64,000 nt of DNA from IMG/VR virus record IMGVR_UViG_3300045988_025287, positions 1 to 64,000 of that record. One strand, 5' to 3'. Source of the DNA: a virus. The position numbers and the translations under genes are program-made. The notes below the pieces were generated by a model. The model was not told where the DNA came from. It worked only from the letters and a program-made list of their open reading frames with translations, and searched no databases. Below are positions 1 to 64,000 of this stretch, piece after piece; positions within the stretch are counted from its first letter, which is position 1, and the number at the start of each line of letters is the position of its first letter.

Positions 1-191
1 AAGGGGAGTAAAATCTGAGAGGGCTCGAAATTCCGTTTGAGATTATAATTATATAACGATAAGGTTTATTTAAGGTTTCTGTTTTGAAAATCTTCTTGCA
101 TAAACTAATAGTTCTTTATAGCGTAATATCTTCAGACTCATTGTCTGAGTTACTGCTGATTTACTCACGACTGCAACCTTTTATTAGTTAA

Positions 192-2753
192 TTAAAACCA
201 GTTTTCTTCAGATTCTATAGAATCCAATTGTTCATAATCCTCATCATTTAACTCTAATGTAGCTGGAGCAGCTGGCAATGCCGGTTCACCATAGAAGGTA
301 ATTCGAGTCCCGACACTCGCATAGGAAATGCCCAACCCAGCGTAAGAAAGCAAAGAGAACAAACCCGCAAGAGACCCATAGTCCGAGCGACCGCCGATTA
401 GAAGAGTTCTAGGTGTAGCTGTAGCACTAGTCTAGTGATAATCACAATAATAAGTTGTAGCACTAGCTCCATTTCCTACTACAGTTGGGAATAGATCTGC
501 CTAGTTATTATTAACGAGTTTTTTTGCATATTGACTAGTAATTGTACTTTCTTTAAAGTCTTGTAATTCATAACCTGCTGCAATTAATTGCTCTGCAGTA
601 GGATTGGTTCCTCCTTCAAATGTACCAAACTTAGTATAATCTTTGCAGATGTATACACTATTATCAGTACCAGCAACTACTACATCAATTACATTCTTCC
701 ACACATGACCAAATGGATTCTCAATACCACGGTATCTAGGAACATTAACTACCTTAGTACCAGTAGACGTACCCTCTGCATTAGTATTAGTATGTGTATA
801 TTCGATTATACCAGTACCGTTACCTAATGAATTAGTAGTACCGCAAGGTACAAATGAATAAGTAGTAGCTCCATTTACAGTTACAGTTCCTGAAGTTGCT
901 CCATCACCCAAACCACCTTGATGATAACCTTCTGCAGTTAAATTAGCATTAAATGCTTTCTGGCTATTCAATGTAGCATATTCTACTACGAATAACCAAG
1001 TAAGGTCTCTGTGAGCATCATAAGTATAGATATTCCAGTTATTAGTTCTATTATTGTTTCTAGCCATAGTTTGTAATTCCGTTCTTGTTTTGCTTACTAG
1101 AGGAGCAGCATTACGAACTTGAGTTCTTAATAAATTATTATGACTTGAACTATCTAGATTTACACTTCCCTCATATGCACCAATATATTTCTTTTCTACT
1201 TTAGTATAACCAGGAAGATTGTATTCACTCATACGGATTTCAACTGTATTATCTGGGGTAGCTATAAGTAATCTATAATGTTCTGGAATTTCTACCATAA
1301 TTTCAGGAGCCATACCTTTACTGTCATCAGTTATAGTAACGCCATCTTCCCACTTATTCCAGTCATCTGCTTTTAAATACCTCTTAGTATTGTCATCATT
1401 ATTAATAGTACAACCTCTCATCTTACTCTGGATAGGAAGTGTTCTATGCATCTCCATATTACCAGTACGTACACCATCAGGACTAGAACTATTAGCTAAG
1501 TCGAACTTAACGCCATACCACAGTTCATTCTCGTTTCTACTGAGCTTACCAATCTCTTCATCAAGAGTAACAGCGGCACTTATAGCACTAGGACTATCTG
1601 CTAAGTAATTAGTACTTGATAAGTCAGGCATTTCATTAGCTTCAGTTAAACCTACTTTATCATTTACTTTAAGTATAGTACTTCTAAGCTCTGTAATATC
1701 TTGATTTAAAGCTGTCTCTAAACTGTCAATATTGCCTTGAAGTTCTGTATCCTTAGCTTTGAGTTCTTTCACTGCATTCTCTCTTGCAACTTTTTCATCA
1801 TTAATTGCATCAGGAAGAGTTTCATTAATAGCTATTTTCTCAGCACCGGTCATTAAACCAGCAACAGTATTAGTAGCAGGAGTAATAGTAATATTAGATA
1901 AAGTAGACTCTATATACTTACCACCGCTCTTTTCTACTCCAGTAAGACTAATAGTGATATTATTAACATCAGTCTAGTCTAATTGGAATGTACTCAGCAA
2001 GTTATCAGGCATAGAGTTAACTACATTCTCCATAGCTTTACCCTTACCACCATCATAAGCAGTACCAGTAATATCACCAATAATAATGGCATTAGAATCG
2101 ATGTGTACCCATTGTGAACCGGACCATCTAAACTGATAACTTACTTCACCAGGAGTTACATTGACATATATTTTATCTCTTTCACCTACTATAGGAGTTT
2201 CGTGTTCAGCATCTGCATATAACTGTATATTCTAAAGTACTCCAGTAGGAGATACAGTATAAGTAGCATATGCATCCATTACATCATCAACATATGAAGG
2301 CAATTGACTAGCAGGTACTTTACCATTACCATCAAGTTCAGCAAGACCGTTAGGTTGACCCTTTAATGCTTTGAAGTCCTATAAGTCTTCATTCACATCA
2401 TCAATCTTAGTATCTAGTCTATCTACTTGAGCTTTTACAGCAGCATCACCTTTATTAATAGCATCTACTATACTAGTACCTTTAAAGTAGTTATTACTAC
2501 TATTATCAGGTAAAGATATAACATCACTATTCTTATCATAGTTCAAACCAACAGATTGTACAATCTCTTTAATATGAGTCCATTGGTCTACATTAGCATC
2601 TCTGTTTAACGGTATCCACTTCTTAAGATCAGGACTATATGACTTAATAACATTACCAGTACTGTCTGTTGCTAAGTCAATCCAGTAAGAAACCTCTTTA
2701 GGATTTGGAGCATACTTAGATGCTATGAAATTAGGATTTTCTTGTTTAACCAT
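192..2753 (-). CDS. Tail fibre / receptor-binding protein (853 aa with 5 TAG read as sense) with a C-terminal lectin-like variable-region motif
   Basis: Track ORFs 2379..2753 and 501..1853 are in one frame. Walking every codon between and after them meets only TAG (2379, 2232, 1974, 501, 432) until TAA at 192. Fibre motif LAELDGNGKVPASQLPSYVDDV. C-end GGRSDYGSLAGLFSLLSYAGLGISYASVGTR. Confidence 0.75.
306..368 (-). repeat. 63-nt variable-region-like segment (copy A) in the 3' end of the fibre gene
   Basis: Reverse complement GCGGGTTTGTTCTCTTTGCTTTCTTACGCTGGGTTGGGCATTTCCTATGCGAGTGTCGGGACT matches 45188..45250 at 53/63 positions. All 10 mismatches fall in 6 codons. Confidence 0.8.
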
Positions 2754-2851
2754 ATTTGCAAATATTTAATAATTAAATAATCTCCTGTTCTGGAGTATTG
2801 TATTCTTTCTATCTCGTATATTCATCATTGAAATATACAATATTGTTTTCA

Positions 2852-3931
2852 TTATGTTATTGGATTTAATGCTACAACTTGACCAGCTTCAGTCTTATCA
2901 AAGTAATTAACTACAGCAAATTCCTCATCTGCTGCCTAACCGTCTCTACTGCTTACATAACTCCTAATAAACCGCTGACCTCTCTTTTCACTATTACCCG
3001 CTACATATCCATATCTGAATGCAGTACTTATACTATCGTTGTATATAGTGCCATTCTCATTCATAGCGATTACTTTAATCTATCCTTCCTCAGTCATAGT
3101 ATCAGTATTCAGACATCTAACAGATCCTATTATTATATCTCCGTCTACATTAGTCTAATCATTCCATGTCTTATACTATTTACCATTAAATGTAACATAA
3201 CCATTAACGGAAGTACTTAAAGTACCTTTATGTGTAAAGTCTCTCTATATCGTTAAATTGGGCATACCTTCTACGCTATCATCTACAGGATTAATTTTAT
3301 ACCATCTATCAACGTATTTAACAGCTTCTCCAACCCATATTTTATTAGGCATACCTTCTTCAGACACCCAACCATCTTTATCAGCGAATACAAATGATTG
3401 ACCTGTTACTCCCATATCACTACCCTTCATTTGATATGCTTTTACTATAACTCCTCCTTTATAAGCAGTACATTCAACAGTCACAATACCGTCATTTTTA
3501 TTTCCAAACCAGTTTCCTCTAAGCTATACAATTAACTATTCTGGCATAGTTAAACTAGGATCATTAGTATATACATCTTGTATGGATTTAATGTCTACCA
3601 TTACACACTCTGCTCCAGATTGAGTGTTATCGCCTCCCCAGTATAAAAACGGTTGAGTTCTATTTTCAGACGAACCCCAACTCCATCCTACTATTTCACT
3701 AGGGATACTAGGAGCGTTAGTGATGTTAGTACCGGTATCAAAATCTCTACCGTTAGAATCAGTCCATATGAATCTCAACTATATACTATTGAAATCATAG
3801 AAGTAAGCTACATCATCCCTAGTAGGCCATATATGATTTACTCCATCAAATACATCAGATATATTAGTATTGCCTACAGTTCTCTTTTGTAGGGGAACTG
3901 CTCGTCCCCCTGCTATACCTAACTCTAACAT
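2852..3931 (-). CDS. Virion/tail-associated protein, 359 aa, 8 in-frame TAG
   Basis: ATG overlaps the upstream TAA (TAATG at 3929-3933). Track ORFs 3536..3778 and 3245..3484 are in frame. Codon walk 3245->2852 finds only TAG, with TAA at 2852. No motif recognised; the call rests on its position among fibre genes. Confidence 0.6.
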
Positions 3932-5043
3932 TACTCACTCTCCTCATCAATAATATTATAAGTCATACCAGCTACTTTAGTAAGCTGATTATATTCAGCT
4001 TCAGTACCAGTCCATATAGGTAATGATATCTTACCATTATTAGCACTAGGTAACGCTAAAACAACGCCAGTACCTTTGTTCATTGCCTGTTGTACTGGAT
4101 CTAATACAGATATCTTATTCTCACTAATAAGTTTATTTATTAGCTAAGTGATATACTCTTCATCAAGTAATTCACCAACATTACCAAGATTATTCTCAAT
4201 ATTAGTAATCTTATTATTGATACTAGTTATACTCTGTTCAATATCATCTATACTAGATTCTAGATTAGTAATTCTATTATTAACCGTAGTTATCTTACTA
4301 TCTAAGTTATTTATCTTATTAGTAAGTTCTGATATACTTTGGTTAACTTCATTCTTGAAATCCCCTATTGAAGATTCTATAGTACCATCTACATAAGTCT
4401 TAAGTTCATTCTTAGCCTTAGTAATCTCACTATTTATATAGCTTCTTAAATCACTAATTTGCTGATCAATCTTACTATCTAACTCTTGAATATTCTGAGT
4501 TAATTCAGTAATCTTTTGTTGGATAGAACTTAAATCTCCACCTATTACTTCAGTTATATCTTGACGTATCTCTTCAATACTAGAATTGATATTAGTAATA
4601 TCTTGATTTATATCATCAATGTTATTATTGATATCTGTAATATCCTACTTGACATTATTAATATCACCTTTAATATTATTAATCTCATTTCTAATATTAC
4701 TAATCTGAGTAGTTAACTCTTCTACTTTCTGATTAACGTACTGCCACAGTTTATTAACTTCCTCTTTCAGTTCATCTTTAAATTCAGCTAATTCATTTCT
4801 GATTTCAGTTATAGAATCATTAATAAACTGTTCTATCTAATCAAGAGCATTATTAATATAATCAATGATAGCATCTACTTGTTTATCATTCAGATCAAGC
4901 ATCTCCCATGTATTAGTATCATTACGATAATATCTAATACAACCACCATAGTAGTTAGAAGTAACGTCAATCCAATAATCTACTTCTAGAGGATTAGGCT
5001 GCGTATCTGATGCTCTAAATCTAACTATCTCTCTCTGTAACAT
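3931..5043 (-). CDS. Coiled-coil fibre protein, 370 aa, 3 in-frame TAG
   Basis: N-terminus RASDTQPNPLEVDYWIDV is paralogous to KYAPNPKEVSYWIDL of gene 192..2753. Long I/L/N/D/E-rich heptad-like region. Codon walk 4837->3931 meets only TAG (4837, 4645, 4144), with TAA at 3931. Confidence 0.7.
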
Positions 5044-5046
5044 ATG

Positions 5047-5490
5047 TTATGCTTTAAATGTTGTTATTTTATCTTCTGTACCATCATCATATACATCGAT
5101 ATGAACCCATGATACACCATCCTCTAAACGTACTTTACATGGTAACAATAAAGGTTTAGCCTTTATTATCTCTCTTATTTCTTCTGCAGTCTTATCATCA
5201 CAAGTAAAGTCAATTGCGTTACCAGTCGTGTGACCGCTAACATATACATTCTTCTTACTCTTTACTAAAGGACACAGGTTACAACGCATACCTCTTTGAT
5301 GCATGTTACCAATATTAATATGCATTGGCATACGTAGTATATCTGTACGTAGACATAGTAATACATGTAGTAACTGAGTACTTAAGAACATCCATGACTA
5401 TTCTCCAAACCTACTATATATGTGATTACATACTAACTCTTTTACATCAAAGTAAGGTTTAAGCTGTTTAATTATTTCTTCTCTCGGCAT
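5047..5490 (-). CDS. Peptidase M15 (VanY-like) cell-wall hydrolase, probable endolysin, 147 aa, 1 TAG
   Basis: Zn-ligand pattern SGHTTGNAIDF ... VSWVHIDV. ATG at 5490 joins track ORF 5047..5391 through one in-frame TAG. TAA stop. Confidence 0.75.
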
Positions 5491-5659
5491 CATTGTTATT
5501 CATCATTAGAGCATCACCAACCAGATTGGCTGCTACGTTCATACCAAATTGTTTAGTATCATTATCTATCTCACTTACCTTTACGTTGATTTGAAGGAGC
5601 AGAAGATATATCTGCTCCAACAATTCTCTATCTGTCATATGTGCTAAATACGGATTCAC
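5468..5659 (-). CDS. Small hypothetical protein (63 aa from GTG; 56 aa if ATG at 5638)
   Basis: Track ORF. Its GTG start overlaps the TGA of the upstream gene (GTGA). TAA stop. No motif. Confidence 0.45.
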   Translation of the reverse strand: MNPYLAHMTDRELLEQIYLLLLQINVKVSEIDNDTKQFGMNVAANLVGDALMMNNNDAERRNN

Positions 5660-7845
5660 GATATTGTATTACCTCTCTGTGTCACTAATATCTCAGCTGC
5701 TATTGGTGTATTTGTAATCTCTCTATAATTATAGCTAGTTGATGGGGCTGAAGTAACAAGTTGTAAAATGTATAATTTTTCACTATGATTTATACCATCA
5801 GACTTAGGAGCATTAACTTTCAATAAATCATACTAGTAACTTCCACCATTCTGTATATATTCATAACCAAACCAAGTTGTAGTCATTGATGCGTTAGCAG
5901 TTACCTTTTTTACCTCGCTAATAGCTCCGTAATTATAGGTATATGCATCATAGTCCGAATCTACAGTATGTACTTCAAACGTACTATCCCACTCATACTA
6001 TTTTGTTGTTGGAGTGGTTACAAGTCCAAAGCTAATTTCATCAGGATAAGTATCACTTCCTCTAACATGCGAATAGTACGTTGCAACAAATGCGTCACTA
6101 CCTACTTGCATAATATCACAGATAATAGATTTGTTACTTTCATTTTGTGTCACAGTCACAGATGTCTATCTATTACTTCTATTATTAAAATTGGATGACA
6201 GTGTAAACTTAAATTTACCCTCATTAGCAATGGAACTAGATACTTTAGTTACAGTCGCCCAAGAAGCGTAATCTCCTATACTAAAATCTACGTATTGTCT
6301 AGAACTAACGTCTTCTACTCCGTCCACATATTTAGATTTATAGCTAGCAAAAGTAACTGAAGCGCCATCATACTCTTTCATATTTCTGATTGCAATTGAT
6401 ATATTGTCCCTAGCCCCATTACTAAACCCGAATTTATATCTCCATTCTACTGTTGCAGAATAAGCAGCTTGACTAACATTAATTCTCAAAGTCTTATTAC
6501 TACCCGATTGCGTTAATACGATAGTACCACTTCTTGCAGATCCACTATTATCGGATGCACTGATAGTAACTTTACTACTAGTAGTAGAAGTAGTTATCCA
6601 ACTAGGTTTACTAGTTACACTCCAAGATTGACTACTACCATTCTTAGTAGATACTACCGATATATTAGCAGCAGTTCCGTTAGTAGAGAAGTCCCACGGG
6701 AAGCTTGCGCTAACGTCTGATGTACTACCACCTTCCCAAGTAAATACATAATTATCTGCAGGTGGAGTATATCCTGTTTGAGTTAATTCAGCATAATCTC
6801 GTTTACCAGATTCATTCTAATCAAAATATACTTTTGCTGTTCTACCAGTAGTATCAGTAGTTGATTGTATAGTAAACGTAGAAGTACTCTTATTGAATGA
6901 AGCCCATGAAGGTAATGTACTACTATCTATGCTATAATCTACATCATAAGTACTGCTACCAACTGTCTTATAAGAACTAATAGTTACACTACCAGATCCA
7001 CCACTAGAACCTACATTAACCTTATACGGATTAATAGAGAAGGTATAAGTAGTAGAAGGTGTAGCACCACTTTGTGTAACTGTACAAGTAGCTGACTTAC
7101 CACCATGAGTTGCAGTAATAGTAGCAGTTCTACTAGATGTAGATGTATTCTCTCCTAATGTTAAAGTACTAGGTGAAGAAGTACTGCTAAGACTACCTAA
7201 GTTAGTAGACAGTGTAGGATTGCCTGTTTCTTCAGTAACATCACCACTCTCCCAATATATAGTTCTCTTAGCACTAGCTGTAATAGTAGAAGTACCTCCA
7301 CTACTAGATACACTAGTAGGATTAGCTGATACTGTTATTACCCATTCACCATATGAACTAATATCATCACCATTTTGTAGCAAACTAATAGTAACTGTCT
7401 TATTAGACTCATTCTGAGTTATAGTAACTGTACCTGTTCTATTTGAAGTAATTTCATTAGCAGAAGCACTTACTGTAGTTCCACTTAAAGAGAATCCAGT
7501 ACCAGATATAGTAGTAGACTTTAATGATACACTGGTATCACCACTCTATTCTACTCCATCTAATACTTTTCTCTTATAAGAACTAACAGTGAAAGACTTA
7601 CTACCACCACCAGCTCCAAATGACATACTAGTAGGTGATACTGTTAAGTAGTAATTCCAAGTCTCTGCTTTCTTACGTATATCATCTATCTTTACACATT
7701 CATTAGCTCCATAAGTAGAAGCATTCTCAATGACTATCAATGAATTAATAGCTAAAATCTAGGTCTTAGTAGGACATTCTGTCCCACTCTTACCTAGACT
7801 AAGCTTACTTAATATCATAGAATATGTTGCTATTTCATTACTCAT
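5656..7845 (-). CDS. Surface protein with 4-5 BACON/Ig-like repeat modules, 729 aa, 6 TAG
   Basis: Track ORFs 7546.., 6817.., 6166.. share one frame. Codon walk 6166->5656 meets only TAG, with TGA at 5656. Repeats look like PTSMSFGAGGGSKSFTVSS, SSSGGTSTITASA...RTATITATHGGKSATCTVTQ and KPSWITTS...GSARSGTIVLTQSG. Confidence 0.65.
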
Positions 7846-10800
7846 GTTGCTTATTCTTTAAAGTTTCTATTTCAGCTTTAAGCTTTTCAATCTCATCCTT
7901 AAGCATCTTAACTCCTTCAATAGCTAATACACCTAACATCTCATACTCTACCTTCTTAACCTTAACATACTCTTCACCATCTTTAGTGAATGATTCAAAC
8001 TGTTCGGGATTACTTACTTCAGACTTAAGAGTATCACTTTCAGTTACTATGTCCTCAAAACCTAATTCCTCTAAGTTCTATGCTATAGTACCTATTTGCT
8101 TCTAATCATTCATTATAAATGATACAGTAGGTATAGAACATATCTAGTCTAGAGTATAGTCTAAAGGTTTAATATCTGATTTTAATCTAGCATCAGATTC
8201 TTTGAAGAAGCCACTAACTGCAGATACCTTACCGGAAGACGTAACATTACCTACTGTTATATTATCATAAGAGTATATAGACTATTTAGGAGTTATAGTT
8301 ACTGTTCTAGTCACTCCAGAAGTAGGCATAGCTTCATTAGTAATAGTTTCAACCATGTTTCTATAGTCACTGCTATTACTATAATAAGCGTGTACTACAA
8401 AAGATTGGAATTGTCGTATTTGTTTAAACCATAAATAAACCTGACTATTATAGTTAAATACTTTTATATCACCAAACCCAGACCCATTATTAACTCCAGA
8501 ATACTATATTATTGAATTTCCTGAATTATAATTATAGAACTATATTACCGTATCAATCGGAGGTGTAGTATAATAGGAATTACCGAATATTCTTACAGTA
8601 ATCATTGCATCAACACTAGACGCATTTCTTAATTTTACCAAACATCCTTTGTCATAATTATATACCATTTTTGGCAAATAACGCTAATCTAACTCATTAG
8701 CATAGTTACCTTCATGAAGTAATTTATAATGAGTACCTCCATAATAGAAAGTTGCTCCTTCATCTAAACTATCTACTCTACCTAATGATATACACGGATG
8801 AGTTGTCAGTTTATCATTGAGTAGGTAAGCGCCAAGAGATATATGAAATCCTACTTCAGCGCTATCTTCTCCGTTATTAAACTAAACATAACTTGCCTCA
8901 TTTTTGCCAATCAGTGTTAAAGGAATTGTTGTTGAAGTTTGTTCTATTCTTAATGGTGTAGTTATAACAGAACCTGATGAGTTCCATCTCTACCAGTAGC
9001 TTTCGTACGTCTTACCAATAAAGGCTCTATCTAAAGTATCGTTATTTCCATAGAAGCCGAACTAAGCCAAATTATCGTTATTTTGACTATTACGTAGAAT
9101 TTCTCCTAAACTCCATCCATCAGAAGGAGCTATATGATATATATTTCCACTAGTAAGTGATAATTTTCTACCATCATTAACAACTAATTCGCCAGTCATG
9201 GTGTCACCAGCTTTCTTTACAAAAGCAGATGGACTAATACCACCAACTGTGTCAGCATTGCCAGCATTAGCTGGCTTACCAACGCTTACAGTCTATGCAC
9301 TACCTCCAGATGGAGTTACTGTGAAATTACCAGCAGAACCATTAGCAAATGTATAAGTAGTATTAGTATTCTATGCAGGTATACCTAATGCAGTTATATC
9401 GGCTTTAGTTACAGCAGTAACACTAGCTACATGGCTAGTAGAGTCAGTAGAGAACTTATAGAATCCAGATGCTTTACTAGGTGCAGAACCAGCAGGATGT
9501 ACATAGTTATTATATGTAGCTCCTTTAGTTAGAGTAAGAGTATCGCCACTAATAGATGCAGTAGTAACAGCATTACCAGAACCAGCTACGGTTACTTTAC
9601 CAACCTTCTTAGCTAATTCTGTATTCATAGTAGACTACAGATTATTGATGTTAGTCTGTAACTAATTATCACCATCCTTTCTAGCTTGAATCTCTACATT
9701 CAAATCGTTAGTAATCTCGGATGAACTGCTCTCGATAAGCTCTTCTAATCTATCTACTTCAGTAGTTACTCTATTATCTAGATTAGTAATTCTATTAGGT
9801 ATATTGACGTCTAAGTTCTATTTATCAGTAGCAGTCATTACACCAGCTGCAGATTGTGTAGCAGCAGGTATAGTCTATGACTTAGTAATAGGATTAGCAT
9901 ATGAATTACTAGCTGCAGATAAATCAGATTGCTTATAGTTAATAGTTACACTAGTTGCATTTCTAGATGTTGCATCCATACCAGTAACTAGGTTATTAGG
10001 TAGTGAATCAAGCTTATCACCTGGATTCTCTATACTACCAAATTCATTATATAAATCATCTAATCTACCTTTATCTACTGCAGACATAGCACCAGCATTA
10101 GTAGTTGTAGCTGATGGTATATCTATATTATCATCCTGCAGAGGACCGTAATTCAAACCATCTTTAGCCGTATACTTATAGTTAATCTTAACTAACTCAC
10201 CAGTACTAGTAGTAGGAGTAAGATATGAAGTAAGCTTAGTAGGCATACTGTTTAAAGCATCTCTATTGGCTTTACCTTTATCTCCAGGATATGCAGTGCT
10301 AGGAGTTTCACCTAATGCTAAACTCTAACTAATCTCTAAGTATTGAGTACCAGTCCATCTATATGTTAAGTTAGTATCCTTAGCTACATATATCTTACCT
10401 GTTTCACCAGTTTGAGGGAATTGAGCTTTAGTAGAGAACTCTAATACATCATCTACATAAGACGGTAATTGAGCTGCAGGAACCTTACCAGTTGAGTCTA
10501 ATTCAGCTAATCCACCAGGCTGACCTTTAGTACTAATAAAAGCATTTAAACTATTAGTAATAGTAGTATCGCCTGCTTTCCTATCTTCAATTTCTTTCTG
10601 TAAAGCAGCTTCTAGCTCATCAGTAACTCCATCAAACTTGTTCTCAATTCTATCTATCTCAGCTTCTCTATCTGCAATCTCCTTATCAATCTTATCATCA
10701 AGACCGTCTATTCTATTGTTTAGATTGGAGTCGGCTTCCTTCAGATCTTCAATCTGTCCAGGTATAGTAGTATTAAGCTCTACATAGTCTTCTTTACTCA

Positions 10801-11470
10801 TTAGACCATCCATAGAAGCAGTAGCATTAGCTATACGTATATCCATATAGATATTGTTACCACTCTTAACAGTATTCCATGATACACAAGGAGTACTATT
10901 CTGTCTAAAGGTAATACCATTAGTTACTAAATCATAAGTAGATGTATTAGTACCATCTTTAAACTTAATATTAGTTAATGCTAAATTACCTATATATACA
11001 TACTGACCATTATCTGTAAGTACTTTAGTACCATCACCAGTAGTCTTAATTACTGTAGTAGTATATTGTTCGTTACTATAGTTTAATGAACCATCTACAG
11101 TAATCGTATCAAATACTACTTGAGATATATTATCTGTACCTTCTTCTTTAATAAAGTCAGGAGATTCAATGTATATAGTACCACCGACTATGGCTACTTC
11201 AGTTGCTAAGTCTAATCCATTTCTCTTAGAGTTAATAGTATAGATAAGCTTACCTTCTTCTATAGCTTGCTTTAATGCGTCATAATCTTCTTGACTTACT
11301 TTACCATCAATGATAGTAGGATCAAAGATATACATAGTCATATCTTTAAACTCTATCATTCGGATCTTACCATTTCTTTCACCATCTTGGAATGGAATCA
11401 TTTCCTATCCTGTGACAGCAGTACGTTCTGAAGCTTGACTAATCTTTAAACCTTTAATTCTTGCTATCAT
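7838..11470 (-). CDS. Long tail fibre with C-terminal peptidase-S74 intramolecular chaperone domain, 1210 aa, about 19 TAG
   Basis: ORFs 10325.., 9875.., 9371.. are in one frame. Codon walk 9371->7838 meets only TAG, with TAA at 7838. Fibre motif LAELDSTGKVPAAQLPSYVDDV. C-end SDARLKSDIKPLDYTLDQICSIP...YEMLGVLAIEGVKMLKDEIEKLKAE resembles the S74 autoprocessing chaperone. Confidence 0.8.
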
Positions 11471-11858
11471 TGTCAATCAAATTATTTTCTTTCTACTATT
11501 CTAACAGTACTACACCGTTATCTTCCCATAACCAAGGATCTGCATCCTCTGTCAACAATGCTAATACATAAGGATCGTATAATCCTCTAAAGTATCCATT
11601 ACCACAACCACACTTAATACAATATGGTTTGAGTTTCATAGGTATACCGCTATATAATTGTGGTTTAACCTAATGTAAGTATCTCTTTAGTATTTCAGAA
11701 TCTATAGGAGTAGTAACACTAGATGTGTTACTAAACTCCAATAAATCTGTCAATTCATTGTATACTATGGTTGCTACAACATCTCTATTGTTCCTAAGTA
11801 TATTAGTTTTAAGTATAGAGTTTGTTTTACTGTTTATATATTCTTTTGCTTTATCCAT
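11454..11858 (-). CDS. Hypothetical virion-module protein, 134 aa, 3 TAG
   Basis: Track ORF 11670..11858 continues in frame through TAG (11670) and a TAG TAG pair to TAA at 11454. It overlaps the next gene's start by 17 nt. Confidence 0.5.
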
Positions 11859-11863
11859 AGTAA

Positions 11864-14800
11864 TTATACATTTGCGTATGTTTTAGTAGTAAGACTATTT
11901 TTTGCAAATATTAAACCTTCTGTTGGGTTTAATCTAGCAGAATAGGTATCACTTCCTAATACTTTTTGTATATATATACTACCATCTCCAGATATAGATA
12001 TCTATGAACCATTACTACATCTAACATATATGTTTCCTTTGTTAGGAGACTAATCCTAAGTTCCGTATATATCTATTAGATAAAAGTCTGGATCTGTAGA
12101 TTGAGGCACTCTCAGTCCACTAAAACTATCACCTGCTAATATTACTTTACCGTTAGTACTATCTCCTACATTAAGTTCATTAATTTCTCCAGAAGAATTC
12201 CAAGTGATATTACCTTTTGCTAACTGTCCACTGCCATTAGAATTTAAACCAAACCACTCAGTAAATGGAGACTGGGCCTAACCCATACGCATGCCAGTTG
12301 AATCTAGTTTAAACTAATAATCACTTGTAAGCTATGATATGTTATTTTTCTTTATATAGGTACCAGAAGTAGATAATGCACCACTGCTTGAATTATTAAT
12401 CATACTCAACCCGCTACCATCTAGCGTAAGCTTAGTATCAGTTGTAGTTAACTACAACTAACTATTCTCAGAATCAGCAGCTAAGTGTATGCCTCCAGCT
12501 CCAAAGTAAGCTTCGCCATTCTCAAAGTCTAACAAGAAATTAGGTCTAAATGAATTAGAGGTATTCATAGGATCTGAAGTATTAATCAAATGGTATTCAG
12601 AACTATCACCACCACTAGCATTCTTACCTCTTTGTGAGAACATCAAGTTATTGTTAAATACAGCTCCACCTACTAGTGAATTAGGTGCAATAAGTAAATC
12701 AGTATAGATTGCTTCATAACCTTCTAATTTAGTCCATGCACCAGATGTATCTGTAGCAGGAGATTCATTATTCTATTGAGTACCAATCCATGTCATTACT
12801 GATTTTAAGAAATAGTAGTTACCATCGCTAGTATCATATACATAAGGTGCTTTCTCCCCATCATTAATATAAGGAGTACTAGTACTATATATACCAGCAG
12901 GATATGCTATAGGTTGTGAACCTACTGGGTCTGGAGTAATTATACCACCCATAGGATTAGGTTTAGACCATGCAGTTTCCATATTATCGTTAATAACTCT
13001 ACATTGAATAAACCATATGTAATTATACTCATCTCCATTAGTAAGTTCAGGAACATCCATAGACCAACCTGTAGGGTTTCTCTTCCATTTCATAGTATCA
13101 TTCCAAGCCTCACCGGTATAAGTAGTTTCAGTACCTTTACAGTATCTTACCTCGTAACCTACTCCAGGAACACCTGAACCACCGTTATCACCAGTCATAC
13201 CAGTCATATAGTATGGATCACACCATTGTTCCATTAACGTATTATCTCCACCATTGATAAGAGCAAATGTAGCCCATAATACTTTACCGCTACTTAACGC
13301 TGGTGCAGTAGAACTCCAACCTGTAGGATAACGTTCAGCAGCATTTAACTAAGGAGCAATTTCCCAACTATTGTTTCTAGCAAATCTGTATTCATAGTAG
13401 TTACCATCCATGCCTTGAACCTTACCTACATTTACCCATTCACTACCATTCCATACCCATAAGAAGCCATCAATAACCCAACCGTCTCCTATTTCATTAC
13501 CACTAGTTGGAAGATCATCTGTAGAATCTAAAGTGCCTTTAATGATAACCCCCTGCCCGGTTACTTTTACTACAGCACCCCATTCTATTACTGTGCCAGT
13601 TTCACCTTGAACTAATGCTATACATTTCCACCATATACCAGTTGACATATCAGGAGTAAGTACCCAACCATCACCAGGATTATATGGGTCATTACTAGTA
13701 GGTTTCTCAGGTTGAGTCTAGCTCTATTTAAATGCTTCTACTTGATAATTGAAGTTATTACCATCAAGACCAGGTACACCTGTAATTAAATAAGGACCTT
13801 GCCAACCTCTTTCATCCTCAGGTAAATTTTCATCTATTACTAACTAGTTGTCAAAAGTAACAAGAGCTTGAATACCCCATATAGCTTCTTTACCAGTTGC
13901 AGTAGGCATACCTACACCCCAGATACTACCAGGGTTAATATTCAATCTATCTGGATCTCTAGGTTTAACATCACTACCAGATGTCTTAGTATACATTACT
14001 CTAAGATGATTACCATCTTGACCATTATCTCCGAATTTAGCCCATAATGCTGGAGAACTAAAGTTACCCCATTTATGTGTGTTACCTTTATACTTTCTTT
14101 GACTAACCCATTCGTATTGGAATTCTTGTGTTACTCCCTTAGGATCATCTGTCCAAGGTTGTTCACCAGGAGCTGATTGAGGTATATATTCATCCTGATC
14201 TGGATTATTATCTGTAATCTCTGCAGGAGAAGCAGGTAATTTAGTACGCTGATATATATACTCTACGCCATCACCATCTTTACCATTTACTCCCCATTTG
14301 GACCAAATAGTAGGATCACTCCACTCACTCCAAGTACCATCAGTTTGCAAGTTATGTGAACAAACCCATTCGCATTGATACTATTCACTGATGCCTGTAG
14401 GATGATCAGTCCAACCTTGTCTAATAGCTTCAGTCTAGCTGTTACCTGTAGGTTTAGTAGGTGTAACTAAACTAGTTACAGTAAGCTTATACACGAATTC
14501 AATATTACTACCATCAGCTCCGTCATGACCATCTGCTCCAGTAAGTCTCACAGGAGTACTCCAGGGAACTACAATTGTACCTTTACTAGAGAACGTAGCA
14601 GTAGACATCCATACATAACCATTAGGATTACTATCACTACCAGACCAACCTTCAGGATAAGTAATAGTATTAGTATCGTAATCCCAGCTACCTCCTACAG
14701 GAGTATCGGGTCTTTGTATGGTTTTAGTAGATTTGTATGCTATTACTACTCTAGTAGTATCTCCGTCTATACCTGGTACACCATCAATACCATCCTTACC

Positions 14801-15103
14801 GTCCTTACCGTCTTTACCATCTTTACCGTCCTTACCTGCATCTCCTGTTCTACCTGCTGGTATACCAAATGAGAATAAGAACTTATCTTTATCTAAAGAT
14901 ACAGATGCTGTAGGAGTACTTGATTCGTATACATCCTTAATTGCAGCCTTAAACTTAGAATTACCTATAACTATATCAGCTACTGATTCAAGTGGTAATT
15001 TATAGTTATTGTCTTTCTCTGCAGTAACAATGTATTCACCACCTGTAGCTTCAAGCTTCTCTTCTAAGTCTAATATCTTTACACCATCGCATTTTTGTGT
15101 CAT
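11864..15103 (-). CDS. Collagen-like repeat fibre protein, 1079 aa, about 16 TAG
   Basis: Five track ORFs (14435.., 13844.., 13349.., 12773.., 12458..) have coordinates equal mod 3. My translation reaches TAA at 11864. Contains a G-X-Y run GDAGKDGKDGKDGKDGKDGIDGVPGIDG and repeated W-S/T-x-W-S-x-P...G-x-DG modules. Confidence 0.75.
14792..14836 (-). repeat. Five tandem 9-bp units encoding (GKD)5
   Basis: atccttacc gtccttacc gtctttacc atctttacc gtccttacc on the plus strand. Confidence 0.9.
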
Positions 15104-15114
15104 ATCTCTTTATT

Positions 15115-15813
15115 TTATAATTTACAATAACCGTTACTGCAATTTCCTGTACTGCAAGTATTATTAGAACAAGAGTAACAAATACCACTAAATAAAGTAG
15201 CAGAGTTACGCTCTTTCTCTAAGTGAAGACATTTATCGTTTTCTGTATTGAAACAATCACCTTTCTGAGTAAGAATAGCATTGTTACAGCAAGTACTAGC
15301 TGCACATTTTGGTTTAATAGATATCTCCAGTAATCTACAGATATCTACATATAATTGTAAAGCATCGCGATAGTAATCGGATGCTAAAGCATACTCAAGC
15401 AGCTATCTCTTAAAGACTACTAACATTATATTCTGCATAGTCTAATCATCTAAACAAGTTGAACAGTGAGTATGTAATTTCCTAATTTCTGCCATATACA
15501 CGATTGAAGGATTGTAGTATATACCATGAAAATGTATTTCTTCCTATTCCGTAAAACATCTCAAAGTAACGTATTTCATATTCCAATCTAATTCTAGAAT
15601 ATCGTCATTAGTTACAGTTACATTATTTTCGGAATCTACTGTAATATTCTCAGAAAAGCTAATGTTATGTATAGGACTGTCTTCAAGTATGTTCTTTAAA
15701 TTCCATACTTCATCTATATAAACTTCCTTACTATAGTTACTAAGATCTACTTCAGTCTCTATCTTAAAGGTCAGTTTATCACCATCTATTTGTATATTTG
15801 TTAATTTGTCCAT
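15115..15813 (-). CDS. Hypothetical protein with Cys-rich C-terminal tail, 232 aa, 3 TAG
   Basis: Track ORF 15544..15813 extends in frame through TAG to TAA at 15115. C-end is KCAASTCCNN...ICYSCSNNTCSTGNCSNGYCKL. Confidence 0.55.
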
Positions 15814-15913
15814 ATATCAACAATAAAAAAAGTGGAGAGTGGAATATTCCACAACTCCACTTCTGTAGTTTGTAAAAGGAATCTTATCCCAAATTCAATC
15901 TCTCTAACGTGGA

Positions 15914-16888
15914 TTAGGCAATTGTCTTACCAGCAATAAATGACTGAATACCTTTATCTACAATAGAATCAACTAAACTAGGACAATAAACTTCCGTAGT
16001 CAACGGAGTAGTCTTGATGTACTGATTATCATTGCTCAAGTACAGGTTATCGTTTTCAATGATAGCATAATCATATTCTGCATCTTCTACTACTTTACGA
16101 GCCTGTTCAACAATAGGATATGCACCAGTAAATACGTGACCTTTATAACCCATGTTACGTACTTCTGCATCACGTACTTGCTTCCAATAACCCTTGCCCG
16201 GATTACCAGCAGTCTTAACAATCGTAGCACCTACAACTGCCTTAGGCTGATTAGCAAGCAATGCACCAGGAATAGTCTCATACAGAGATGCTTCCATAGA
16301 TACAACGCTGTATTCATTTAAAGAATAAACGCCTTCATTATCATCCTTCGGCATAGCAGTCAAAGTCAGAACTGCAGCAGAAGCAGAAGCCTGTACTCTA
16401 CGGTTCTTGTGTGCGTTAATCTTCTTCAAGAAAGCGTCTACTAAGTCTTTAGCAGTAGTAGTTTCAGCATATACTTCATAAGTATGAGTAAACTGCCAAG
16501 CAGCTTCATACATATCCTTATAAACGATACGCAAAACGTAACGATTACCAGCAATAATAGTAGCGTTAGTTAAAGTGATTACAATCTTTTCTTCAACAGG
16601 AGCTACATATTCGCCAATTACTGCAGACGGTTTAGAAGCTTTCTGAATTTCAGTAGAGAAATCAATATTAGCTTTCTGTGCTACTGTACCATCAGGCATA
16701 GTAACGTTCATCTTTTCACCTGCTACACCTACATACAGAGAGTTAGCATTTACTGCATCAGCAGCAGTCTTAATAAGAGCCTTATTCTCATCGAACAAAG
16801 CAACATCACCAACAGCCAAAGCATCTACTGTAGTGTAAGAAGCTGGAGCTTGTTTTCCAATCAGAACTGAGTGTACTGAAGTTATCAT
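15914..16888 (-). CDS. Abundant virion structural protein candidate, 324 aa
   Basis: Intact track ORF with no TAG, visibly GC-richer codon usage than its neighbours, inside the head/neck gene run. No motif recognised. Confidence 0.55.
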   Translation of the reverse strand: MITSVHSVLIGKQAPASYTTVDALAVGDVALFDENKALIKTAADAVNANSLYVGVAGEKMNVTMPDGTVAQKANIDFSTEIQKASKPSAVIGEYVAPVEEKIVITLTNATIIAGNRYVLRIVYKDMYEAAWQFTHTYEVYAETTTAKDLVDAFLKKINAHKNRRVQASASAAVLTLTAMPKDDNEGVYSLNEYSVVSMEASLYETIPGALLANQPKAVVGATIVKTAGNPGKGYWKQVRDAEVRNMGYKGHVFTGAYPIVEQARKVVEDAEYDYAIIENDNLYLSNDNQYIKTTPLTTEVYCPSLVDSIVDKGIQSFIAGKTIA

Positions 16889-16985
16889 ATTAAATGTTTG
16901 TTTTTAAATTAGACATTAGCGCTTAGTCTATTCGCTTACTTTCTACTTTCATTATTTCAGATTTCCACGTTGGTAAGCGCCTTAA

Positions 16986-17654
16986 TTATTCGTCCTAAGA
17001 TTTCTTAGAACTTGTATTAGGTATAGTTTGTACTATCATTTGAACTGCTAGATCAACTATATCCTAATGTGTATTTTCTGGAAGATCTGTATATTCTTTA
17101 GTAAGATCGCTTACGTTACCCAGATCTTTTGCTTTTCTTAAGTAGGTAAGTTCATAAGAACTTATATCATATTTACCATCAGTATATAATACAATTTTAT
17201 TGTCAGTATATACTCTAATAGGCTTTGCTTGATTATAACGCAATCTGTGATCTGATAGACTATTACTTAGTCTAGAGCTTACTGTCTCTATTGTAGCCTC
17301 TATTACATCAGATTCACGAGTAATTAAGTTATTGCATTTATTATCCTTTATACTTATGTATACATTTTCACCAAGTGCAAACATATAATCTTCAGGATAA
17401 TTGGCTTCCCATTTATTACCTAATTTACTAAAGCTATAAGTAGTATAGCTCTTAGTATTCACTAAAGTACGTATGTTATCAGTAATCTCTTGGTTTCTCT
17501 AGAATACTCTAAAGTTCTATTTAACATATTCGTCTTTAGCTTTATTTATAAAATGAAACAAAGTATCTGAAGGAAACTTGATAGTTTCATTATAATTAGG
17601 TATGATATTGTTAAGCTACCTCTCTATATTTATTTGAAAATCTCTCTCACACAT
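16986..17654 (-). CDS. Hypothetical virion-module protein, 222 aa, 5 TAG
   Basis: ATG at 17654. Track ORF 17064..17462 is in frame. Reads through TAG at 17064 to TAA at 16986. Confidence 0.55.
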
Positions 17655-17656
17655 AA

Positions 17657-18367
17657 TTATTCAGATACTTGGTTTAACTAAAACTTAGAAGATTGTCTTT
17701 GAGATTCTATATTCTCTAAAGCAATTACTACTGCTCTATTAATAATCTCATACATAACATCTTCAGGGAAGTCTAATTCTTGTTCAGGTTTAGTATAATC
17801 AAACTTAGTTGGTTTCTTAACATAAGTAAGATCTACTCTATAGAACTCTGTATTATCTTCTACTCTTGGAGCATACATAGGATCCTGCATTAAAACAGGA
17901 TCTACGTATACTAATAATTTATCATTTTCTAAAGTAGCTACTGGATTCTCTACCCAAGGTATATTGTTGTAAGTCTACTTAAAAGGCTTTACTAACTCAT
18001 GACTAGTAAGTACACAGTTAGTCTAGAATTGTCCATACTTAAGTAATACACTAAGTATAGTCATTCTATTATCTTCATCATGAACGTCTTCTAATGCATA
18101 CTCATTATAGTCTGTATGTACAGCATGAAGGTTAACATCTGTAGCTATTAACTTCTCTATTTCAGATAAGTTAGATACAGAACCTTCCAAACCTACTCTT
18201 AATGCATTGTTACCAGTAATCTTATTACTTAAGATTTCTAGTTGTGCTTGATTAAGAAATAAGTCTACTTCTTCATCTAAAAATGCTGGGCATCCACCAT
18301 AAGCAATACCTTCAGCATTCTTATCCAGAACTACCTTGAAAATTATATGAGAATCTTTATTAGTCAT
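17657..18367 (-). CDS. Hypothetical virion-module protein (possible head-tail joining), 236 aa, 3 TAG
   Basis: Track ORFs 18023..18367 and 17678..17890 are in one frame. The codons between contain only TAG. TAA at 17657. Confidence 0.55.
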
Positions 18368-19119
18368 TACTTAGATTTAATTTCATTAAGTATTGCTAAT
18401 TTAATGTCTTGATTCTTCTTATCCTTAAGATAAGCAATTACATCTTCAAGACCATTACCAATTAAATCAGTACCAAAGTAATATTGAGCACGATTCTTTC
18501 TAATAATGTTTTTAGCAATAGCTTCTTCAATTACGAAGTTAATTTCTTTATTAGGGTTATTTACCCATTTCATCAAGAACTTAGAAGGATCAGCTTCAAT
18601 AAATTCTGACAATTTAGCTTCAGCAACTTCATTAGACATAGAATCTGATTTCATACCATAGAGACGTAAACACTTACGCATTTCTTCAGTAGACATCTTA
18701 TCCATTTCTCTATATGCTTCACGCTTAACCTTATTGAACTTATTCTGTTCTTCTGCTTCACTATCCTTATTAATCATAACATAATCTGTGCTAGGCTTAA
18801 TATCATTAAGACCATTAGCAACTCTTTTATGCTTCTTAAGGAATAAATATTTTAATTCATCCTCAGGTCTATTAGTATCTAGTATTAAATCCTTTTTGCC
18901 AATTTTAATAGCAAAAGTATCCCAAAATGTACTATTTGGAGATAACTATCCCTCAGGATAACCAATTTCTTTTTCTAATCTAGCTGCATCTTCTGCAGAT
19001 AAACCAGTATATAAATTACCAGATCTAGTCCAGTAAGAGCTTACATAATCAAAACATGTAGGCCATTTAGTAATCCCAGTCCAGGGATTAGTTTTAATTA
19101 TTCTAACGATTACTTCCAT
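18367..19119 (-). CDS. Hypothetical virion-module protein, 250 aa, 1 TAG
   Basis: ATG at 19119. Codon walk to track ORF 18367..18777 finds a single TAG. TAA stop overlaps the next ATG (TAATG). Confidence 0.55.
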
Positions 19120-19124
19120 AATTA

Positions 19125-19751
19125 TTAATTAGATTGTTCAGTTAGTTGTTCTTTATATTTCCAGATATATTTAAGGTTTGAAAATGATCTAGGAGTTAGC
19201 TTACCATATTCTCCTTTTAATTGCCGTTGTATAGCTCTTCTATCACATCCTGTAGATCTACTAGCTTCTATAATAGAAGGAAATTCAGCAATTATTTCTC
19301 CAGTATATTTATCAATTTGGTATACTGATTTTGCTGATTTCATTCCGTTTTCTCTAGCTACTTCTAACATTTTACCAGTTAGCTTATCTCCTGCCTTAAA
19401 CATATGCTTTTCGGCAGCTTTTCTACATGCTTCTGATATTTCATGTCCACCTTTGTCCTTATTATAGCCCTTTTCTGGATTAGTAGAATCATAGTAAGAA
19501 ATCCACTCTTTTTCCTTTTTATCTATTTCTTTAGGATTTCCTTCTATAGTTTCTATTAACTCTGGTATGAAATTTTGAATTCCATACTTTCTCATTGCTA
19601 TATAGAGCGAGCAAGATAAATCATTAAGACGTTTTGATGTAAACGCATGAGATATATGATCTGAATATCTTCTCATTATATCTCTTTTAGTTTGACCTAT
19701 ATAAACCTTGTTGTTTATTATATCTGTAATTTTATAAATATTTCCAATCAT
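19125..19751 (-). CDS. GIY-YIG homing endonuclease, free-standing, 208 aa
   Basis: IYKITDIINNKVYIGQTKRDIMRRYSDH and YNKDKGG motifs. Wedged between the capsid gene and the next virion gene. Confidence 0.8.
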   Translation of the reverse strand: MIGNIYKITDIINNKVYIGQTKRDIMRRYSDHISHAFTSKRLNDLSCSLYIAMRKYGIQNFIPELIETIEGNPKEIDKKEKEWISYYDSTNPEKGYNKDKGGHEISEACRKAAEKHMFKAGDKLTGKMLEVARENGMKSAKSVYQIDKYTGEIIAEFPSIIEASRSTGCDRRAIQRQLKGEYGKLTPRSFSNLKYIWKYKEQLTEQSN

Positions 19752-19823
19752 AGTAGTATGTTTTTATTATTTAACATACTACTATAACGGAATATTTTAA
19801 TTAAGGTTCCTCAATCGCGGCGA

Positions 19824-20949
19824 TTATTCTGCCTCCATGATTAATTCTCCGCAGGCTCTGGGGTCTCTAAGCATAATACCCATTTCACCAAGGAAGAATA
19901 CAGTATAACCGTCCTTACCATTAGATCTCAGAGTATTAATAGACTTACCATAGCCAGAAGGAAGAACTGCACCACCAGTAGTCCAAGTTACGAATTCACG
20001 ATCCTTACGAACTACCTTAACGATGTTAGCTTCACCATCACGTCTACCCAGATCCAGGAACGTCATACGATATGATTCCAGCGGTTTCAGAGTAACCGGA
20101 TGCAACTTACGATTGTAAGTAATATCGTCGTACAGCGGGAAATACTTCAGAGTCAACTCGATACCATTAGTCATCTTATAAGTCTTGAACTGACCACCGA
20201 AAGTAAGACTATCACCAGAACCAGTTACAAATACAGTATCAATCAGGTTCATGTTAACTACCTTTTCTTTCAGGATTCTATCGAATTCACGAATACCCAT
20301 TTCACCAGTCAATGCAACAAACTTACGTTCGTTAGTACCAAGTACATTGTAAGACAGGTCAAACAGGAAGTCTTCCAACAGTTCTGCAGTAAGATGAGTA
20401 TAGTAACGTCTATTAGACGGAGCAATCTGTTCCAACAGACCAGCACCAATAAATACCGGACGACCGTTAGTACCCTTCAGATTACAAGAACCATCTTTAT
20501 TTACGTTAGACTTCATGTAAACCAACATACGTTCACATCTCTTATACCATTCACGCAGAGCTACCCATTCCTGATAATCAGCCCACAAATAAGACTTCTT
20601 ACCAGTCTTAGGATCTTGCAAAGCAATAGCCATTACTGTAGAATAAGCTGAACCAGTAATATCATAGTTGATACGAATTGTAGTAAGATAATTACGCATC
20701 TTGAAGTGAGTATTATAGTTCAGGATATCACCCTCTTCACTGTATTCTTCAACAGCAGAAGCCAGACGAGATACTTGGCAACCCGGTTTCAAGAGTTCTG
20801 CAGGAATATAAGAAGTAGGCTGACCATCAGCTACAAAACAAGTATATACCCACAAGTTACCATCTTGATACGGAGCACCTGCTACACGTACTTGGAATTC
20901 CTTATCGTCAAATTCCAATACAGCAGTAGGACCAAACCAGTTATCTTCA
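19824..20949 (-). CDS. Major capsid protein, exon 2
   Basis: Frame is open from CEDNWFGPTAVLEFDDK. TAG-free and GC-richer. Exon 1 (344 nt) plus exon 2 (1126 nt) gives 1470 nt, or 489 aa, after the proposed splice ...TPIMLW-L-EDNWFGP. Confidence 0.65.
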
Positions 20950-21796
20950 CATTATATTCAACGTAATTCGTTAAATTACATTCGCTTAAAACGGTTTGTT
21001 ATTTTAAGCTGCTTACACTTTCATGTAAGATTAGACTATATCTTCATCCTTAATGGATGTTCCGCATTTCGCTTCACTTGAAGCTACGAGATCACTCTCT
21101 AGTCGTTGAACCTTCAAATCCTGAATGTCTACTCTTAAGTTCTTAAATATACCAGATTTAATGTATTTTCCAGTATTTGCATTTGCTCTTAATGCTTTTA
21201 AACTATCTTGAGATACTCCAAAATGTCTAGCAACATTCTTCATACCGATAATAGTAAACGATTCTCCATTAAAAACATTTGTAAATATAAAAGCTTTTCT
21301 AAGAGGTTTATCTCCTTTAAATCTATTTTGAATTTTAGAGTATAACATATTATCATCGTGTGAAACCCATTCAAGATTCTCTAAACAGTTATTCGTTCTG
21401 TTAAAATCTTTATGATTTACTTCTGATAAATTATCCGGATTATCTAAATACGTCATAGCTACTAATTTGTGAACTCTGAAGTAATAAGACTTTCCGTTTC
21501 CTCTTAAAGCTACTTTCAAATAACCATCTTTAGTTTTAGATGGATTAAAGAACTTATTAGTTTTAGTTGAATATACATCACCTTGTTTTGATATTAAATA
21601 ATCTTCAAAACCAGGTATTGGTTTCATATCAGTAATTTGCTTGGCTGCTGATTGTCCATTTTTATTATTATTCATAATTCTATATATTTATATTTTACTC
21701 TATGGTTTAAATATCTTTAGGAGTTTCCAGCAATTAACGGAATTATTCGATTGAAGTTTCCTTCAAAAGGACCTGTTTTAGTTTATAACTAAGTTA
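20950..21796 (-). mobile_element. Putative group I intron (about 847 nt) splitting the capsid gene and carrying an HNH ORF
   Basis: Capsid reading frame is broken by TAA at 21778 and resumes at 20949. The proposed 5' exon ends in T (21797) and the intron ends in G (20950), as group I introns require. Boundaries are inferred, not folded. Confidence 0.55.
21031..21675 (-). CDS. HNH homing endonuclease (intron-encoded), 214 aa
   Basis: IPGFEDYLISKQGDVYS (NUMOD4-like) and VNHKDFNRTNNCLENLEWVSHDDN (HNH). Confidence 0.8.
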   Translation of the reverse strand: MNNNKNGQSAAKQITDMKPIPGFEDYLISKQGDVYSTKTNKFFNPSKTKDGYLKVALRGNGKSYYFRVHKLVAMTYLDNPDNLSEVNHKDFNRTNNCLENLEWVSHDDNMLYSKIQNRFKGDKPLRKAFIFTNVFNGESFTIIGMKNVARHFGVSQDSLKALRANANTGKYIKSGIFKNLRVDIQDLKVQRLESDLVASSEAKCGTSIKDEDIV

Positions 21797-22140
21797 AGCC
21801 ATAACATAATCGGTGTATTGCCAAGACCTGCAGTTGAATTATCTGTAATAGCTTCGCCATTCCATTTTGCATCTCTAATTGTAACTGCTCTATCGGCATC
21901 AATCATTACATTCCACTCCCAGCTCGGTTGGTCAATAGTCATTACATTACCAAGACCACCAGTAAGCATATCCAAAGAAGTGTTGTAACCATTATCCTTA
22001 GTTCCGAATACATAAGACAACACGGTAGCAACCTGATATGGATTCTATTGAGAAGCCGCAGAAATCTTAGCGGTATCAATCAAATCACTGAACCATTTAC
22101 CTTTGTATAAAACTAAGTTATTTAGAATATTATTATCCAT
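21797..22140 (-). CDS. Major capsid protein, exon 1 (1 in-frame TAG)
   Basis: ATG at 22140: MDNNILNNLVLYKGKWFSDLIDTAKISAASQ-TAG-NPYQVATVLSYVFGTKDNGYNTSLDMLTGG... joins track ORF 21778..22023 in frame. Confidence 0.65.
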
Positions 22141-22175
22141 AAAATACTAGTAATTTTAATTTTTATTAGTTAATA

Positions 22176-23336
22176 TTAATCTGCACGTAATCTTCGCGCA
22201 AAAGAATTCCACATAGACTCGGTGCTAGTGTTATCCTGTTTCTTAGTCTTTCTACTTACTCCTGTTCTATTAAGACTATTCTTAAACTTGTTAATAGCTG
22301 CATTTTGACCTTTTACTTCGGCGGCTTTTACAAGTGTATCTCCTTTCATAGTAAAGTAGGCAGACTCAATTAAATTTTTTACGCTCTTAGACCAATCCTT
22401 TTGGAATTTAGTCATACCATCAGAGGTAGGCTTGAATATATATTCCAACAGTATCTGTTTATCCTTTTCAGGAATTTTAACACCGCGGATATTATCCATG
22501 CCCTTTATTTCGTTGACAACGGTATCAAAGTACTCCTGTTGGCGTTGAGCTGCAAGCTTAGCAGCATTTTCTTGATCTTTCAATAGCTGTTGTTTCTTAC
22601 TCTCTCTTATATCCTTAAGAGCTTCAGCAGCATCTTGAGACTCATCTTCAAGAATACCGGCTTCCTCATATTTAGTAAGTTTCTTTTCAATCTATTTAGC
22701 ATTAAAACCCTTTTCTTTAAGGAATTCTTTCAATACTAACTTCTGATTACTTTCATCTTCGAGATCGATATCATCAAGATCAATTTCATTGTCAATTGAG
22801 AAATAATCTCTCAAATTACCACCATTCTTAACAAACTTATCAAGTTGCTCAACTTCTTCACTAGCGTATTGTGGTACTGAGTTTTCTTCAATTACATCGT
22901 TAAAGTAATCAATAAGATCTTCAACGGTCTTGGGTTTATCATCATCCTCAATGTCATCCCAACCTAACTTTTCAGACAAAGAATCAAAGAAACCTGTTAC
23001 TATGGTAGTTTCATCAGTAGACTCTTCTGGTTCTTCTTCCTCAACTTCAGGTTCTTCTGTTTCTTCTTTTGTAGTAGTCTTAGGTTTAGCCTTAGGTTTA
23101 GATTTTACTTCTTCATCTTCTTCCTTAGGTTCTTCCTCTTCCTCAGGTTCAGTTTTAGTATTCTTACGAATATTATTTAATTCTTCTTCACTGAGTTCTT
23201 CTCCTACTCCTTCAAGATCAATTTTTGTTTCTTCCTCTTCCTCATTAGTAGGAGAAACAATAGGTTTATTCTTTACACTTGCTCCTGGCATGAGTTCTTC
23301 AAACACCTCAAAACCGTTCAATGTTATATTATCCAT
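22176..23336 (-). CDS. Scaffold-like acidic protein, 386 aa, 1 TAG
   Basis: Track ORFs 22692..23336 and 22176..22583 are in frame and joined by one TAG. Long E/K-rich low-complexity region. Lies immediately upstream of the capsid gene. Confidence 0.55.
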
Positions 23337-23357
23337 AATTATATATAATTAGATTTA

Positions 23358-23591
23358 TTATTTTTTCTTTCTTCCTTTATGTTTCCATTTTTTCGCATTC
23401 TGAGCAAAGATAGCCCTCTTACGTGTCAATGGATTTTTACTATGAGTAAGTTCTTCTGTAGTTTTACCAGTTCTTTTCTTTAAAGCATTGAACTTACCTC
23501 TATTCTTTTTCTTTATATGAATACCACCATACTTATATGAAGGTATGGGATATTCCGGCATGATACCTGTATAATCTATCAGATCACTCAT
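23358..23591 (-). CDS. Small highly basic protein, 77 aa
   Basis: MSDLIDYTG...KKWKHKGRKKK. ATG overlaps the TGA of the upstream gene. Confidence 0.5.
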   Translation of the reverse strand: MSDLIDYTGIMPEYPIPSYKYGGIHIKKKNRGKFNALKKRTGKTTEELTHSKNPLTRKRAIFAQNAKKWKHKGRKKK

Positions 23592-25539
23592 TTTTATTAT
23601 TATTAAAGTAAGCATTAGCTCCTAATGCAGTAGTACCAAGCAACGGAATAGCGTTAAACCATTTAGTATATGCATTAATATTCTTATGCTGTTTAAACAT
23701 CTTCTTTATAGGATCACTATCAGACATTTTATCTAGATACTTCTTAAGTAGAGTAGACGATACTGGTTCATCTAAATTCTATATATCTCCATTCTATTTG
23801 AGCATAGTTCTTAGCTAATTCATATAAGCTTTCTATTCTGTACCTTTTCTGTAATAGTCAGTAGCGTCTGTCTATTTTAGTGAATTCTCTAACTACTTTA
23901 ACATATTATTATTGACAGATGTATCTATATTTCTACTAATTATATAATCAGTATAATGATTCATTTCGTGATTAGCTAATTGCATAGGATCTCTATACAT
24001 TCCTGTATTTACCCATAAATCAAACTCATTAGGTTCTGCTCCTACTCCAGTCTTATTAAATCGTTCTTCTGCAAATGGTTTAGCCTATAATCTTCCAGAA
24101 GCTACCATATCTTTGGGTTGAACTTCAGGTAAATCAAAGTACCTATGCTGATACAAATCATCAAGCAGATCATAAGTTTCACTATAATTAGTACCGAATA
24201 TTTTATCTGCCTATTCAGCTCTATTACGATAAGGTATTGTATTAATATCTTCTAGAACTCTATTTCTAGAATTAGCTATATCTGATAAATAATCTCTTTT
24301 CTTACTAATATTACCTAGAGCTTGATTTATTAAACTTTGTTCAGTTCTATTTACAGTAGGAATGTACCTAGCAGCAGCTTTTACATTTCTTAAACCACTA
24401 GGAACAAAAGGTAATACTGTAAGAGCGGCTAGTCCAGCACCTAACCAATCTCTATTCTTTACTGCATCATAAGTATCTTTAACCGATATAGCATCACCAA
24501 TAGGAGTCATATTAGCAGCATCTCCAAGACTGAACACAGGTTTTAAACCTTCTTCTAGAGGTCTACCACTACTACTTCTACCTGTAGCCTGATAGAATCT
24601 TTCCTTCTCAGGATCACCTGTCTGACCACCTTCTGCAAATCTATTTGCTTTCTAATCACGCAACCATCCAATTTTCGCCTTACGCCAAATATCAAATTCT
24701 TCTATAGGTACAGTAAAATTACCGGCAGAAGGATCTACTGGTTCAACTATGTTCTTATGCCCTTTATGATTTACTTTTTTCCAATTTATTCTCGGATTTC
24801 TTAAGTCTCCAACTAATACTCTAGGATATTTACTATCTTTTCCATAGAATGGCTTAGTTTTATTAAACATTACATGTGTGTCAAAATGTTTTGTTAGAAT
24901 GAATAAACGCTTTGAGCCACCTCCAGAATTTTTATTTGCATTCTATGCACTTCGCATAGCATTATGAGCCTTTGATTCTGGGCCAACTACTCCTGTATTA
25001 ATATAATCATCAACAGCATCTACATTTACCTAACGAAAAGCTTTATTTTGATTACCATATTCTGGAAACTTTGCGCTCCATCTTCCAAGTCTTATATTTG
25101 GTATTTTTACATAGTTTGCTGGATTTGTTGGATCTAAAACTATATTCGCTAAGTCTATGGCTTTACCTAACATATTAGTACTACTCATCGCTGGTAAAGT
25201 AGCTCCGGCTACAATTGCGCCAACATATGGAGCAGCATCTCTACGACCTTTATCTACAGCTTCTACAAGACTAATGTTACTCTAAGGAGTAATAGTTACT
25301 TCCGGTGTATGGACATTTACTATTTCTCCAAAACCTTCTGGCACAGCTTCGTACTCTTTAGTAACAGGTACATACATTGTAGGAGTTCCAGTATGATTAG
25401 AATAACTACCAACAAGATTATCACTCACACCACCATCTGCAAATGCTTCTACCTTCCAATCCCAATAGCCTTTACCGGGATTATTCTCCCGGTAAGACTT
25501 TAGGTTCTGCATTCTCTATTTAAATGCTTGTCTATCCAT
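23584..25539 (-). CDS. Large virion-module protein (possible internal/ejection protein), 651 aa, 13 TAG
   Basis: Track ORFs 25282.., 24652.., 24211.. are in one frame. Codon walk 24211->23584 meets only TAG. TGA at 23584. Confidence 0.6.
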
Positions 25540-25624
25540 AATCTTTCAATTATTTCTTTCCGCCTTTACTCTTCTTAGAGCTACCGGATTTCTTACCTCC
25601 ACATGCCATAATTAATTCCTCCTA

Positions 25625-26089
25625 TTATTTAATTGTTTTAAGATATTGTCTCCAATTTTTCTTATTGGCCTTATAAGTCTTCTTTCTATTCTTAATCTTA
25701 TATTTATCAAGATCTTCAGGCTTACGTGTTTTCAGATAATCAAAGTTATCGTCATTAGCATAAGCTTCCATCTCATAAGGAATAGTATAGTAAGCACTAG
25801 ATGCAGGGTATATAATTGGGTTACCTTTAATCCATTCCCATACATAAGACCAATAATAACTTATCCATCTCTTCTTATCTTTAGCTTCATAAAGATGAAT
25901 ATTTTCGTGATTCCAAGTAGTAGGCTTAATCTGAGATTCAGGTTTTCTACTTAACAAGTAACCACACCAGCTCATTGCAGAATAACCGCTAAATGGATAG
26001 TGATCCATATGTTTATATTCTACTTTATCTGCTTTTACTTTAGTGAATAGCTATTTAATTATCCACCATGTTTCTTTAAACCAATTCAT
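25625..26089 (-). CDS. Putative Zn-metallopeptidase (HExxH), 154 aa, 1 TAG
   Basis: NHENIHLYEA motif. ATG at 26089 joins track ORF 25625..26008 through one TAG. TAA stop. Confidence 0.45.
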
Positions 26090-26126
26090 AATTTATTTTA
26101 TTTTGTAAGGTTTTAATTAGTAATAT

Positions 26127-26789
26127 CTATTCTTCTATAGTTAAGGTATTAATAATTAGGTCTAATAAAATATCTTTATTATTCAAAATCTGTTCTTTTA
26201 AAGAAGAATCACCTATAACTTTTTTATCTACATAATGCCATATAAAACCTTTATAAGTATTCCTACCGGGTTCTTTCTTACAAACTCTTCTAATACCGGT
26301 TGTAGTTTTAGTTCCAAAATATTGAGAAGCTTGTGATATACTATCCCATATTTTTATTAGATTACCAGATAAATCATATTGCGCTACACGTATTCCAGAA
26401 ATCTTTCTTAATTTATCTTTTCTTGTTCCATGATTGGCATTATATTTTGCATCACACCATTCTAGATTTTGTACAGAATTATTTAAACGATTCTCATCTT
26501 TGTGATTTACTTGGGATAGATTATTAGGATTTGGTATAAAAGCTTCTGCTACTAACCTATGAACTTTTTTAGTTATTTTTTTATCGGATGCTTGTAGATA
26601 TACTATTCTATATCCTTCTTTATCTATGTATCCTTTAACTTCCTTTTCTTCATAGAACATTTTTGCTCCATTAGGATGCTGTGAAGTTGGACTAACTATA
26701 GTGTAATGTTCGTTTCTTTTAACATTTCCTAAATTGGAAACTGAATACTTATCATTCGTTCCTTTAATTGTTCGCCATTCTTCTTTCAT
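26127..26789 (-). CDS. HNH homing endonuclease, free-standing, 220 aa
   Basis: YSVSNLGNVKR (NUMOD4-like) and VNHKDENRLNNSVQNLEWCDAKYNANHG. Starts 8 nt after the portal stop. Confidence 0.8.
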   Translation of the reverse strand: MKEEWRTIKGTNDKYSVSNLGNVKRNEHYTIVSPTSQHPNGAKMFYEEKEVKGYIDKEGYRIVYLQASDKKITKKVHRLVAEAFIPNPNNLSQVNHKDENRLNNSVQNLEWCDAKYNANHGTRKDKLRKISGIRVAQYDLSGNLIKIWDSISQASQYFGTKTTTGIRRVCKKEPGRNTYKGFIWHYVDKKVIGDSSLKEQILNNKDILLDLIINTLTIEE

Positions 26790-26796
26790 AAAATTA

Positions 26797-29271
26797 TTAC
26801 TTTTTTCCTTCGCCTGAGACTTTATTTTTCAGAGCTGTACGTGCTTTCAATTGTTCTCTCTTGTAAGCTTCATTGTCTTTCTGTTTCTACAGTTCTGTTT
26901 CATGTTTCATGCGATCTCTTTCCAACTACAATTTTTTATCTTCTATTTCTTTTTTCATTTTAGCTTCTCTAGCTTTGTTATTTAGTTCTAACTATTTACT
27001 AGCGGCATCAGAATTAATCTTCTACTGCTACAAAGCTTGATTACCAATTTCAATTACATCAATTTGACCATTACCATCTTGATCCATATTCTCAGCACCT
27101 CTATAAGCATTAAGTTGAGCTACAGTAATCTTAGTAGCATTATCTTGATCTATCTTATATTTTTCAAGATCCATTTCTGCTTCTTTAATCATAAGCTCCT
27201 CTTCCTTAATCTCATTTTGCATTTGAATAGCTTGCTGTTCACGTTCTGCTTGAGCTTGTTCCATAGCTTGTTGCTGCTCCATACGTTTCTGCTCAATTTC
27301 CTCTAATCTAGACTTAATCATACTAATATTATCCATAGTAATAATTTCAGCTATATCGAGTAAGCTAGCTCCGTTTTGCATAGCAGGCTGCATCAACTGC
27401 TTAAGAGTTTCTATGTACTGTTGATTCTTAGTAGTATCTTCTATAAAGATATCAAAATCTTCATAGAGCATCTCATCAGATAAGGTTAGAAAGGCTCTAG
27501 TGGCATCATCTAATATATACTGTAAATGTGTCTTACTACCATCTTTCCACGCATATCTAGCTGTGTTAAGTAACATTGTTAGACATTCTCTCTTCACTTG
27601 ATTATGTGTCCAGAACCAAGGCTCAGTTATATGGGCAGATTGTACTACTGAACGTTCTACATTACCTACTAATTCATTAGATGAAATAGAACCTTCTCTT
27701 TGTTTACTTACTCCAGATATCTCAGATAGCATACTTTCAATCTTATCCATAAGATTAATATACTAATCTATGGTATTAGCCATAGTAAGATCTAACGCTG
27801 TAATCTGATTAAACTGGCTAGGTTTACCTCCTTCTCTACCAGGTATGTCCCATCCTTCCTCATACGGATTAATAAAGTTTACACCAAGAGCAGATAAGTA
27901 ATGCATCCATTTAGATACATCTATATTCATAGATTTTGGTATCTAAGTAATATCCATATTTACTACTTTACCTTTATCTCTAGCCATAGCAAGCTCAAGT
28001 CTATACCATAGTACAATATACATATACTGTAATGGTTTCATCATGCTTACTAAACTACGAGGTCTACTGTTTGTATTATTATATACTACTCCAGTATAAG
28101 GCAATCTCTAAGAGTTAGGATTATCAGATGAAGTATATTGATATTCTAATGGTTGTATTCCTATATATAAGTCTTCTCCAGCTCTATATCCTTCCCATAC
28201 TTCAGTAATCCATTTCCATTCTACATTGAGTTCCATACCTGTCTCTTTATAGCTCTCGTCTACCTGATATTCTTTAGGCTCGCCTAATTCAGGATCAATT
28301 ATGGTAACGAAACCTATTTTCTTAAATGATTTCCAGCAACAATGCCATACTTTCACACTATTAGTACTATCAAATGGATTACTGCTAAAACCATTAATAG
28401 TATGAGTTTTAATGTGAGTGTAGTCTAAAGATGTCTTTCTTACTTCAGGATTTATACCTCCTTTAGAAGCTTGATCCATCATATCTAACAACTAATTTAG
28501 CTGTTTCTCAGACATCTTATCGTATAATCTATCATATAGTTCAGTTACAGACATATTCATTTCATAACAACACCATTCTGCGTCATGAATGAATTCCAAG
28601 TCGGACGTTTCAGTATCATAATCAAAGTAGATAGGATTAACACGTTCTAAACATGGTTCTCCATTTAGTATACCTACATAGTATATCTCTTCACCACCAA
28701 CTAAAGCATCCTTCCAACCTTTAAAGAATTCATGAGTAATATTTAACTTATTCTTTAAGTAATTAAGACTATGGTATGCAGTTACTTCTGCTATATCTTT
28801 ATAGTCTTTACTCATGTATTTTTGTATCTACTAAGGAGTCATTATCTCACCATTCTGTAAAGCTTCCTAGTATCTAGCTTGTTCTTCAGGACCTAATTTA
28901 CTCATTATAGTAGCCTGAATGTAATCTATTAAAAGCTATTTAGCTCTATCCTACATTTCACTAGCAGCTATATCACTTGTACGTACTACTCTGAAGTTGA
29001 ATGGTCTTTTAGTCTCTTCTCCCAACAGTAAATCTATCTCAGGCTTAATTATATTATAATCCTAAGCCATTGCAGGAAAGCCGTCCTGCTGTTTAAAAGG
29101 ATTAGTAACATACTTTAGATCTTTTTCATTGTATATACTATTATAAAGATCATAGTACGTCTGCATCTCCTCTCTGCGAGTTCTGTTATTACCATTTCTA
29201 GAACCTCCTAAACTACGGCCTATAACATAGTCTATACAACTTTCTTGCCAGTCTTTTGTCTTCTTAGACAT
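26797..29271 (-). CDS. Portal protein, 824 aa, about 15 TAG (start could be 29310)
   Basis: Track ORFs 29062.., 28492.., 28108.., 27028.. are in one frame. I walked all gaps and found only TAG. TAA TAA at 26794-26799. Call rests on size and position directly after TerL. Confidence 0.7.
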
Positions 29272-29312
29272 AGGAAGTTTCTATATTGGCATTTGATTAA
29301 TATTATTCATAA

Positions 29313-32300
29313 TTAAAACATATATGCTTCGATATTATCTATAGCTTCGTCGTCACGAAACCATTCTTGAGTAAATATAGGGCCTTCAAACAGTACCCTA
29401 TTTCTATTCTCTTTTTTAATCTCTTTTACTTTAACATTATATAGCTATTCTCTATATATCATTACTTGGGTCAACGCCATTACACGGTCTACGTTAACTA
29501 CATCATTTGCAGCTATAAGTTCCTCTAATAGCGGTTCCGACATTATATTGTATAAGTTCTTCTTGCCATCTGCATTAATATCGTTTAGCCAATCCTTTAT
29601 TAGACCCCAACCCCATTGCTTAATTTGCTTATTCATGTGGCAGCCCTTCTTTCTATTTACTTTAGAATTACTTACTATATCATTGATTATATCTGGTTGA
29701 TCAGCAAGTAAGTAGTCACAATGCTTATTAGTAAAGTAAACAAATATACCCTTATTTTGATTCTCATACATAGCTCTAGCATTGTAGTATATAAGCAATT
29801 TACGCACATTTTCGTAGAAATCTTCTGCTGATTTAGGTCTACCAGTATACTCCGCTACTATGATATCTGAGTACTACTCTATAGACTATACTCTTTTATA
29901 TATGAAACAAGAACCTAATGATGTAGTACTTGATTCGTCATAATCATATGAGTCTATACCTGCAATATATAAACCAACACTAGCATCTTTATTAGGATGT
30001 TCCCATATTACTATAGATCCAGTAGGATCATCGCCTATTAATGCTCCAGTAACTTCATCGCGTTTAGTTCTCAAAGGGTAGTGTGTTATATCTCCAGTTT
30101 TTTTAATAACCCATTTAAGGCTACCATCCGGTTGCCATACTAAATCACCTACCTATTTATGATTCTATAATTTTTTGTTAGTCCTAAGTAACGCTAACTG
30201 CTCTTGCAATTCTTTTTTGGGAAAAATGTTACCATTAAACTCTAACATTGCTTCTGCTGGAGTAATAGGTCTTTCTGCAACGTATCTATCAACCGCTGCG
30301 TTATTAGTAGCATTAGTTATTACTACTTGCCTTTCTGCTAATATGTGTTCTAAAGACTTCTTACGGTATGTATTACCGTCCTCATCCATATATATACGTT
30401 TACCATTTTCATCACGTATATCTAAGTTAGTATATTGAGGTACAAAGAAACCGCATTTATTAGTAGTAGCAGACTCATCCCATATGTTATCAAACCCTAA
30501 ACAATTATATCCATCAGGGTTATAGAACATATCCTTCATAGTCTCAAATGCAGAATTATGAGTAATAATTCCATTTACAAGATAAGTATGAGTATTTCCA
30601 GCAGTTATATTATAAATAGTTTTTGCCCCTACATTTTCAATGTTTACTATTTTCTCATAATAAAATCCTCTATCTTTTTGTAAAGATTTTTGATTTTCAT
30701 AGTATTTAGCGGCCTATTCTAATCTTTTCTATTTGTACTTGACTAGAAATTTTATGTTTTTATGAAAATTAATAATGCTATCCCTATCATGAATATCTAA
30801 AGAGTAATATACACTGTTCTAATTTTCACAAACACTATTTCTAGATGGTTTTTTATTTACTTTATAAATATAACCCCTTATTCCTAATTTCTATAAAAGA
30901 TATAACACCTATTTTAATAGTTCTTCACTACTCTATGTAAGGTTTATTATAGTAGAATACTTATTACGTTTTTTATAATATATTGTGGAAACACAACCAT
31001 CAGTATCATATAATCCTCCTAAAAGTTCAGTTATACTACTTTTATCACAGGTGTTAATAATTTCTGGTAATCGTTTATTTGTTTTTGTTTGTCCAGATAT
31101 ACCTAATTTGTTTATATCATATTTAGCTTTACGAACTCTTAATTCTTTTAATATTCTACCGTCTTTAGTAGTATAACTACCAGTTGTAACACATGGGTAT
31201 AAGTTTTCAATGAACGATTGAATTTCAACATCACATGAAGTTAGTCTAACAGAAGAATTATTCATGTAAGAACCATCCCCAATAAATATACCTATTGCTC
31301 TAGCATTATTAATAGAATCCTATCCAAAGTATGGTATACTTTTTGCTATTGCTACATAATTACCTATTACTAATTCTTGTGCCTAATGCCAATCGAATTT
31401 TAAACAATCGTTGTAATCTTTTTCATTACTGCTAAGAATAGGATGATCTATACTACACTCAATTGTTCTTCCTGAGTTAGTAGTAAGCTTAATGCATTCT
31501 TTTTTGCTAGGTATATTTATAAAATTAATAGGTTCCTCAGTGACTATTTTATTATTATTGTCATATCCTACTAACTTATCCTTTTTGGTAATATCTTTTA
31601 TAGATAATTGTCTACCGTCACTAGTATATACTAGATTGTCTTCTGTAATACAGCCTTCATCACCACCAGTACCCCATACTATCATAGTACCAAAGGCTAT
31701 ACCATCTACCTCTACAGAAGGTCTAGCGATTTGCCATGCTGCTCCTAATTCAGAGAAAGAACCACCTTCCTCAAACATAATAAGGTTAGCTTTCTTACCA
31801 CGTACTACATCAGGATTATCTTTCAAAGTAACACCTATAATTTCTGACTTATAACCTAATTCTATGATATTACCATAGTCATCCTTAGTATAGAATCCAG
31901 CACGTCTACGCATCTAAGTGTTAACTGATCTCTTCTTACCCCACGCAGTATTCTTATCTATAAAGTCCATATAATCCCAAGCTTTAGTAAGAATACCATC
32001 ATCTGTCAAATACTATTTATTTGATGCATATATGAAGGTTTTAGAGTATGGTATTAGATAGAAATTACGACATGCCATAGAACCGCCTTTGTATGAGAAA
32101 CCCTTACGTCTAGACTTAAGTAAGCATAAGTGTTTGCCCTATTCTTGAGCCTCCTATACTGCATTAAAATAGTAATAATCATAATCCCAGAAGTCAGGAA
32201 ATGTCACCTCATTAACACGCTTTACTTTAGTCTTTCCAAACTCATCTGTAGTAATATGATTGACTATACGGGATATAGGACAATAGTTTAAATAAAAATA

Positions 32301-32492
32301 GTTATACCCACTAATGAAATCCCCATCATCAGCTGTATAACCATCTACACATCTTTTACTTTCCTCATCCCAGAACTTAAAATATTCTGAAGTACCTTCT
32401 GGATATACGCAATAAGAACCAGTAGCTATAAACTATAGTGCTGGCCCTCTAAATTTATTACTATTTACTATCTTCTTATTGAAGTCTACCAT
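29313..32492 (-). CDS. terL: Terminase large subunit including a 366-aa intein (693-aa mature extein), about 18 TAG
   Basis: Six track ORFs share one frame. All gaps were walked and contain only TAG. TAA at 29313. Extein motifs: FPDFWDYDYYYF, KANLIMFEEGG (Walker B-like), LYIAGIDSYDYD (nuclease). Confidence 0.85.
30555..31652 (-). mobile_element. Intein with LAGLIDADG homing endonuclease inside TerL
   Basis: N-junction GTGGDEG|CITEDNLVY. LAGLIDADG blocks IGIFIGDGSY and LLGGLYDTDGCV. C-junction THTYLVNGIITHN|SAFE. 1098 nt, in frame. Confidence 0.8.
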
Positions 32493-32500
32493 TCTTGTTC

Positions 32501-32659
32501 TTACTATTTGATGAGATTATTTAAAGCTTCTTTTATAGTTTTTCCTGTTTGTTTCTCTAATTCTCCCAACGCCATATTCCACATTTCCAGATTAATTGAA
32601 TACTCATCAAGTTCGTTCTGCATAAAAAAAGTTACATTCTTACCTCTAAGTTTATCCAT
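32501..32659 (-). CDS. Small ORF upstream of TerL, 52 aa (penultimate codon TAG)
   Basis: MDKLRGKNVTFFMQNELDEYSINLEMWNMALGELEKQTGKTIKEALNNLIK-TAG-TAA. Ends 9 nt before the TerL ATG. Confidence 0.4.
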
Positions 32660-32674
32660 ATTAGTACGCTTTAT

Positions 32675-32708
32675 ATTTAAAAGGGGCGCGTTTCACAACG
32701 AACCCCTT
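32675..32708 (-). terminator. Intrinsic terminator-like hairpin (minus strand)
   Basis: Minus-strand AAGGGG-16 nt-CCCCTT followed by TTAAAT. Lies between the structured tract and the small ORF/TerL. Confidence 0.5.
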
Positions 32709-33264
32709 CCATTCAAATGATATTTATATGTTTTTTAACAGAAATTGGGGAGATTTCTGTAGCTGTAACCTAGTTTCTTGAGCTAGGGATTTATACGCCG
32801 TATATTTAGTACTCCCCACCTGGGCTAACGTTTACCCCAGACTACCTGTTCACGATAACTACCTATCCAACAAGTTTCCTTCTGCTATTATAGTTTCAAA
32901 GGACTGGTATTTTAAATTAGTAGTCCCTGTAGGTATCGATCCCACTCCTCCCGGGTTCATGCTACTCTTACTTTTACATAAGCCTTCTCAGTGAGAAGTT
33001 GTAGTCTGGACTATTTCATGACCATATTCTACTAGAACTTAGGCCTCTCCCGTATAGTCTCTACGCCATTTATCAGCAGATGCTGAATTTAGTAAGCCAT
33101 CGCCAAAGTAATATCGCTATTACGAGGTTTCTGTTTGTTAGAGAGATTTTTCAATACATATTTCTACGTAAAGCTCCTACCTAAAAGAGCCGGGCGCGCT
33201 AGCCAGTACGCAAAGGGACAGTGCACGTGGATATTCTTACCCTCCACGTAAGGGTTCTGATGGT
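32709..33264 (-). ncRNA. ORF-free structured tract (about 556 nt), candidate ncRNA or leader of the packaging operon
   Basis: No minus-strand ORF. GC-richer than flanks. Helices at 33225-33231/33243-33249 and 32738-32745/32753-32760. The loop of the second helix (CTCCCCA) is complementary to GGGGAG at 32812-32817. Confidence 0.45.
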
Positions 33265-33402
33265 TTAGAACCAAGATTTAATTCTTTGCCATAATGACTT
33301 CTTTACAGGTTTGTTCAAATATTCAGAAGCTTCTTCAATCTGTCTAAATACTTCTTCTGTATCCTTAGTCAAGTCTATAGTAATCGTAAATTTCTTATTC
33401 AT
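33265..33402 (-). CDS. Small ORF, 45 aa
   Basis: MNKKFTITIDLTKDTEEVFRQIEEASEYLNKPVKKSLWQRIKSWF, TAA stop. Below the track threshold. Confidence 0.35.
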   Translation of the reverse strand: MNKKFTITIDLTKDTEEVFRQIEEASEYLNKPVKKSLWQRIKSWF

Positions 33403-33459
33403 AATATTTTCATTTATACACTATAACGTGTTGTTAATATTTAGTTATATTTTAATGTA

Positions 33460-33990
33460 TTATTTCGCCAACTCATATGGATTTACTTTAGCGTCTCCTT
33501 TAACTTTACCTATAGCTAATTCTTCAGCTTTAACCATTGTTTCTAGTGAATCAATACTCTTAAGTACTCCACCAACGGAAGTCATGCCAGCTAACAAGTC
33601 CTTAATCTTCTTTTCATCTAAAGTATCGTCTAATGACTCTTTATAGTACTTACTCACACTATCTAACTTTAGACGCATATTGTTTAACATTTGTAGAGCT
33701 CTAGTATTAAGTAAGGTTTTATATTCATCTTCACAAATCAATTCTTCTGCCGTCAATTTGTAATTCTCATCATCGAATATTTCCTTTTTCAGTTTAAGTT
33801 CTCTACTGTCTTCATCCATACTTTGTACATAAGGGCTATCCCATTTATTCATAAGTACAATGTAACTTATTACTTTAGTAGCATGCTCCTTATCAGGTTT
33901 ATCTGCATCCCACACTCTTCTAAAGCATGGGATGCCTATAGCATCTGGGTGTATTTTTACTTTACCTCCAATAAGATCAAATAGTTTCAT
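33460..33990 (-). CDS. Hypothetical protein, 176 aa
   Basis: Intact track ORF with TAA stop. No motif. Confidence 0.6.
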   Translation of the reverse strand: MKLFDLIGGKVKIHPDAIGIPCFRRVWDADKPDKEHATKVISYIVLMNKWDSPYVQSMDEDSRELKLKKEIFDDENYKLTAEELICEDEYKTLLNTRALQMLNNMRLKLDSVSKYYKESLDDTLDEKKIKDLLAGMTSVGGVLKSIDSLETMVKAEELAIGKVKGDAKVNPYELAK

Positions 33991-34291
33991 TCGTAAGAAC
34001 TTGTTTATTATCTTCTTTACTCCATCTTATAAGATCGTCTTTAGCAAAAGCATCAGAACAGACTATCGGCTTTAGATTCCACTTACTACTTACACTATCA
34101 TATTTACTTAATATAAGTACAATGTCTCCTAGTTTATAGTCTATTACTTCTTCTTCTGTTATTATTTGACCATCCTACTATGCTATATATATAGTTCTAC
34201 ATTCAAAGTTATCAGATACATTTTTAATGCTATTAGTATCTACTTTATATAAAATAGCATTACCGTATTGATCTATCAATAATTTATCCAT
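33977..34291 (-). CDS. Hypothetical protein, 104 aa, with tandem in-frame TAG TAG
   Basis: MDKLLIDQYGNAILYKV...YIA-TAG-TAG-DGQIITEEEV... TGA overlaps the next ATG. Absent from the track because of the TAGs. Confidence 0.5.
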
Positions 34292-34292
34292 A

Positions 34293-34667
34293 TTAACAAC
34301 CACACTGTACAGGTTCACAAGCACAATCACATTCAATATCACAAGAAGTAGATTTCTTTTTTTCTTCTTGCCCCTTTTCTAGCAATCTGTTATAGTGATT
34401 CTTTACTTCATCATTTTCAATAAAGATGTACTCTGCATCACTTTCTTTATCTATAGGATACAATTTTATTACCATAGTGCCTTTAGTAACACTCCTTCTC
34501 TCTTTAGAACCATCTTTCTTTGTATAGATCCACTCTCCATCTTCAGGAATATACCACGTATAGTCTACATAAAAATGATTTAGTAAGCTAACATTTTCTA
34601 CTTCTTTATCGTAACTAATAACCGTACCTCTATCTACTGAACAAATATACTTAATCATAATAATCAA
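34293..34667 (-). CDS. Hypothetical protein, 124 aa, Cys-rich C-terminus
   Basis: Track ORF. C-end STSCDIECDCACEPVQCGC. Confidence 0.55.
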   Translation of the reverse strand: MIIMIKYICSVDRGTVISYDKEVENVSLLNHFYVDYTWYIPEDGEWIYTKKDGSKERRSVTKGTMVIKLYPIDKESDAEYIFIENDEVKNHYNRLLEKGQEEKKKSTSCDIECDCACEPVQCGC

Positions 34668-34718
34668 TCAATTAAATAACCTAAATAATATTCTTTCTAT
34701 AATCTCGCTATAATTTCC

Positions 34719-35099
34719 TTAGCACGCCCCATCGGTACATTCGGATTCACATAATCTGGTTTTATTTGATAATTCTGTATTATCTACTAAAACTTCTCTA
34801 TCTCCTCCTGTATGCTCTACTTTTTTATATTCTTCATACTTCTTAAATAGCATATCACACATTGCATTTACCTGATCGACTCTACTAGGTTCTGCATTAC
34901 TCTTCCCATTATCTACTATAGTAGTAGTAATACTGTCAATTACATCATTTGTGAAATCTTCATAAGTAATTACGCCTTCATTAATTAATTCATCTACTTT
35001 GTTATATAGGCGCTTCATTTCCTTACTAAATGAACCATAGAGTGGTTTATTGTTTTCCACTTCTAATTTCCACATCATTTTACTTTCTTCAATTGTCAT
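34719..35099 (-). CDS. Hypothetical protein, 126 aa
   Basis: Track ORF. C-end RLCESECTDGAC. Confidence 0.55.
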   Translation of the reverse strand: MTIEESKMMWKLEVENNKPLYGSFSKEMKRLYNKVDELINEGVITYEDFTNDVIDSITTTIVDNGKSNAEPSRVDQVNAMCDMLFKKYEEYKKVEHTGGDREVLVDNTELSNKTRLCESECTDGAC

Positions 35100-35526
35100 A
35101 TTCTTTGTTTTTTAACTCATTACAGATAGTATTACTTATATTTCCTGCAGCCCATCCTACTAAGTAGGCATACGCTTCATTGCCGTCTTTAAAGTCTTGC
35201 GTATATAAACCTAATTGTTCACAAAAGTAATCTGCAACATGTACTGCCTCATGAGGAATCATATCTGGAGTAATATCTTCTGTACTAGTAACAGCTATCA
35301 CTATCACACCGTATTTATTATCACTCTTACGTATTACTTTACAAGTAACCATTCCTCCATCATATTTATCTATTTCTTGTAATAACTTGTTGTATTCACT
35401 TCCATCATTATTACCGTATACATCAAGAAATATAAAATATTTATCTAAATCCTCAATATTAGTACTTACAAATAATAGTCTAGGGTATATCTCAGGACTA
35501 TAAACATCATACGGTTTCTTTTTCAT
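35089..35526 (-). CDS. Hypothetical protein with HExxH motif, 145 aa
   Basis: Track ORF. DMIPHEAVHVADYF suggests a small metallopeptidase fold. Confidence 0.45.
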   Translation of the reverse strand: MKKKPYDVYSPEIYPRLLFVSTNIEDLDKYFIFLDVYGNNDGSEYNKLLQEIDKYDGGMVTCKVIRKSDNKYGVIVIAVTSTEDITPDMIPHEAVHVADYFCEQLGLYTQDFKDGNEAYAYLVGWAAGNISNTICNELKNKEYDN

Positions 35527-35701
35527 ATCTTTTCTTTAATTTGAATTTACCTAAGTAAGAGAATCTAACTGGTTTAGGATCTAAGTTAGAGATGATACTA
35601 TTAGTAAACCTAAATGGGCTGTTACATATTACTTCTATGATAGGGTATGGTATGTTATACTTGTTACTTAATTTAGTATATATACTCACTTGATTCCTCA
35701 T
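35507..35701 (-). CDS. Hypothetical protein, 64 aa
   Basis: Track ORF, overlaps its neighbours in operon style. Confidence 0.45.
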   Translation of the reverse strand: MRNQVSIYTKLSNKYNIPYPIIEVICNSPFRFTNSIISNLDPKPVRFSYLGKFKLKKRYEKETV

Positions 35702-36056
35702 TTAAATCTATCTTTTTGTAATACTTACATTCTTCTAAAGTAGAATAATCATTAAATGTATTAGGTCTTACTATATTGATTATAGCCTTGATATCTTCCC
35801 AATTTCTATCATTTACACAATTATCATAAACAGATTGTAGTTTGTGTATCTCCTGTTTACTATATTTACGTATAGGAGCATATGCAACAAAATTATATCT
35901 ATCTATTGTAAGTAACTCTATACTAGTAGGAATAATCTCAAACTTATTATATGGTAAGTCTCTCTTCTTTAACTTATTCCACAACTTAGTAAATATGTTA
36001 TATTCCTTCCAACATAATATAGTGCCAGGTCTTACTATTGTTGTTTTAATCTTCAT
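35673..36056 (-). CDS. Hypothetical protein, 127 aa
   Basis: Track ORF. Confidence 0.5.
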   Translation of the reverse strand: MKIKTTIVRPGTILCWKEYNIFTKLWNKLKKRDLPYNKFEIIPTSIELLTIDRYNFVAYAPIRKYSKQEIHKLQSVYDNCVNDRNWEDIKAIINIVRPNTFNDYSTLEECKYYKKIDLNEESSEYIY

Positions 36057-36423
36057 CTTTATTTACTCTTAATATTATAGTAATTTGTACTCTATCGCCG
36101 ATTATTTCAGGTATAAGCGCCTTATTTACTACAACTTCATCTTCAATCTTACCTTTAATTAATATACCTTGATTCTTAAACTTAGTTATATATCTACTGA
36201 GATTATCAGGAGTAATACCTAATACTTTTCTAATATACTTCCTATTTTCAGTAGATATTACATTCTTACTTATGTTAGGGAGCTTAGGAGTGTTAATATC
36301 TATTGCTATGAACGTAGCCAGTAACTCTAGCTCCCTATCAGTAAGATCAAGTATACCATTAAGGCTCTTTAAGAATTCTGTATTTAAATCGGCTTTGCTT
36401 ACGCTTTTTACCAATTTATTCAT
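36046..36423 (-). CDS. Possible winged-helix DNA-binding protein, 125 aa
   Basis: Track ORF. The segment ENRKYIRKVLGITPDNLSRYITKFKNQGIL looks HTH-like. Confidence 0.4.
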   Translation of the reverse strand: MNKLVKSVSKADLNTEFLKSLNGILDLTDRELELLATFIAIDINTPKLPNISKNVISTENRKYIRKVLGITPDNLSRYITKFKNQGILIKGKIEDEVVVNKALIPEIIGDRVQITIILRVNKDED

Positions 36424-36793
36424 TTGTTAACGTATCCTTAATTTTATTTAAAACCTTATTTAAGTTATAATATACTGTCTCAGCTTCTAACTTAACACAA
36501 GGCTGTATTTCGCCTTTATTTGCTTTTTCATTAGTCTCTTTTAAGTTACTTTCGTATTTCTTAAGTAAGTCATCAATGAGCTCTAAAGTAGCATCTACGT
36601 TATACTTACTTTCATCATCAACACTTAAAAGGTAACCTTCTTCACATAAGTAATCTGCAGTATCATAATCTAAAGACATCATTCTAGTGTAATTATCTTC
36701 AGCAATGTTAAATGATACTAAACCTGTTTCATCTTCTGCTAATACATCACCTTTCTTAGCAGAACCAAATTCCTTAATTACTTTGTAGCTCAT
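36416..36793 (-). CDS. Hypothetical protein, 125 aa
   Basis: Track ORF. Confidence 0.5.
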   Translation of the reverse strand: MSYKVIKEFGSAKKGDVLAEDETGLVSFNIAEDNYTRMMSLDYDTADYLCEEGYLLSVDDESKYNVDATLELIDDLLKKYESNLKETNEKANKGEIQPCVKLEAETVYYNLNKVLNKIKDTLTNE

Positions 36794-36839
36794 AATATTT
36801 ATTTTAAATGTTTATGTATCTATAAACGGTAGAATAAAT

Positions 36840-36870
36840 AAATGTTAAAATCTGTTAACATTTATTAACA
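36840..36870 (-). promoter_or_regulatory. TTAACA-box cluster (inverted repeat AAATGTTAA/TTAACATTT plus TTAACATTTATTAACA)
   Basis: Lies between the terminator at 36886-36913 and the gene start at 36793. The same 16-mer recurs at 38162-38177, with a variant at 40465-40481. Confidence 0.4.
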
Positions 36871-36885
36871 CTTATTATATAGATA

Positions 36886-36913
36886 ATAAAAAACCCTGAC
36901 TAACGCCAGGGTT
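36886..36913 (-). terminator. Intrinsic terminator (minus strand)
   Basis: Minus-strand AACCCTG-8 nt-CAGGGTT followed by TTTTTTATT, 25 nt after the stop of 36939..37298. Confidence 0.65.
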
Positions 36914-36938
36914 CATTCTAACAATGAGTTAAGCAAAT

Positions 36939-37298
36939 TTAAATTGTATTTGATATAGCAATTATATCATATGGTTTGACTAATTGACTATCCTTAAACA
37001 AATCAAAGTCCTTAGCAAACTTTTTATTATAAACAATAGTATCTCCTACTTTATATTCACATTCTGTTAAGCATGTAGGAACTTTCAGTACTACACCTGT
37101 TGAATACTCAGACTCTACCTCCTTAGTTTCAGTTTGCGTATCATACTTATTGAAACCATCTTCATCAACTTCACCTGTAGGAATCTGCTCTGTAATCTCT
37201 TTAGTAACCATGACAGGTGCTAGAGGTTTAACCAACACATCCTTCAACATAGTATACTTAATTCCATTTACTACTGTTTCTAGTACTTTATCTTCCAT
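36939..37298 (-). CDS. GroES/gp31-like co-chaperonin candidate, 119 aa
   Basis: Pattern LKDVLVKPL...(long acidic loop)...GVVLKV...VGDTIVY...LVKPYDIIAI parallels the GroES layout. By eye only. Confidence 0.4.
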   Translation of the reverse strand: MEDKVLETVVNGIKYTMLKDVLVKPLAPVMVTKEITEQIPTGEVDEDGFNKYDTQTETKEVESEYSTGVVLKVPTCLTECEYKVGDTIVYNKKFAKDFDLFKDSQLVKPYDIIAISNTI

Positions 37299-37329
37299 AA
37301 TATTCTATATTTAATACTCAAATAACGTA

Positions 37330-37539
37330 TTATTTCTTATTTTGTTTCTCTAATATTAATATATTTCCGCCATTAGAACAACAATAACGTCTAGCCAAAG
37401 TAGGGCAGTTTCTATTTAAGAAATAACAGCCATCACAACTACCTATTGGATTAGACTCTATTATAAACTATTTGTTGTCTATTGTTACTGGTATTCTATC
37501 TCTTACTATCTTTGCTAATTCCTAATCATTTAATGTCAT
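37330..37539 (-). CDS. Small Cys-rich protein, 69 aa, 2 TAG; paralog of 37837..38028
   Basis: MTLND-TAG-ELAKIVRDRIPVTIDNK-TAG-FIIESNPIGSCDGCYFLNRNCPTLARRYCCSNGGNILILEKQNKK. Compare GMCQGCDLYNYYCPSRITSLCTQGFILKRDKQ. Confidence 0.5.
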
Positions 37540-37840
37540 AGTTTTTTCCTTTTCCGTGTTTATCTAAGTAAAGCATAGCTATTGCATTCCAAGCTACTTG
37601 ACTTAGGTGATGACAACCAGTTTCATTATCAACTTCATTGCCCTTCTCATATTCAAGTAAGTGCCTTAACATAGCTGCTTTATAACGTTGGTAGCCATTC
37701 TCTAAGTTCTGCCAATTATTATCACCATATTTAATAGAACCTGCTGTATATACTTTAACAATATCTTCAATCTCTTCTAATGGTAGCAAGTCCCAACGTA
37801 GCTTACCATCTTGGTAATCATTCTTCTTTCCTTCTTTCAT
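37526..37840 (-). CDS. Hypothetical protein, 104 aa (GKLRWDLLP motif, possibly nucleotide pyrophosphohydrolase-associated domain)
   Basis: Track ORF with TGA stop. The domain assignment is from memory of the motif only. Confidence 0.35.
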   Translation of the reverse strand: MKEGKKNDYQDGKLRWDLLPLEEIEDIVKVYTAGSIKYGDNNWQNLENGYQRYKAAMLRHLLEYEKGNEVDNETGCHHLSQVAWNAIAMLYLDKHGKGKNYDIK

Positions 37841-45821: not shown

Positions 45822-46211
45822 GACTAGACCTTCTTTTTAGTTAATATTAGAGTCTAGTATACTCAGTCTGTGAAGATAGAGTATACGTCCTCAGAAAATG
45901 ACAAACATGTGGGGCGGGAGTAAATAAGTAAAACTAAGCAGTAGTATTATATATCAGTAAGGATACTACGCCGAATCTGATTGTTTTGTTTATTTATAGT
46001 CGTGCGGACGTTAAAATCATGTACTCCAATAAGATTTAGTTTGACAGCTATTTCTGCTTACGAGTTAAAACTATAGTGAGAGTCATAGTAAGTAACGATT
46101 GTAGTCGTTTATCTTTGTCTTATAACAAATGCTATAAACTAAGTTGGCACTAACTTAATTAAATCCTGAGTGCCCAGGCGTCATTATTAACAATTTAAAT
46201 TTTTTAGAAAC
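45822..46211. ncRNA. ORF-free tract (about 390 nt) with the shared GTGCGGACGTTAAAATCA box
   Basis: No ORF in the track. Box at 46002-46019 is 17/18 identical to 44092-44109. GGAGTAAA motif at about 45917. Confidence 0.35.
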
Positions 46212-46442
46212 ATGAAAAAGATTGGAGATTTTTTATTTGTAGAGCAATGCTTTACAGATACTGAAGAAACAAAAACTGCGGTAGTCAATATTAATTATAT
46301 TGACAGCATAACTCAGAGCTGCAATGACAAACTTGGAGACATTGTAGTCATAGAGACAGATAATACAAGAATTATCTGTAAAGATCCAGAGAATTTCTTT
46401 ACTGAGTTTGAGAATCTAATTTCAGATGAAGAAGAATGGTAG
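46212..46442 (+). CDS. Hypothetical protein, 76 aa (TAG stop, TAA 3 codons later)
   Basis: Track ORF. Confidence 0.5.
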   Translation: MKKIGDFLFVEQCFTDTEETKTAVVNINYIDSITQSCNDKLGDIVVIETDNTRIICKDPENFFTEFENLISDEEEW

Positions 46443-46699
46443 TCAATAAAGTAAAAGAGGGCCGTAAATTAACTGAAATAAAGTTCAGTAACGACCACTA
46501 TCTCGCAAATCTATTAGCTACTACTAAAGTACTTGGCATATCGTTAGAACGAGCTAAAAAGCTATGTAGAACAGTACCAGGTAAGAGAGTAGAAGTTAAT
46601 CCACCTATTGAAATTATCAGTAAGTTAAATACTGATAAATTATTTGAAGAATTAGAGGAGTATGAAATAGAAGTATCTATTAGTATTCCCAGTAAATAA
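46436..46699 (+). CDS. Second L7/L12 C-terminal-domain-like protein, 87 aa
   Basis: HYLANLLATTKVLGISLERAKKLCRTVP...LFEELEEYEIEVSI follows the same pattern as 43561..43989. Confidence 0.4.
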   Translation: MVVNKVKEGRKLTEIKFSNDHYLANLLATTKVLGISLERAKKLCRTVPGKRVEVNPPIEIISKLNTDKLFEELEEYEIEVSISIPSK

Positions 46700-46716
46700 C
46701 TTATCAAAAGTAAAAC

Positions 46717-47184
46717 ATGAAAGCAATTGTTATTTCATTTGAAGGAGCTATAAAAGACGATAATATCTTTGCATCATTATTAGCTTCTTTTGTAGAGAAA
46801 CATGTAAACACTGAATCTGTAAATATCCATATTTTATCAGATATAGATGTAACAAATGCGCTAATAGCTAAGTGCTTAATTCCATCTGCTATAACAGTAG
46901 ACAGACCATCTAATCCGCAAATACCAGTAGTAGAAGATTTCTGTAAGAAGATTGTTTCATCTATTGGTTCACCCGCACTTAAAACACGAGAATTGTTAAA
47001 CTCAGAACTATGCAAGTTCTTAGTACAACAAAATCGTGAAGTTATTAGTGTTCCAGTAAGTATTATTGCTAAAGTAAATACTACTTCTGCGTATTACGAA
47101 CATCGCAAGGTACTAAAGGAATACGGTTTATCTGCATTACCTGAGTTATTACGCGATATTAACCCTCTATTTAAATTTTACTAG
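46717..47184 (+). CDS. Hypothetical protein, 155 aa (TAG stop, TAA 5 codons later)
   Basis: Track ORF. The antisense track ORF 46704..47015 is rejected. Confidence 0.5.
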   Translation: MKAIVISFEGAIKDDNIFASLLASFVEKHVNTESVNIHILSDIDVTNALIAKCLIPSAITVDRPSNPQIPVVEDFCKKIVSSIGSPALKTRELLNSELCKFLVQQNREVISVPVSIIAKVNTTSAYYEHRKVLKEYGLSALPELLRDINPLFKFY

Positions 47185-47185
47185 T

Positions 47186-47284
47186 ATGGCAAAGAAGAAT
47201 AATGAAGAGCCTCCAAAGGAATTTAAAAAGAAGCCAAAACATAAAAAGATGGAGCCCTATAATCGTAAGAAAGCATGGAAATAG
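47186..47284 (+). CDS. Small basic ORF, 32 aa
   Basis: MAKKNNEEPPKEFKKKPKHKKMEPYNRKKAWK. Below the track threshold. Confidence 0.25.
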   Translation: MAKKNNEEPPKEFKKKPKHKKMEPYNRKKAWK

Positions 47285-47421
47285 ATAATAATTGTCCTAC
47301 ACTTGATAATCATATCAACTGTAGTGAATGTACTCATGAGTGTAAACTCAGAATGCAACCAAAGAATAGTAAAGAAGTAGAGGTTCCGCCAGAGCCTCTA
47401 CTTAATACTATATATTACTAA
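47275..47421 (+). CDS. Small Cys-rich ORF, 48 aa
   Basis: MEIDNNCPTLDNHINCSECTHECKL... TAA stop. Below the track threshold. Confidence 0.3.
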   Translation: MEIDNNCPTLDNHINCSECTHECKLRMQPKNSKEVEVPPEPLLNTIYY

Positions 47422-47663
47422 TTTAAATTGTTAGTAAAATGGTGGATTCAGTCAACCCAAAGAACTGTTTAAGACTAGAACCCTAATGGAAATTGTCAAT
47501 CAAGAGTACAATGGACTATACAACGGTCAACCACATTATATGTAGGTCAGGAGAAGGCAGGGAGTCTCCTGTTGAATAAGAAGTACAAATAGACAGGAAC
47601 AGTTCTTTTTAATTATTACTTAAATTTACTAAAAGATATGAGTAAAACAAAAAACAAATTAAA

Positions 47664-47891
47664 ATGTCATATTATATGACCAATATAATTATTACTCCTA
47701 CTTTATATGAGGAGAAAAGATTAGAAGCTATATCATACTTTAGCAGATGTAGTAGAGAAGCAGCACTAAGAATCCACAAAAAGAACAAATATAAAGATAT
47801 TAAATTGAAGCTAAACACTATAGCAGTAGCTATAATCGAGGCTAAAAAGAGATATTTTGATGATTGTTCTTTTATTAAGATTATATTATAG
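47664..47891 (+). CDS. Hypothetical protein, 75 aa (TAG stop, TAA 1 codon later)
   Basis: Track ORF. Confidence 0.45.
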   Translation: MSYYMTNIIITPTLYEEKRLEAISYFSRCSREAALRIHKKNKYKDIKLKLNTIAVAIIEAKKRYFDDCSFIKIIL

Positions 47892-47935
47892 TGTTAAATA
47901 AATTTTATTGTTAAATCAATTAAACTGTATTCAAA

Positions 47936-48403
47936 ATGGCAGAAGTAAAGAAAATGAACATCCTTATAGAGGATGTAAATGGAGAAAACATCCAGGATGT
48001 AATCGCTAATTCAAGTAAGGTAACTGAAGAAATTGCAGAAGAAGCAGCAAAGAAAATTGCTGAACGACGCAAAGAAAAGTTAACGAAAGATTTAGTAGCT
48101 GTTGTTCAGAAGAGCGAATATACGGTATCCTCAGCGGTACTACAAGTTCGTCGTTCTAACAGAACAAACCAACGTATTAAACAGTACCTAAAAGATCTTG
48201 CTACACTGAAAGAAGAGATTGTAAGTGGAAAGAAACCTGTATCTGCATGGAAAGAGGAAGCTTATAATCTAAAGAAACAGTACGACAAGGATCTTATTGA
48301 GATTGGAAAGGATATCGACAAGTCCTTAAATGAACTTAACGAACTCTTTCCAGACTCTTGGCAGTGGAGATACGATGATTTAGTTCCTAATACTAATAGA
48401 TAA
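47936..48403 (+). CDS. Hypothetical protein, 155 aa
   Basis: Track ORF, K/E-rich helical. Confidence 0.55.
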   Translation: MAEVKKMNILIEDVNGENIQDVIANSSKVTEEIAEEAAKKIAERRKEKLTKDLVAVVQKSEYTVSSAVLQVRRSNRTNQRIKQYLKDLATLKEEIVSGKKPVSAWKEEAYNLKKQYDKDLIEIGKDIDKSLNELNELFPDSWQWRYDDLVPNTNR

Positions 48404-49048
48404 CTAAATCAAAACAAATAAAAGAGGTTCCAAGCTTAGAATCTTTGAATCAATAGCTTAGTATGTGAGTCGGAAATAGTTCTTTTGAACTCTAGGGCCT
48501 GAGGCATACAAGGACCTGAATTAACAGGTCTCATACAGAATTTTAAATCAGTTATGGGGAACTACCGTGAACTACTGATCATAAGTCTGAGATCGCGACA
48601 ATAAGATTGTCCTCTAGAAATAGAGAAACGCTCTAGTCGTGACATCAAGTTTAGACTGAATAATATGAATCTTTGAATCGTTTAAAGTATCTATACTTTA
48701 ACTATTATTCGTGTATTATCAAGATCAGTATAAGAGAACTAACCATTCTCAAGACCATAGGGTATATGACTTTGGTCGGTCATATACCCACAATAGAGTA
48801 GGTATAATACCGAACTGTAAAAAGAATTGACTGTTAGGTCTATTTATGCCTTCAGGTGACCGCGGGGCAGTACCGCGCACATCCACTAAAAAAATATAAT
48901 AAGGGTGTGAAATAGTATTGAACCGTTGAAACAGAATAGAATAGGTCAATAAGCAGATAACTGGCAATACAAGTTATGTAACGGACTATACTGGTATCGC
49001 AGCGTGATAACAGAGTCCAACGGCTAAGCTAATGTCGTAGAAAGCTGG
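48404..49048 (+). ncRNA. ORF-free structured tract (about 645 nt) abutting a tRNA-like element
   Basis: 11-bp perfect hairpin GGGTATATGAC/GTCATATACCC (48760-48789). CGCGG/CCGCG helix (48861-48877). Direct repeat GAATCTTTGAATC at 48439 and 48667. The only track ORF here (minus, 48749..48967) spans the hairpins. Confidence 0.45.
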
Positions 49049-49128
49049 AGTAAGGATAGTACTCAGATGGTAGAGCGGTGAGATAATATCAAAAGCTGGT
49101 ATCGGAGGTTCGAGTCCTCCCCTTACTA
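49049..49128 (+). tRNA. Aberrant tRNA-like element, anticodon undetermined
   Basis: Perfect acceptor AGTAAGG/CCTTACT, T arm GGAGG-TTCGAGT-CCTCC and D-arm-like ACTCAGATGGTAGAGC. However, 3 extra nt precede the D arm and I could find no 5-bp anticodon stem in GGTGAGATAATATCAAAAGCTGGTATC. Confidence 0.4.
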
Positions 49129-49167
49129 CAAATAAAAAATTAAGTTTAATCAATAAATTAATTTGAA

Positions 49168-49446
49168 ATGGGATTAATGAATTTTATTAGACAGAATCTT
49201 CCAGAATCATGGGAGAAAGCTGCAACAGAGATGAGAATGAAGACTGAATTAATAACTCGTCTTCATAATGTAGTACCTCGTGCTTATAAGAATAAGTATC
49301 ACTACAAAGAAGGAATATCTTATATTAGAAGAGTATTCAATACTAAATGTGATATAATACATTTAGTAGATGCTACTGATATAGATATCACTAAATGGAA
49401 TGAATTAAGTAGTAAAATAAAAGAATACGAATATCAATGCGTGTAA
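49168..49446 (+). CDS. Hypothetical protein, 92 aa
   Basis: Track ORF. Confidence 0.5.
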   Translation: MGLMNFIRQNLPESWEKAATEMRMKTELITRLHNVVPRAYKNKYHYKEGISYIRRVFNTKCDIIHLVDATDIDITKWNELSSKIKEYEYQCV

Positions 49447-49622
49447 GATATTTTGCTTGGTTTGACTCTAAACATGAAAGAACAGAGTTCATTAACTTAC
49501 TCAGATCAGCTAAATCTGATATTGATGCAGTTAATAAAGTGATGCAAAAATATCCAGAGTTAACTTTATCAGAAGTATCTGGAATAGTAAATAACTTTAA
49601 AAAAGAAATTAATCAACCATGA
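49437..49622 (+). CDS. Hypothetical protein, 61 aa
   Basis: Track ORF. AVNKVMQKYPELTLSEVSGIV weakly resembles the L12-CTD helix pattern. Confidence 0.4.
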   Translation: MRVRYFAWFDSKHERTEFINLLRSAKSDIDAVNKVMQKYPELTLSEVSGIVNNFKKEINQP

Positions 49623-50080
49623 GACTCAATCATCCTGGTATCTACAGAATTGTAGGTGAAAACTTTGAGCTTCTTGCCAATATAATTGGAGAAGTTCCTT
49701 GTATGAGAATTACTTCTGCACTATTAGTTAATAACTTAGTACAGAAAGGAGAATTTACTATACTTCCTGAAGACTCTATTGAAATTCAGAGCGTATTAGC
49801 GAATCCCGACAAATTTGTTTTTCTAGAGTATGAATACTCAGAAATATGTTCATTACCATCTTATCGTCAATCGATTCATGGTACAAAAATGCCCGCTATA
49901 ACTGACGAACAGTTAAAGACATTTACTAATAAATACCTTGAAGATATTGGAATATATGGACGAGGTGTAGCCGCAACTAAAGCTTATATATTAGAGACTA
50001 CAGGTTGGTCATTAGCCCAAATTAATGTAGTACTAATGAAAATAGCTAAAAGAGTAAAGCAGCAATATGTTAATTTATAG
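49619..50080 (+). CDS. Hypothetical protein, 153 aa (TAG stop, TAA 11 codons later)
   Basis: Track ORF. Confidence 0.5.
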   Translation: MRLNHPGIYRIVGENFELLANIIGEVPCMRITSALLVNNLVQKGEFTILPEDSIEIQSVLANPDKFVFLEYEYSEICSLPSYRQSIHGTKMPAITDEQLKTFTNKYLEDIGIYGRGVAATKAYILETTGWSLAQINVVLMKIAKRVKQQYVNL

Positions 50081-50459
50081 TTTGACAAACCATATATATA
50101 CCACTTGGGGAGTTAAATATAGTTCATTTAACTGGCGACCTGAGTGGTATACCTTTTTAAGAATACAAAAAAGGGAATTAAAAGAACTAGAATTTCATGA
50201 ATCTTATAAAGTTCAAACTGTAAAATATTTAATATTTTGGTTTGATAATAGGATAATACAAAAGATAGGAGTCGATAAAGATTTAACTCTAAAGGTTCGT
50301 ATAAGAATATTATGTGGATTAATTAATAATACTCCTACTAGTGTACTTACTAGACCTATGAAAATAGAATTCATGGAATGTATATGGGATACTTATAATA
50401 AATTCTACAAAGATTGGTATGAATATTATTGTAGGAATGTACTAGAATTGCCATTTTAA
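50067..50459 (+). CDS. Hypothetical protein, 130 aa
   Basis: Track ORF. Confidence 0.5.
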   Translation: MLIYSLTNHIYTTWGVKYSSFNWRPEWYTFLRIQKRELKELEFHESYKVQTVKYLIFWFDNRIIQKIGVDKDLTLKVRIRILCGLINNTPTSVLTRPMKIEFMECIWDTYNKFYKDWYEYYCRNVLELPF

Positions 50460-50507
50460 GTCTATAGAGTCTTGGTTGACTCTATAGGCACACTAAAGCC
50501 CGTAATT

Positions 50508-51068
50508 ATGACAGATGAAGAAAGACAACAGCTTTTAGATCTGATCAAGCAGGCTAAAGAAGGTAAACAATATGCCTTCACACAGCTTTATAATCGTTAT
50601 CACAGAATTATATACAATACTATATATAATATTGTACACAATAAGGATGTAACAGATGATTTAGTATCTGTAACGTTTACTAAAGCTTTCTTTAAGATAG
50701 CTAGTTATATTAATCATATTTCATTTGAAATGTGGTTAAAAACTATCGCTATAAATAGTAGTATTGATTATATACGACGTACTAAAAAAGAGAAGTATGA
50801 TTATGAGTTAGATAATGATAATAACTGTCTACAGGTAAGCAGTTCGGCCGACAGCTCACCAGAAGATGTCTACATCTATCATGAGACGGATAGTAAGTTA
50901 TCTGATGCACTAAACAGACTTCGCTATAAGTATAGGTATATACTTGAACTACGCACAGTTCAGAATCTCTCTTACAAGGAGATTGCTGAACATCTTGAGC
51001 TCTCTGAGTCTCAAGTAAAATCTCGCCTTAATAAAGCGAGAGAGAAATTAAAACAATTGTTAAACTAA
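50508..51068 (+). CDS. ECF-type (sigma-70 family, group 4) RNA polymerase sigma factor, 186 aa from ATG (track ORF starts at TTG 50472)
   Basis: Region 2: AFTQLYNRYHRIIYNTIYNIV...DDLVSVTFTKAFFKI...FEMWLKTIAINSSIDYIRR. Region 4: ALNRLRYKYRYILELRTVQNLSYKEIAEHLELSESQVKSRLNKAREKL. Confidence 0.85.
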   Translation: MTDEERQQLLDLIKQAKEGKQYAFTQLYNRYHRIIYNTIYNIVHNKDVTDDLVSVTFTKAFFKIASYINHISFEMWLKTIAINSSIDYIRRTKKEKYDYELDNDNNCLQVSSSADSSPEDVYIYHETDSKLSDALNRLRYKYRYILELRTVQNLSYKEIAEHLELSESQVKSRLNKAREKLKQLLN

Positions 51069-51084
51069 AAAACATTTACTAATT

Positions 51085-51456
51085 ATGACACCAGCAATTA
51101 TTGGGCTATTAACTGTAGCATTTATCCTTGCACGGTTATTCCGTAGTACAGGAATGTGGTGGAAACTTGTTTTCGCCATTATGGCTGGTCTATTAGTAGG
51201 TATTTTAAGTAAGGAAGTAGTTAAGTCAGATAATGATAAGACTACTTCTCTTACTAGTTTAGTTAGCACCATGAGTAATGATGATGCTTTAACATGCATG
51301 CAAAGCTTAGTAGCTACAGTGACAGAAGGTACTACCATTCGCCTTACTGGGGTTGCAGGTTACATTGTTAAAGATGAAGAATTATTCGATGCACTAACTA
51401 AAAGTAATACCTTTACTAATGGACGTGACTCACCAGAAATAGAGGATGATAGTTAA
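51085..51456 (+). CDS. Membrane protein directly downstream of the sigma factor (anti-sigma candidate), 123 aa
   Basis: Two N-terminal TM helices (AIIGLLTVAFILARLF, LVFAIMAGLLVGIL). The gene order mimics ECF sigma/anti-sigma pairs. No anti-sigma motif recognised. Confidence 0.4.
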   Translation: MTPAIIGLLTVAFILARLFRSTGMWWKLVFAIMAGLLVGILSKEVVKSDNDKTTSLTSLVSTMSNDDALTCMQSLVATVTEGTTIRLTGVAGYIVKDEELFDALTKSNTFTNGRDSPEIEDDS

Positions 51457-51531
51457 CCTCTTAAACTAATCCATCTTTTTAATTGTACTTAATAATAACT
51501 TTTATTTTAACACTTTAAAACATTATCAAAA

Positions 51532-53046
51532 ATGGCAAAAGAAATGAGTAAGGCTGAAAGAAAGGCAGCCTTGAAAGCAGCAAAAGCAGCAGCAAAAGCT
51601 GAAGCTAAAGTAAACAACACTGAGAACAAGAAAGAGGAAACTAATCCTCAGGTAGATAACAAGCCGAAAGATGCTAAAGTAGAGGATGCAAAGAAAGCTC
51701 CTACTACAGCTAAGGAAACTAAGGTTCAGGCGAAGAAGGATGCCCCTAAAAGTCCGGATAAGCCTAAGAAGAAGGAAGAGAAAATTCCTACAATCATTCC
51801 TGAAGATGCAACAGGTAAGAACAGCCCTGAAAAGAAAGCTGTAGAACGTGCTGCAAACCTTATCACAGGAATTCCTACGGCCGGTATACCTATTGGTTCA
51901 AGAGAATCATCTGTTGATGGTAAGGCTATGTTAGCATTTGTAATGCAACAGCGTTATGCTAACAATGAAGAACTCAAGAAGCAATATCCTGAGTTATATG
52001 CAGACATCAATCGTAGCATTGATGTAGTTACTTTGTTAGCTCTTGTCGATGTACGTCAAGACTTGTTCGACCGTGGTGAACGTGGCGAATTGCAGTTACA
52101 GATAGCTGCAGACCAAGTATTACCGCTGCAAAGTATGGCAGAAATGCTAGGTATTAAACTAGCTCCTGCTAAAGCTCTGCCTGGGAATGATGGGCAAATG
52201 TCTATTAACTTCTCAGAAAGTGAAGTACCTACAGAACTTGCAAACAGCAAGCCAAAAGTAGAAATTCCAGAGCTTGATCCTAACAAGATTACTAATGATG
52301 AGGAATTGAAAACTGCCCTTAATTACCTCATCTCTAAAGAGAAGAATGTGGCAGAAAATATAGTTAACACTGTAGAATGGTATCGTGTATATCGCGGCCT
52401 GAAAGAAACTAATGCAGATAAGAAGCTTGCATTAGACGAAAAGACAGTTACAGATTGGATTAATGAGATATTCTCTATTATCCAACCTACAGCCATCTTA
52501 CGTGGTTTAGGTCGTGCTGTATACTTATATACTTCACAGACAGGTTCACCGTGTATGGCTCACTCTATCATGCATACACATATGTCTAAGGCTGGTTGGA
52601 GTGAAGAACAAGTAGCAGAAGCATTACGTGCTTTAATTGGAGAAAACTTCCGTTATAAACTGAAGGATGATCCTGAAGCAAAGCCTGAAGAAGATAAAGC
52701 AATTAATGCTATTACTGGCTTACTAGGCAATGACTATATTGATAAGTTATTTGCCGACTATACTATTACTACTGATGGTGTAGAAGACAGTAAGAAAGTT
52801 GAACTTGAAGCTGCACGTGAAGTTGCCCGTAAGGTTCTAGGGAGTATTCGTACCAATTACTTTGACAAACAGAAGGAGACTCCTACGCTTGATAAGATGC
52901 GTATGGTAGTAGGTCAGATTATTAATCTGTATCGAAATCCGGCTGATCGTCTTGCAGAGTATTGTCAAGGAGATTTAATCGCTCCAAAGGAAGACGAATA
53001 TCCTAAGAATGAAGAGAAATCTGAAGGGACTGAAAAAAAAAACTAA
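51532..53046 (+). CDS. Hypothetical protein, 504 aa, with K/A-rich basic N-terminal region
   Basis: Intact track ORF. N-terminus KAERKAALKAAKAAAKAEAK... No catalytic motif recognised. Confidence 0.6.
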   Translation: MAKEMSKAERKAALKAAKAAAKAEAKVNNTENKKEETNPQVDNKPKDAKVEDAKKAPTTAKETKVQAKKDAPKSPDKPKKKEEKIPTIIPEDATGKNSPEKKAVERAANLITGIPTAGIPIGSRESSVDGKAMLAFVMQQRYANNEELKKQYPELYADINRSIDVVTLLALVDVRQDLFDRGERGELQLQIAADQVLPLQSMAEMLGIKLAPAKALPGNDGQMSINFSESEVPTELANSKPKVEIPELDPNKITNDEELKTALNYLISKEKNVAENIVNTVEWYRVYRGLKETNADKKLALDEKTVTDWINEIFSIIQPTAILRGLGRAVYLYTSQTGSPCMAHSIMHTHMSKAGWSEEQVAEALRALIGENFRYKLKDDPEAKPEEDKAINAITGLLGNDYIDKLFADYTITTDGVEDSKKVELEAAREVARKVLGSIRTNYFDKQKETPTLDKMRMVVGQIINLYRNPADRLAEYCQGDLIAPKEDEYPKNEEKSEGTEKKN

Positions 53047-53117
53047 ACTGGTTTAAAAAGTTTCTTTTAAAAATTCATATCTTAGAAGAATAACCATTCT
53101 AATAAATATCATATCAA

Positions 53118-53519
53118 ATGAATAATAGAATGTTAACTGTAGTTGGAATGTTTGTTGTCAGTGTATTCATTGGTAGGCAAATGTTTGCAACTACAGAAGT
53201 TATACAGGCACAGCCTGTTATACCCTCTATAGTGGAGTTACCTAACTTCCCTAAAGTAATAAAAGAGGAGAAAAAGTCTGTAGATGAGATAAATGTCGAA
53301 GTCGACTTATCTACATTAGAAGTATCTGTGAAAGGAACAACAGACGCAAAAGTGAATGTAAAAACTACTGGTGAACCAAAGCCAGTAGTTAAGTGGAAAA
53401 CTAAAGTAATAGAGAAGACGAATTCAACAGGATATCCGAAAGTAAAAGCTATAAGTAAGGTATCTGATGACGAATCACCGGCAACTCCATTAACAATAGT
53501 AGATAAATATGAACAATAA
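53118..53519 (+). CDS. Hypothetical protein with N-terminal signal/TM segment, 133 aa
   Basis: Track ORF. Confidence 0.5.
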   Translation: MNNRMLTVVGMFVVSVFIGRQMFATTEVIQAQPVIPSIVELPNFPKVIKEEKKSVDEINVEVDLSTLEVSVKGTTDAKVNVKTTGEPKPVVKWKTKVIEKTNSTGYPKVKAISKVSDDESPATPLTIVDKYEQ

Positions 53520-53931
53520 AATTATACTTCAACAGATGATACGTCTATCACGTATCATTAAGGACTCAAGAGAAGCAAGAGCTAAATTGAATTCTATTCA
53601 AGCTCAAACTGAATACTTTATAGTAGAAGGTAATCAGTCTACTTTTATTAGAGACCAAGCTAACAGTAGTATAACTAATTGTTTATATGTAGAACAGTAC
53701 TTACGTTCGTCTGTAAGTAATGCTTGTAAATGTTTGGATGGTTTTGATGCTTCAAAAATGGAACCAATAGACTACATCAGTAGTAGTGATGTAAAAAATA
53801 AGTTTGTCGACATATGTCTAGGTAAGAAAGTAGTAGCTTCTATTAATCTTACCACTGGTGAAATAATAAGCATCAATACACCAAAACAAGGATTAACGGC
53901 TAAAGATGACAGCCCTACGGTAAAAAGTTAG
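53509..53931 (+). CDS. Hypothetical protein, 140 aa (stop context TAG TGA TAA TAA)
   Basis: Track ORF. Confidence 0.5.
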   Translation: MNNKIILQQMIRLSRIIKDSREARAKLNSIQAQTEYFIVEGNQSTFIRDQANSSITNCLYVEQYLRSSVSNACKCLDGFDASKMEPIDYISSSDVKNKFVDICLGKKVVASINLTTGEIISINTPKQGLTAKDDSPTVKS

Positions 53932-56037
53932 TGATAATAACCGTATAATAAATACTATAATTATATCACAGTTCGAGAGGAGTAAAACTATAGCGTAAAT
54001 CACTCCGAGGAAGTCATGCGGTAAGGTATATAATAATACTGGTCGCACCTGTCAGGGAGTTTGGAATCATTTCTCCATAGCCCGAAAAGTTACATGATCC
54101 GAGAATATGTTAGCAGCTAAAACTGTGAGATTACTCAAAAGGTAGGATGTTAGCTTATGTAATTGAAAACTACATAAGAGGGGATAAGCGTGTACAATCC
54201 TCATTAGGAAGTGAGAACCGTTTGGAGACTTCTAAAGACGCAGTACTAAAGAGAAGACACACTGAGTGCTAAACAGTACAAAGGGAACGAAATCCCTATA
54301 TCCGTATTAGTTTATCAAAAGCAGAATCAAAAAGGGATATAAACACGATGACGAAACAGGGACAATACGGTTCCTGACTTATTCCTTTGGAAAGAATAAG
54401 TAAAGCCGAGAGGCAAAGGTTAGTTTCACCTTAAGAAGCAGCCAGCTCGTGGAAAAAAAGAGATTGCAGATAACGCATTACCGGTCTCCAAAATCGGTTA
54501 ACAAAAGCGCTACTGTGCGTCCAGAAAGGGAAACAGGCTAACTCTAGTGTTCAGTATACATCAGCTGTGATGCAATATGCAATTGTGGATATTGGAACTT
54601 ATACTTATGAAGGGAGTAAACTACTAATACTAATGTAAGGATAACCGTGTTATGGTACATACTTATACAAAGTAAGGATATGAAAGCTGGAAACGCAATG
54701 ATCCAAGAATTAAACGTGCAAACGTTAAAGCTTGACTGATTAACGTGGAGCAGGAGCCAATCCTGTACATTATCGTAAATAGTGTGCTGTAAAAGAACTT
54801 ACGTATAAGGGATGAGGTATATGAGATTGATACCATCTTTCAAGTCTAAGGTGACTCATGAGTTTTGTCGTGTAGATGAGTATAATGTATGAGAAATGAC
54901 GAGACTAAAATATAATAGTCTAAAATGCGAGTATGAGGGCGCTATAACCCTGAACTTAGAAGCGGACACCTTTAGCAAGTGTTATTACGTGGTAATAAAT
55001 AAGATTAGGAGATGCAGAGAAAACTCCTTGTAAAAAACGGCAGAGCTTAAGCATTTCAAGATATGTAAATGCCTTTGATTTATTATGCTAGTTCACACCA
55101 GAATTTTGGATAATAAACATCGTTATGGATTAAGGAAGTAAATAGAGTTATTAAAGATGCTTTAGAGTTAGAATCCTAAAACCAGTTTAGTAATAATTAT
55201 AGTATATGATGATATACTTAATGAATCAATTTTACTTACGCTGAGTAGAGTCAGCTATGACAAAATGAACTCTAATTATTTAACTTTTTAATTAATTGGG
55301 AAGTCCAATGATAGTACAGAGATTTCAAACTACTATTGTAAAGTAGGAGTTAAGGAGTACGAGTCACCCCGACTGCCAACCGACATTGCTGACTGTTAAG
55401 ACACTCGTAAAGTACAATGCGCAACATTGTATGTGAGAGAACGCTGAGTCGTTAGTTACCTGTGTTGTTTCTTACACTGTCTCTGTAAGGGCAATAGTAC
55501 ACTTATGATGAAAGTATTCCATAAGCAAACAAGGAGACGATGATAGGTGGAAATCCTAATGTTCGTGCAGTATAAACAAACAAATCCTGGAAATGGTATA
55601 GATGGGTCATGCTATAAGCAATGAGTCTATGATTTTAGTAATGTTAGATTAAACAACCGTAATTCTAGCGAATTTCGATAATATCCGGACATACTCAGTA
55701 GGTTCTAAGGAACTGATGATAAAGTGGCTTATATCGCATCTAATCGCGTTATACGCTTACGGTGAGGGGTGCGTTAAGCATCGAAGGAATTGAATCTTAA
55801 CCGTCGAAACGGGACGTTAAAACAAAAAATATCAGAAATTATCAGAAGTAACTCACAGAGTATTTCTCATAAATTTTCAATTTATTATTTTTATGCTTAG
55901 TAGATTATGTGATTGAGTTCACCTATTCCAATTTTGAATAGCTATTAAATAATCGAACGGTGGAGAGACTTTAACAATTTTTTGTATAACTATGTTCGTA
56001 TTGGTATATCAAGTACGGACTCAAAAAGGAACATTTT
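53932..56037 (+). ncRNA. 2.1-kb ORF-free, helix-rich tract: candidate large structured RNA(s)
   Basis: No ORF of 60 aa or more in any frame. All three stop types recur in the two plus frames I read across 54001-54190. Helices at 53979-54006, 54154-54178, 54378-54400 and 54723-54745. Many GAAA-type loops. Strand assignment is tentative. Confidence 0.5.
55831..55847 (+). promoter_or_regulatory. Phased ATCAGA repeat (ATCAGAAATTATCAGAA), copy 1
   Basis: Identical 17-mer at 63971-63987. About 190 nt upstream of gene 56038. Confidence 0.4.
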
Positions 56038-56664
56038 ATGGAAAATAATATTAATGGAGCTAACACTCCGGGTTTAGCAGCTCAAATTTTAGCTCGCTAT
56101 CGGCAAACAGCCCAGAAGTTTGGGCCTTTCTTTGGACAGCAGATATTTACAATCGTAGCACAGACTCCTGACCTTAAGTGGAAAGAAGATGTAGCTACAG
56201 GTAAGAATACTTTCCGTCAGGAAGTAAAAGCTTATATTCTCAAGGCTATTGATGTTGAGTCAGTTAGTTTACTTGAGAAGGATGTTGATGGACGTCCGAA
56301 AATCATCTTGAATGAAAAGAAGAATGATCCATCATTAGTTTTTGAGCTTGCTGATCCTGAATTTACTAAAGCAACCCGGCAGAATGTAATTGAATGTATT
56401 GAACGGTTGAGTAAACCAGGCTCTAAGCCTATGTTCTTTACAGCTGAAGAACTTCCTATGTTGAATGACTTAACTAAGTTATCCAACCAGAGTGTGTTGA
56501 ACTTCTATGAAGAAATGACACGTAAGTGTATGCAGTTAGCTGAAACTGTCCGTGGTTATATGGATATGAATCAGCGTATGCAGGTTGAGTATTTACGGCA
56601 GTGCGGTTTAGATAATCAGGAAACTGAAATTCACGTAACTGCTACAATTACTGAAGAAAAATAG
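56038..56664 (+). CDS. Hypothetical protein, 208 aa, ending in TAG TAG
   Basis: Track ORF. The next ORF is in the same frame. Confidence 0.55.
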   Translation: MENNINGANTPGLAAQILARYRQTAQKFGPFFGQQIFTIVAQTPDLKWKEDVATGKNTFRQEVKAYILKAIDVESVSLLEKDVDGRPKIILNEKKNDPSLVFELADPEFTKATRQNVIECIERLSKPGSKPMFFTAEELPMLNDLTKLSNQSVLNFYEEMTRKCMQLAETVRGYMDMNQRMQVEYLRQCGLDNQETEIHVTATITEEK

Positions 56665-56673
56665 TAGAAGCTT

Positions 56674-57237
56674 ATGAACGGCAGACTTTCTTCATTACGT
56701 GTAGAACTTCTGCGAATTCTAATATGTTCTGAGCCAGCCATATTGTCTAAAATTCAGATTTGGAATGGAGGACGTACAGAAACGCCTAAAAAAGTAAGTA
56801 TTAGAGAAGATGGACGGGTCTTCCTATTTTACGGAAGTGGGCCATTATGGTGGCAAAGATTATTTAATACTTATGAATCGGTAAGTATTATAGATGCTTC
56901 TATTAGTATAGCAGATGCAATCACTGGGTCGAATTCGACTCGAAATGAATTTGCTTTTAACGAGATTACTAAGAGTATAATCGACGAAGCAAAGAAACGT
57001 AAGGATTTCGATTGTATTGTTGATATTTTGTTTGATTGTATGAGGAATTGTTCAGATGGGGAACTACATTCCAAATGGATTAATCAAGAGAATATCAAAA
57101 AATATGCAAGAGAAAATGGTATAACCAATGTTGAAGACATTAACCTTGAAGGGCTTAATGGAATAGTTGGAATTAAGACTGGTGGACGGGTTATTCCTAT
57201 AGTACTCGGCCAGTTAAGAAAATTTAGAAAATATTGA
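56674..57237 (+). CDS. Hypothetical protein, 187 aa (or C-terminal extension of 56038..56664 if TAG is read through)
   Basis: Track ORF. Same frame as 56038..56664, separated by TAG TAG AAG CTT. Confidence 0.5.
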   Translation: MNGRLSSLRVELLRILICSEPAILSKIQIWNGGRTETPKKVSIREDGRVFLFYGSGPLWWQRLFNTYESVSIIDASISIADAITGSNSTRNEFAFNEITKSIIDEAKKRKDFDCIVDILFDCMRNCSDGELHSKWINQENIKKYARENGITNVEDINLEGLNGIVGIKTGGRVIPIVLGQLRKFRKY

Positions 57238-57330
57238 TTTGGATATTATCTTAAAACAACATAATTTCATAGTACTGAACTGGGTACTATTTATAGTAAT
57301 TACTGCTGAATTGGGCAGTTATTACTACAC

Positions 57331-57404
57331 AGTTCCTTAGCTCAACTGAATAGAGCAACACACTTCTAATGTGTAGGTTATGGGTTTGAATCCCATAGGA
57401 ACTA
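57331..57404 (+). tRNA. tRNA-Arg (anticodon UCU)
   Basis: Acceptor AGTTCCT/AGGAACT, D arm GCTC-AACTGAATA-GAGC, anticodon stem ACACA/TGTGT with loop CTTCTAA, T arm ATGGG-TTTGAAT-CCCAT. Confidence 0.85.
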
Positions 57405-57459
57405 CTACTGGTAGATGTAGTTTGGTCGAGTATTTAACATTTAAAAAACATTAATCAAT

Positions 57460-57987
57460 ATGAAATCAATTACATCAATATATTTGCTCGGAGATAAGAA
57501 TAAAGGTAAAATCGGTCGTATTAAGGAAATTTCTAATGAAATTACTTTCTATTGGAATAAGATTAAAGAAGAAAATGTTATTCCGAAAGAAGCTAAACGT
57601 AATTATGACTTAAAAGCATTACTTCAGAAGATTGAAGCTCTATCTGAAGAACGTATATTATTAAAACTGTATATGCAGTGTATTAATATGGGTTATAAGA
57701 AGTTTACAGAATTACCAAAGGATAATAATTATCTTAATATCTTTACTTTATGTGAAAAGACTGAACAGCTGTTTCATTTAAGTAAGATCAAGACTCTTGA
57801 TCCGAAGCTTAAGCGTTCTAAAGGAAAGAAGAACTTAGATAAAACTGAAGAACTTACTTCAGCTTATATTGCAGGTCTAAAAAATAAATTACAATTAGAA
57901 ATTAACAAAATTAATAAAGATATTACAGATTTTAATGAGAAGGCAGAGCTTAACATTGAAGCTCCAGCTTTATCATTAGCTGCATAA
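57460..57987 (+). CDS. Hypothetical protein, 175 aa, C-terminus ...PALSLAA
   Basis: Track ORF. Confidence 0.55.
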   Translation: MKSITSIYLLGDKNKGKIGRIKEISNEITFYWNKIKEENVIPKEAKRNYDLKALLQKIEALSEERILLKLYMQCINMGYKKFTELPKDNNYLNIFTLCEKTEQLFHLSKIKTLDPKLKRSKGKKNLDKTEELTSAYIAGLKNKLQLEINKINKDITDFNEKAELNIEAPALSLAA

Positions 57988-58048
57988 ATAATGTTTAAAG
58001 GGGGAATCCCCCTTTAAACTAGTATTAACAATTTAATTATCAAAAATT

Positions 58049-58840
58049 ATGAAAAAGATATTAGCAAAGAAAAATAATAGAACCGGTATAAAGAACCATA
58101 GAAGTAACAAGAATAAGTTTCGTAGAAGCTATAAGGCTTATCAAATAATGACGGTAAGCAAGAAACCGGGACCATCTGGAGTCATTAAATATGACGAGAA
58201 TGGGAAAGTAATAGGATTTGTAAAGTGGGCAGGAAATAAGAAGCAATCTGAATATACCACTAAAGTAGCAAAAGACGCTATGAATGAAAACAAATCTATA
58301 AAACAATCTAAAAAAGAATTAATCAAGAATATTCTTATGAAAGCAGGATATGATCCTACAATACGATATACCCGTAAAGAGAAGAAACATTTTACGCGTA
58401 TAGTTAAGAACAATATGTTCACTAAACCTAAAGCTATTACGTTAACAACTGAACAAATCAAAGAGAAGATAAAAGCAGATAAACTTGCAAGAAAATCTAT
58501 GCAGGCTAAATTTGATGAGTCAGTACGTAGTAATCCTTTAACTCCTAAGAAAGGTAAACAGACAGCTCCTAGTGCTGCAGAGTTGTCTATTAAAGAAAAG
58601 CCTAATAAAAGAAATTTCCAATATGCTATACAAAGAAGATGCTCTGATAACGATATGAAAGTATACGATTTTGCTACTGGAAACTTTGAAGCATCTACCA
58701 GAGATGAAGCAAAGAATAAAGCTGCTAAATTAGCTAAAAAGTACAAGAAAGATACATCATTTACAGGAGTAACAGTAAAGGATATTGAAGGAGATAACAG
58801 TATAACTTATTATAGTCGTAATAAGTTATTAGCAGCATAA
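58049..58840 (+). CDS. Lys-rich basic protein, 263 aa, C-terminus ...RNKLLAA
   Basis: Track ORF. The 201-aa antisense ORF 58141..58746 is rejected as a K-codon mirror artefact. Confidence 0.55.
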   Translation: MKKILAKKNNRTGIKNHRSNKNKFRRSYKAYQIMTVSKKPGPSGVIKYDENGKVIGFVKWAGNKKQSEYTTKVAKDAMNENKSIKQSKKELIKNILMKAGYDPTIRYTRKEKKHFTRIVKNNMFTKPKAITLTTEQIKEKIKADKLARKSMQAKFDESVRSNPLTPKKGKQTAPSAAELSIKEKPNKRNFQYAIQRRCSDNDMKVYDFATGNFEASTRDEAKNKAAKLAKKYKKDTSFTGVTVKDIEGDNSITYYSRNKLLAA

Positions 58841-58880
58841 AAAACTAATAATATTTCTGTTTCCATGTTTTAAACTGGTT

Positions 58881-58951
58881 TCTCATGTAGCTCAGTGGTA
58901 GAGCCGCTACTATGTAGTGTGAACGCGTTGGTTCGAGTCCAACCATGAGAT
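58881..58951 (+). tRNA. Non-canonical tRNA-like gene; central triplet UAU (Ile-like) if it folds as a tRNA
   Basis: Good acceptor TCTCATG/CATGAGA, D arm GCTC-AGTGGTA-GAGC and T arm GTTGG-TTCGAGT-CCAAC. The anticodon region CGCTAC-TAT-GTAGTG forms a 6-bp stem with a 3-nt loop (or 4 bp plus loop ACTATGT, with C at position 33). Confidence 0.45.
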
Positions 58952-58973
58952 CTAACTTTTAAATACTTATAAT

Positions 58974-60953
58974 ATGATTATACGAGGAAAGATAGTCTAC
59001 GTATATGATATTGAGGTATTTCAAAATATCTTTCATTGTTCGGTAAAAAATACAGAAACAAACGACATCTATAAGTTTGAGATATCAGAGAGGAAAAATC
59101 AACTAAGAGAATTAGTTAAATTCTTTAAACAGGTAGATAAATATATTACTTGGGGAGATTATTATACTACAAATATTAATATTCCAGCAAATATTATATT
59201 CTGTGGTTATAATAACTTGCATTATGATAATCCTATAATCAATTATATAATTGAATATGAAGATAAATTAATGCAATATAATATACCTACTATATGTAGT
59301 TCTATATTTAACCTAAGTAAAACTATAACTACTTCGAGTGAAGATAATATAGATGCATGGAAGCATTGGAAGTATCAGATATGGTTTGATACTTTTGATA
59401 TTCTTACTATGTTATATTCTAATAAACTTAGAGTAGGTTTAAAGGAAATTCAAGTAACAATGCAATATCCTAATGTACAGGAATTTGTATGTGATTGGAC
59501 TAAACCTCTTCCTTTAGAAGATTTTGACTCTATGATAGATTATAATATTAATGATATTGAATCTACTTCAGAATTATTAAATAGATGTAAGAAAGACATT
59601 GATTTACGAATCGCTATTGAAGATGAGTATGGAGTAAGAGTACTTAGTAAAGATGGCGTAAATATTGGAATAAAGATTTTAACTCAGAAATATCTAGAAA
59701 AGACAGGTTTAACTTGGCAGGATATTAAAGATTTAAGATCTCCAATGAGTGTAATACCATTGAAAGATGTAATATTACCATTTATTAAATATGATAGCCC
59801 TATTCTGCAAAGAGTATTAGATGATATGAAAAATCAGATAGTATCTCCAGGTAGAAAAGGATATGAGAATAAGTTTGTATTTAATAATTTACGCTATTCT
59901 GTAGGAGTAGGAGGTATTCATTCTGTGAATAGTCCTGAAATCATTATTCCTAGAGATGATGAAATGCTTATAGATATAGATGTAGCTTCTCTATACCCAA
60001 GTATGCTTATAGAATATGAATTCTATCCTAAACATTTAGGTAAAGAATTCCTAGAAGTATATAAGCAAATTAAAGATGAGCGAATTGAAGCTAAACACAA
60101 CGGCGATAAAGTAAAAAATGAAACTTTAAAGTTAGCTTTAAATGGTTTATCAGGTAACTTACAGAATGAACATAATTTCTGTTATGCCCCCGAAGCTGCT
60201 ATGAAAATTAGAATCAACGGACAGTTACTATTACTTATGTTAGCTGAAAAATTAACTCAAATTGGATGCCGAATCGTCCAAGCAAATACTGATGGTTTAT
60301 TCGTCTTACTAAAGAAAGATATATATTCTAAAGTAAACAGTATTTGTAGAGAATGGGAACAGCTTACTAAACTTACTTTAGAAGAAGATCGTTTTAAAGC
60401 AATGTATCAATATGCTATTAATGATTATTTTGCTATTACTGAAGATAACAAAGTAAAAGAGAAAGGAATGTTTATTACTACTGTAAAATTAGGTAAAGGA
60501 TTAACTCCAAAGATTATACCTAAAGCAGTAATAAGTTTCTTTAAAGATGGAATATCAGTTGAAGATACAATTAAGAATTGTACAGATATAAGAGATTTTC
60601 TAATGTCTGAGAAAACTGGTAAACAATGGCATGTTGAATATATGAACGAGGAGCAACAAAGAACTAATCGTTTCTACGCATCTACTAATGGTGGATACTT
60701 GTGGAAATGGAAAGATACTGGTCATAAAGAAGGTGAAATTATAACATATACTGAGCCATACGTAGGAGAACGTAAATATAAGGCTTCTGCAAGACAGTAT
60801 CAGAATATGCTTACTGCATCTGGTGTTACTCTTCTAAATAAATTTGATAATAAACCAATTGAAGAAAGAAAGATTAATTATAGGTATTATATTATGGAAG
60901 CCTATAAGATAATCAGAGATTTAAAACCGTTACAATTGAGCCTATGGGATTAA
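58974..60953 (+). CDS. Family B DNA polymerase, 659 aa
   Basis: Exo I YVYDIEVF, Exo II NLHYDNPII, Exo III YNINDIEST. Pol motif A DVASLYPSM, motif B KLALNGLSGN, motif C QANTDGLF. Confidence 0.85.
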   Translation: MIIRGKIVYVYDIEVFQNIFHCSVKNTETNDIYKFEISERKNQLRELVKFFKQVDKYITWGDYYTTNINIPANIIFCGYNNLHYDNPIINYIIEYEDKLMQYNIPTICSSIFNLSKTITTSSEDNIDAWKHWKYQIWFDTFDILTMLYSNKLRVGLKEIQVTMQYPNVQEFVCDWTKPLPLEDFDSMIDYNINDIESTSELLNRCKKDIDLRIAIEDEYGVRVLSKDGVNIGIKILTQKYLEKTGLTWQDIKDLRSPMSVIPLKDVILPFIKYDSPILQRVLDDMKNQIVSPGRKGYENKFVFNNLRYSVGVGGIHSVNSPEIIIPRDDEMLIDIDVASLYPSMLIEYEFYPKHLGKEFLEVYKQIKDERIEAKHNGDKVKNETLKLALNGLSGNLQNEHNFCYAPEAAMKIRINGQLLLLMLAEKLTQIGCRIVQANTDGLFVLLKKDIYSKVNSICREWEQLTKLTLEEDRFKAMYQYAINDYFAITEDNKVKEKGMFITTVKLGKGLTPKIIPKAVISFFKDGISVEDTIKNCTDIRDFLMSEKTGKQWHVEYMNEEQQRTNRFYASTNGGYLWKWKDTGHKEGEIITYTEPYVGERKYKASARQYQNMLTASGVTLLNKFDNKPIEERKINYRYYIMEAYKIIRDLKPLQLSLWD

Positions 60954-61010
60954 CAGAGGCTTATCAGATATATTTCAGATAAACCATAAGCTTATATAAT
61001 ATATAAGACT

Positions 61011-61580
61011 ATGATTTTAGAAATAGACACTTCTATCTTAGATAGAATACCAAAACTATCTATTAATCAATTAGTATTCCTAACACTTGTATTGAATGAT
61101 ATCAAAACAATCAATCAAGACATTCAGAGACTTCTCAGCCTAGTTAATGAAGAAGAAATACAAGAGTTAGAGACTCAAGGTTTAATCTCTATCCAGTATG
61201 ATAGAGATACTCAAGTCATAAGTAAAACAGAGAAACTAGAAGAACTTCTTAAAGAAGATAAAGCTATGTTTGATATGTTCTATGACCAATTTCCAGTTTA
61301 TGTTATGAGACCTGATGGAACTAAAGGATTTCTCAGAGCTAATGTAAACAAATGTAGGAAAGAATATAACCACATTGTAGGCAAATCTAAAGCAATGCAT
61401 GAACATATCATGAATTGTTTAAAATACGAAATAGATGAGCGTATGCGTACAGGTAAAATAGGTTATATGAAAACTATGTGGAAATGGCTCACTCAACGTG
61501 AGTGGGAAACTATTGAGGAACAAATGAAAGTAGAAACTCCTAACCAAAATTACTATAATTATGGAGAATATATCTACTAA
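61011..61580 (+). CDS. Hypothetical replication-module protein, 189 aa
   Basis: Track ORF between the polymerase and the helicase. Confidence 0.5.
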   Translation: MILEIDTSILDRIPKLSINQLVFLTLVLNDIKTINQDIQRLLSLVNEEEIQELETQGLISIQYDRDTQVISKTEKLEELLKEDKAMFDMFYDQFPVYVMRPDGTKGFLRANVNKCRKEYNHIVGKSKAMHEHIMNCLKYEIDERMRTGKIGYMKTMWKWLTQREWETIEEQMKVETPNQNYYNYGEYIY

Positions 61581-62347
61581 AACACTAACATTTAGACATA
61601 TATCCTCTGCTACTAACGAAGCAGTAGAATATATTCGTAAGAGAAAGAATCATGAGATTGTTTCTTTACGTACTAGATGGAGTAAGTTTAATAAATCCTG
61701 TATGGGAGGCATTGAACCTAATACTATATATACTATTGTAGGTATATCTGGTAGCGGTAAGAGTTCATTTGTAAATACGCTTGAAAGTGATTTAATAGAC
61801 TTAAATTCTAATCAGGATGTAGTAGTACTTAATTTTTCATTTGAAATGTTAAGTTCTAGACAAGTAGGTAGAAAATTGAGCAGTAAGTTAAGGCAAACTA
61901 CTGCTCAGCTATATAGTTCTAGTAGTGATTTAGACAATACACTATTAGAAGAAGTAGAACAAACCTCTCAACAGATAAAATCATATCCGATATATTATGT
62001 AGATACACCGGGTACTGTTGCAGATATAGCATCTACCATTGATTACTTTTATGAGAATAAAGCTAAAGGCAAGAAATTTGTGATTATACTTGATCATACT
62101 TTACTTGTTGAAGGGCAAAATCGTGAAAGTGCACTACAAGTGATTTCCGATTTACAGAAACTGTTTATTAGAGTAAAGAAGTTTCCTGATACTACAATAA
62201 TACAGTTATCACAGATGAATCGTAATATCGAAAATCCTGAAAGAATTAATAATCCATCTATGCATTATCCAATGCGTAGCGATATATCTTCTGCTGATAC
62301 TATCTTTCATGCATCAGATTACGTTATATGTATTCATAGGCCAGAAT
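61561..62347 (+). CDS. DnaB-like replicative helicase, exon 1
   Basis: Walker A GISGSGKSS, FSFEM, ILDH, QLSQMNR, SDISSADTIFHASDYVICIHRPE. The frame then hits TAA while the expected C-terminal strand is still missing. Confidence 0.75.
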
Positions 62348-63224
62348 AAATAAAGCTGTTCTGGATAAATCCCGTTAAACGGTGAAAACCCGATGGGGCA
62401 ACGCCGTACCAAGTTTATATAGAAATATATAAATAGTGTCTAACGACTAGTAGTGAAACTACCGCTATTAAAGCTATGTTAATAATTCTACCACGAAAGC
62501 GGGAAATATAAACTTATATATTTATTATACGTTCCATATATAGTAATAATTAAATATTCTTATATGGAACTATTAATAGACGGAAAGAAAATAAATATTA
62601 GAGATAAAAATAGAATAAAAGAAGAAAATAATACTATTCTATTCAGATGTACTATATGTGGTAAATATCTACCTATTAGTGAGTTTGAACTTCGATGGAA
62701 TAATAGTAAAACTGAAAAAAATAATGTAAGATCACAATGTAAACATTGTCGTACAGAGGAAAGTAGGCTATACCACTATTATAGAAGAAGGAAATATACT
62801 GAACAAGTAGTAAAAGAAAAAATGTTACATTATGATAAACTAAAACATGATTTAGAATATCATAATAAAATAGTATTATATAGATATGCTAAGAACCATT
62901 CAAAACGATGTAATATTGAATTTAATATTACTCCTAATGATATAATAATTCCTAAAGAATGTCCAATTCTTAAGCATGAGTTTATTTTAAATGATAAACA
63001 ATATACTTATTCTATTGATCGAATTGACAATAGTAAAGGATATATACCTGGAAATATTGCTGTTATTTCAAGATTAGCAAATATAATGAAAAATTGTGCT
63101 AACTTTGAACAATTAATATTATTTTCTGAAAATATAAAAGATTATATTAAGAAATAGTCTAAACTACACGTATAAGATGAAGGTGTAGAGTGCAAGATAA
63201 AGAGCTTGCAGAGAATACAAATTG
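62348..63224 (+). mobile_element. Putative group I intron (about 880 nt) in the helicase gene, carrying an HNH-like ORF
   Basis: The missing helicase C-terminus (SYGPNRLPVRDKVYLHILKNRDAGECSILEF) resumes in a frame open from 63176. The proposed junction GAAT|...G|TGCTC gives RPE-L-LNIQSYG. Boundaries are inferred only. Confidence 0.5.
62564..63157 (+). CDS. HNH-family homing endonuclease-like ORF (intron-encoded), 197 aa
   Basis: Cys4 N-terminus (CTICGK...CKHC) and SIDRIDNSKGYIPGNIAVISRLAN. TAG stop with TAA 5 codons later. Confidence 0.6.
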   Translation: MELLIDGKKINIRDKNRIKEENNTILFRCTICGKYLPISEFELRWNNSKTEKNNVRSQCKHCRTEESRLYHYYRRRKYTEQVVKEKMLHYDKLKHDLEYHNKIVLYRYAKNHSKRCNIEFNITPNDIIIPKECPILKHEFILNDKQYTYSIDRIDNSKGYIPGNIAVISRLANIMKNCANFEQLILFSENIKDYIKK

Positions 63225-63418
63225 TGCTCAATATACAGAGTTATGGACCAAATCGTCTACCAGTAAGAGATAAAGTTTATTTGCATATTCTAAAGAATAG
63301 AGATGCAGGTGAATGTTCTATACTTGAGTTTGATAATGACCTTAAATACAATAACTTAATTGAGACTATACGAGAAGATGAACCAGTAAGGAAGATTTCG
63401 TTTAGTAATAACAATTAA
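63225..63418 (+). CDS. DnaB-like helicase, exon 2
   Basis: VYLHILKNRDAGECSILEF matches the terminal xxxAKxRxGxxG strand of DnaB-family helicases. TAA stop. Confidence 0.55.
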
Positions 63419-63432
63419 AAAGGCTGAAAATT

Positions 63433-64000: not shown

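Follow-up and report, generated by a model that had tools for sequence, protein, structure and literature searches.

The 64,000-nt stretch of viral DNA that we analyzed (the window) very probably encodes, on the minus strand at 33220-32921, an amber-suppressor tRNA(CUA) gene that is split by a group I intron. This gene is the predicted core of a non-coding tract that appears to be a small cluster of RNA genes. The window belongs to a crAss-like gut phage of the family Suoliviridae, and its nearest public relatives are cr53_1 and cr115_1.

An initial annotation had described 32675-33264 as a GC-richer, structured, non-coding region of the minus strand with a terminator-like end, placed before the late (TerL) operon. 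This description holds: GC content is 0.39-0.43 across 32650-33250 versus about 0.29-0.33 on each side, no minus-strand ORF in 32675-33264 exceeds 36 aa, and the arrangement is kept upstream of TerL in relatives. What did not survive is the proposal of a single leader of about 0.6 kb, of the lambda 6S/tR' or HK022 put type, as about 300 nt of the tract correspond to the tRNA(CUA) gene and its group I intron. The fallback proposal of an independent non-coding RNA came near the truth.

Organization of the tract

Alignment of the window with cr53_1, cr56_1, and cr115_1 revealed that the tract is modular. The first module is a hairpin (33249-33225) common to all four genomes. The second is a plain tRNA with anticodon CUA in cr53_1 and cr56_1, and about 300 nt in the window and cr115_1. 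The third is a shared segment of about 230 nt that ends in a hairpin before TerL. The features are, in minus-strand order:

33225-33249, minus strand: hairpin a (ACGUGGA, 11-nt loop, UCCACGU), 4 nt upstream of tRNA position 1
33186-33220, minus strand: predicted 5' exon of tRNA(CUA), with the acceptor 5' strand, D arm, anticodon stem 5' strand, and C32, U33, C34, and U35
32958-33185, minus strand: group I intron of 228 nt, no ORF, in the anticodon loop between U35 and A36
32921-32957, minus strand: predicted 3' exon of tRNA(CUA), with A36, A37, and C38, the anticodon stem 3' strand, variable loop, T arm, acceptor 3' strand, and discriminator A
32711-32905, minus strand: element c, about 195 nt, conserved, either a non-coding RNA or a leader module
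32675-32710, minus strand: terminator-like hairpin, GGAAGGGGUUCGUU-GUGA-AACGCGCCCC and then UUUUAAAU
32504-32659, minus strand: accessory ORF of 51 aa, located after the hairpin and before TerL and missing in cr53_1 and cr115_1
29313-32492, minus strand: TerL, the first TAG-recoded late gene, which ends in TAA and contains an intein (about 31652-30555)

Folding of the whole tract gave modest z scores (-2.1 for the minus strand and -1.6 for the plus strand), so the case for structure is made by covariation and not by folding energy. The initial annotation had proposed an Rfam scan and a covariation analysis on relatives: the former returned a sub-threshold match to Intron_gpI, and in the latter a tRNA cloverleaf and intron helices P1-P9 covary. 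Searched as a whole, the tract matched no Rfam family at gathering thresholds; a large ornate non-coding RNA (GOLLD- or ROOL-like), a riboswitch, or another Rfam family spanning the tract was therefore set aside. At E values up to 10, Intron_gpI was accompanied by only four other matches: three weak ones on the terminator hairpin, to BTnc060, a Bacteroides sRNA (26 bits versus a gathering score of 229), to the Enterococcus sRNA Ref55, and to the MS2 operator hairpin, and one to the CRISPR-DR41 repeat on the opposite strand, inside the intron.

The split tRNA(CUA) gene

With its intron option, ARAGORN reports a split tRNA at 32920-33220 whose intron is 228 nt long. The program's own boundaries, which would give Ser(cga), were dropped. 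We instead set the splice boundaries by group I rules (the base before the 5' site is a U that pairs with G in P1, and the intron ends in G); these U(-1) and omega-G boundaries give anticodon CUA and match intronless homologs. Specifically, the 5' exon aligns to the 5' half of the intronless tRNA(CUA) in cr53_1 and cr56_1, up to C32-U33-C34-U35. Intronless tRNA(CUA) genes lie at the equivalent site in cr53_1, cr56_1, and one further locus (L045), between the same hairpin and element c. We also searched for an intronless allele of the exact window tRNA that would confirm the junction; a 23-mer returned no matches and a 17-mer returned only two unrelated tRNAs.

When the exons are joined in silico, the loop CUCUAAC is regained and the product is a 72-nt tRNA that ARAGORN recognizes, with anticodon cta. 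The predicted exon junction is ...GCCCGGCUCU|AACCCGGGAGG..., and the junction-spanning form is GCGCCCGGCUCU|AACCCGGGAGGAG. The spliced tRNA has a 7-nt anticodon loop with U33 and anticodon CUA, and its acceptor, D, anticodon, and T stems covary. Nucleotides expected to make tertiary contacts are present in the sequence (U8, A14, GG, U55, C56, and A58). The T arm, GUGGG-AUCGAUA-CCUAC, has A rather than T at position 54, and the 1-72 pair is U·U. By virtue of A54 and U1·U72, this is an atypical tRNA. Intron-split suppressor genes of this type are missed by standard tRNA finders.

The region 3' of the tRNA was inspected for a theta or other HDV-like ribozyme. There is no HDV-family Rfam match, and visual inspection revealed no P1 partner that would complete the fold. 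The first G lies 17 nt downstream of the tRNA; theta ribozymes are recognized by an HDV-like nested double pseudoknot that starts within about 5 nt.

The group I intron

All helices of the conserved group I core can be placed in the window intron, including the P3-P7 pseudoknot, the P4-P6 domain, P8, P9, and the G-binding P7:

P1, 33191-33186/33177-33172, minus strand: U·G at the splice site
P2, 33170-33165/33160-33155, minus strand: L2 is GAAA
P3, 33146-33141/33051-33046, minus strand
P4-P5, 33133-33126/33104-33098, minus strand
P5a, 33123-33118/33113-33108, minus strand: L5 is GCGA
P6, 33097-33095/33067-33065, minus strand
P6a, 33086-33082/33077-33073, minus strand
P7, 33059-33054/33014-33009, minus strand: invariant GACUAU/AUAGUC
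P8, 33045-33042/33023-33020, minus strand
P9.0, 33005-33001/32965-32961, minus strand: outer pair is an A·C mismatch in the window
P9a, 32998-32994/32988-32984, minus strand
P9b, 32982-32978/32971-32967, minus strand
Omega-G, 32958, minus strand: the intron ends ...GUAGCAUG|AACCC

P1 is formed by GGCUCU|UUUAGGUA-GGAGCU, in which U35 pairs with G, and this U·G is present in all 12 aligned homologs. The omega-G column contains G in 10 of the 12, the two others being L008 and L016. P10 is weak, at about 3 bp. Intron_gpI (RF00028) is the one notable Rfam match of the tract (33195-32992, minus strand; 21.3 bits and E = 0.002-0.007, where the gathering score is 50), and its alignment to the window intron runs through P1, P2, P3, P7, and P8. 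A homologous intron (L039) scores 56 bits, above the gathering score. Assignment to subgroup IC3 is circumstantial, based on the small size, the location in a tRNA, and a core in common with tRNA-Leu(UAA) introns.

A 17-nt motif from the intron core retrieved 40 loci from IMG/VR, nearly all of which are introns inside phage tRNA genes. We aligned 12 diverse intron-containing tRNA(CUA) precursors. From this alignment RNAalifold recovered the tRNA cloverleaf, including the anticodon stem across the intron, together with P1, P2, P4-P6, P7, P8, and P9; P3 was added by hand as the expected pseudoknot. Across the 12 homologs, 95.4% of the cells form standard pairs, versus 41-44% in controls whose 3' partners were slid 1-3 columns, and 51 of the 79 pairs have changed on both sides. 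The covariation score is 0.504 versus 0.07-0.11 in the slid controls, and none of 500 shuffles reached the observed values.

The anticodon stem pairs across the intron, and all five of its pairs covary. P3 covaries as a pseudoknot, with CUCUCC/GGAGAG replaced by UUCCG/CGGAA, UCCCC/GGGGA, and other forms. At least two pairs changed on both sides in each of P2, P3, P5a, P6, P6a, P8, P9a, and P9b, and one pair did so in each of the two short P4-P5 helices; in P2, P5a, and P9a every pair covaries. L2, and L5 in 10 of the 12 sequences, is a GNRA tetraloop whose sequence varies. Across the family, these compensatory changes show selection for both predicted folds, that of the tRNA and that of the intron.

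Relatives and origin of the intron

Of the 40 matches to the core 17-mer, 39 are in tRNA-borne introns, and about 23 of these are in tRNA(CUA) once splice rules are applied. Most of these tRNA(CUA) introns are inserted at U35|A36, and a second set at U33|C34 has an endonuclease ORF in the intron. The remaining loci are tRNAs for Leu(UAA), Lys(UUU), and Ile(UAU). In Lak-B megaphages of Prevotella, a 245-nt homolog with 77% core identity occupies the corresponding position of a tRNA(CUA); in Lak-B1 this is locus L004, 2967-3284.

An invariant 19-nt core, GAAAUAGUCCAGACUACAA, comprises the 3' strand of P7 and the sequence that follows, and it is common to the tRNA-Leu(UAA) introns of Bacteroidales. 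Among species-representative bacterial genomes (GTDB) we found the 19-mer at 84 loci, 76 of which are followed by the 3' exon of tRNA-Leu(UAA). Most of these are in Bacteroidales, including chromosome-sized contigs. Given this shared core, the phage intron belongs to the family found in the tRNA-Leu(UAA) genes of the hosts.

Near-identical copies of the split gene occur in different genera, on at least four independent contigs (the window, cr115_1, L017, and L036). The site between a 45-aa ORF and element c is highly variable among the roughly 80 crAss-like contigs that share element c. Its occupants include a tRNA(CUA) without an intron, an unusual tRNA(CUA) overlooked by ARAGORN, an intron of the window type, another group I intron, ORF-bearing and likewise at CUCU|AAC, and free-standing endonuclease genes. 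The simplest view of the window intron is that of a selfish element whose splicing makes it tolerable.

Recoded late genes and the code boundary

TerL contains 18 in-frame TAG codons, and their positions align mostly with Gln in relatives. All large minus-strand genes in 192-32492 have in-frame TAG, read as sense, and genes in 33460-37298 have none. The split tRNA thus lies exactly at the border between standard-code genes and the recoded late block. No other CUA tRNA was found in the 64,000 nt of the window; about 36 kb of the genome beyond it could hold a second suppressor, and the complete cr115_1 genome has none. In cr115_1, which belongs to another subfamily, the module of hairpin, tRNA, intron, and element c is nearly base-for-base that of the window. 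The split gene is the only suppressor candidate in this genome, its late genes are TAG-rich, and its RefSeq record leaves the region unannotated.

The tRNA(CUA) is probably charged with Gln. The indications are indirect: the alignment of TAG in TerL mainly with Gln, and U1, which is conserved in 12 of 12 homologs and is also typical of bacterial tRNA-Gln.

Elements flanking the split gene

The initial annotation had named, as one example, the helix 33225-33231/33243-33249 (ACGUGGA/UCCACGU). This is the stem of hairpin a, and it is kept in relatives with compensatory variants. The hairpin is present in cr53_1 and cr115_1; elsewhere the stem reads ACGUAGA/UCUACGU (7 loci), ACGUGUA/UACACGU (1 locus), or CAGGGA/UCCCUG (cr56_1). 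As there is no U tract, it is not an intrinsic terminator.

Element c occurs in about 80 crAss-like IMG/VR contigs and has no match to an Rfam family. It consists of three 5' hairpins, a long-range helix that encloses small hairpins, and a variable AU-rich spacer. The first 105 nt or so are near-invariant in 45 unique sequences. The long-range helix GGGGAG/CUCCCC has compensatory changes (AAGGAG/CUCCUU in L045), and the inner hairpins vary by changes from GC to GU or AU. A pseudoknot had been proposed between GGGGAG at 32817-32812 and CUCCCC at about 32751-32746, and these segments do form a conserved pairing, with GC to AU or GU changes. The hairpin from which that proposal started (32738-32745/32753-32760) can form in the window and is not kept in cr53_1.

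The terminator-like hairpin, also noted previously (32710-32679, followed by UUUUAAAU), is near-invariant among relatives, with 27 of 32 columns unchanged, and it is stable in both minimum free energy and centroid folds. It is found upstream of TerL in cr114_1 and cr125_1 as well. The hairpin is followed by UUUU and AAAU. A strict scanner, which requires an uninterrupted stem and at least 5 T in 8, did not call it, owing to a stem mismatch and the short U run. In cr53_1 and cr115_1 the distance from the hairpin to the TerL ATG is 15-30 nt. This leaves no room for a promoter, so TerL transcripts in these phages must cross the hairpin or start inside element c. In the window, the TerL ATG (32492) and the small ORF, whose length is 51 aa (32659-32504), are both where the initial annotation had placed them. 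By tblastn the 51-aa ORF has a match in 13 related loci, and in nine of these the match spans all 51 aa with an identity of at least 94%. It has no match in PHROG, and PHROG searches with the flanking small proteins were uninformative.

We identified no convincing promoter of the Bacteroides type (TTTG ... TAnnTTTG) by eye near the tRNA, element c, or TerL, and a sigma-70 scan gave generic AT-rich matches only.

Alternative explanations

The tract, or its last part (element c and the hairpin, 32905-32675), might be a cis-acting leader that switches on the TerL/virion operon by antitermination, as lambda Q does at 6S/tR' or as HK022 put does. The strongly conserved hairpin with a U run so close to the TerL ATG in cr53_1 and cr115_1, with no room for a promoter, speaks for such a leader, as do the near-invariant 5' domain and covarying long-range helix of element c. 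We nevertheless consider this explanation unlikely. More than half of the tract is tRNA and group I intron, element c matches no Rfam family, and we identified neither a put-like conserved double stem-loop nor a qut- or put-like element or Q-like context. In addition, the 51-aa ORF separates the hairpin from TerL in the window, and relatives of the L045 type have a tRNA-Met gene between element c and the hairpin, an arrangement that better fits a cluster of RNA genes with a shared terminator. Any leader or attenuator role would be confined to the last 230 nt or so, and one could speculate about an attenuator in which CUCCCC pairs alternately with GGGGAG or with the 5' arm of the terminator. 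It is a more serious possibility, although one that we do not favor, that element c is an independent trans-acting sRNA of about 200-230 nt, made from its own promoter or processed from a co-transcript with the tRNA and ending at the terminator hairpin. As is typical of sRNA genes, a 5' domain that hardly varies is followed by an AU-rich spacer that does and then by a terminator hairpin that is invariant, and element c keeps its position beside different tRNA types and homing-endonuclease (HEG) insertions. A sigma-70-like sequence (TTTAAA-18-TATAAT, 32916-32887) lies directly after the tRNA, but it carries little weight given that the hosts are Bacteroidota, whose promoters are unlike the sigma-70 consensus; the lack of an Rfam family for element c also counts against an sRNA.

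The split gene itself could be a decaying relic with an intron that no longer splices, leaving UAG to be decoded by the host or by another factor. The unusual A54 and U1·U72 of the tRNA, the A·C mismatch in P9.0, and the below-threshold Rfam score of the window intron could be read in this way. We regard decay as highly improbable, however, as all core helices and both splice-site determinants are intact and a near-identical gene persists in at least four independent contigs of different genera. Family-wide compensatory changes in both folds also argue against it, and cr115_1 lacks another suppressor yet has TAG-rich late genes. An intron-split tRNA(CUA) gene that still yields a functional product remains our preferred reading of the core of the tract.

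Predicted mechanism and implications

Based on these features, we predict that the pre-tRNA is transcribed from the minus strand and that the intron folds into P1-P9 around the P3-P7 pseudoknot. Exogenous guanosine would attack after exon nucleotide U35 at the U·G wobble in P1 (GGCUCU|...GGAGCU). The terminal G (32958) would then enter the G-binding site, and ligation of the exons would produce the loop CUCUAAC in a 72-nt tRNA. The mature tRNA(CUA), probably charged with Gln, would decode in-frame UAG in TerL and all downstream virion genes. The conserved hairpin would precede the tRNA in this unit, and element c and the terminator-like hairpin would follow it, closing the non-coding unit before TerL.

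Given that the suppressor gene is at the border of the TAG-recoded late block, translation of late proteins would depend on a ribozyme reaction. Whether the intron is more than a tolerated parasite is another matter, and we think it rather doubtful that the suppressor pre-tRNA splices itself in a regulated or rate-limiting step, as an RNA-catalyzed gate on the code switch. If it were, UAG-rich genes for packaging, virion proteins, and lysis could be translated only after the ribozyme had made enough tRNA(CUA), and the gate could depend, for example, on GTP/Mg2+ state, co-transcriptional folding, or a phage factor. Selection for the gate would then explain why amber-suppressor tRNAs have repeatedly captured introns of this family in gut phages that are unrelated (crAss-like, Lak, and others). 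Alternatively, recurrent capture could reflect protection against homing endonucleases or anticodon nucleases, either of the tRNA or of its gene. A ribozyme reaction predicted to be upstream of all late-protein synthesis offers a tractable system in which to ask if RNA catalysis sets the time of the code switch.

Comparison with known systems

The intron-split phage suppressor tRNA is a variant of known tRNA group I introns. Bacterial tRNAs have four classical classes of group I intron, all IC3, and a survey by Williams that covered bacterial and archaeal genomes only expanded these to 21 (doi 10.1101/2020.01.27.920355). Like those introns, the window intron is small (in the range of about 200-250 nt), lacks an ORF, and is located in the anticodon loop, with a U·G in P1, an omega-G, and an anticodon stem that pairs across the intron. 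The 19-nt core shared with Bacteroidales tRNA-Leu(UAA) adds to the likeness and links phage tRNA introns to an intron family of the Bacteroidales hosts. Unlike them, it interrupts a phage amber-suppressor tRNA(CUA) rather than a cellular sense tRNA, and it is inserted at U35|A36 ("4Ug") rather than U34|A35. The tRNA, moreover, appears to be needed for a virus-specific change of the genetic code.

According to a 2014 review, all phage group I introns then known were in protein-coding genes (PMC3984707), a generalization that the present case contradicts. The full-text literature that we searched, which covers journals in part and so leaves room for a prior description, did not describe any phage suppressor tRNA with a group I intron. 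"Enigmatic" tRNA introns have been described in Lak megaphages by Devoto et al. in 2019 (PMC6784885). These also lie in tRNA genes of TAG-recoded phages, which in the case of Lak infect Prevotella. The published Lak introns differ from that of the window in not being group I: they are 80-115 nt long, are located after position 37, include tRNA-like sequence, and have no Rfam match (Table S6; PMC6784885). The Lak-B1 homolog matches none of the readable entries among the listed Lak introns, and its identification with the published Lak "Tyr(GTA)" intron was rejected given that the introns in Table S6 are of a different kind.

The tract resembles lambda 6S/tR' (Q) and HK022 put in that a short non-coding region with a hairpin end directly precedes the late operon. 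It differs from both in that most of it is a tRNA and an intron.

Borges et al. found a suppressor tRNA in only 40% of TAG-recoded genomes (doi 10.1101/2021.08.26.457843), and Yutin et al. reported the same mismatch between recoding and suppressor tRNAs (PMC7886860). The intron-split gene described here points to a concrete cause of such "missing" tRNAs, the RefSeq genome of cr115_1 being an example, and annotation pipelines could be fixed by an intron-aware search.

A functional parallel is offered by the theta ribozymes, minimal HDV-like ribozymes that are fused to the 3' ends of gut-phage tRNAs, 20% of which are suppressors (doi 10.1101/2023.06.13.544163). They are ribozymes of another class that self-cleave at the tRNA's 3' end, as opposed to the two-step splicing predicted here in the anticodon loop. 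Both systems would couple a ribozyme to the maturation of suppressor tRNAs in TAG-recoded gut phages, and both may represent RNA-level gates on the switch of genetic code.

The tRNA(CUA) locus in related phages

The site at which the window's amber-suppressor tRNA(CUA) gene is interrupted appears to have been used more than once. In the crAss-like IMG/VR contigs L142 and L117, a tRNA(CUA) of the type found without an intron in the close relative cr53_1 is split at the same position, CUCU|AAC, by a group I intron distinct from the window's, whose core is ...ACAGACUAAAC...GCAAUAGUCG... and which contains an ORF; we therefore conclude that the site was invaded independently. A further variation concerns the intron-containing tRNA(CUA) genes of L008 and L016 (IMG/VR), whose introns end ...GUAGUAC|AAACCC. 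From this sequence, either the last intron base would be A instead of G or splicing would leave an 8-nt anticodon loop (CUCUAAAC).

Three other crAss-like contigs from IMG/VR (L066, L077, and L078) carry a non-canonical tRNA(CUA) at the equivalent locus. Its anticodon arm is GAAAU-CUCUAAA-AUUUC, both the D arm and the T loop are unusual, and the CCA is encoded. These genes were missed by ARAGORN and represent a second route to "missing" suppressors. In one sub-lineage (L045, L099, L098, L065, and related loci), the conserved RNA module (element c) is separated from the terminator hairpin by an additional stretch of about 300 nt, part of which is a tRNA-Met(CAU) gene.

Other RNAs, an intein and a possible recoded gene in the window

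The window encodes a dense group of RNAs at 42625-49007 (+), all matched by Rfam above gathering score.

Rfam-matched RNAs of the window (each above gathering score)
42625-42775, +, RAGATH-6
42870-43092, +, RAGATH-7
44016-44112, +, hatchet ribozyme, first of two
45887-46022, +, hatchet ribozyme, second of two
47448-47608, +, RAGATH-9
48826-49007, +, permuted tmRNA

A RAGATH-1 hammerhead ribozyme and a permuted tmRNA were also identified in further intron-bearing phage contigs (L018 1110-1213 and L007 3067-3353), and ribozymes and tRNA arrays are generally abundant in such genomes.

At 58881-58952 (+), ARAGORN predicts a tRNA-His whose anticodon, AUG at loop position 32, is odd, and Rfam also identifies a tRNA (46 bits); this may be a non-canonical tRNA or a mis-folding by the program. 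TerL contains an intein of about 366 aa (31652-30555, -; limits CITEDN...ITHN|S) with a LAGLIDADG-like motif, and in-frame TAG codons occur within the intein itself. Upstream of a block otherwise lacking TAG, reading TAG as sense reveals a 239-aa ORF (38188-38907, -) with five such codons in frame, which may be spurious or may belong to a recoded mobile element.

Related introns in Bacteroidales and Lak phages

Many gut Bacteroidales have a group I intron in the chromosomal tRNA-Leu(UAA) gene (GTDB contigs L144-L227, mostly Bacteroidales), with an invariant 19-nt core identical to that of the window's intron. A few matches to this core come from MAGs that carry the label archaeon, Methanobrevibacter, or Clostridium, and may be mis-binned phage contigs.

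Prevotella phage Lak-B1 also has a split tRNA(CUA) gene (L004 2967-3284; MK250020, near 412.0 kb). Its 245-nt group I intron corresponds to none of the Lak phage tRNA introns in the accessible portion of the published table (Devoto et al. 2019, PMC6784885), and is homologous to the intron of the window.

Follow-up and report, generated by a model that had tools for sequence, protein, structure and literature searches.

The window, as we call the whole stretch of 64,000 nucleotides analysed here, derives from a crAss-like phage of the gut that belongs to the family Suoliviridae. It encodes a genuine sigma factor of group 4 (ECF), the gene for which is vertically conserved within this family. 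An ECF-type element, AAC-N16-CGTTA(T/A), shows enrichment at the N16 spacing alone, and there solely on the strand with the late, TAG-recoded genes. Based on the sequences, we lean towards the view that the sigma factor would redirect host RNA polymerase (RNAP) onto late genes via these elements. Nothing in the small protein with two transmembrane helices (2-TM protein) encoded beside the sigma factor marks it as an anti-sigma factor of the conventional type. What is new here is the element; the existence of the sigma factor was already known. Literature searches for crAss or Crassvirales sigma factors, or for phage pairs of ECF sigma and anti-sigma factors, turned up no study characterising them. 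A first-pass annotation of this DNA was likewise aware of no characterisation of the pairing; the sigma factor itself was already in RefSeq.

A canonical ECF sigma factor in the early/middle block

The window showed 97.6% identity to crAssphage cr53_1 (Suoliviridae), and two RefSeq CDSs of this phage (YP_010112241.1 and YP_010112240.1) have the same bounds as the sigma gene and its partner, confirming the coordinates of the first-pass annotation as exact. The Suoliviridae ('delta' crAss-like phages) are described as the biggest crAss group of the human gut virome (PMC7886860) and, according to a review, have never yielded a culture isolate (PMC10136315).

In Pfam, the sigma ORF matched Sigma70_r2 (PF04542; residues 27-94, 2.4e-11, 43.7 bits versus a cut-off of 24), Sigma70_r4_2 (PF08281; residues 130-181, 5e-15, 55.3 bits versus 25.7), PF04545 (2.5e-10) and Sigma70_ECF (9e-8, 32.7 bits versus 21.1). 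The NCBIfam model TIGR02937 (sigma70-ECF) spanned the full-length ORF with 98.6 bits (cut-off 42.9), and PHROG 1740, 'RNA polymerase sigma factor', matched at 6.8e-25. The sigma-70 regions 2 and 4 of the ECF group, which had been read from the letters before, were thereby borne out above cut-off. Sigma70_r3 reached only 15.8 bits, which is below its cut-off and falls on the region-4 HTH; region 1.1 and a sigma-3 domain are missing, and the small size of the protein fits ECF group 4. The top match among PDB sequences was Bacillus subtilis SigW (5wuq, E 7.7e-20, residues 11-185), an ECF01 sigma factor with the same sigma-2/sigma-4 architecture and an end-to-end alignment. The corresponding cr53_1 protein (98.4% identity) had been annotated as 'RNA polymerase sigma-W factor' in RefSeq before the present analysis; because the scores stay far under the SigW equivalog cut-offs (PRK09641, 102.6 versus 209 bits; TIGR02948, 92.1 versus 243.1 bits), this name is a nearest-neighbour label only. 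Relatives have, in their late region, a protein labelled 'RNA polymerase sigma factor/ubiquitin-like protein'; it was also considered and proved to be DUF7841, without a sigma domain.

Among the best 120 of 386 matches at E <= 1e-10, sigma homologues had at least 48% identity, and the long contigs in this set were phage-sized (~95-107 kb). We compared the locus with 12 related genomes from the Loutivirinae, Boorivirinae, Bearivirinae, Uncouvirinae and Oafivirinae, and the gene order sigma, 2-TM protein and ~500-aa protein was kept in five of five Suoliviridae subfamilies. The stop and start codons of the first two genes often overlap or lie 4-17 nt apart (16 nt in the window), and from this spacing only we infer that they are co-transcribed. 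In the window, the sigma gene sits in the plus-strand, standard-code (early/middle) block (Table 1). The 504-aa protein found matches by tblastn in Suoliviridae-like records only, and homologue search, AlphaFold2 (AF2) and Foldseek (PDB, BFVD) returned only uncharacterised Suoliviridae-like proteins; for the 133-aa protein, nothing matched in Pfam. Upstream of the sigma ORF, RNAalifold on seven Suoliviridae recovered a hairpin of 12 pairs, 11 of which showed compensatory double changes, and which is a candidate for a second control point of sigma expression. A look-alike hairpin lies at 48760-48789, ahead of a permuted tmRNA.

Table 1. Features of the sigma locus, the suppressor tRNA and the promoter-like elements in the window
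Feature	Position	Strand	Basis or remark
Hairpin of 12 bp, loop TTGGTT, then CACTAAA	50460..50489	+	~18 nt 5' of sigma start codon
ECF-type sigma gene	50508..51068	+	186 aa, ATG start; sigma-2 and sigma-4 domains only; Pfam/NCBIfam/PHROG matches, SigW 5wuq
Conserved 123-aa two-TM protein, acidic predicted-disordered C-terminal region (...GRDSPEIEDDS)	51085..51456	+	Hydropathy, AF2
504-aa Suoliviridae-only protein	51532..53046	+	Lys/Ala-rich disordered N-terminus, helical C-terminal domain; synteny, tblastn, AF2 mean pLDDT 68
133-aa protein, N-terminal hydrophobic segment	53118..53519	+	ORF list, synteny
Amber-suppressor tRNA(CUA) split by 228-nt group-I-like intron (32958-33185)	32920..33220	-	ARAGORN with intron option
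TGTAAT-N15-CGTTATA (weak variant), 13 nt before first minus-strand gene 39952-40425	40432..40459	-	PWM 12.0; weakest of set
GTAAC-N17-CGTTATA, near late-block head	38126..38154	-	PWM 16.6, outside training set; orthologous in cr4_1 (76217), cr6_1 (31885), cr125_1 (80426)
GAAAC-N16-CGTTATT, 29 nt 5' of ATG of 119-aa chaperonin-like gene 36939-37298	37321..37348	-	Regex and PWM
ATAAC-N15-CGTTATA, before small ORF, suppressor tRNA and terminase gene	33422..33448	-	PWM
GAAAC-N16-CGTTAAT, before HNH homing endonuclease within split capsid gene	21733..21760	-	Regex and PWM
GGAAC-N16-CGTTATA, before GIY-YIG homing endonuclease within split capsid gene	19783..19810	-	Regex and PWM
GAAAC-N16-CGTTATA, ~100 nt 5' of holin gene just past the left end of the window	52..79	-	Regex

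A promoter-like element on the late strand

ECF promoters carry the hallmark AAC at -35 and CGT at -10, and the SigW consensus TGAAAC-N16-CGTA (PMC5758882) resembles the candidate phage promoter GAAAC-N16-CGTTA. In the window, AAC-N16-CGTTA had five matches versus 1.22 expected, a count reached in none of 100 shuffles. On the late-sense strand, the window, cr4_1 and cr6_1 held four, two and four matches (0.7, 0.7 and 0.5 expected), and pooling the three genomes gave ten AAC-N16-CGTTA(T/A) sites versus 1.9 expected. Counts matched expectation with spacers of 14, 15 or 17-19, as they did on the antisense strand and within the early block. All ten sites are intergenic or at gene ends, the intergenic share of the window's late region being 8.9%. 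A bipartite motif of -35/-10 type, which the first-pass annotation had suggested looking for ahead of the minus-strand operons, was found 5' of TAG-recoded late units and is conserved at orthologous positions in relatives.

Orthologous sites at the holin, the chaperonin-like gene, the late-block head and the suppressor-tRNA unit hold both boxes, while their spacers have diverged. The same boxes precede the holin of cr4_1, cr6_1 and cr125_1, and they recur with different spacers at the chaperonin-like orthologues of cr4_1 (78178) and cr6_1 (31199). At the position of the suppressor-tRNA element, cr4_1 carries CAAC-N15-CGTTTAG and cr6_1 ATAAC-N16-CGTTATA, and the region of the weak variant before the first minus-strand gene is conserved in cr125_1. 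The recurring site class also stands ahead of homing endonuclease genes, and two of the four exact sites of the window precede such intron-borne genes. Candidate sites number only 4-7 per genome, and the PWM was trained on sites that the PWM search then recovers.

The regex was not enriched in cr125_1 (one match at N16 versus 0.9 expected), where the recurring sites are limited to those of the holin, the late head and the ThyX head. In cr124_1 (Oafivirinae), which keeps the sigma factor at ~32% identity, the motif class is absent and no alternative motif was found. As a sigma-less negative control, crAss001 was unusable with its CpG-poor late half (44 CpG and 4 CGT in 50 kb).

The 'TTAACA boxes', which the first-pass annotation had suggested including in the motif search, belong to a separate plus-strand motif, TTAACAnTTTAA, located 13-15 nt before the ATG of plus-strand genes, and are not the -35 box of the present element. 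Two further candidates were rejected. GGAA-N15-20-CCGTT had two matches versus 0.51 expected, both before the homing endonucleases in the split capsid gene, and is weak alone; the k-mer ACGTTAAA (five intergenic copies, none coding) lies mostly in or beside ribozyme-like RNAs. The two Hatchet ribozymes end in copies of it, and a further copy is inside RAGATH-6.

The two-TM neighbour protein

Hydropathy (hydrophobic segments 1-19 and 23-41) and AF2 (helices 2-18 and 24-47) agree on the two N-terminal TM helices proposed earlier for the 123-aa neighbour; the remainder had a pLDDT of ~45-63 by 10-residue block, at a pTM of 0.22. Homologues were found only on phage contigs of ~95-100 kb. Of the 12 related genomes, 11 have an equivalent ORF with two segments after the sigma gene, and the ORF of cr130_1 has a single segment by hydropathy. 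No Pfam, NCBIfam or PHROG family matched above threshold, and the search against PDB sequences gave nothing even at E 10; the sole family match, YuiB, was sub-threshold and probably reflects TM composition. We take it for a conserved small protein of the inner membrane that is probably co-transcribed.

A likeness to cellular sigma/anti-sigma pairs had been proposed for the locus. It comes down to adjacency and TM helices, and neither an anti-sigma domain nor an HxxxCxxC motif nor a family match was found. A gene beside the sigma gene, as is typical of class I anti-sigma factors, occurs in the window, as it does in each of the 12 relatives compared, and SigW/RsiW likewise has a membrane protein gene directly downstream of sigma. 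In RsiW, however, a zinc-binding anti-sigma domain at the N-terminus is combined with a single TM helix and an extracytoplasmic domain, whereas the phage protein has none of these and begins with two TM helices.

Readings of the locus and of late transcription

Once made, the sigma factor would bind host core RNAP and steer it to phage promoters that follow the pattern (G/A)nAAC-N16(+/-1)-CGTTA(T/A). Such promoters would head the late TAG-recoded units, namely the late-block start, the chaperonin-like gene, the unit of small ORF, suppressor tRNA and terminase, and the lysis cassette; many homing-endonuclease genes would be preceded by them as well. In this way, the sigma factor would set the timing of late gene expression, and possibly that of the switch in genetic code. 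The AAC/CGT hallmark and SigW as closest solved relative argue for the sigma factor reading these elements, and the elements heading late units lend in silico support to the earlier proposal that it redirects host RNAP to minus-strand TAG genes. Phage sigma factors that time middle and late transcription are known from SPO1 (gp28, gp33/34) and T4 (gp55). Similar to the role proposed here, they replace the host sigma on core RNAP at phage-specific later-class promoters. The SPO1 and T4 factors are highly diverged, whereas the present one is a canonical ECF sigma found by standard HMMs and, unlike them, has no evident link to a co-activator or clamp.

Early transcription by a virion RNAP followed by host RNAP, the background assumed in the first-pass annotation, agrees with the study of phi14:2 by Drobysheva et al., in which the virion RNAP serves early genes and the rifampicin-sensitive host RNAP middle and late ones (bioRxiv 10.1101/2020.03.07.982082). 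The phi14:2 middle promoters look like primary-sigma -35/-10 promoters and are transcribed by the Escherichia coli sigma-70 holoenzyme, which counts against an ECF-sigma switch. The late genes of phi14:2 lie on an opposite strand block, as here; that study reports no phage sigma (bioRxiv 10.1101/2020.03.07.982082), whereas in the Suoliviridae a phage-borne ECF sigma and a candidate promoter class of AAC/CGT type come in addition. Among crAss-like phages, phi14:2 is the only one for which the handover from virion to host RNAP is known. An ECF sigma present across the family, together with a promoter class that can be defined, would provide a concrete, testable late-gene switch. The element would also allow late transcription units to be predicted in uncultured genomes, and the sigma/promoter pair could serve as an orthogonal tool for Bacteroidota engineering.

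Bacteroidota have numerous ECF sigma factors of the AAC/CGT promoter type. A host ECF sigma could be an alternative reader of the boxes, or these might not be promoters, with the phage sigma mainly reprogramming host genes in the manner of an envelope-stress-like regulon. The recognition of AAC/CGT-type promoters by the many ECF sigmas of Bacteroidota (PMC5758882) is in line with this, as is cr124_1, which has the sigma yet no detectable motif class. We nevertheless regard it as very unlikely in view of the enrichment on one strand and at one spacing, the positions conserved before late units in sigma-carrying phages and the promoter-like way in which the boxes are conserved while the spacers vary freely; the simplest candidate for reading them is the sigma encoded by the phage itself.

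The 2-TM protein invites two further readings, and that it is not a sigma antagonist is more likely than that it is an anti-sigma factor. It would matter here only if sigma binding were demonstrated. As an unconventional membrane-anchored anti-sigma factor, it might hold the sigma factor at the inner membrane by means of the acidic, predicted-disordered C-terminal region, or by the conserved terminal ..D-x-S, until a signal or proteolysis intervenes. This would fit its gene, which lies directly 3' of sigma in 12/12 related genomes from five subfamilies with often overlapping or closely spaced codons, the R17, D121 and C-terminal S123 that are near-invariant between subfamilies at 13-55% overall identity, and the motifs VATVTEGTT and NGRDSPxIEDDS, which are kept within the subfamily in the predicted-disordered part. 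Short or disordered anti-sigma factors are known, such as CnrY (class II ASD), NepR and FlgM. Like the 2-TM protein, they are small with little or no stable fold alone, and CnrY is also membrane-anchored; its sigma-binding peptide, however, is N-terminal and cytoplasmic, whereas the only sizeable soluble part of the 2-TM protein is C-terminal, and no sequence similarity to anti-sigmas of the CnrY/NepR/FlgM type was found. We consider this reading unlikely: no anti-sigma Pfam or NCBIfam family matched any of 13 orthologues, TM1 starts at residue 2 and leaves no N-terminal cytoplasmic domain, a zinc motif is missing, AF2 predicts only the two TM helices and no folded soluble domain, and tight gene spacing is general across the operon and so not specific to this pair. 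The topology is ambiguous, with 1-4 Lys/Arg in the TM1-TM2 loop and a net acidic C-terminal domain in 12/13 orthologues, charges that are compatible with a periplasmic C-terminus beyond the reach of sigma. There is a fair chance, if short of even, that the protein is unrelated to sigma and merely shares its operon, as an early/middle inner-membrane protein blocking superinfecting DNA or acting on the envelope or lysis timing. T4 Imm, for instance, is a two-TM protein that blocks the entry of superinfecting DNA. Two TM helices with an acidic Ser/Thr-rich tail, the absence of a folded domain and the location in the standard-code early/middle block agree with such a role, and the genes for the 504-aa and 133-aa proteins are equally conserved neighbours. 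No homology to Imm, Sp or known exclusion proteins was found, which leaves the architecture as the sole positive point. An identity as main holin was rejected, given the early/middle location beside sigma and the fact that relatives have a holin annotated separately, with a LysB-like cassette, among their late genes.

Turning back to the sigma factor as a switch of late genes, the ECF-type box before the suppressor tRNA suggests that this tRNA may be under sigma control, which would possibly tie transcription timing to stop-codon recoding. In a bolder version, which we rate as quite unlikely, the sigma factor would be a master switch turning on the intron-split suppressor tRNA (TAG-to-Gln) and the packaging and lysis genes, held back by the 2-TM protein as a domain-less class of membrane anti-sigma. 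The minus-strand genes from the late-block head to the suppressor tRNA mostly lack in-frame TAG, and many genes downstream of it have 13-18. This tRNA(CUA) at a TAG-poor/TAG-rich boundary resembles the 'code change modules' of recoded phages (Borges et al., according to 10.64898/2026.08.21.746148; Yutin et al. 2021, PMC7886860), but here the tRNA holds a group-I-like intron and has an ECF-type promoter-like box ahead of it, neither of which we found described in the literature. The Rfam model Intron_gpI matched the intron with 21.3 bits (E 0.0048), below its gathering score, and the spliced sequence yields tRNA(cta). In cr4_1, cr6_1 and cr124_1, an uninterrupted tRNA(CUA) occupies the same locus.

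The ECF-type sigma factor and its genomic setting

Positions 49000-53500 of the window share 97.6% identity with crAssphage cr53_1 (NC_055889.1; Crassvirales; Suoliviridae; Loutivirinae; Blohavirus americanus). Between ~41.5 and 64 kb the plus strand has genes in the standard code: those for replication, small ORFs, tRNAs and several structured RNAs. Structural and late genes are on the minus strand, running from 40.4 to 0.2 kb. These genes give long ORFs only when TAG is read as sense; coding coverage is then 39.0 kb instead of 20.4 kb, and single genes contain as many as 18 in-frame TAGs. Positions 1-1500 align to cr53_1 36258-38919 in two pieces; the ~1.2 kb unmatched between them overlaps the cr53_1 reverse-transcriptase gene (DGR-like, adjoining an Mtd-like tail protein), which may be partly or wholly absent from the window.

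The first-pass annotation had proposed an ECF-type sigma factor in the plus-strand block, and profile searches bear this out. The protein scores above the Pfam cut-offs for Sigma70_r2, Sigma70_r4_2, Sigma70_r4 and Sigma70_ECF, matches PHROG 1740 and reaches 98.6 bits (cut-off 42.9) against TIGR02937, the whole-length model of the ECF superfamily. Its closest solved structure is Bacillus subtilis SigW (5wuq; E 7.7e-20, residues 11-185 aligned), with which it has in common both F..WL..IA.N..ID..RR in region 2 and the recognition helix of region 4.2 (VKSRLNKAREKL versus VKTRIHRGREAL). No named equivalog model, SigW's included, comes near its cut-off; "sigma-W factor" in RefSeq is therefore a nearest-neighbour label and, judged by sequence comparison, the protein is a generic ECF sigma factor.

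A tblastn search with the sigma factor matched 76 phage records, and ECF-like sigmas were also found annotated in Lak megaphages and a Microcystis phage. Synteny was examined in 13 crAss-like records, all Suoliviridae and covering all five subfamilies: Loutivirinae (cr53_1, cr4_1, cr113_1, cr56_1), Boorivirinae (cr10_1, cr1_1), Bearivirinae (cr6_1), Uncouvirinae (cr125_1, cr118_1) and Oafivirinae (cr124_1, cr130_1, cr273_1, Bohxovirus). All 13 share the order (permuted tmRNA-like RNA), small ORFs, sigma, and ORFs of ~115-140, ~460-570 and ~130-155 aa; the small ORF following sigma is unannotated or truncated in three records and present on translation. Long, phage-sized contigs of ~95-107 kb occur among the 120 listed sigma homologues (of 386, E <= 1e-10) and among 46 homologues of the small membrane protein encoded next to it (the partner). 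The family-wide order and the phage-sized contigs argue for an ancestral, vertically inherited pair in Suoliviridae. The gene after the partner encodes a Suoliviridae-specific protein, whose predicted helical C-terminal domain gave no informative match in a structural search. A TTAACAnTTTAA motif lies 14 nt upstream of this gene's ATG; the motif, which may be a promoter or a translation signal, corresponds to the "TTAACA boxes" noted previously and belongs to plus-strand genes.

That phages use sigma factors of their own to time later gene classes is long established. The published crAss-like scheme, from phage phi14:2, has the virion RNA polymerase followed by host RNA polymerase at primary-sigma-like promoters (10.1101/2020.03.07.982082). 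A sigma factor is unmentioned in the main texts of the 2021 comparative-genomics paper, the 2023 Crassvirales review and the crAss001 transcriptome paper, and a 2026 mouse-virome catalogue gives "an RNAP sigma factor" solely as an enriched annotation of the Zeta subtype. As far as we searched, the gene is already annotated and apparently uncharacterised in the literature. A late-region gene of cr53_1 (KNV47_gp67, 6364-6999), with orthologues in cr4_1, cr6_1 and cr125_1, is annotated "RNA polymerase sigma factor/ubiquitin-like protein"; these proteins were rejected as a second sigma, as they match Pfam DUF7841 (1.9e-42) without a sigma domain, and the annotation is probably misleading.

Candidate ECF-type promoters and the suppressor tRNA

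Scanning intergenic DNA revealed a bipartite element, (G/A)nAAC-N16-CGTTA(T/A). ECF promoters are marked by AAC at -35 and CGT at -10, those of SigW by TGAAAC/CGTA (PMC5758882). The core AAC-N16-CGTTA has five copies in the window, where 1.22 are expected, and 0/100 dinucleotide shuffles reach that count; four of the five lie on the minus strand, all intergenic. On the late-sense strand, where sites are few per genome, and with expectation taken as n(AAC) x n(CGTTA) / length, we counted 4 (0.7 expected) in the window, 2 (0.7) in cr4_1 and 4 (0.5) in cr6_1, whose sigma factors are 76% (cr4_1) and 50% (cr6_1) identical to that of the window. Counts matched expectation for spacers of 14, 15, 17, 18 and 19 nt, on the antisense strand and within the early block. 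All ten late-sense sites are intergenic or in a gene's last codons; in the window, just 8.9% of the late region is intergenic. The sites keep their position among relatives, with conserved boxes and diverged spacers (see table). Given these features, there is good reason to infer that the sigma factor would read the elements as promoters.

A position weight matrix scan for such sites is partly circular. At the regular-expression level cr125_1 showed no enrichment, and no trace of the class was found in the Oafivirinae genome cr124_1 (sigma ~32% identical). The window holds 1017 CG in 64 kb; the first 50000 bases of crAss001 hold 44 CG, 4 CGT and 0 ACGT against 1299 GC dinucleotides, and this almost CpG-free genome is therefore unfit as a proper negative control. 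ECF-type boxes also precede many homing-endonuclease genes on either strand, as would be expected if such selfish elements had adapted to the late promoters of the phage. The split major capsid gene has two homing endonuclease ORFs, a GIY-YIG and an HNH, between its exon-like pieces; an ECF-type box precedes each, and Rfam gave no group I intron at its gathering score in this region.

A tRNA absent from the default ARAGORN run was recovered in a minus-strand gap when introns were allowed. With splice sites placed by group I rules (the 5' exon ends in a U paired with G in P1; the last base of the intron is G), the anticodon is CUA, that of an amber suppressor, and the intron separates anticodon positions 35 and 36. 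Against the insert, the Rfam model for group I introns gives a weak match under the gathering score (21.3 bits, E 0.0048), and cr4_1, cr6_1 and cr124_1 carry intact tRNA(CUA) genes at the equivalent locus. Upstream of the tRNA most minus-strand genes lack in-frame TAG, against 13-18 in the terminase and many further structural genes on its downstream side. If the sigma factor reads the box before this tRNA, the code switch too would be under its control. Such an intron-split suppressor could explain recoded crAss-like genomes reported with "no detectable suppressor", and the promoter class is worth pursuing, as is its possible link with the suppressor tRNA.

Features of the window and conserved ECF-type boxes
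Feature	Position	Strand	Details
Split major capsid gene	19125-23336	-	
Gap containing tRNA(CUA)	32493-33459	-	
Intron-split tRNA(CUA)	32920-33220	-	73 nt, interrupted by 228 nt
Box before small ORF + tRNA(CUA) unit, then terminase gene	33422-33448		counterpart in cr4_1, cr6_1
Genes upstream of tRNA(CUA)	33460-37840	-	
Pre-holin box			window GAAAC-cttaaataaaccttat-CGTTATATAATTATAATCTC; cr4_1 GGAAC-ataataataccttaca-CGTTATATAATTATAATCTC; cr6_1 AGAAC-atacgcataatgagta-CGTTATAG; cr125_1 nearly as cr4_1, one spacer base different
Box before 119-aa chaperonin-like gene			window GAAAC-N16-CGTTATT; cr4_1 AGAAC-N16-CGTTATA; cr6_1 GTAAC-N16-CGTTAAT
Box near late-block head			N17 spacer; window, cr4_1, cr6_1, cr125_1
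RAGATH-6, RAGATH-7, two Hatchet ribozymes, RAGATH-9	42625-42775, 42870-43092, 44016-44112, 45887-46022, 47448-47608	+	early block
TTAACAnTTTAA motifs	46187, 51507, 57434, 58025	+	end 13-15 nt upstream of four genes' ATG
Upstream hairpin	48760-48789	+	precedes permuted tmRNA
Permuted tmRNA	48826-49007	+	Rfam 56.1 bits (versus 47)
Sigma-proximal hairpin	50460-50489	+	12 bp, loop TTGGTT, then CACTAAA; ~18 nt upstream of sigma ATG
Sigma factor	50508-51068	+	ATG start, 186 aa
Partner	51085-51456	+	123 aa; starts 16 nt past sigma stop
504-aa protein	51532-53046	+	
ACGTTAAA-ending elements	~54722, ~55814		
tRNA-His	58881-58952	+	ARAGORN; Rfam tRNA score 46 bits

The two-TM partner

The partner had been read as one half of a sigma/anti-sigma pair. 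Its length, its adjacency and two hydrophobic segments at its extreme N-terminus (hydropathy) were confirmed, and two such TM segments are present in the window and 11 of 12 related genomes (one in cr130_1). AlphaFold2, with a 36-sequence alignment, placed helices at residues 2-18 and 24-47, followed by low-confidence coil (10-residue block means 45-63; pTM 0.22). R17, D121 and the C-terminal Ser hardly vary even though overall identity drops as low as 13-29%, and 12 of 13 proteins close with a short acidic stretch, ..(I/F/Y)-x-D-(D/T/S/M)-S.

The anti-sigma role itself did not hold up as well. What speaks for an unconventional anti-sigma is position beside the sigma gene and the TM helices; against it, the partner and 12 orthologues matched nothing in Pfam, NCBIfam, PHROG or PDB except sub-threshold membrane-protein families, and neither an N-terminal cytoplasmic domain nor a zinc motif was found. 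The four genes upstream overlap one another by 4-14 nt, so tight spacing is not peculiar to the pair. The loop between the helices contains 1-4 Lys/Arg, the 15-residue stretch following TM2 contains 2-5, and 12 of 13 orthologues have a net acidic C-terminal domain; this C-terminus is at least as likely to be periplasmic, beyond the sigma factor's reach, as cytoplasmic. We consider an anti-sigma function unlikely, and tentatively rank a small membrane protein unrelated to sigma above it. The main holin was ruled out, as relatives have a separately annotated late-region holin and LysB-like cassette.

Hairpins and other structured RNAs

Among seven Suoliviridae the sigma-proximal hairpin differs in stem sequence and keeps its pairing, with 11 of 12 pairs doubly compensated. 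A similar hairpin stands at the start of sigma's gene string; both have stems of 11-12 bp and TTGGT-type loops. The cr10_1 hairpin has a loop and inner stem resembling a tRNA T-arm minihelix (GGGGTTCGACTCCCC), and the hairpins may thus be tRNA-like processing signals or attenuators. As a candidate for the checkpoint that the first-pass annotation assigned to the membrane protein, the hairpin is the better supported.

The permuted tmRNA heading this gene string is missing from the ARAGORN output; relatives carry an annotated tmRNA of 357-450 nt at its position. The early-block structured RNAs score above Rfam gathering scores, and the ACGTTAAA-ending elements may be further RNAs of this kind. 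ARAGORN places the ATG anticodon of the tRNA-His at position 32, which is unusual.

Follow-up and report, generated by a model that had tools for sequence, protein, structure and literature searches.

A candidate family of very large structured non-coding RNA in Suoliviridae crAss-like phages

The tract at 53932-56037 of the window, the window being the whole 64,000-nucleotide stretch of viral DNA that was analysed, probably codes for a very large, structured non-coding RNA whose family is restricted to Suoliviridae ("delta" crAss-like) phages and had not been described before, a reading that is given a probability of roughly 60%. The key observation is that the plus strand carries about 40 helices that are kept by compensatory substitutions over about 1.9-2.0 kb. 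The tract had been singled out from the letters alone (hereafter the sequence-only reading) as a possible large ornate phage RNA, and this suggestion is now supported by conservation, by synteny and by plus-strand covariation in two clades.

Coding potential and composition

The absence of any ORF of 60 aa or more over 53932-56037, from which the sequence-only reading started, was borne out, the longest ORF being 57 aa. Each of the six frames holds 36-75 stops with all three types present, and the longest stop-free run is 84 codons in the standard code, 100 with TGA as sense, 125 with both TAG and TGA as sense and 106 with TAG as sense, so that reassignment of TAG does not rescue coding, as had been argued. 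The flanking ORFs adjoin the tract, one ending at 53931 and the other starting at 56038, again as first described, and in every genome compared the genes on either side are complete, each with its own stop and RBS, and the tract does not lie within a gene. Indels between homologs were non-multiples of three in 841 cases and multiples in 165 (84% non-multiples), 3-nt periodicity was looked for in the tract alignment and not found, and the homologs share one micro-ORF alone, of ~25 aa, with no conserved ORF larger than that. ORFs annotated within the gap in the records of some relatives lie on mixed strands and are unconserved. A protein-coding gene, whether standard or recoded, was rejected since there is no open frame, indels do not come in threes and periodicity is lacking.

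Several impressions gained from the single sequence did not survive. The tract had been described as richer in GC and purines than its flanks, but its GC is 0.359 against 0.372 upstream and 0.331 downstream, and its purine fraction 0.567 against 0.579 and 0.575. Loops of the GAAA type had seemed conspicuous; GAAA was observed 17 times against 20.3 +/- 3.9 in shuffles. The density of helices seen in one sequence was also within chance, as folding compared with dinucleotide shuffles gave z = -1.3 and -0.5 for the two halves of the tract, and a flanking coding stretch reached z = -5.6, i.e. lower than either half. It is genome comparison that provides the evidence for structure.

Conservation and distribution

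The closest record to the window is cr53_1 (Suoliviridae, Loutivirinae) at 92.9% identity, and the genome had been correctly taken to be crAss-like. Three Suoliviridae subfamilies, namely Loutivirinae, Oafivirinae and Boorivirinae, have the tract in the same syntenic position, at lengths of 1,974-2,514 nt. Eight Loutivirinae records carry a homologous tract with 71-93% identity, and the full-length copies in IMG/VR number 81 + 62, with gaps of 1,974-2,367 nt. In all three subfamilies it follows a sigma factor gene and genes for proteins of ~500 and ~140 aa, and precedes genes for proteins of ~205 and ~190 aa, a tRNA and the DNA polymerase. The tract is under stronger purifying selection than the adjoining protein genes: its nucleotide identity is 71-75% compared with 60-75% for five flanking genes, all of which it exceeds in conservation, and the amino-acid identity of the flanking protein is only 53-57%.

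A search with an 18-mer from the invariant block UAACCGUGUUAUGGUACA of the central domain gave a minimum of 119 contigs in IMG/VR and 108 in metagenomes. When genome contigs were scanned with a loose pattern, 116 of the 120 matches were attributable to chance and the four real ones were phage-sized contigs in MAG bins. A search for more Oafivirinae by way of the flanking protein gained none, the protein being too divergent, and a scan of metagenome contigs as a proxy for transcript ends was uninformative, without transcript-like contigs.

Covariation

Application of RNAalifold to 23 Loutivirinae representatives gave 404 pairs. These were 94.4% paired, compared with 37-41% in slid controls, and 157 of them were changed on both sides, compared with 31-38, values that were reached by none of 500 shuffles. 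G·U outnumbered A·C by 795 to 155 (~5:1), which points to the plus strand. Altogether 37 helices with at least two covarying pairs span 53931-55954 in this subfamily. A second clade, of the Oafivirinae type, was aligned and folded independently and gave 243 pairs, 89.1% paired (36-45% in slid controls) and with 157 changed on both sides (82-93 in controls); the ratio of G·U to A·C was 762:215 (3.5:1). APC-corrected mutual information yielded 12-13 antiparallel stacks against 0-2 in parallel controls. In a joint alignment of universal core 1 across subfamilies (A8; 34 sequences) there are 18 pairs, of which 15 are changed on both sides. The independent fold and the joint core alignment were used because transfer of the Loutivirinae structure to Oafivirinae by sequence-profile alignment misaligned the variable helices and gave 62% pairing only. 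The RNAalifold model is provisional; for instance, the joint core 1 alignment pairs 54097-54100 with a partner differing from that in the Loutivirinae-only fold.

The sequence-only reading had staked itself on conservation and covariation among relatives, and these were found in three subfamilies and in two clades respectively; the degraded protein gene that it had named as the opposing outcome is excluded by the stops, the indel phase and the lack of periodicity.

Architecture of the tract

The features of the tract are collected in Table 1. The helices that had been listed by eye lie where they were placed (GGAGT 53979 with ACTCC 54002, CTTATGTA 54154 with TACATAAG 54171, CTTATTC 54378 with GAATAAG 54394, CGTTAA 54723 with TTAACG 54740), as do the 3' box GACGTTAAAA at 55813 and ATCAGA at 55831 and 55841. 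Three of the four helices are supported by, or compatible with, the alignment; CGTTAA/TTAACG falls in a lineage-variable segment and is unsupported.

Table 1. Features of the tract and its borders (window coordinates)
Feature	Position	Strand	Details
Four consecutive in-frame stops, TAG TGA TAA TAA	53929-53940	+	End the upstream 140-aa ORF; read from the sequence
Structured RNA core, ~1.9 kb	53931-55825	+	Continuous covariation-supported helices in roughly ten local domains
5' hairpin, 9 bp with 20-nt conserved loop	53931-53969	+	Helix 2; 100% paired
5' domain	53972-54088	+	GGAGU/ACUCC helix 53979-54006; helices 54008-54050 and 54052-54085
Universal core 1	54089-54232	+	Profile HMM, all three subfamilies, E = 1e-18 to 5e-8
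Domain of four covarying hairpins	54283-54401	+	Contains 45-nt element 54296-54340
Two covarying hairpins	54474-54536	+	54480-54498 and 54513-54536; 3 covarying pairs each, 99% paired
Central domain	54634-54842	+	Closed by composite 18-bp helix 54634-54668 : 54803-54842
String of covarying hairpins	54843-55255	+	2-4 covarying pairs each; most lineage-variable part
Universal core 2	55299-55571	+	Matched by profile HMM in Oafivirinae and in Boorivirinae, E = 9e-12 to 2e-8
3' hairpin domain	55586-55825	+	Ends in GGGACGUUAAAAC
Phased TATCAGA repeats, 10-nt spacing	55829-55847	+	Same 19-mer again at 63969-63987
Invariant block UAGUAGAUUAUGUGAUUGA and hairpins	55898-55954	+	Covariation in Loutivirinae
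Translation-initiation element of the 208-aa gene	55990-56037	+	Hairpin UCCGUA..UACGGA, then UCAAAAAGGA (RBS); ATG at 56038

The four stops overlap the 5' arm of the first RNA helix. The 5' hairpin, in which five of nine pairs change on both sides, is the 5' limit of supported structure. Within the 5' domain the GGAGU/ACUCC helix never varies and is thus uninformative on covariation, and the helices starting at 54008 and 54052 have 3 and 6 covarying pairs. Universal core 1 is built on a helix (54097-54100:54145-54148) that encloses the invariant junction strands GAGAAUAUGU and CAAAAGGUA and reads, depending on lineage, AUCC/GGAU, GUGG/CCAC, ACAG/CUGU, GUUC/GAAC or GCCC/GGGC; it is followed by a small hairpin, a UGAAAA-loop hairpin and a GAGAACCG..UGG element. 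The central domain, which holds the block from which the 18-mer was taken, contains the longest-range helices with covariation support (spans of 156-208 nt), helices 32 and 34 among them being 100% paired with 8 covarying pairs. The variable string that follows consists of hairpins at 54866-54901, 54963-54989, 55051-55072, 55091-55104, 55159-55182 and 55240-55255. Universal core 2 has nested helices (55314-55360, 55412-55432, 55449-55540, 55544-55558) and the conserved strands GGGAAGU..CAAUG, CACCCCGACUGCCAACCG, GAGAACGCUGA, GGUGGAAAUCC and UUCGUGCAGUAUAAAC, and its CCAACCG is a landmark in all three subfamilies. The 3' domain has hairpins at 55597-55631, 55642-55655, 55693-55725, 55727-55756, 55768-55782 and 55802-55816, and a terminator scan found no U-tract or intrinsic terminator after it (55825).

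Beyond the core, the TATCAGA repeats, of which relatives have up to four copies, are probably a transcription-control element and not part of the RNA core. The invariant block at 55898 and its hairpins, one of which (55923-55928:55936-55941) has covariation at 6/6 pairs, are either a leader or promoter region of the downstream gene or a 3' extension of the RNA. The hairpin before the RBS has an AAUCAA-containing loop and is conserved in three subfamilies with differing stems, these being AUCGUU..AACGAU or CGUGG..CCACG in Oafivirinae and CGUUGGUGG..CCACGAA in Boorivirinae. Its region, 55990-56034, is 76% identical to a direct repeat within the RNA at 54296-54340, a resemblance that 21 of the 23 Loutivirinae lineages show at this point of the alignment and that is absent in Oafivirinae. 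This apparent internal mimic of the initiation region is real in Loutivirinae, and is kept as a lead only. There was no excess of sigma-70-type sites and no sigma-W-type promoter.

Genomic neighbourhood

The tract lies on the plus strand, which is that of the surrounding standard-code block of replication and early genes, read rightward; the late-gene block of the phage runs leftward and has TAG recoded, with the strand switch at about 41 kb. A tRNA-Arg is found 1.3 kb and a tRNA-His 2.8 kb downstream, the DNA polymerase gene lies 3 kb downstream in the replication module, and a tmRNA 5 kb upstream. Six smaller ORF-free tracts had been thought to be of the same kind, but the other ORF-free tracts of the window are mostly accounted for by Rfam families, namely RAGATH-6, RAGATH-7 and RAGATH-9, two Hatchet ribozymes and a permuted tmRNA, with the RAGATH-6/RAGATH-7 pair 11 kb upstream of the tract. 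The RAGATH and Hatchet RNAs in the same genome show that the phage lineage invests heavily in non-coding RNA.

The flanking proteins had no match in sequence searches of Pfam, PHROGs, NCBIfam or PDB. AF2 models of the 208-aa (pLDDT 79.8) and 504-aa (pLDDT 69) proteins retrieved nothing better than E = 0.3 from PDB with Foldseek, the latter being modelled with a disordered Lys-rich N-terminus and an all-alpha C-terminal part. These proteins are orphans and provide no functional clue.

Proposed mode of action and alternative explanations

The RNA would be read through from the upstream genes within a rightward polycistronic transcript, as suggested by the overlap of its first helix with the upstream stops and the lack of promoter or terminator consensus. 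Its function would reside in the RNA, which would most likely form a single scaffold of several domains and act in trans in the course of infection, whether together with proteins or by self-assembly as GOLLD and ROOL do. The nearby phage tmRNA, tRNAs and ribozymes, together with two invariant Shine-Dalgarno-like strands, hint at a role related to translation. The last ~210 nt (55826-56037) would probably be distinct from it, as a control region and leader of the gene downstream. The ~2 kb may, although this is less likely than not, form a single RNA machine, i.e. a defined multi-domain particle that alone or with the adjoining orphan proteins has a new activity in infection. Were it so, candidate activities would include the capture of ribosomes or tRNA, or their remodelling, in connection with the switch to TAG-recoded late genes, a cage or scaffold like those of GOLLD and ROOL, and catalysis.

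The covarying helices all span ~210 nt or less and do not, therefore, demonstrate a single compact fold. Searches for covarying helices of greater span found none, the stringent APC-corrected stack test recovered real helices with none spanning >150 nt, the long-range helices predicted by RNAalifold were without covariation, and a naive compatibility scan for long-range pairs returned 5,785 pairs swamped by clade structure, so that no long-range or pseudoknot pairing was demonstrated by the covariation tests. This is what would be expected if the tract were a series of separate structured RNAs in fixed tandem order, each of about 100-300 nt and comparable to the RAGATH-6/RAGATH-7 pair, that are transcribed together and perhaps cut apart afterwards, an explanation that is rather unlikely but the strongest of those competing with the preferred one. 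It would also be in keeping with the other ORF-free tracts of the same phage, where small structured RNAs of known families are packed next to one another, with the gain, loss and movement of individual hairpin modules between lineages, and with an internal partition between landmarks that shifts from subfamily to subfamily. However, none of the ~150 full-length copies is without a major segment, the order of the invariant landmarks is unchanged across three subfamilies, and in two subfamilies the whole stays near 2.1 kb (2.0-2.2 kb) despite differing internal distances. Neither internal promoter or terminator signals nor known ribozyme or tRNA punctuation were found inside the tract, and missing long-range covariation is weak evidence since short invariant long-range helices escape detection.

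It is improbable that the tract serves solely in cis, within the operon mRNA, as one giant element (for example a structured spacer, a platform for processing or stability, or a leader controlling translation of the 208-aa gene), with no function as a free RNA. Structure does extend from the upstream stops as far as the downstream RBS with no clear transcription boundary in between, all subfamilies have a conserved hairpin directly before the RBS, and the internal mimic in Loutivirinae would fit competition or autoregulation. However, about 40 conserved helices and numerous invariant single-stranded blocks over 2 kb go far beyond what is known of any bacterial or phage leader. The hairpin at the RBS is about 45 nt only, the mimic is missing from Oafivirinae, and the recurrence of the TATCAGA repeats in another intergenic region suggests a separate control region between core and gene.

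Less probable still is an element acting at the level of DNA (an origin of replication, or a site for packaging or recombination) with hairpins in single-stranded DNA. The tract does lie in the replication module upstream of the polymerase gene and, because G·T is the most tolerated mismatch in DNA hairpins too, the asymmetry between G·U and A·C is on its own no proof of RNA. Set against this, the tract lacks iterons, an AT-rich unwinding block and a skew inversion, the likeliest origin is the strand switch, about 40 covarying helices among invariant unpaired blocks are the pattern of a folded RNA and not of an origin, and in all genomes compared the element runs collinear with transcription and on its strand.

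A decayed, frameshifted or stop-recoded gene, or one or more ORF-less self-splicing introns, is effectively refuted: the phage does recode TAG in its late block and group I introns are carried by delta-group crAss-like phages (PMC7886860), but no reassignment opens more than 130 codons, the stops, indels and micro-ORF speak against a gene, no group I or II model matched the tract at E up to 10 or its homologs, and no host gene is interrupted.

Significance

The proposed RNA is two to three times longer than GOLLD and the largest known phage ornate RNAs. To our knowledge large structured RNAs are rare and each of them (rRNA, RNase P, group I and II introns, OLE, GOLLD, ROOL) revealed new biochemistry or architecture. 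The tract takes up about 2% of a ~100-kb genome, evolves more slowly than the adjoining genes and occurs in hundreds of assembled genomes from a phage family that accounts for a sizeable part of the human gut virome, the delta group taking 13-18% of crAss-like reads (PMC7886860). If it does encode one ~2-kb RNA, no larger structured RNA would be known from bacteria or their viruses, rRNA and introns aside, and it would be a hallmark of the Suoliviridae, which are among the most abundant phage groups of the human gut. The dense set of RNA genes (the tract RNA, RAGATH-6/7/9, Hatchet, tmRNA and tRNAs) in the standard-code early block, next to a TAG-recoded late block, raises the idea that these RNAs take part in translation takeover. 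Reference genomes leave the tract blank or filled with spurious small ORFs; a new Rfam family would correct the annotation of the Suoliviridae, and the tract is a sequence-defined target for transcript mapping and cryo-EM.

Comparison with known structured RNAs

The sequence-only reading could assign the tract to no known family, and cmscan against Rfam 15 agrees. There was no match in the tract when the whole window was searched at the gathering threshold, and no family was found on 53400-56500 at E up to 10 or, with E up to 5, on the loci of five divergent homologs; the models for GOLLD (RF01998), ROOL (RF03087), OLE, HEARO, raiA and other large bacterial ncRNAs curated in Rfam were without a match in all three runs. 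The only sub-threshold match in the tract was a 66-nt fragment of GEBRO, which scored 15.5 bits against a gathering score of 284.7 and is absent from the homologs. Covariance models and ARAGORN detected no rRNA, tmRNA, RNase P RNA or tRNA inside the tract, and no description of its RNA was found in the literature searched.

The RAGATH-6, -7 and -9 and Hatchet RNAs of the same phage resemble the tract RNA in being structured, on the same strand and in ORF-free tracts of the same rightward block. They differ in being Rfam-curated and 100-220 nt each, and none of their models matches inside 53932-56037. RAGATH RNAs are of unknown function and Hatchet is a self-cleaving ribozyme. A further parallel is with the autoregulation of ribosomal-protein operons by mimicry of rRNA sites, as known for S8/spc, L1 and S15 of E. 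coli, where an RNA-binding protein turns to its own mRNA and represses it when its main RNA target is fully occupied. In Loutivirinae the layout would be similar, with an element inside the large RNA that resembles the initiation region of the adjacent gene; the likeness is one of layout only, the 208-aa protein having an orphan fold and Oafivirinae lacking the mimic.

The closest comparisons are with ROOL and GOLLD, both of which are located near tRNA islands in phages (PMC12286853). ROOL is a large ornate RNA of phages and prophages that is highly expressed and has no known protein partner (PMC12286853), and it shares with the tract RNA its proximity to tRNA genes and its occurrence in gut and rumen ecosystems. 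However, it is about 580-660 nt long with multiple pseudoknots and a closing architecture, whereas no pseudoknot pairing was demonstrated in the tract. GOLLD is a very large structured RNA of phages and prophages, of unknown function, that was recognised through covariation (PMC12286853). It is about 800 nt compared with 2.0-2.5 kb for the tract element, to which it has no similarity in sequence or structure (cmscan, E up to 10). It occurs in Lactobacillales, Actinobacteria and marine phages, whereas the tract RNA is confined to Suoliviridae crAss-like phages of animal guts. GOLLD assembles into a 14-mer nanocage via kissing loops with covarying palindromes, whereas a low-power test for such loops in the tract found only trivial AT-rich palindromes in long loops, and none of the palindromic covariation in kissing loops that supports oligomers of GOLLD and OLE. 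On the side of likeness, GOLLD combines a universally conserved part with a variable part, as do cores 1 and 2 and the variable middle here, and is likewise phage-encoded, large, structured and near tRNA genes. The tract is like RNAs of the GOLLD and ROOL type in being phage-encoded, non-coding, at least several hundred nucleotides long and extensively structured with the support of covariation.

Evidence for a structured RNA

The plus strand of the ORF-free tract at 53932-56037 yields, with a probability of about 0.95, a structured RNA that is functional. Two clades were aligned and folded independently. In the first (alignment A2, 23 Loutivirinae representatives with pairwise identity below 97%) RNAalifold gave 404 pairs on the plus strand and -461 kcal/mol, against -416 on the minus strand, and since G·U cells outnumbered A·C cells in paired columns (795 vs 155) the plus strand is the folded one. 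Cells were paired in 94.4% of cases (slid controls 37-41%), 157 pairs were changed on both sides (31-38) and the covariation score was 0.290 (0.05-0.065); after column shuffling the number of pairs with changes on both sides was 102 +/- 4.5, and 0/500 shuffles attained the observed value. The second clade (A5, 32 Oafivirinae-type representatives, mean column identity 42%) gave a fold of 243 pairs with 89.1% of cells paired (slid controls 36-45%), 157 pairs changed on both sides (82-93) and a G·U to A·C ratio of 762:215. The sequence-only reading, which had proposed a large phage RNA, is thus borne out by the relatives, both clades covarying far above slid controls. An APC-corrected mutual-information test returned 12-13 antiparallel covarying stacks vs 0-2 parallel ones, the latter being a control as they cannot be helices. 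Compensatory change was seen in 15 of the 18 predicted pairs of the universal 5' core (joint alignment of 34 sequences), and the helix around GAGAAUAUGU and CAAAAGGUA, both invariant strands, is, depending on lineage, AUCC/GGAU, GUGG/CCAC, ACAG/CUGU, GUUC/GAAC or GCCC/GGGC. On window coordinates, the helices that have two or more covarying pairs number 37 and form an unbroken run from 53931 to 55954.

The cues first taken from the single sequence were of mixed value. Every listed short helix, along with the GACGTTAAAA box and the ATCAGA repeats, is where it had been placed, but the tract is not richer in GC (0.359 vs 0.372 and 0.331 in the flanks) or purines (0.567 vs 0.579 and 0.575), GAAA is not enriched (17 observed, 20.3 expected) and the supposed helix density is no better than chance (z = -1.3 and -0.5 for the tract halves vs dinucleotide shuffles). 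Because the single-sequence fold is within chance, the case for structure must rest on genome comparison. Elsewhere, a coding stretch of the 504-aa ORF (51800-52749) has an MFE of -276 kcal/mol vs -232 +/- 7.8 in dinucleotide shuffles (z = -5.6), with 0/20 shuffles folding equally well, which may reflect RNA structure inside coding sequence or else a composition effect.

Non-coding nature of the tract

As originally claimed, no frame of the tract contains an ORF that reaches 60 aa (longest 57 aa). Its neighbours, both plus-strand, are a 140-aa ORF that stops at 53931 and a 208-aa ORF beginning at 56038. All three stop codons occur in every one of the six frames, at 36-75 stops per frame. Stop-free runs extend to at most 84 codons in the standard code, 100 with TGA as sense, 125 with TAG and TGA as sense and 106 with TAG as sense, so the earlier statement that TAG reassignment does not rescue coding holds. 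Indels among homologs were multiples of three in 165 cases vs 841 non-multiples, no 3-nt periodicity of column variability was found across the homologs (0.189, 0.177, 0.181) and the sole micro-ORF common to most lineages has ~25 aa; a protein gene was rejected on stop density, indel phase, periodicity and this micro-ORF. An intron was rejected because in every genome the genes on either side of the tract are complete, each with its own stop and ribosome-binding site, and because intron models were unmatched.

The homologous region in reference genomes is blank or occupied by spurious ORFs. Those in cr113_1, cr109_1, cr7_1, Bohxovirus and Dulem virus 42 (13 annotated ORFs of 31-102 aa in the last) are small, mixed-strand and unconserved. 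Being unconserved between lineages and overlapping covarying helices, the 'hypothetical proteins' of public records are, from these alignments, probably annotation artefacts.

Distribution and conservation

The full 2.1 kb was found by blastn in eight Loutivirinae records at 71-93% identity, all syntenic and all unannotated. Profile HMMs with blastn revealed diverged collinear versions in two further subfamilies, Oafivirinae (cr131_1, cr130_1, cr7_1, cr124_1, the pig phages cr272_1 and cr273_1, Bohxovirus and a lemur Dulem virus) and Boorivirinae (cr50_1, with a gap of 2,514 nt, cr55_1, cr1_1 and cr10_1). IMG/VR contigs of the two main types number at least 119 and at least 108, an ORF-free gap of 1,974-2,367 nt being present in all 62 Oafivirinae-type contigs, and nearly all metagenome matches are ~100-kb phage genomes from human-gut assemblies. 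A weak match to both RNA profiles at 543-1911 of an 81.7-kb water-deer cecum MAG contig, L267 (E = 1.5e-15 and 3e-4 with the Loutivirinae profile, 4e-7 and 1e-5 with the Oafivirinae profile), may represent a more divergent RNA lineage, in a ruminant-gut phage binned into a Lachnospiraceae MAG.

In five genome pairs nucleotide identity was 71-75% in the tract vs 60-75%, mostly 60-67%, in the five flanking genes, and amino-acid identity of the adjacent protein was only 53-57%. As its identity exceeds that of these neighbours, the non-coding tract is, by this measure, the most constrained sequence locally.

Architecture: one RNA or an array

The 5' arm of the first covarying helix overlaps the upstream stop codons, four of which are consecutive and in frame (TAG TGA TAA TAA), so that the 140-aa ORF terminates under any TAG state. 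About ten local domains follow, with landmarks in identical order in every genome. The successive spacings (start to GAGAACCG, GAGAACCG to CCAACCG, CCAACCG to ATG) are 286, 1146 and 685 in Loutivirinae, 226, 973 and 947 in Oafivirinae and 398, 1168 and 964 in Boorivirinae. In the cr4_1/MT835863 lineage a ~60-nt module with GCUGGAAACGCAAUGAUCC is absent from its usual site (A2 columns 950-1110, window about 54662-54800) and a similar sequence, GGUGGAUACGCAAUGUUCC, occurs ~150 nt farther downstream in the same domain; from its sequence this looks like a peripheral hairpin moved across the domain.

Features of the window and of homologous loci
Feature	Coordinates	Strand	Remark
RAGATH-6	42625-42775	plus	curated RNA
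RAGATH-7	42870-43092	plus	curated RNA
Hatchet ribozyme, first	44016-44112	plus	curated RNA
tRNA-Leu	44532-44615	plus	
Hatchet ribozyme, second	45887-46022	plus	curated RNA
RAGATH-9	47448-47608	plus	curated RNA
Permuted tmRNA	48826-49007	plus	curated RNA
ECF-type sigma factor	50472-51068		rightward block
Four in-frame stops	53929-53940		end of 140-aa ORF
First covarying helix	53931-53969	plus	
Universal core 1	54089-54232	plus	in all three subfamilies
Central domain	54634-54842	plus	closed by 18-bp composite helix
Variable hairpin string		plus	between central domain and universal core 2
Universal core 2	55299-55571	plus	in all three subfamilies
3' hairpin domain	end near 55825	plus	no U-tract terminator found at end
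DNA polymerase	58974-60953		rightward block
'Hypothetical proteins' in homologous gaps	L006 4438-4875; L007 4440-4877; L130 3269-3751; L132 2787-3293; L133 3032-5040		minus-strand or tiny mixed-strand; coordinates of each locus

That the element is one large RNA is rather likely. A fixed array of co-transcribed domains, instead of one compact 2-kb RNA, is an unlikely reading, though it accords with the local nature of every covariation-supported helix: none spanning more than about 210 nt was found, and the long-range helices that RNAalifold proposes are invariant or broken. Known small RNAs also lie side by side elsewhere in the phage, RAGATH-6 and RAGATH-7 being 95 nt apart. An array is, however, harder to reconcile with the presence of all major segments in every copy, the invariant landmark order, a total length of ~2.1 kb in two subfamilies despite shifted partition, and the absence of tRNA, ribozyme, promoter or terminator punctuation inside the tract.

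A probable 3' control region

The final ~210 nt of the tract looks like a separate control region. An identical 19-mer, TTATCAGAAATTATCAGAA, occurs in two intergenic regions (55829-55847 and 63969-63987, the latter within 63969-63997) with TATCAGA copies phased at 10-11 nt, and as many as four copies are present in relatives at the first of these sites. The 19-mer probably serves the rightward block as a repeatedly used promoter or operator. The region also holds an invariant block with hairpins, and an AAUCAA-loop hairpin immediately 5' of the RBS and ATG of the 208-aa gene is kept in all three subfamilies with differing stem sequences. A 45-nt element inside the RNA (54296-54340) has 76% identity to this hairpin-plus-RBS segment (55990-56034), the common skeleton being CGUAU..AUCAA..GA.UCAA.AAGG, and 21 of the 23 Loutivirinae lineages show the resemblance at an identical place in the alignment. 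The two elements might share a site bound by a protein or by ribosomes, and their layout recalls ribosomal-protein autoregulation by rRNA-site mimicry; this lead is rated low because the resemblance is absent in Oafivirinae.

Genome context and genetic codes

The crAss-like assignment made earlier is confirmed by the best record, cr53_1 (NC_055889), with 92.9% identity across the tract; the phage belongs to Suoliviridae, subfamily Loutivirinae. The leftward block (1-41 kb, minus strand) is TAG-recoded: TAG as sense gives ORFs of 1,212, 1,079, 1,059, 853 and 837 aa, whereas every ORF in the standard code has at most 450 aa, and the summed coding length almost doubles, from 6,913 to 12,677 aa; TGA as sense had no effect on these ORFs. 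This agrees with TAG recoding reported for the Delta group by Yutin et al. (PMC7886860). No suppressor tRNA was found within the 64-kb window.

The standard code applies in the rightward block (41-64 kb), which contains the tract and also encodes orphan proteins, tRNA-Arg and tRNA-His. Its other ORF-free tracts hold a dense cluster of curated RNAs (42625-49007), and these account for most of the six smaller tracts once grouped with the present one. The ARAGORN tRNA-His call (58881-58952, Rfam score 46 bits) has its anticodon 'atg' at position 32, not the usual position, and could be a miscall or an unusual tRNA. TAG TAG closes the 208-aa ORF (56662-56676), and the following ORF is in the same frame with its ATG at 56674; in the RefSeq record of cr53_1 the two are annotated as a single 400-aa protein (L001 5129-6328). 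Were TAG reassigned late in infection, their fusion would result.

Expression and possible function

No promoter consensus was found at the tract and its structure starts on the upstream stop codons, so it would be read through from upstream genes. The syntenic neighbours (504, 133, 140, 208 and 187 aa) had no match in Pfam, PHROG, NCBIfam or PDB sequences, and when the 208-aa and 504-aa proteins were modelled with AlphaFold, Foldseek found no relative for either in the PDB. The modelled N-terminus of the 504-aa protein is long, disordered and Lys-rich, which is compatible with nucleic-acid binding. On the preferred reading the element would act in trans as a multi-domain RNA scaffold of the GOLLD/ROOL kind (an RNP or self-assembling RNA), made from an early, standard-code operon. 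A role linked to translation or tRNA is possible, given the tmRNA, tRNAs and ribozymes nearby and two invariant Shine-Dalgarno-like strands; any specific activity is doubtful at best.

Comparison with known large RNAs

The judgement that the tract belongs to no known family stands: cmscan with all 4,227 Rfam 15 models matched neither the tract, with E allowed up to 10, nor any of five divergent homologs, with E allowed up to 5, and membership in GOLLD, ROOL, OLE, HEARO, raiA, group I or II introns, rRNA, tmRNA or RNase P was rejected. Full-text literature searches, together with the crAss genomics paper, the cryo-EM paper and large structured-RNA surveys, turned up no account of crAss-like phages carrying an RNA of kilobase scale. 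One phage-wide structured-RNA survey has only motifs of 29-151 nt, with crAss unmentioned; its catalogue could include individual hairpins of the element. Given the lack of Rfam match and literature description, and reference genomes that are blank or carry spurious ORFs, the element is a new class within the large ornate phage RNAs, which it would resemble, by analogy, in looks and working. GOLLD and OLE are homo-oligomers supported by palindromic kissing-loop covariation, which was looked for and not found in the element. GOLLD (>800 nt) and ROOL (~660 nt) are phage-encoded RNAs near tRNAs, of unknown function and recognised via covariation (PMC12286853). The element is like them in phage coding, tRNA proximity and covariation-based recognition, but at 2.0-2.5 kb it is unusual in size, as it is in its host, a dominant human-gut phage family.
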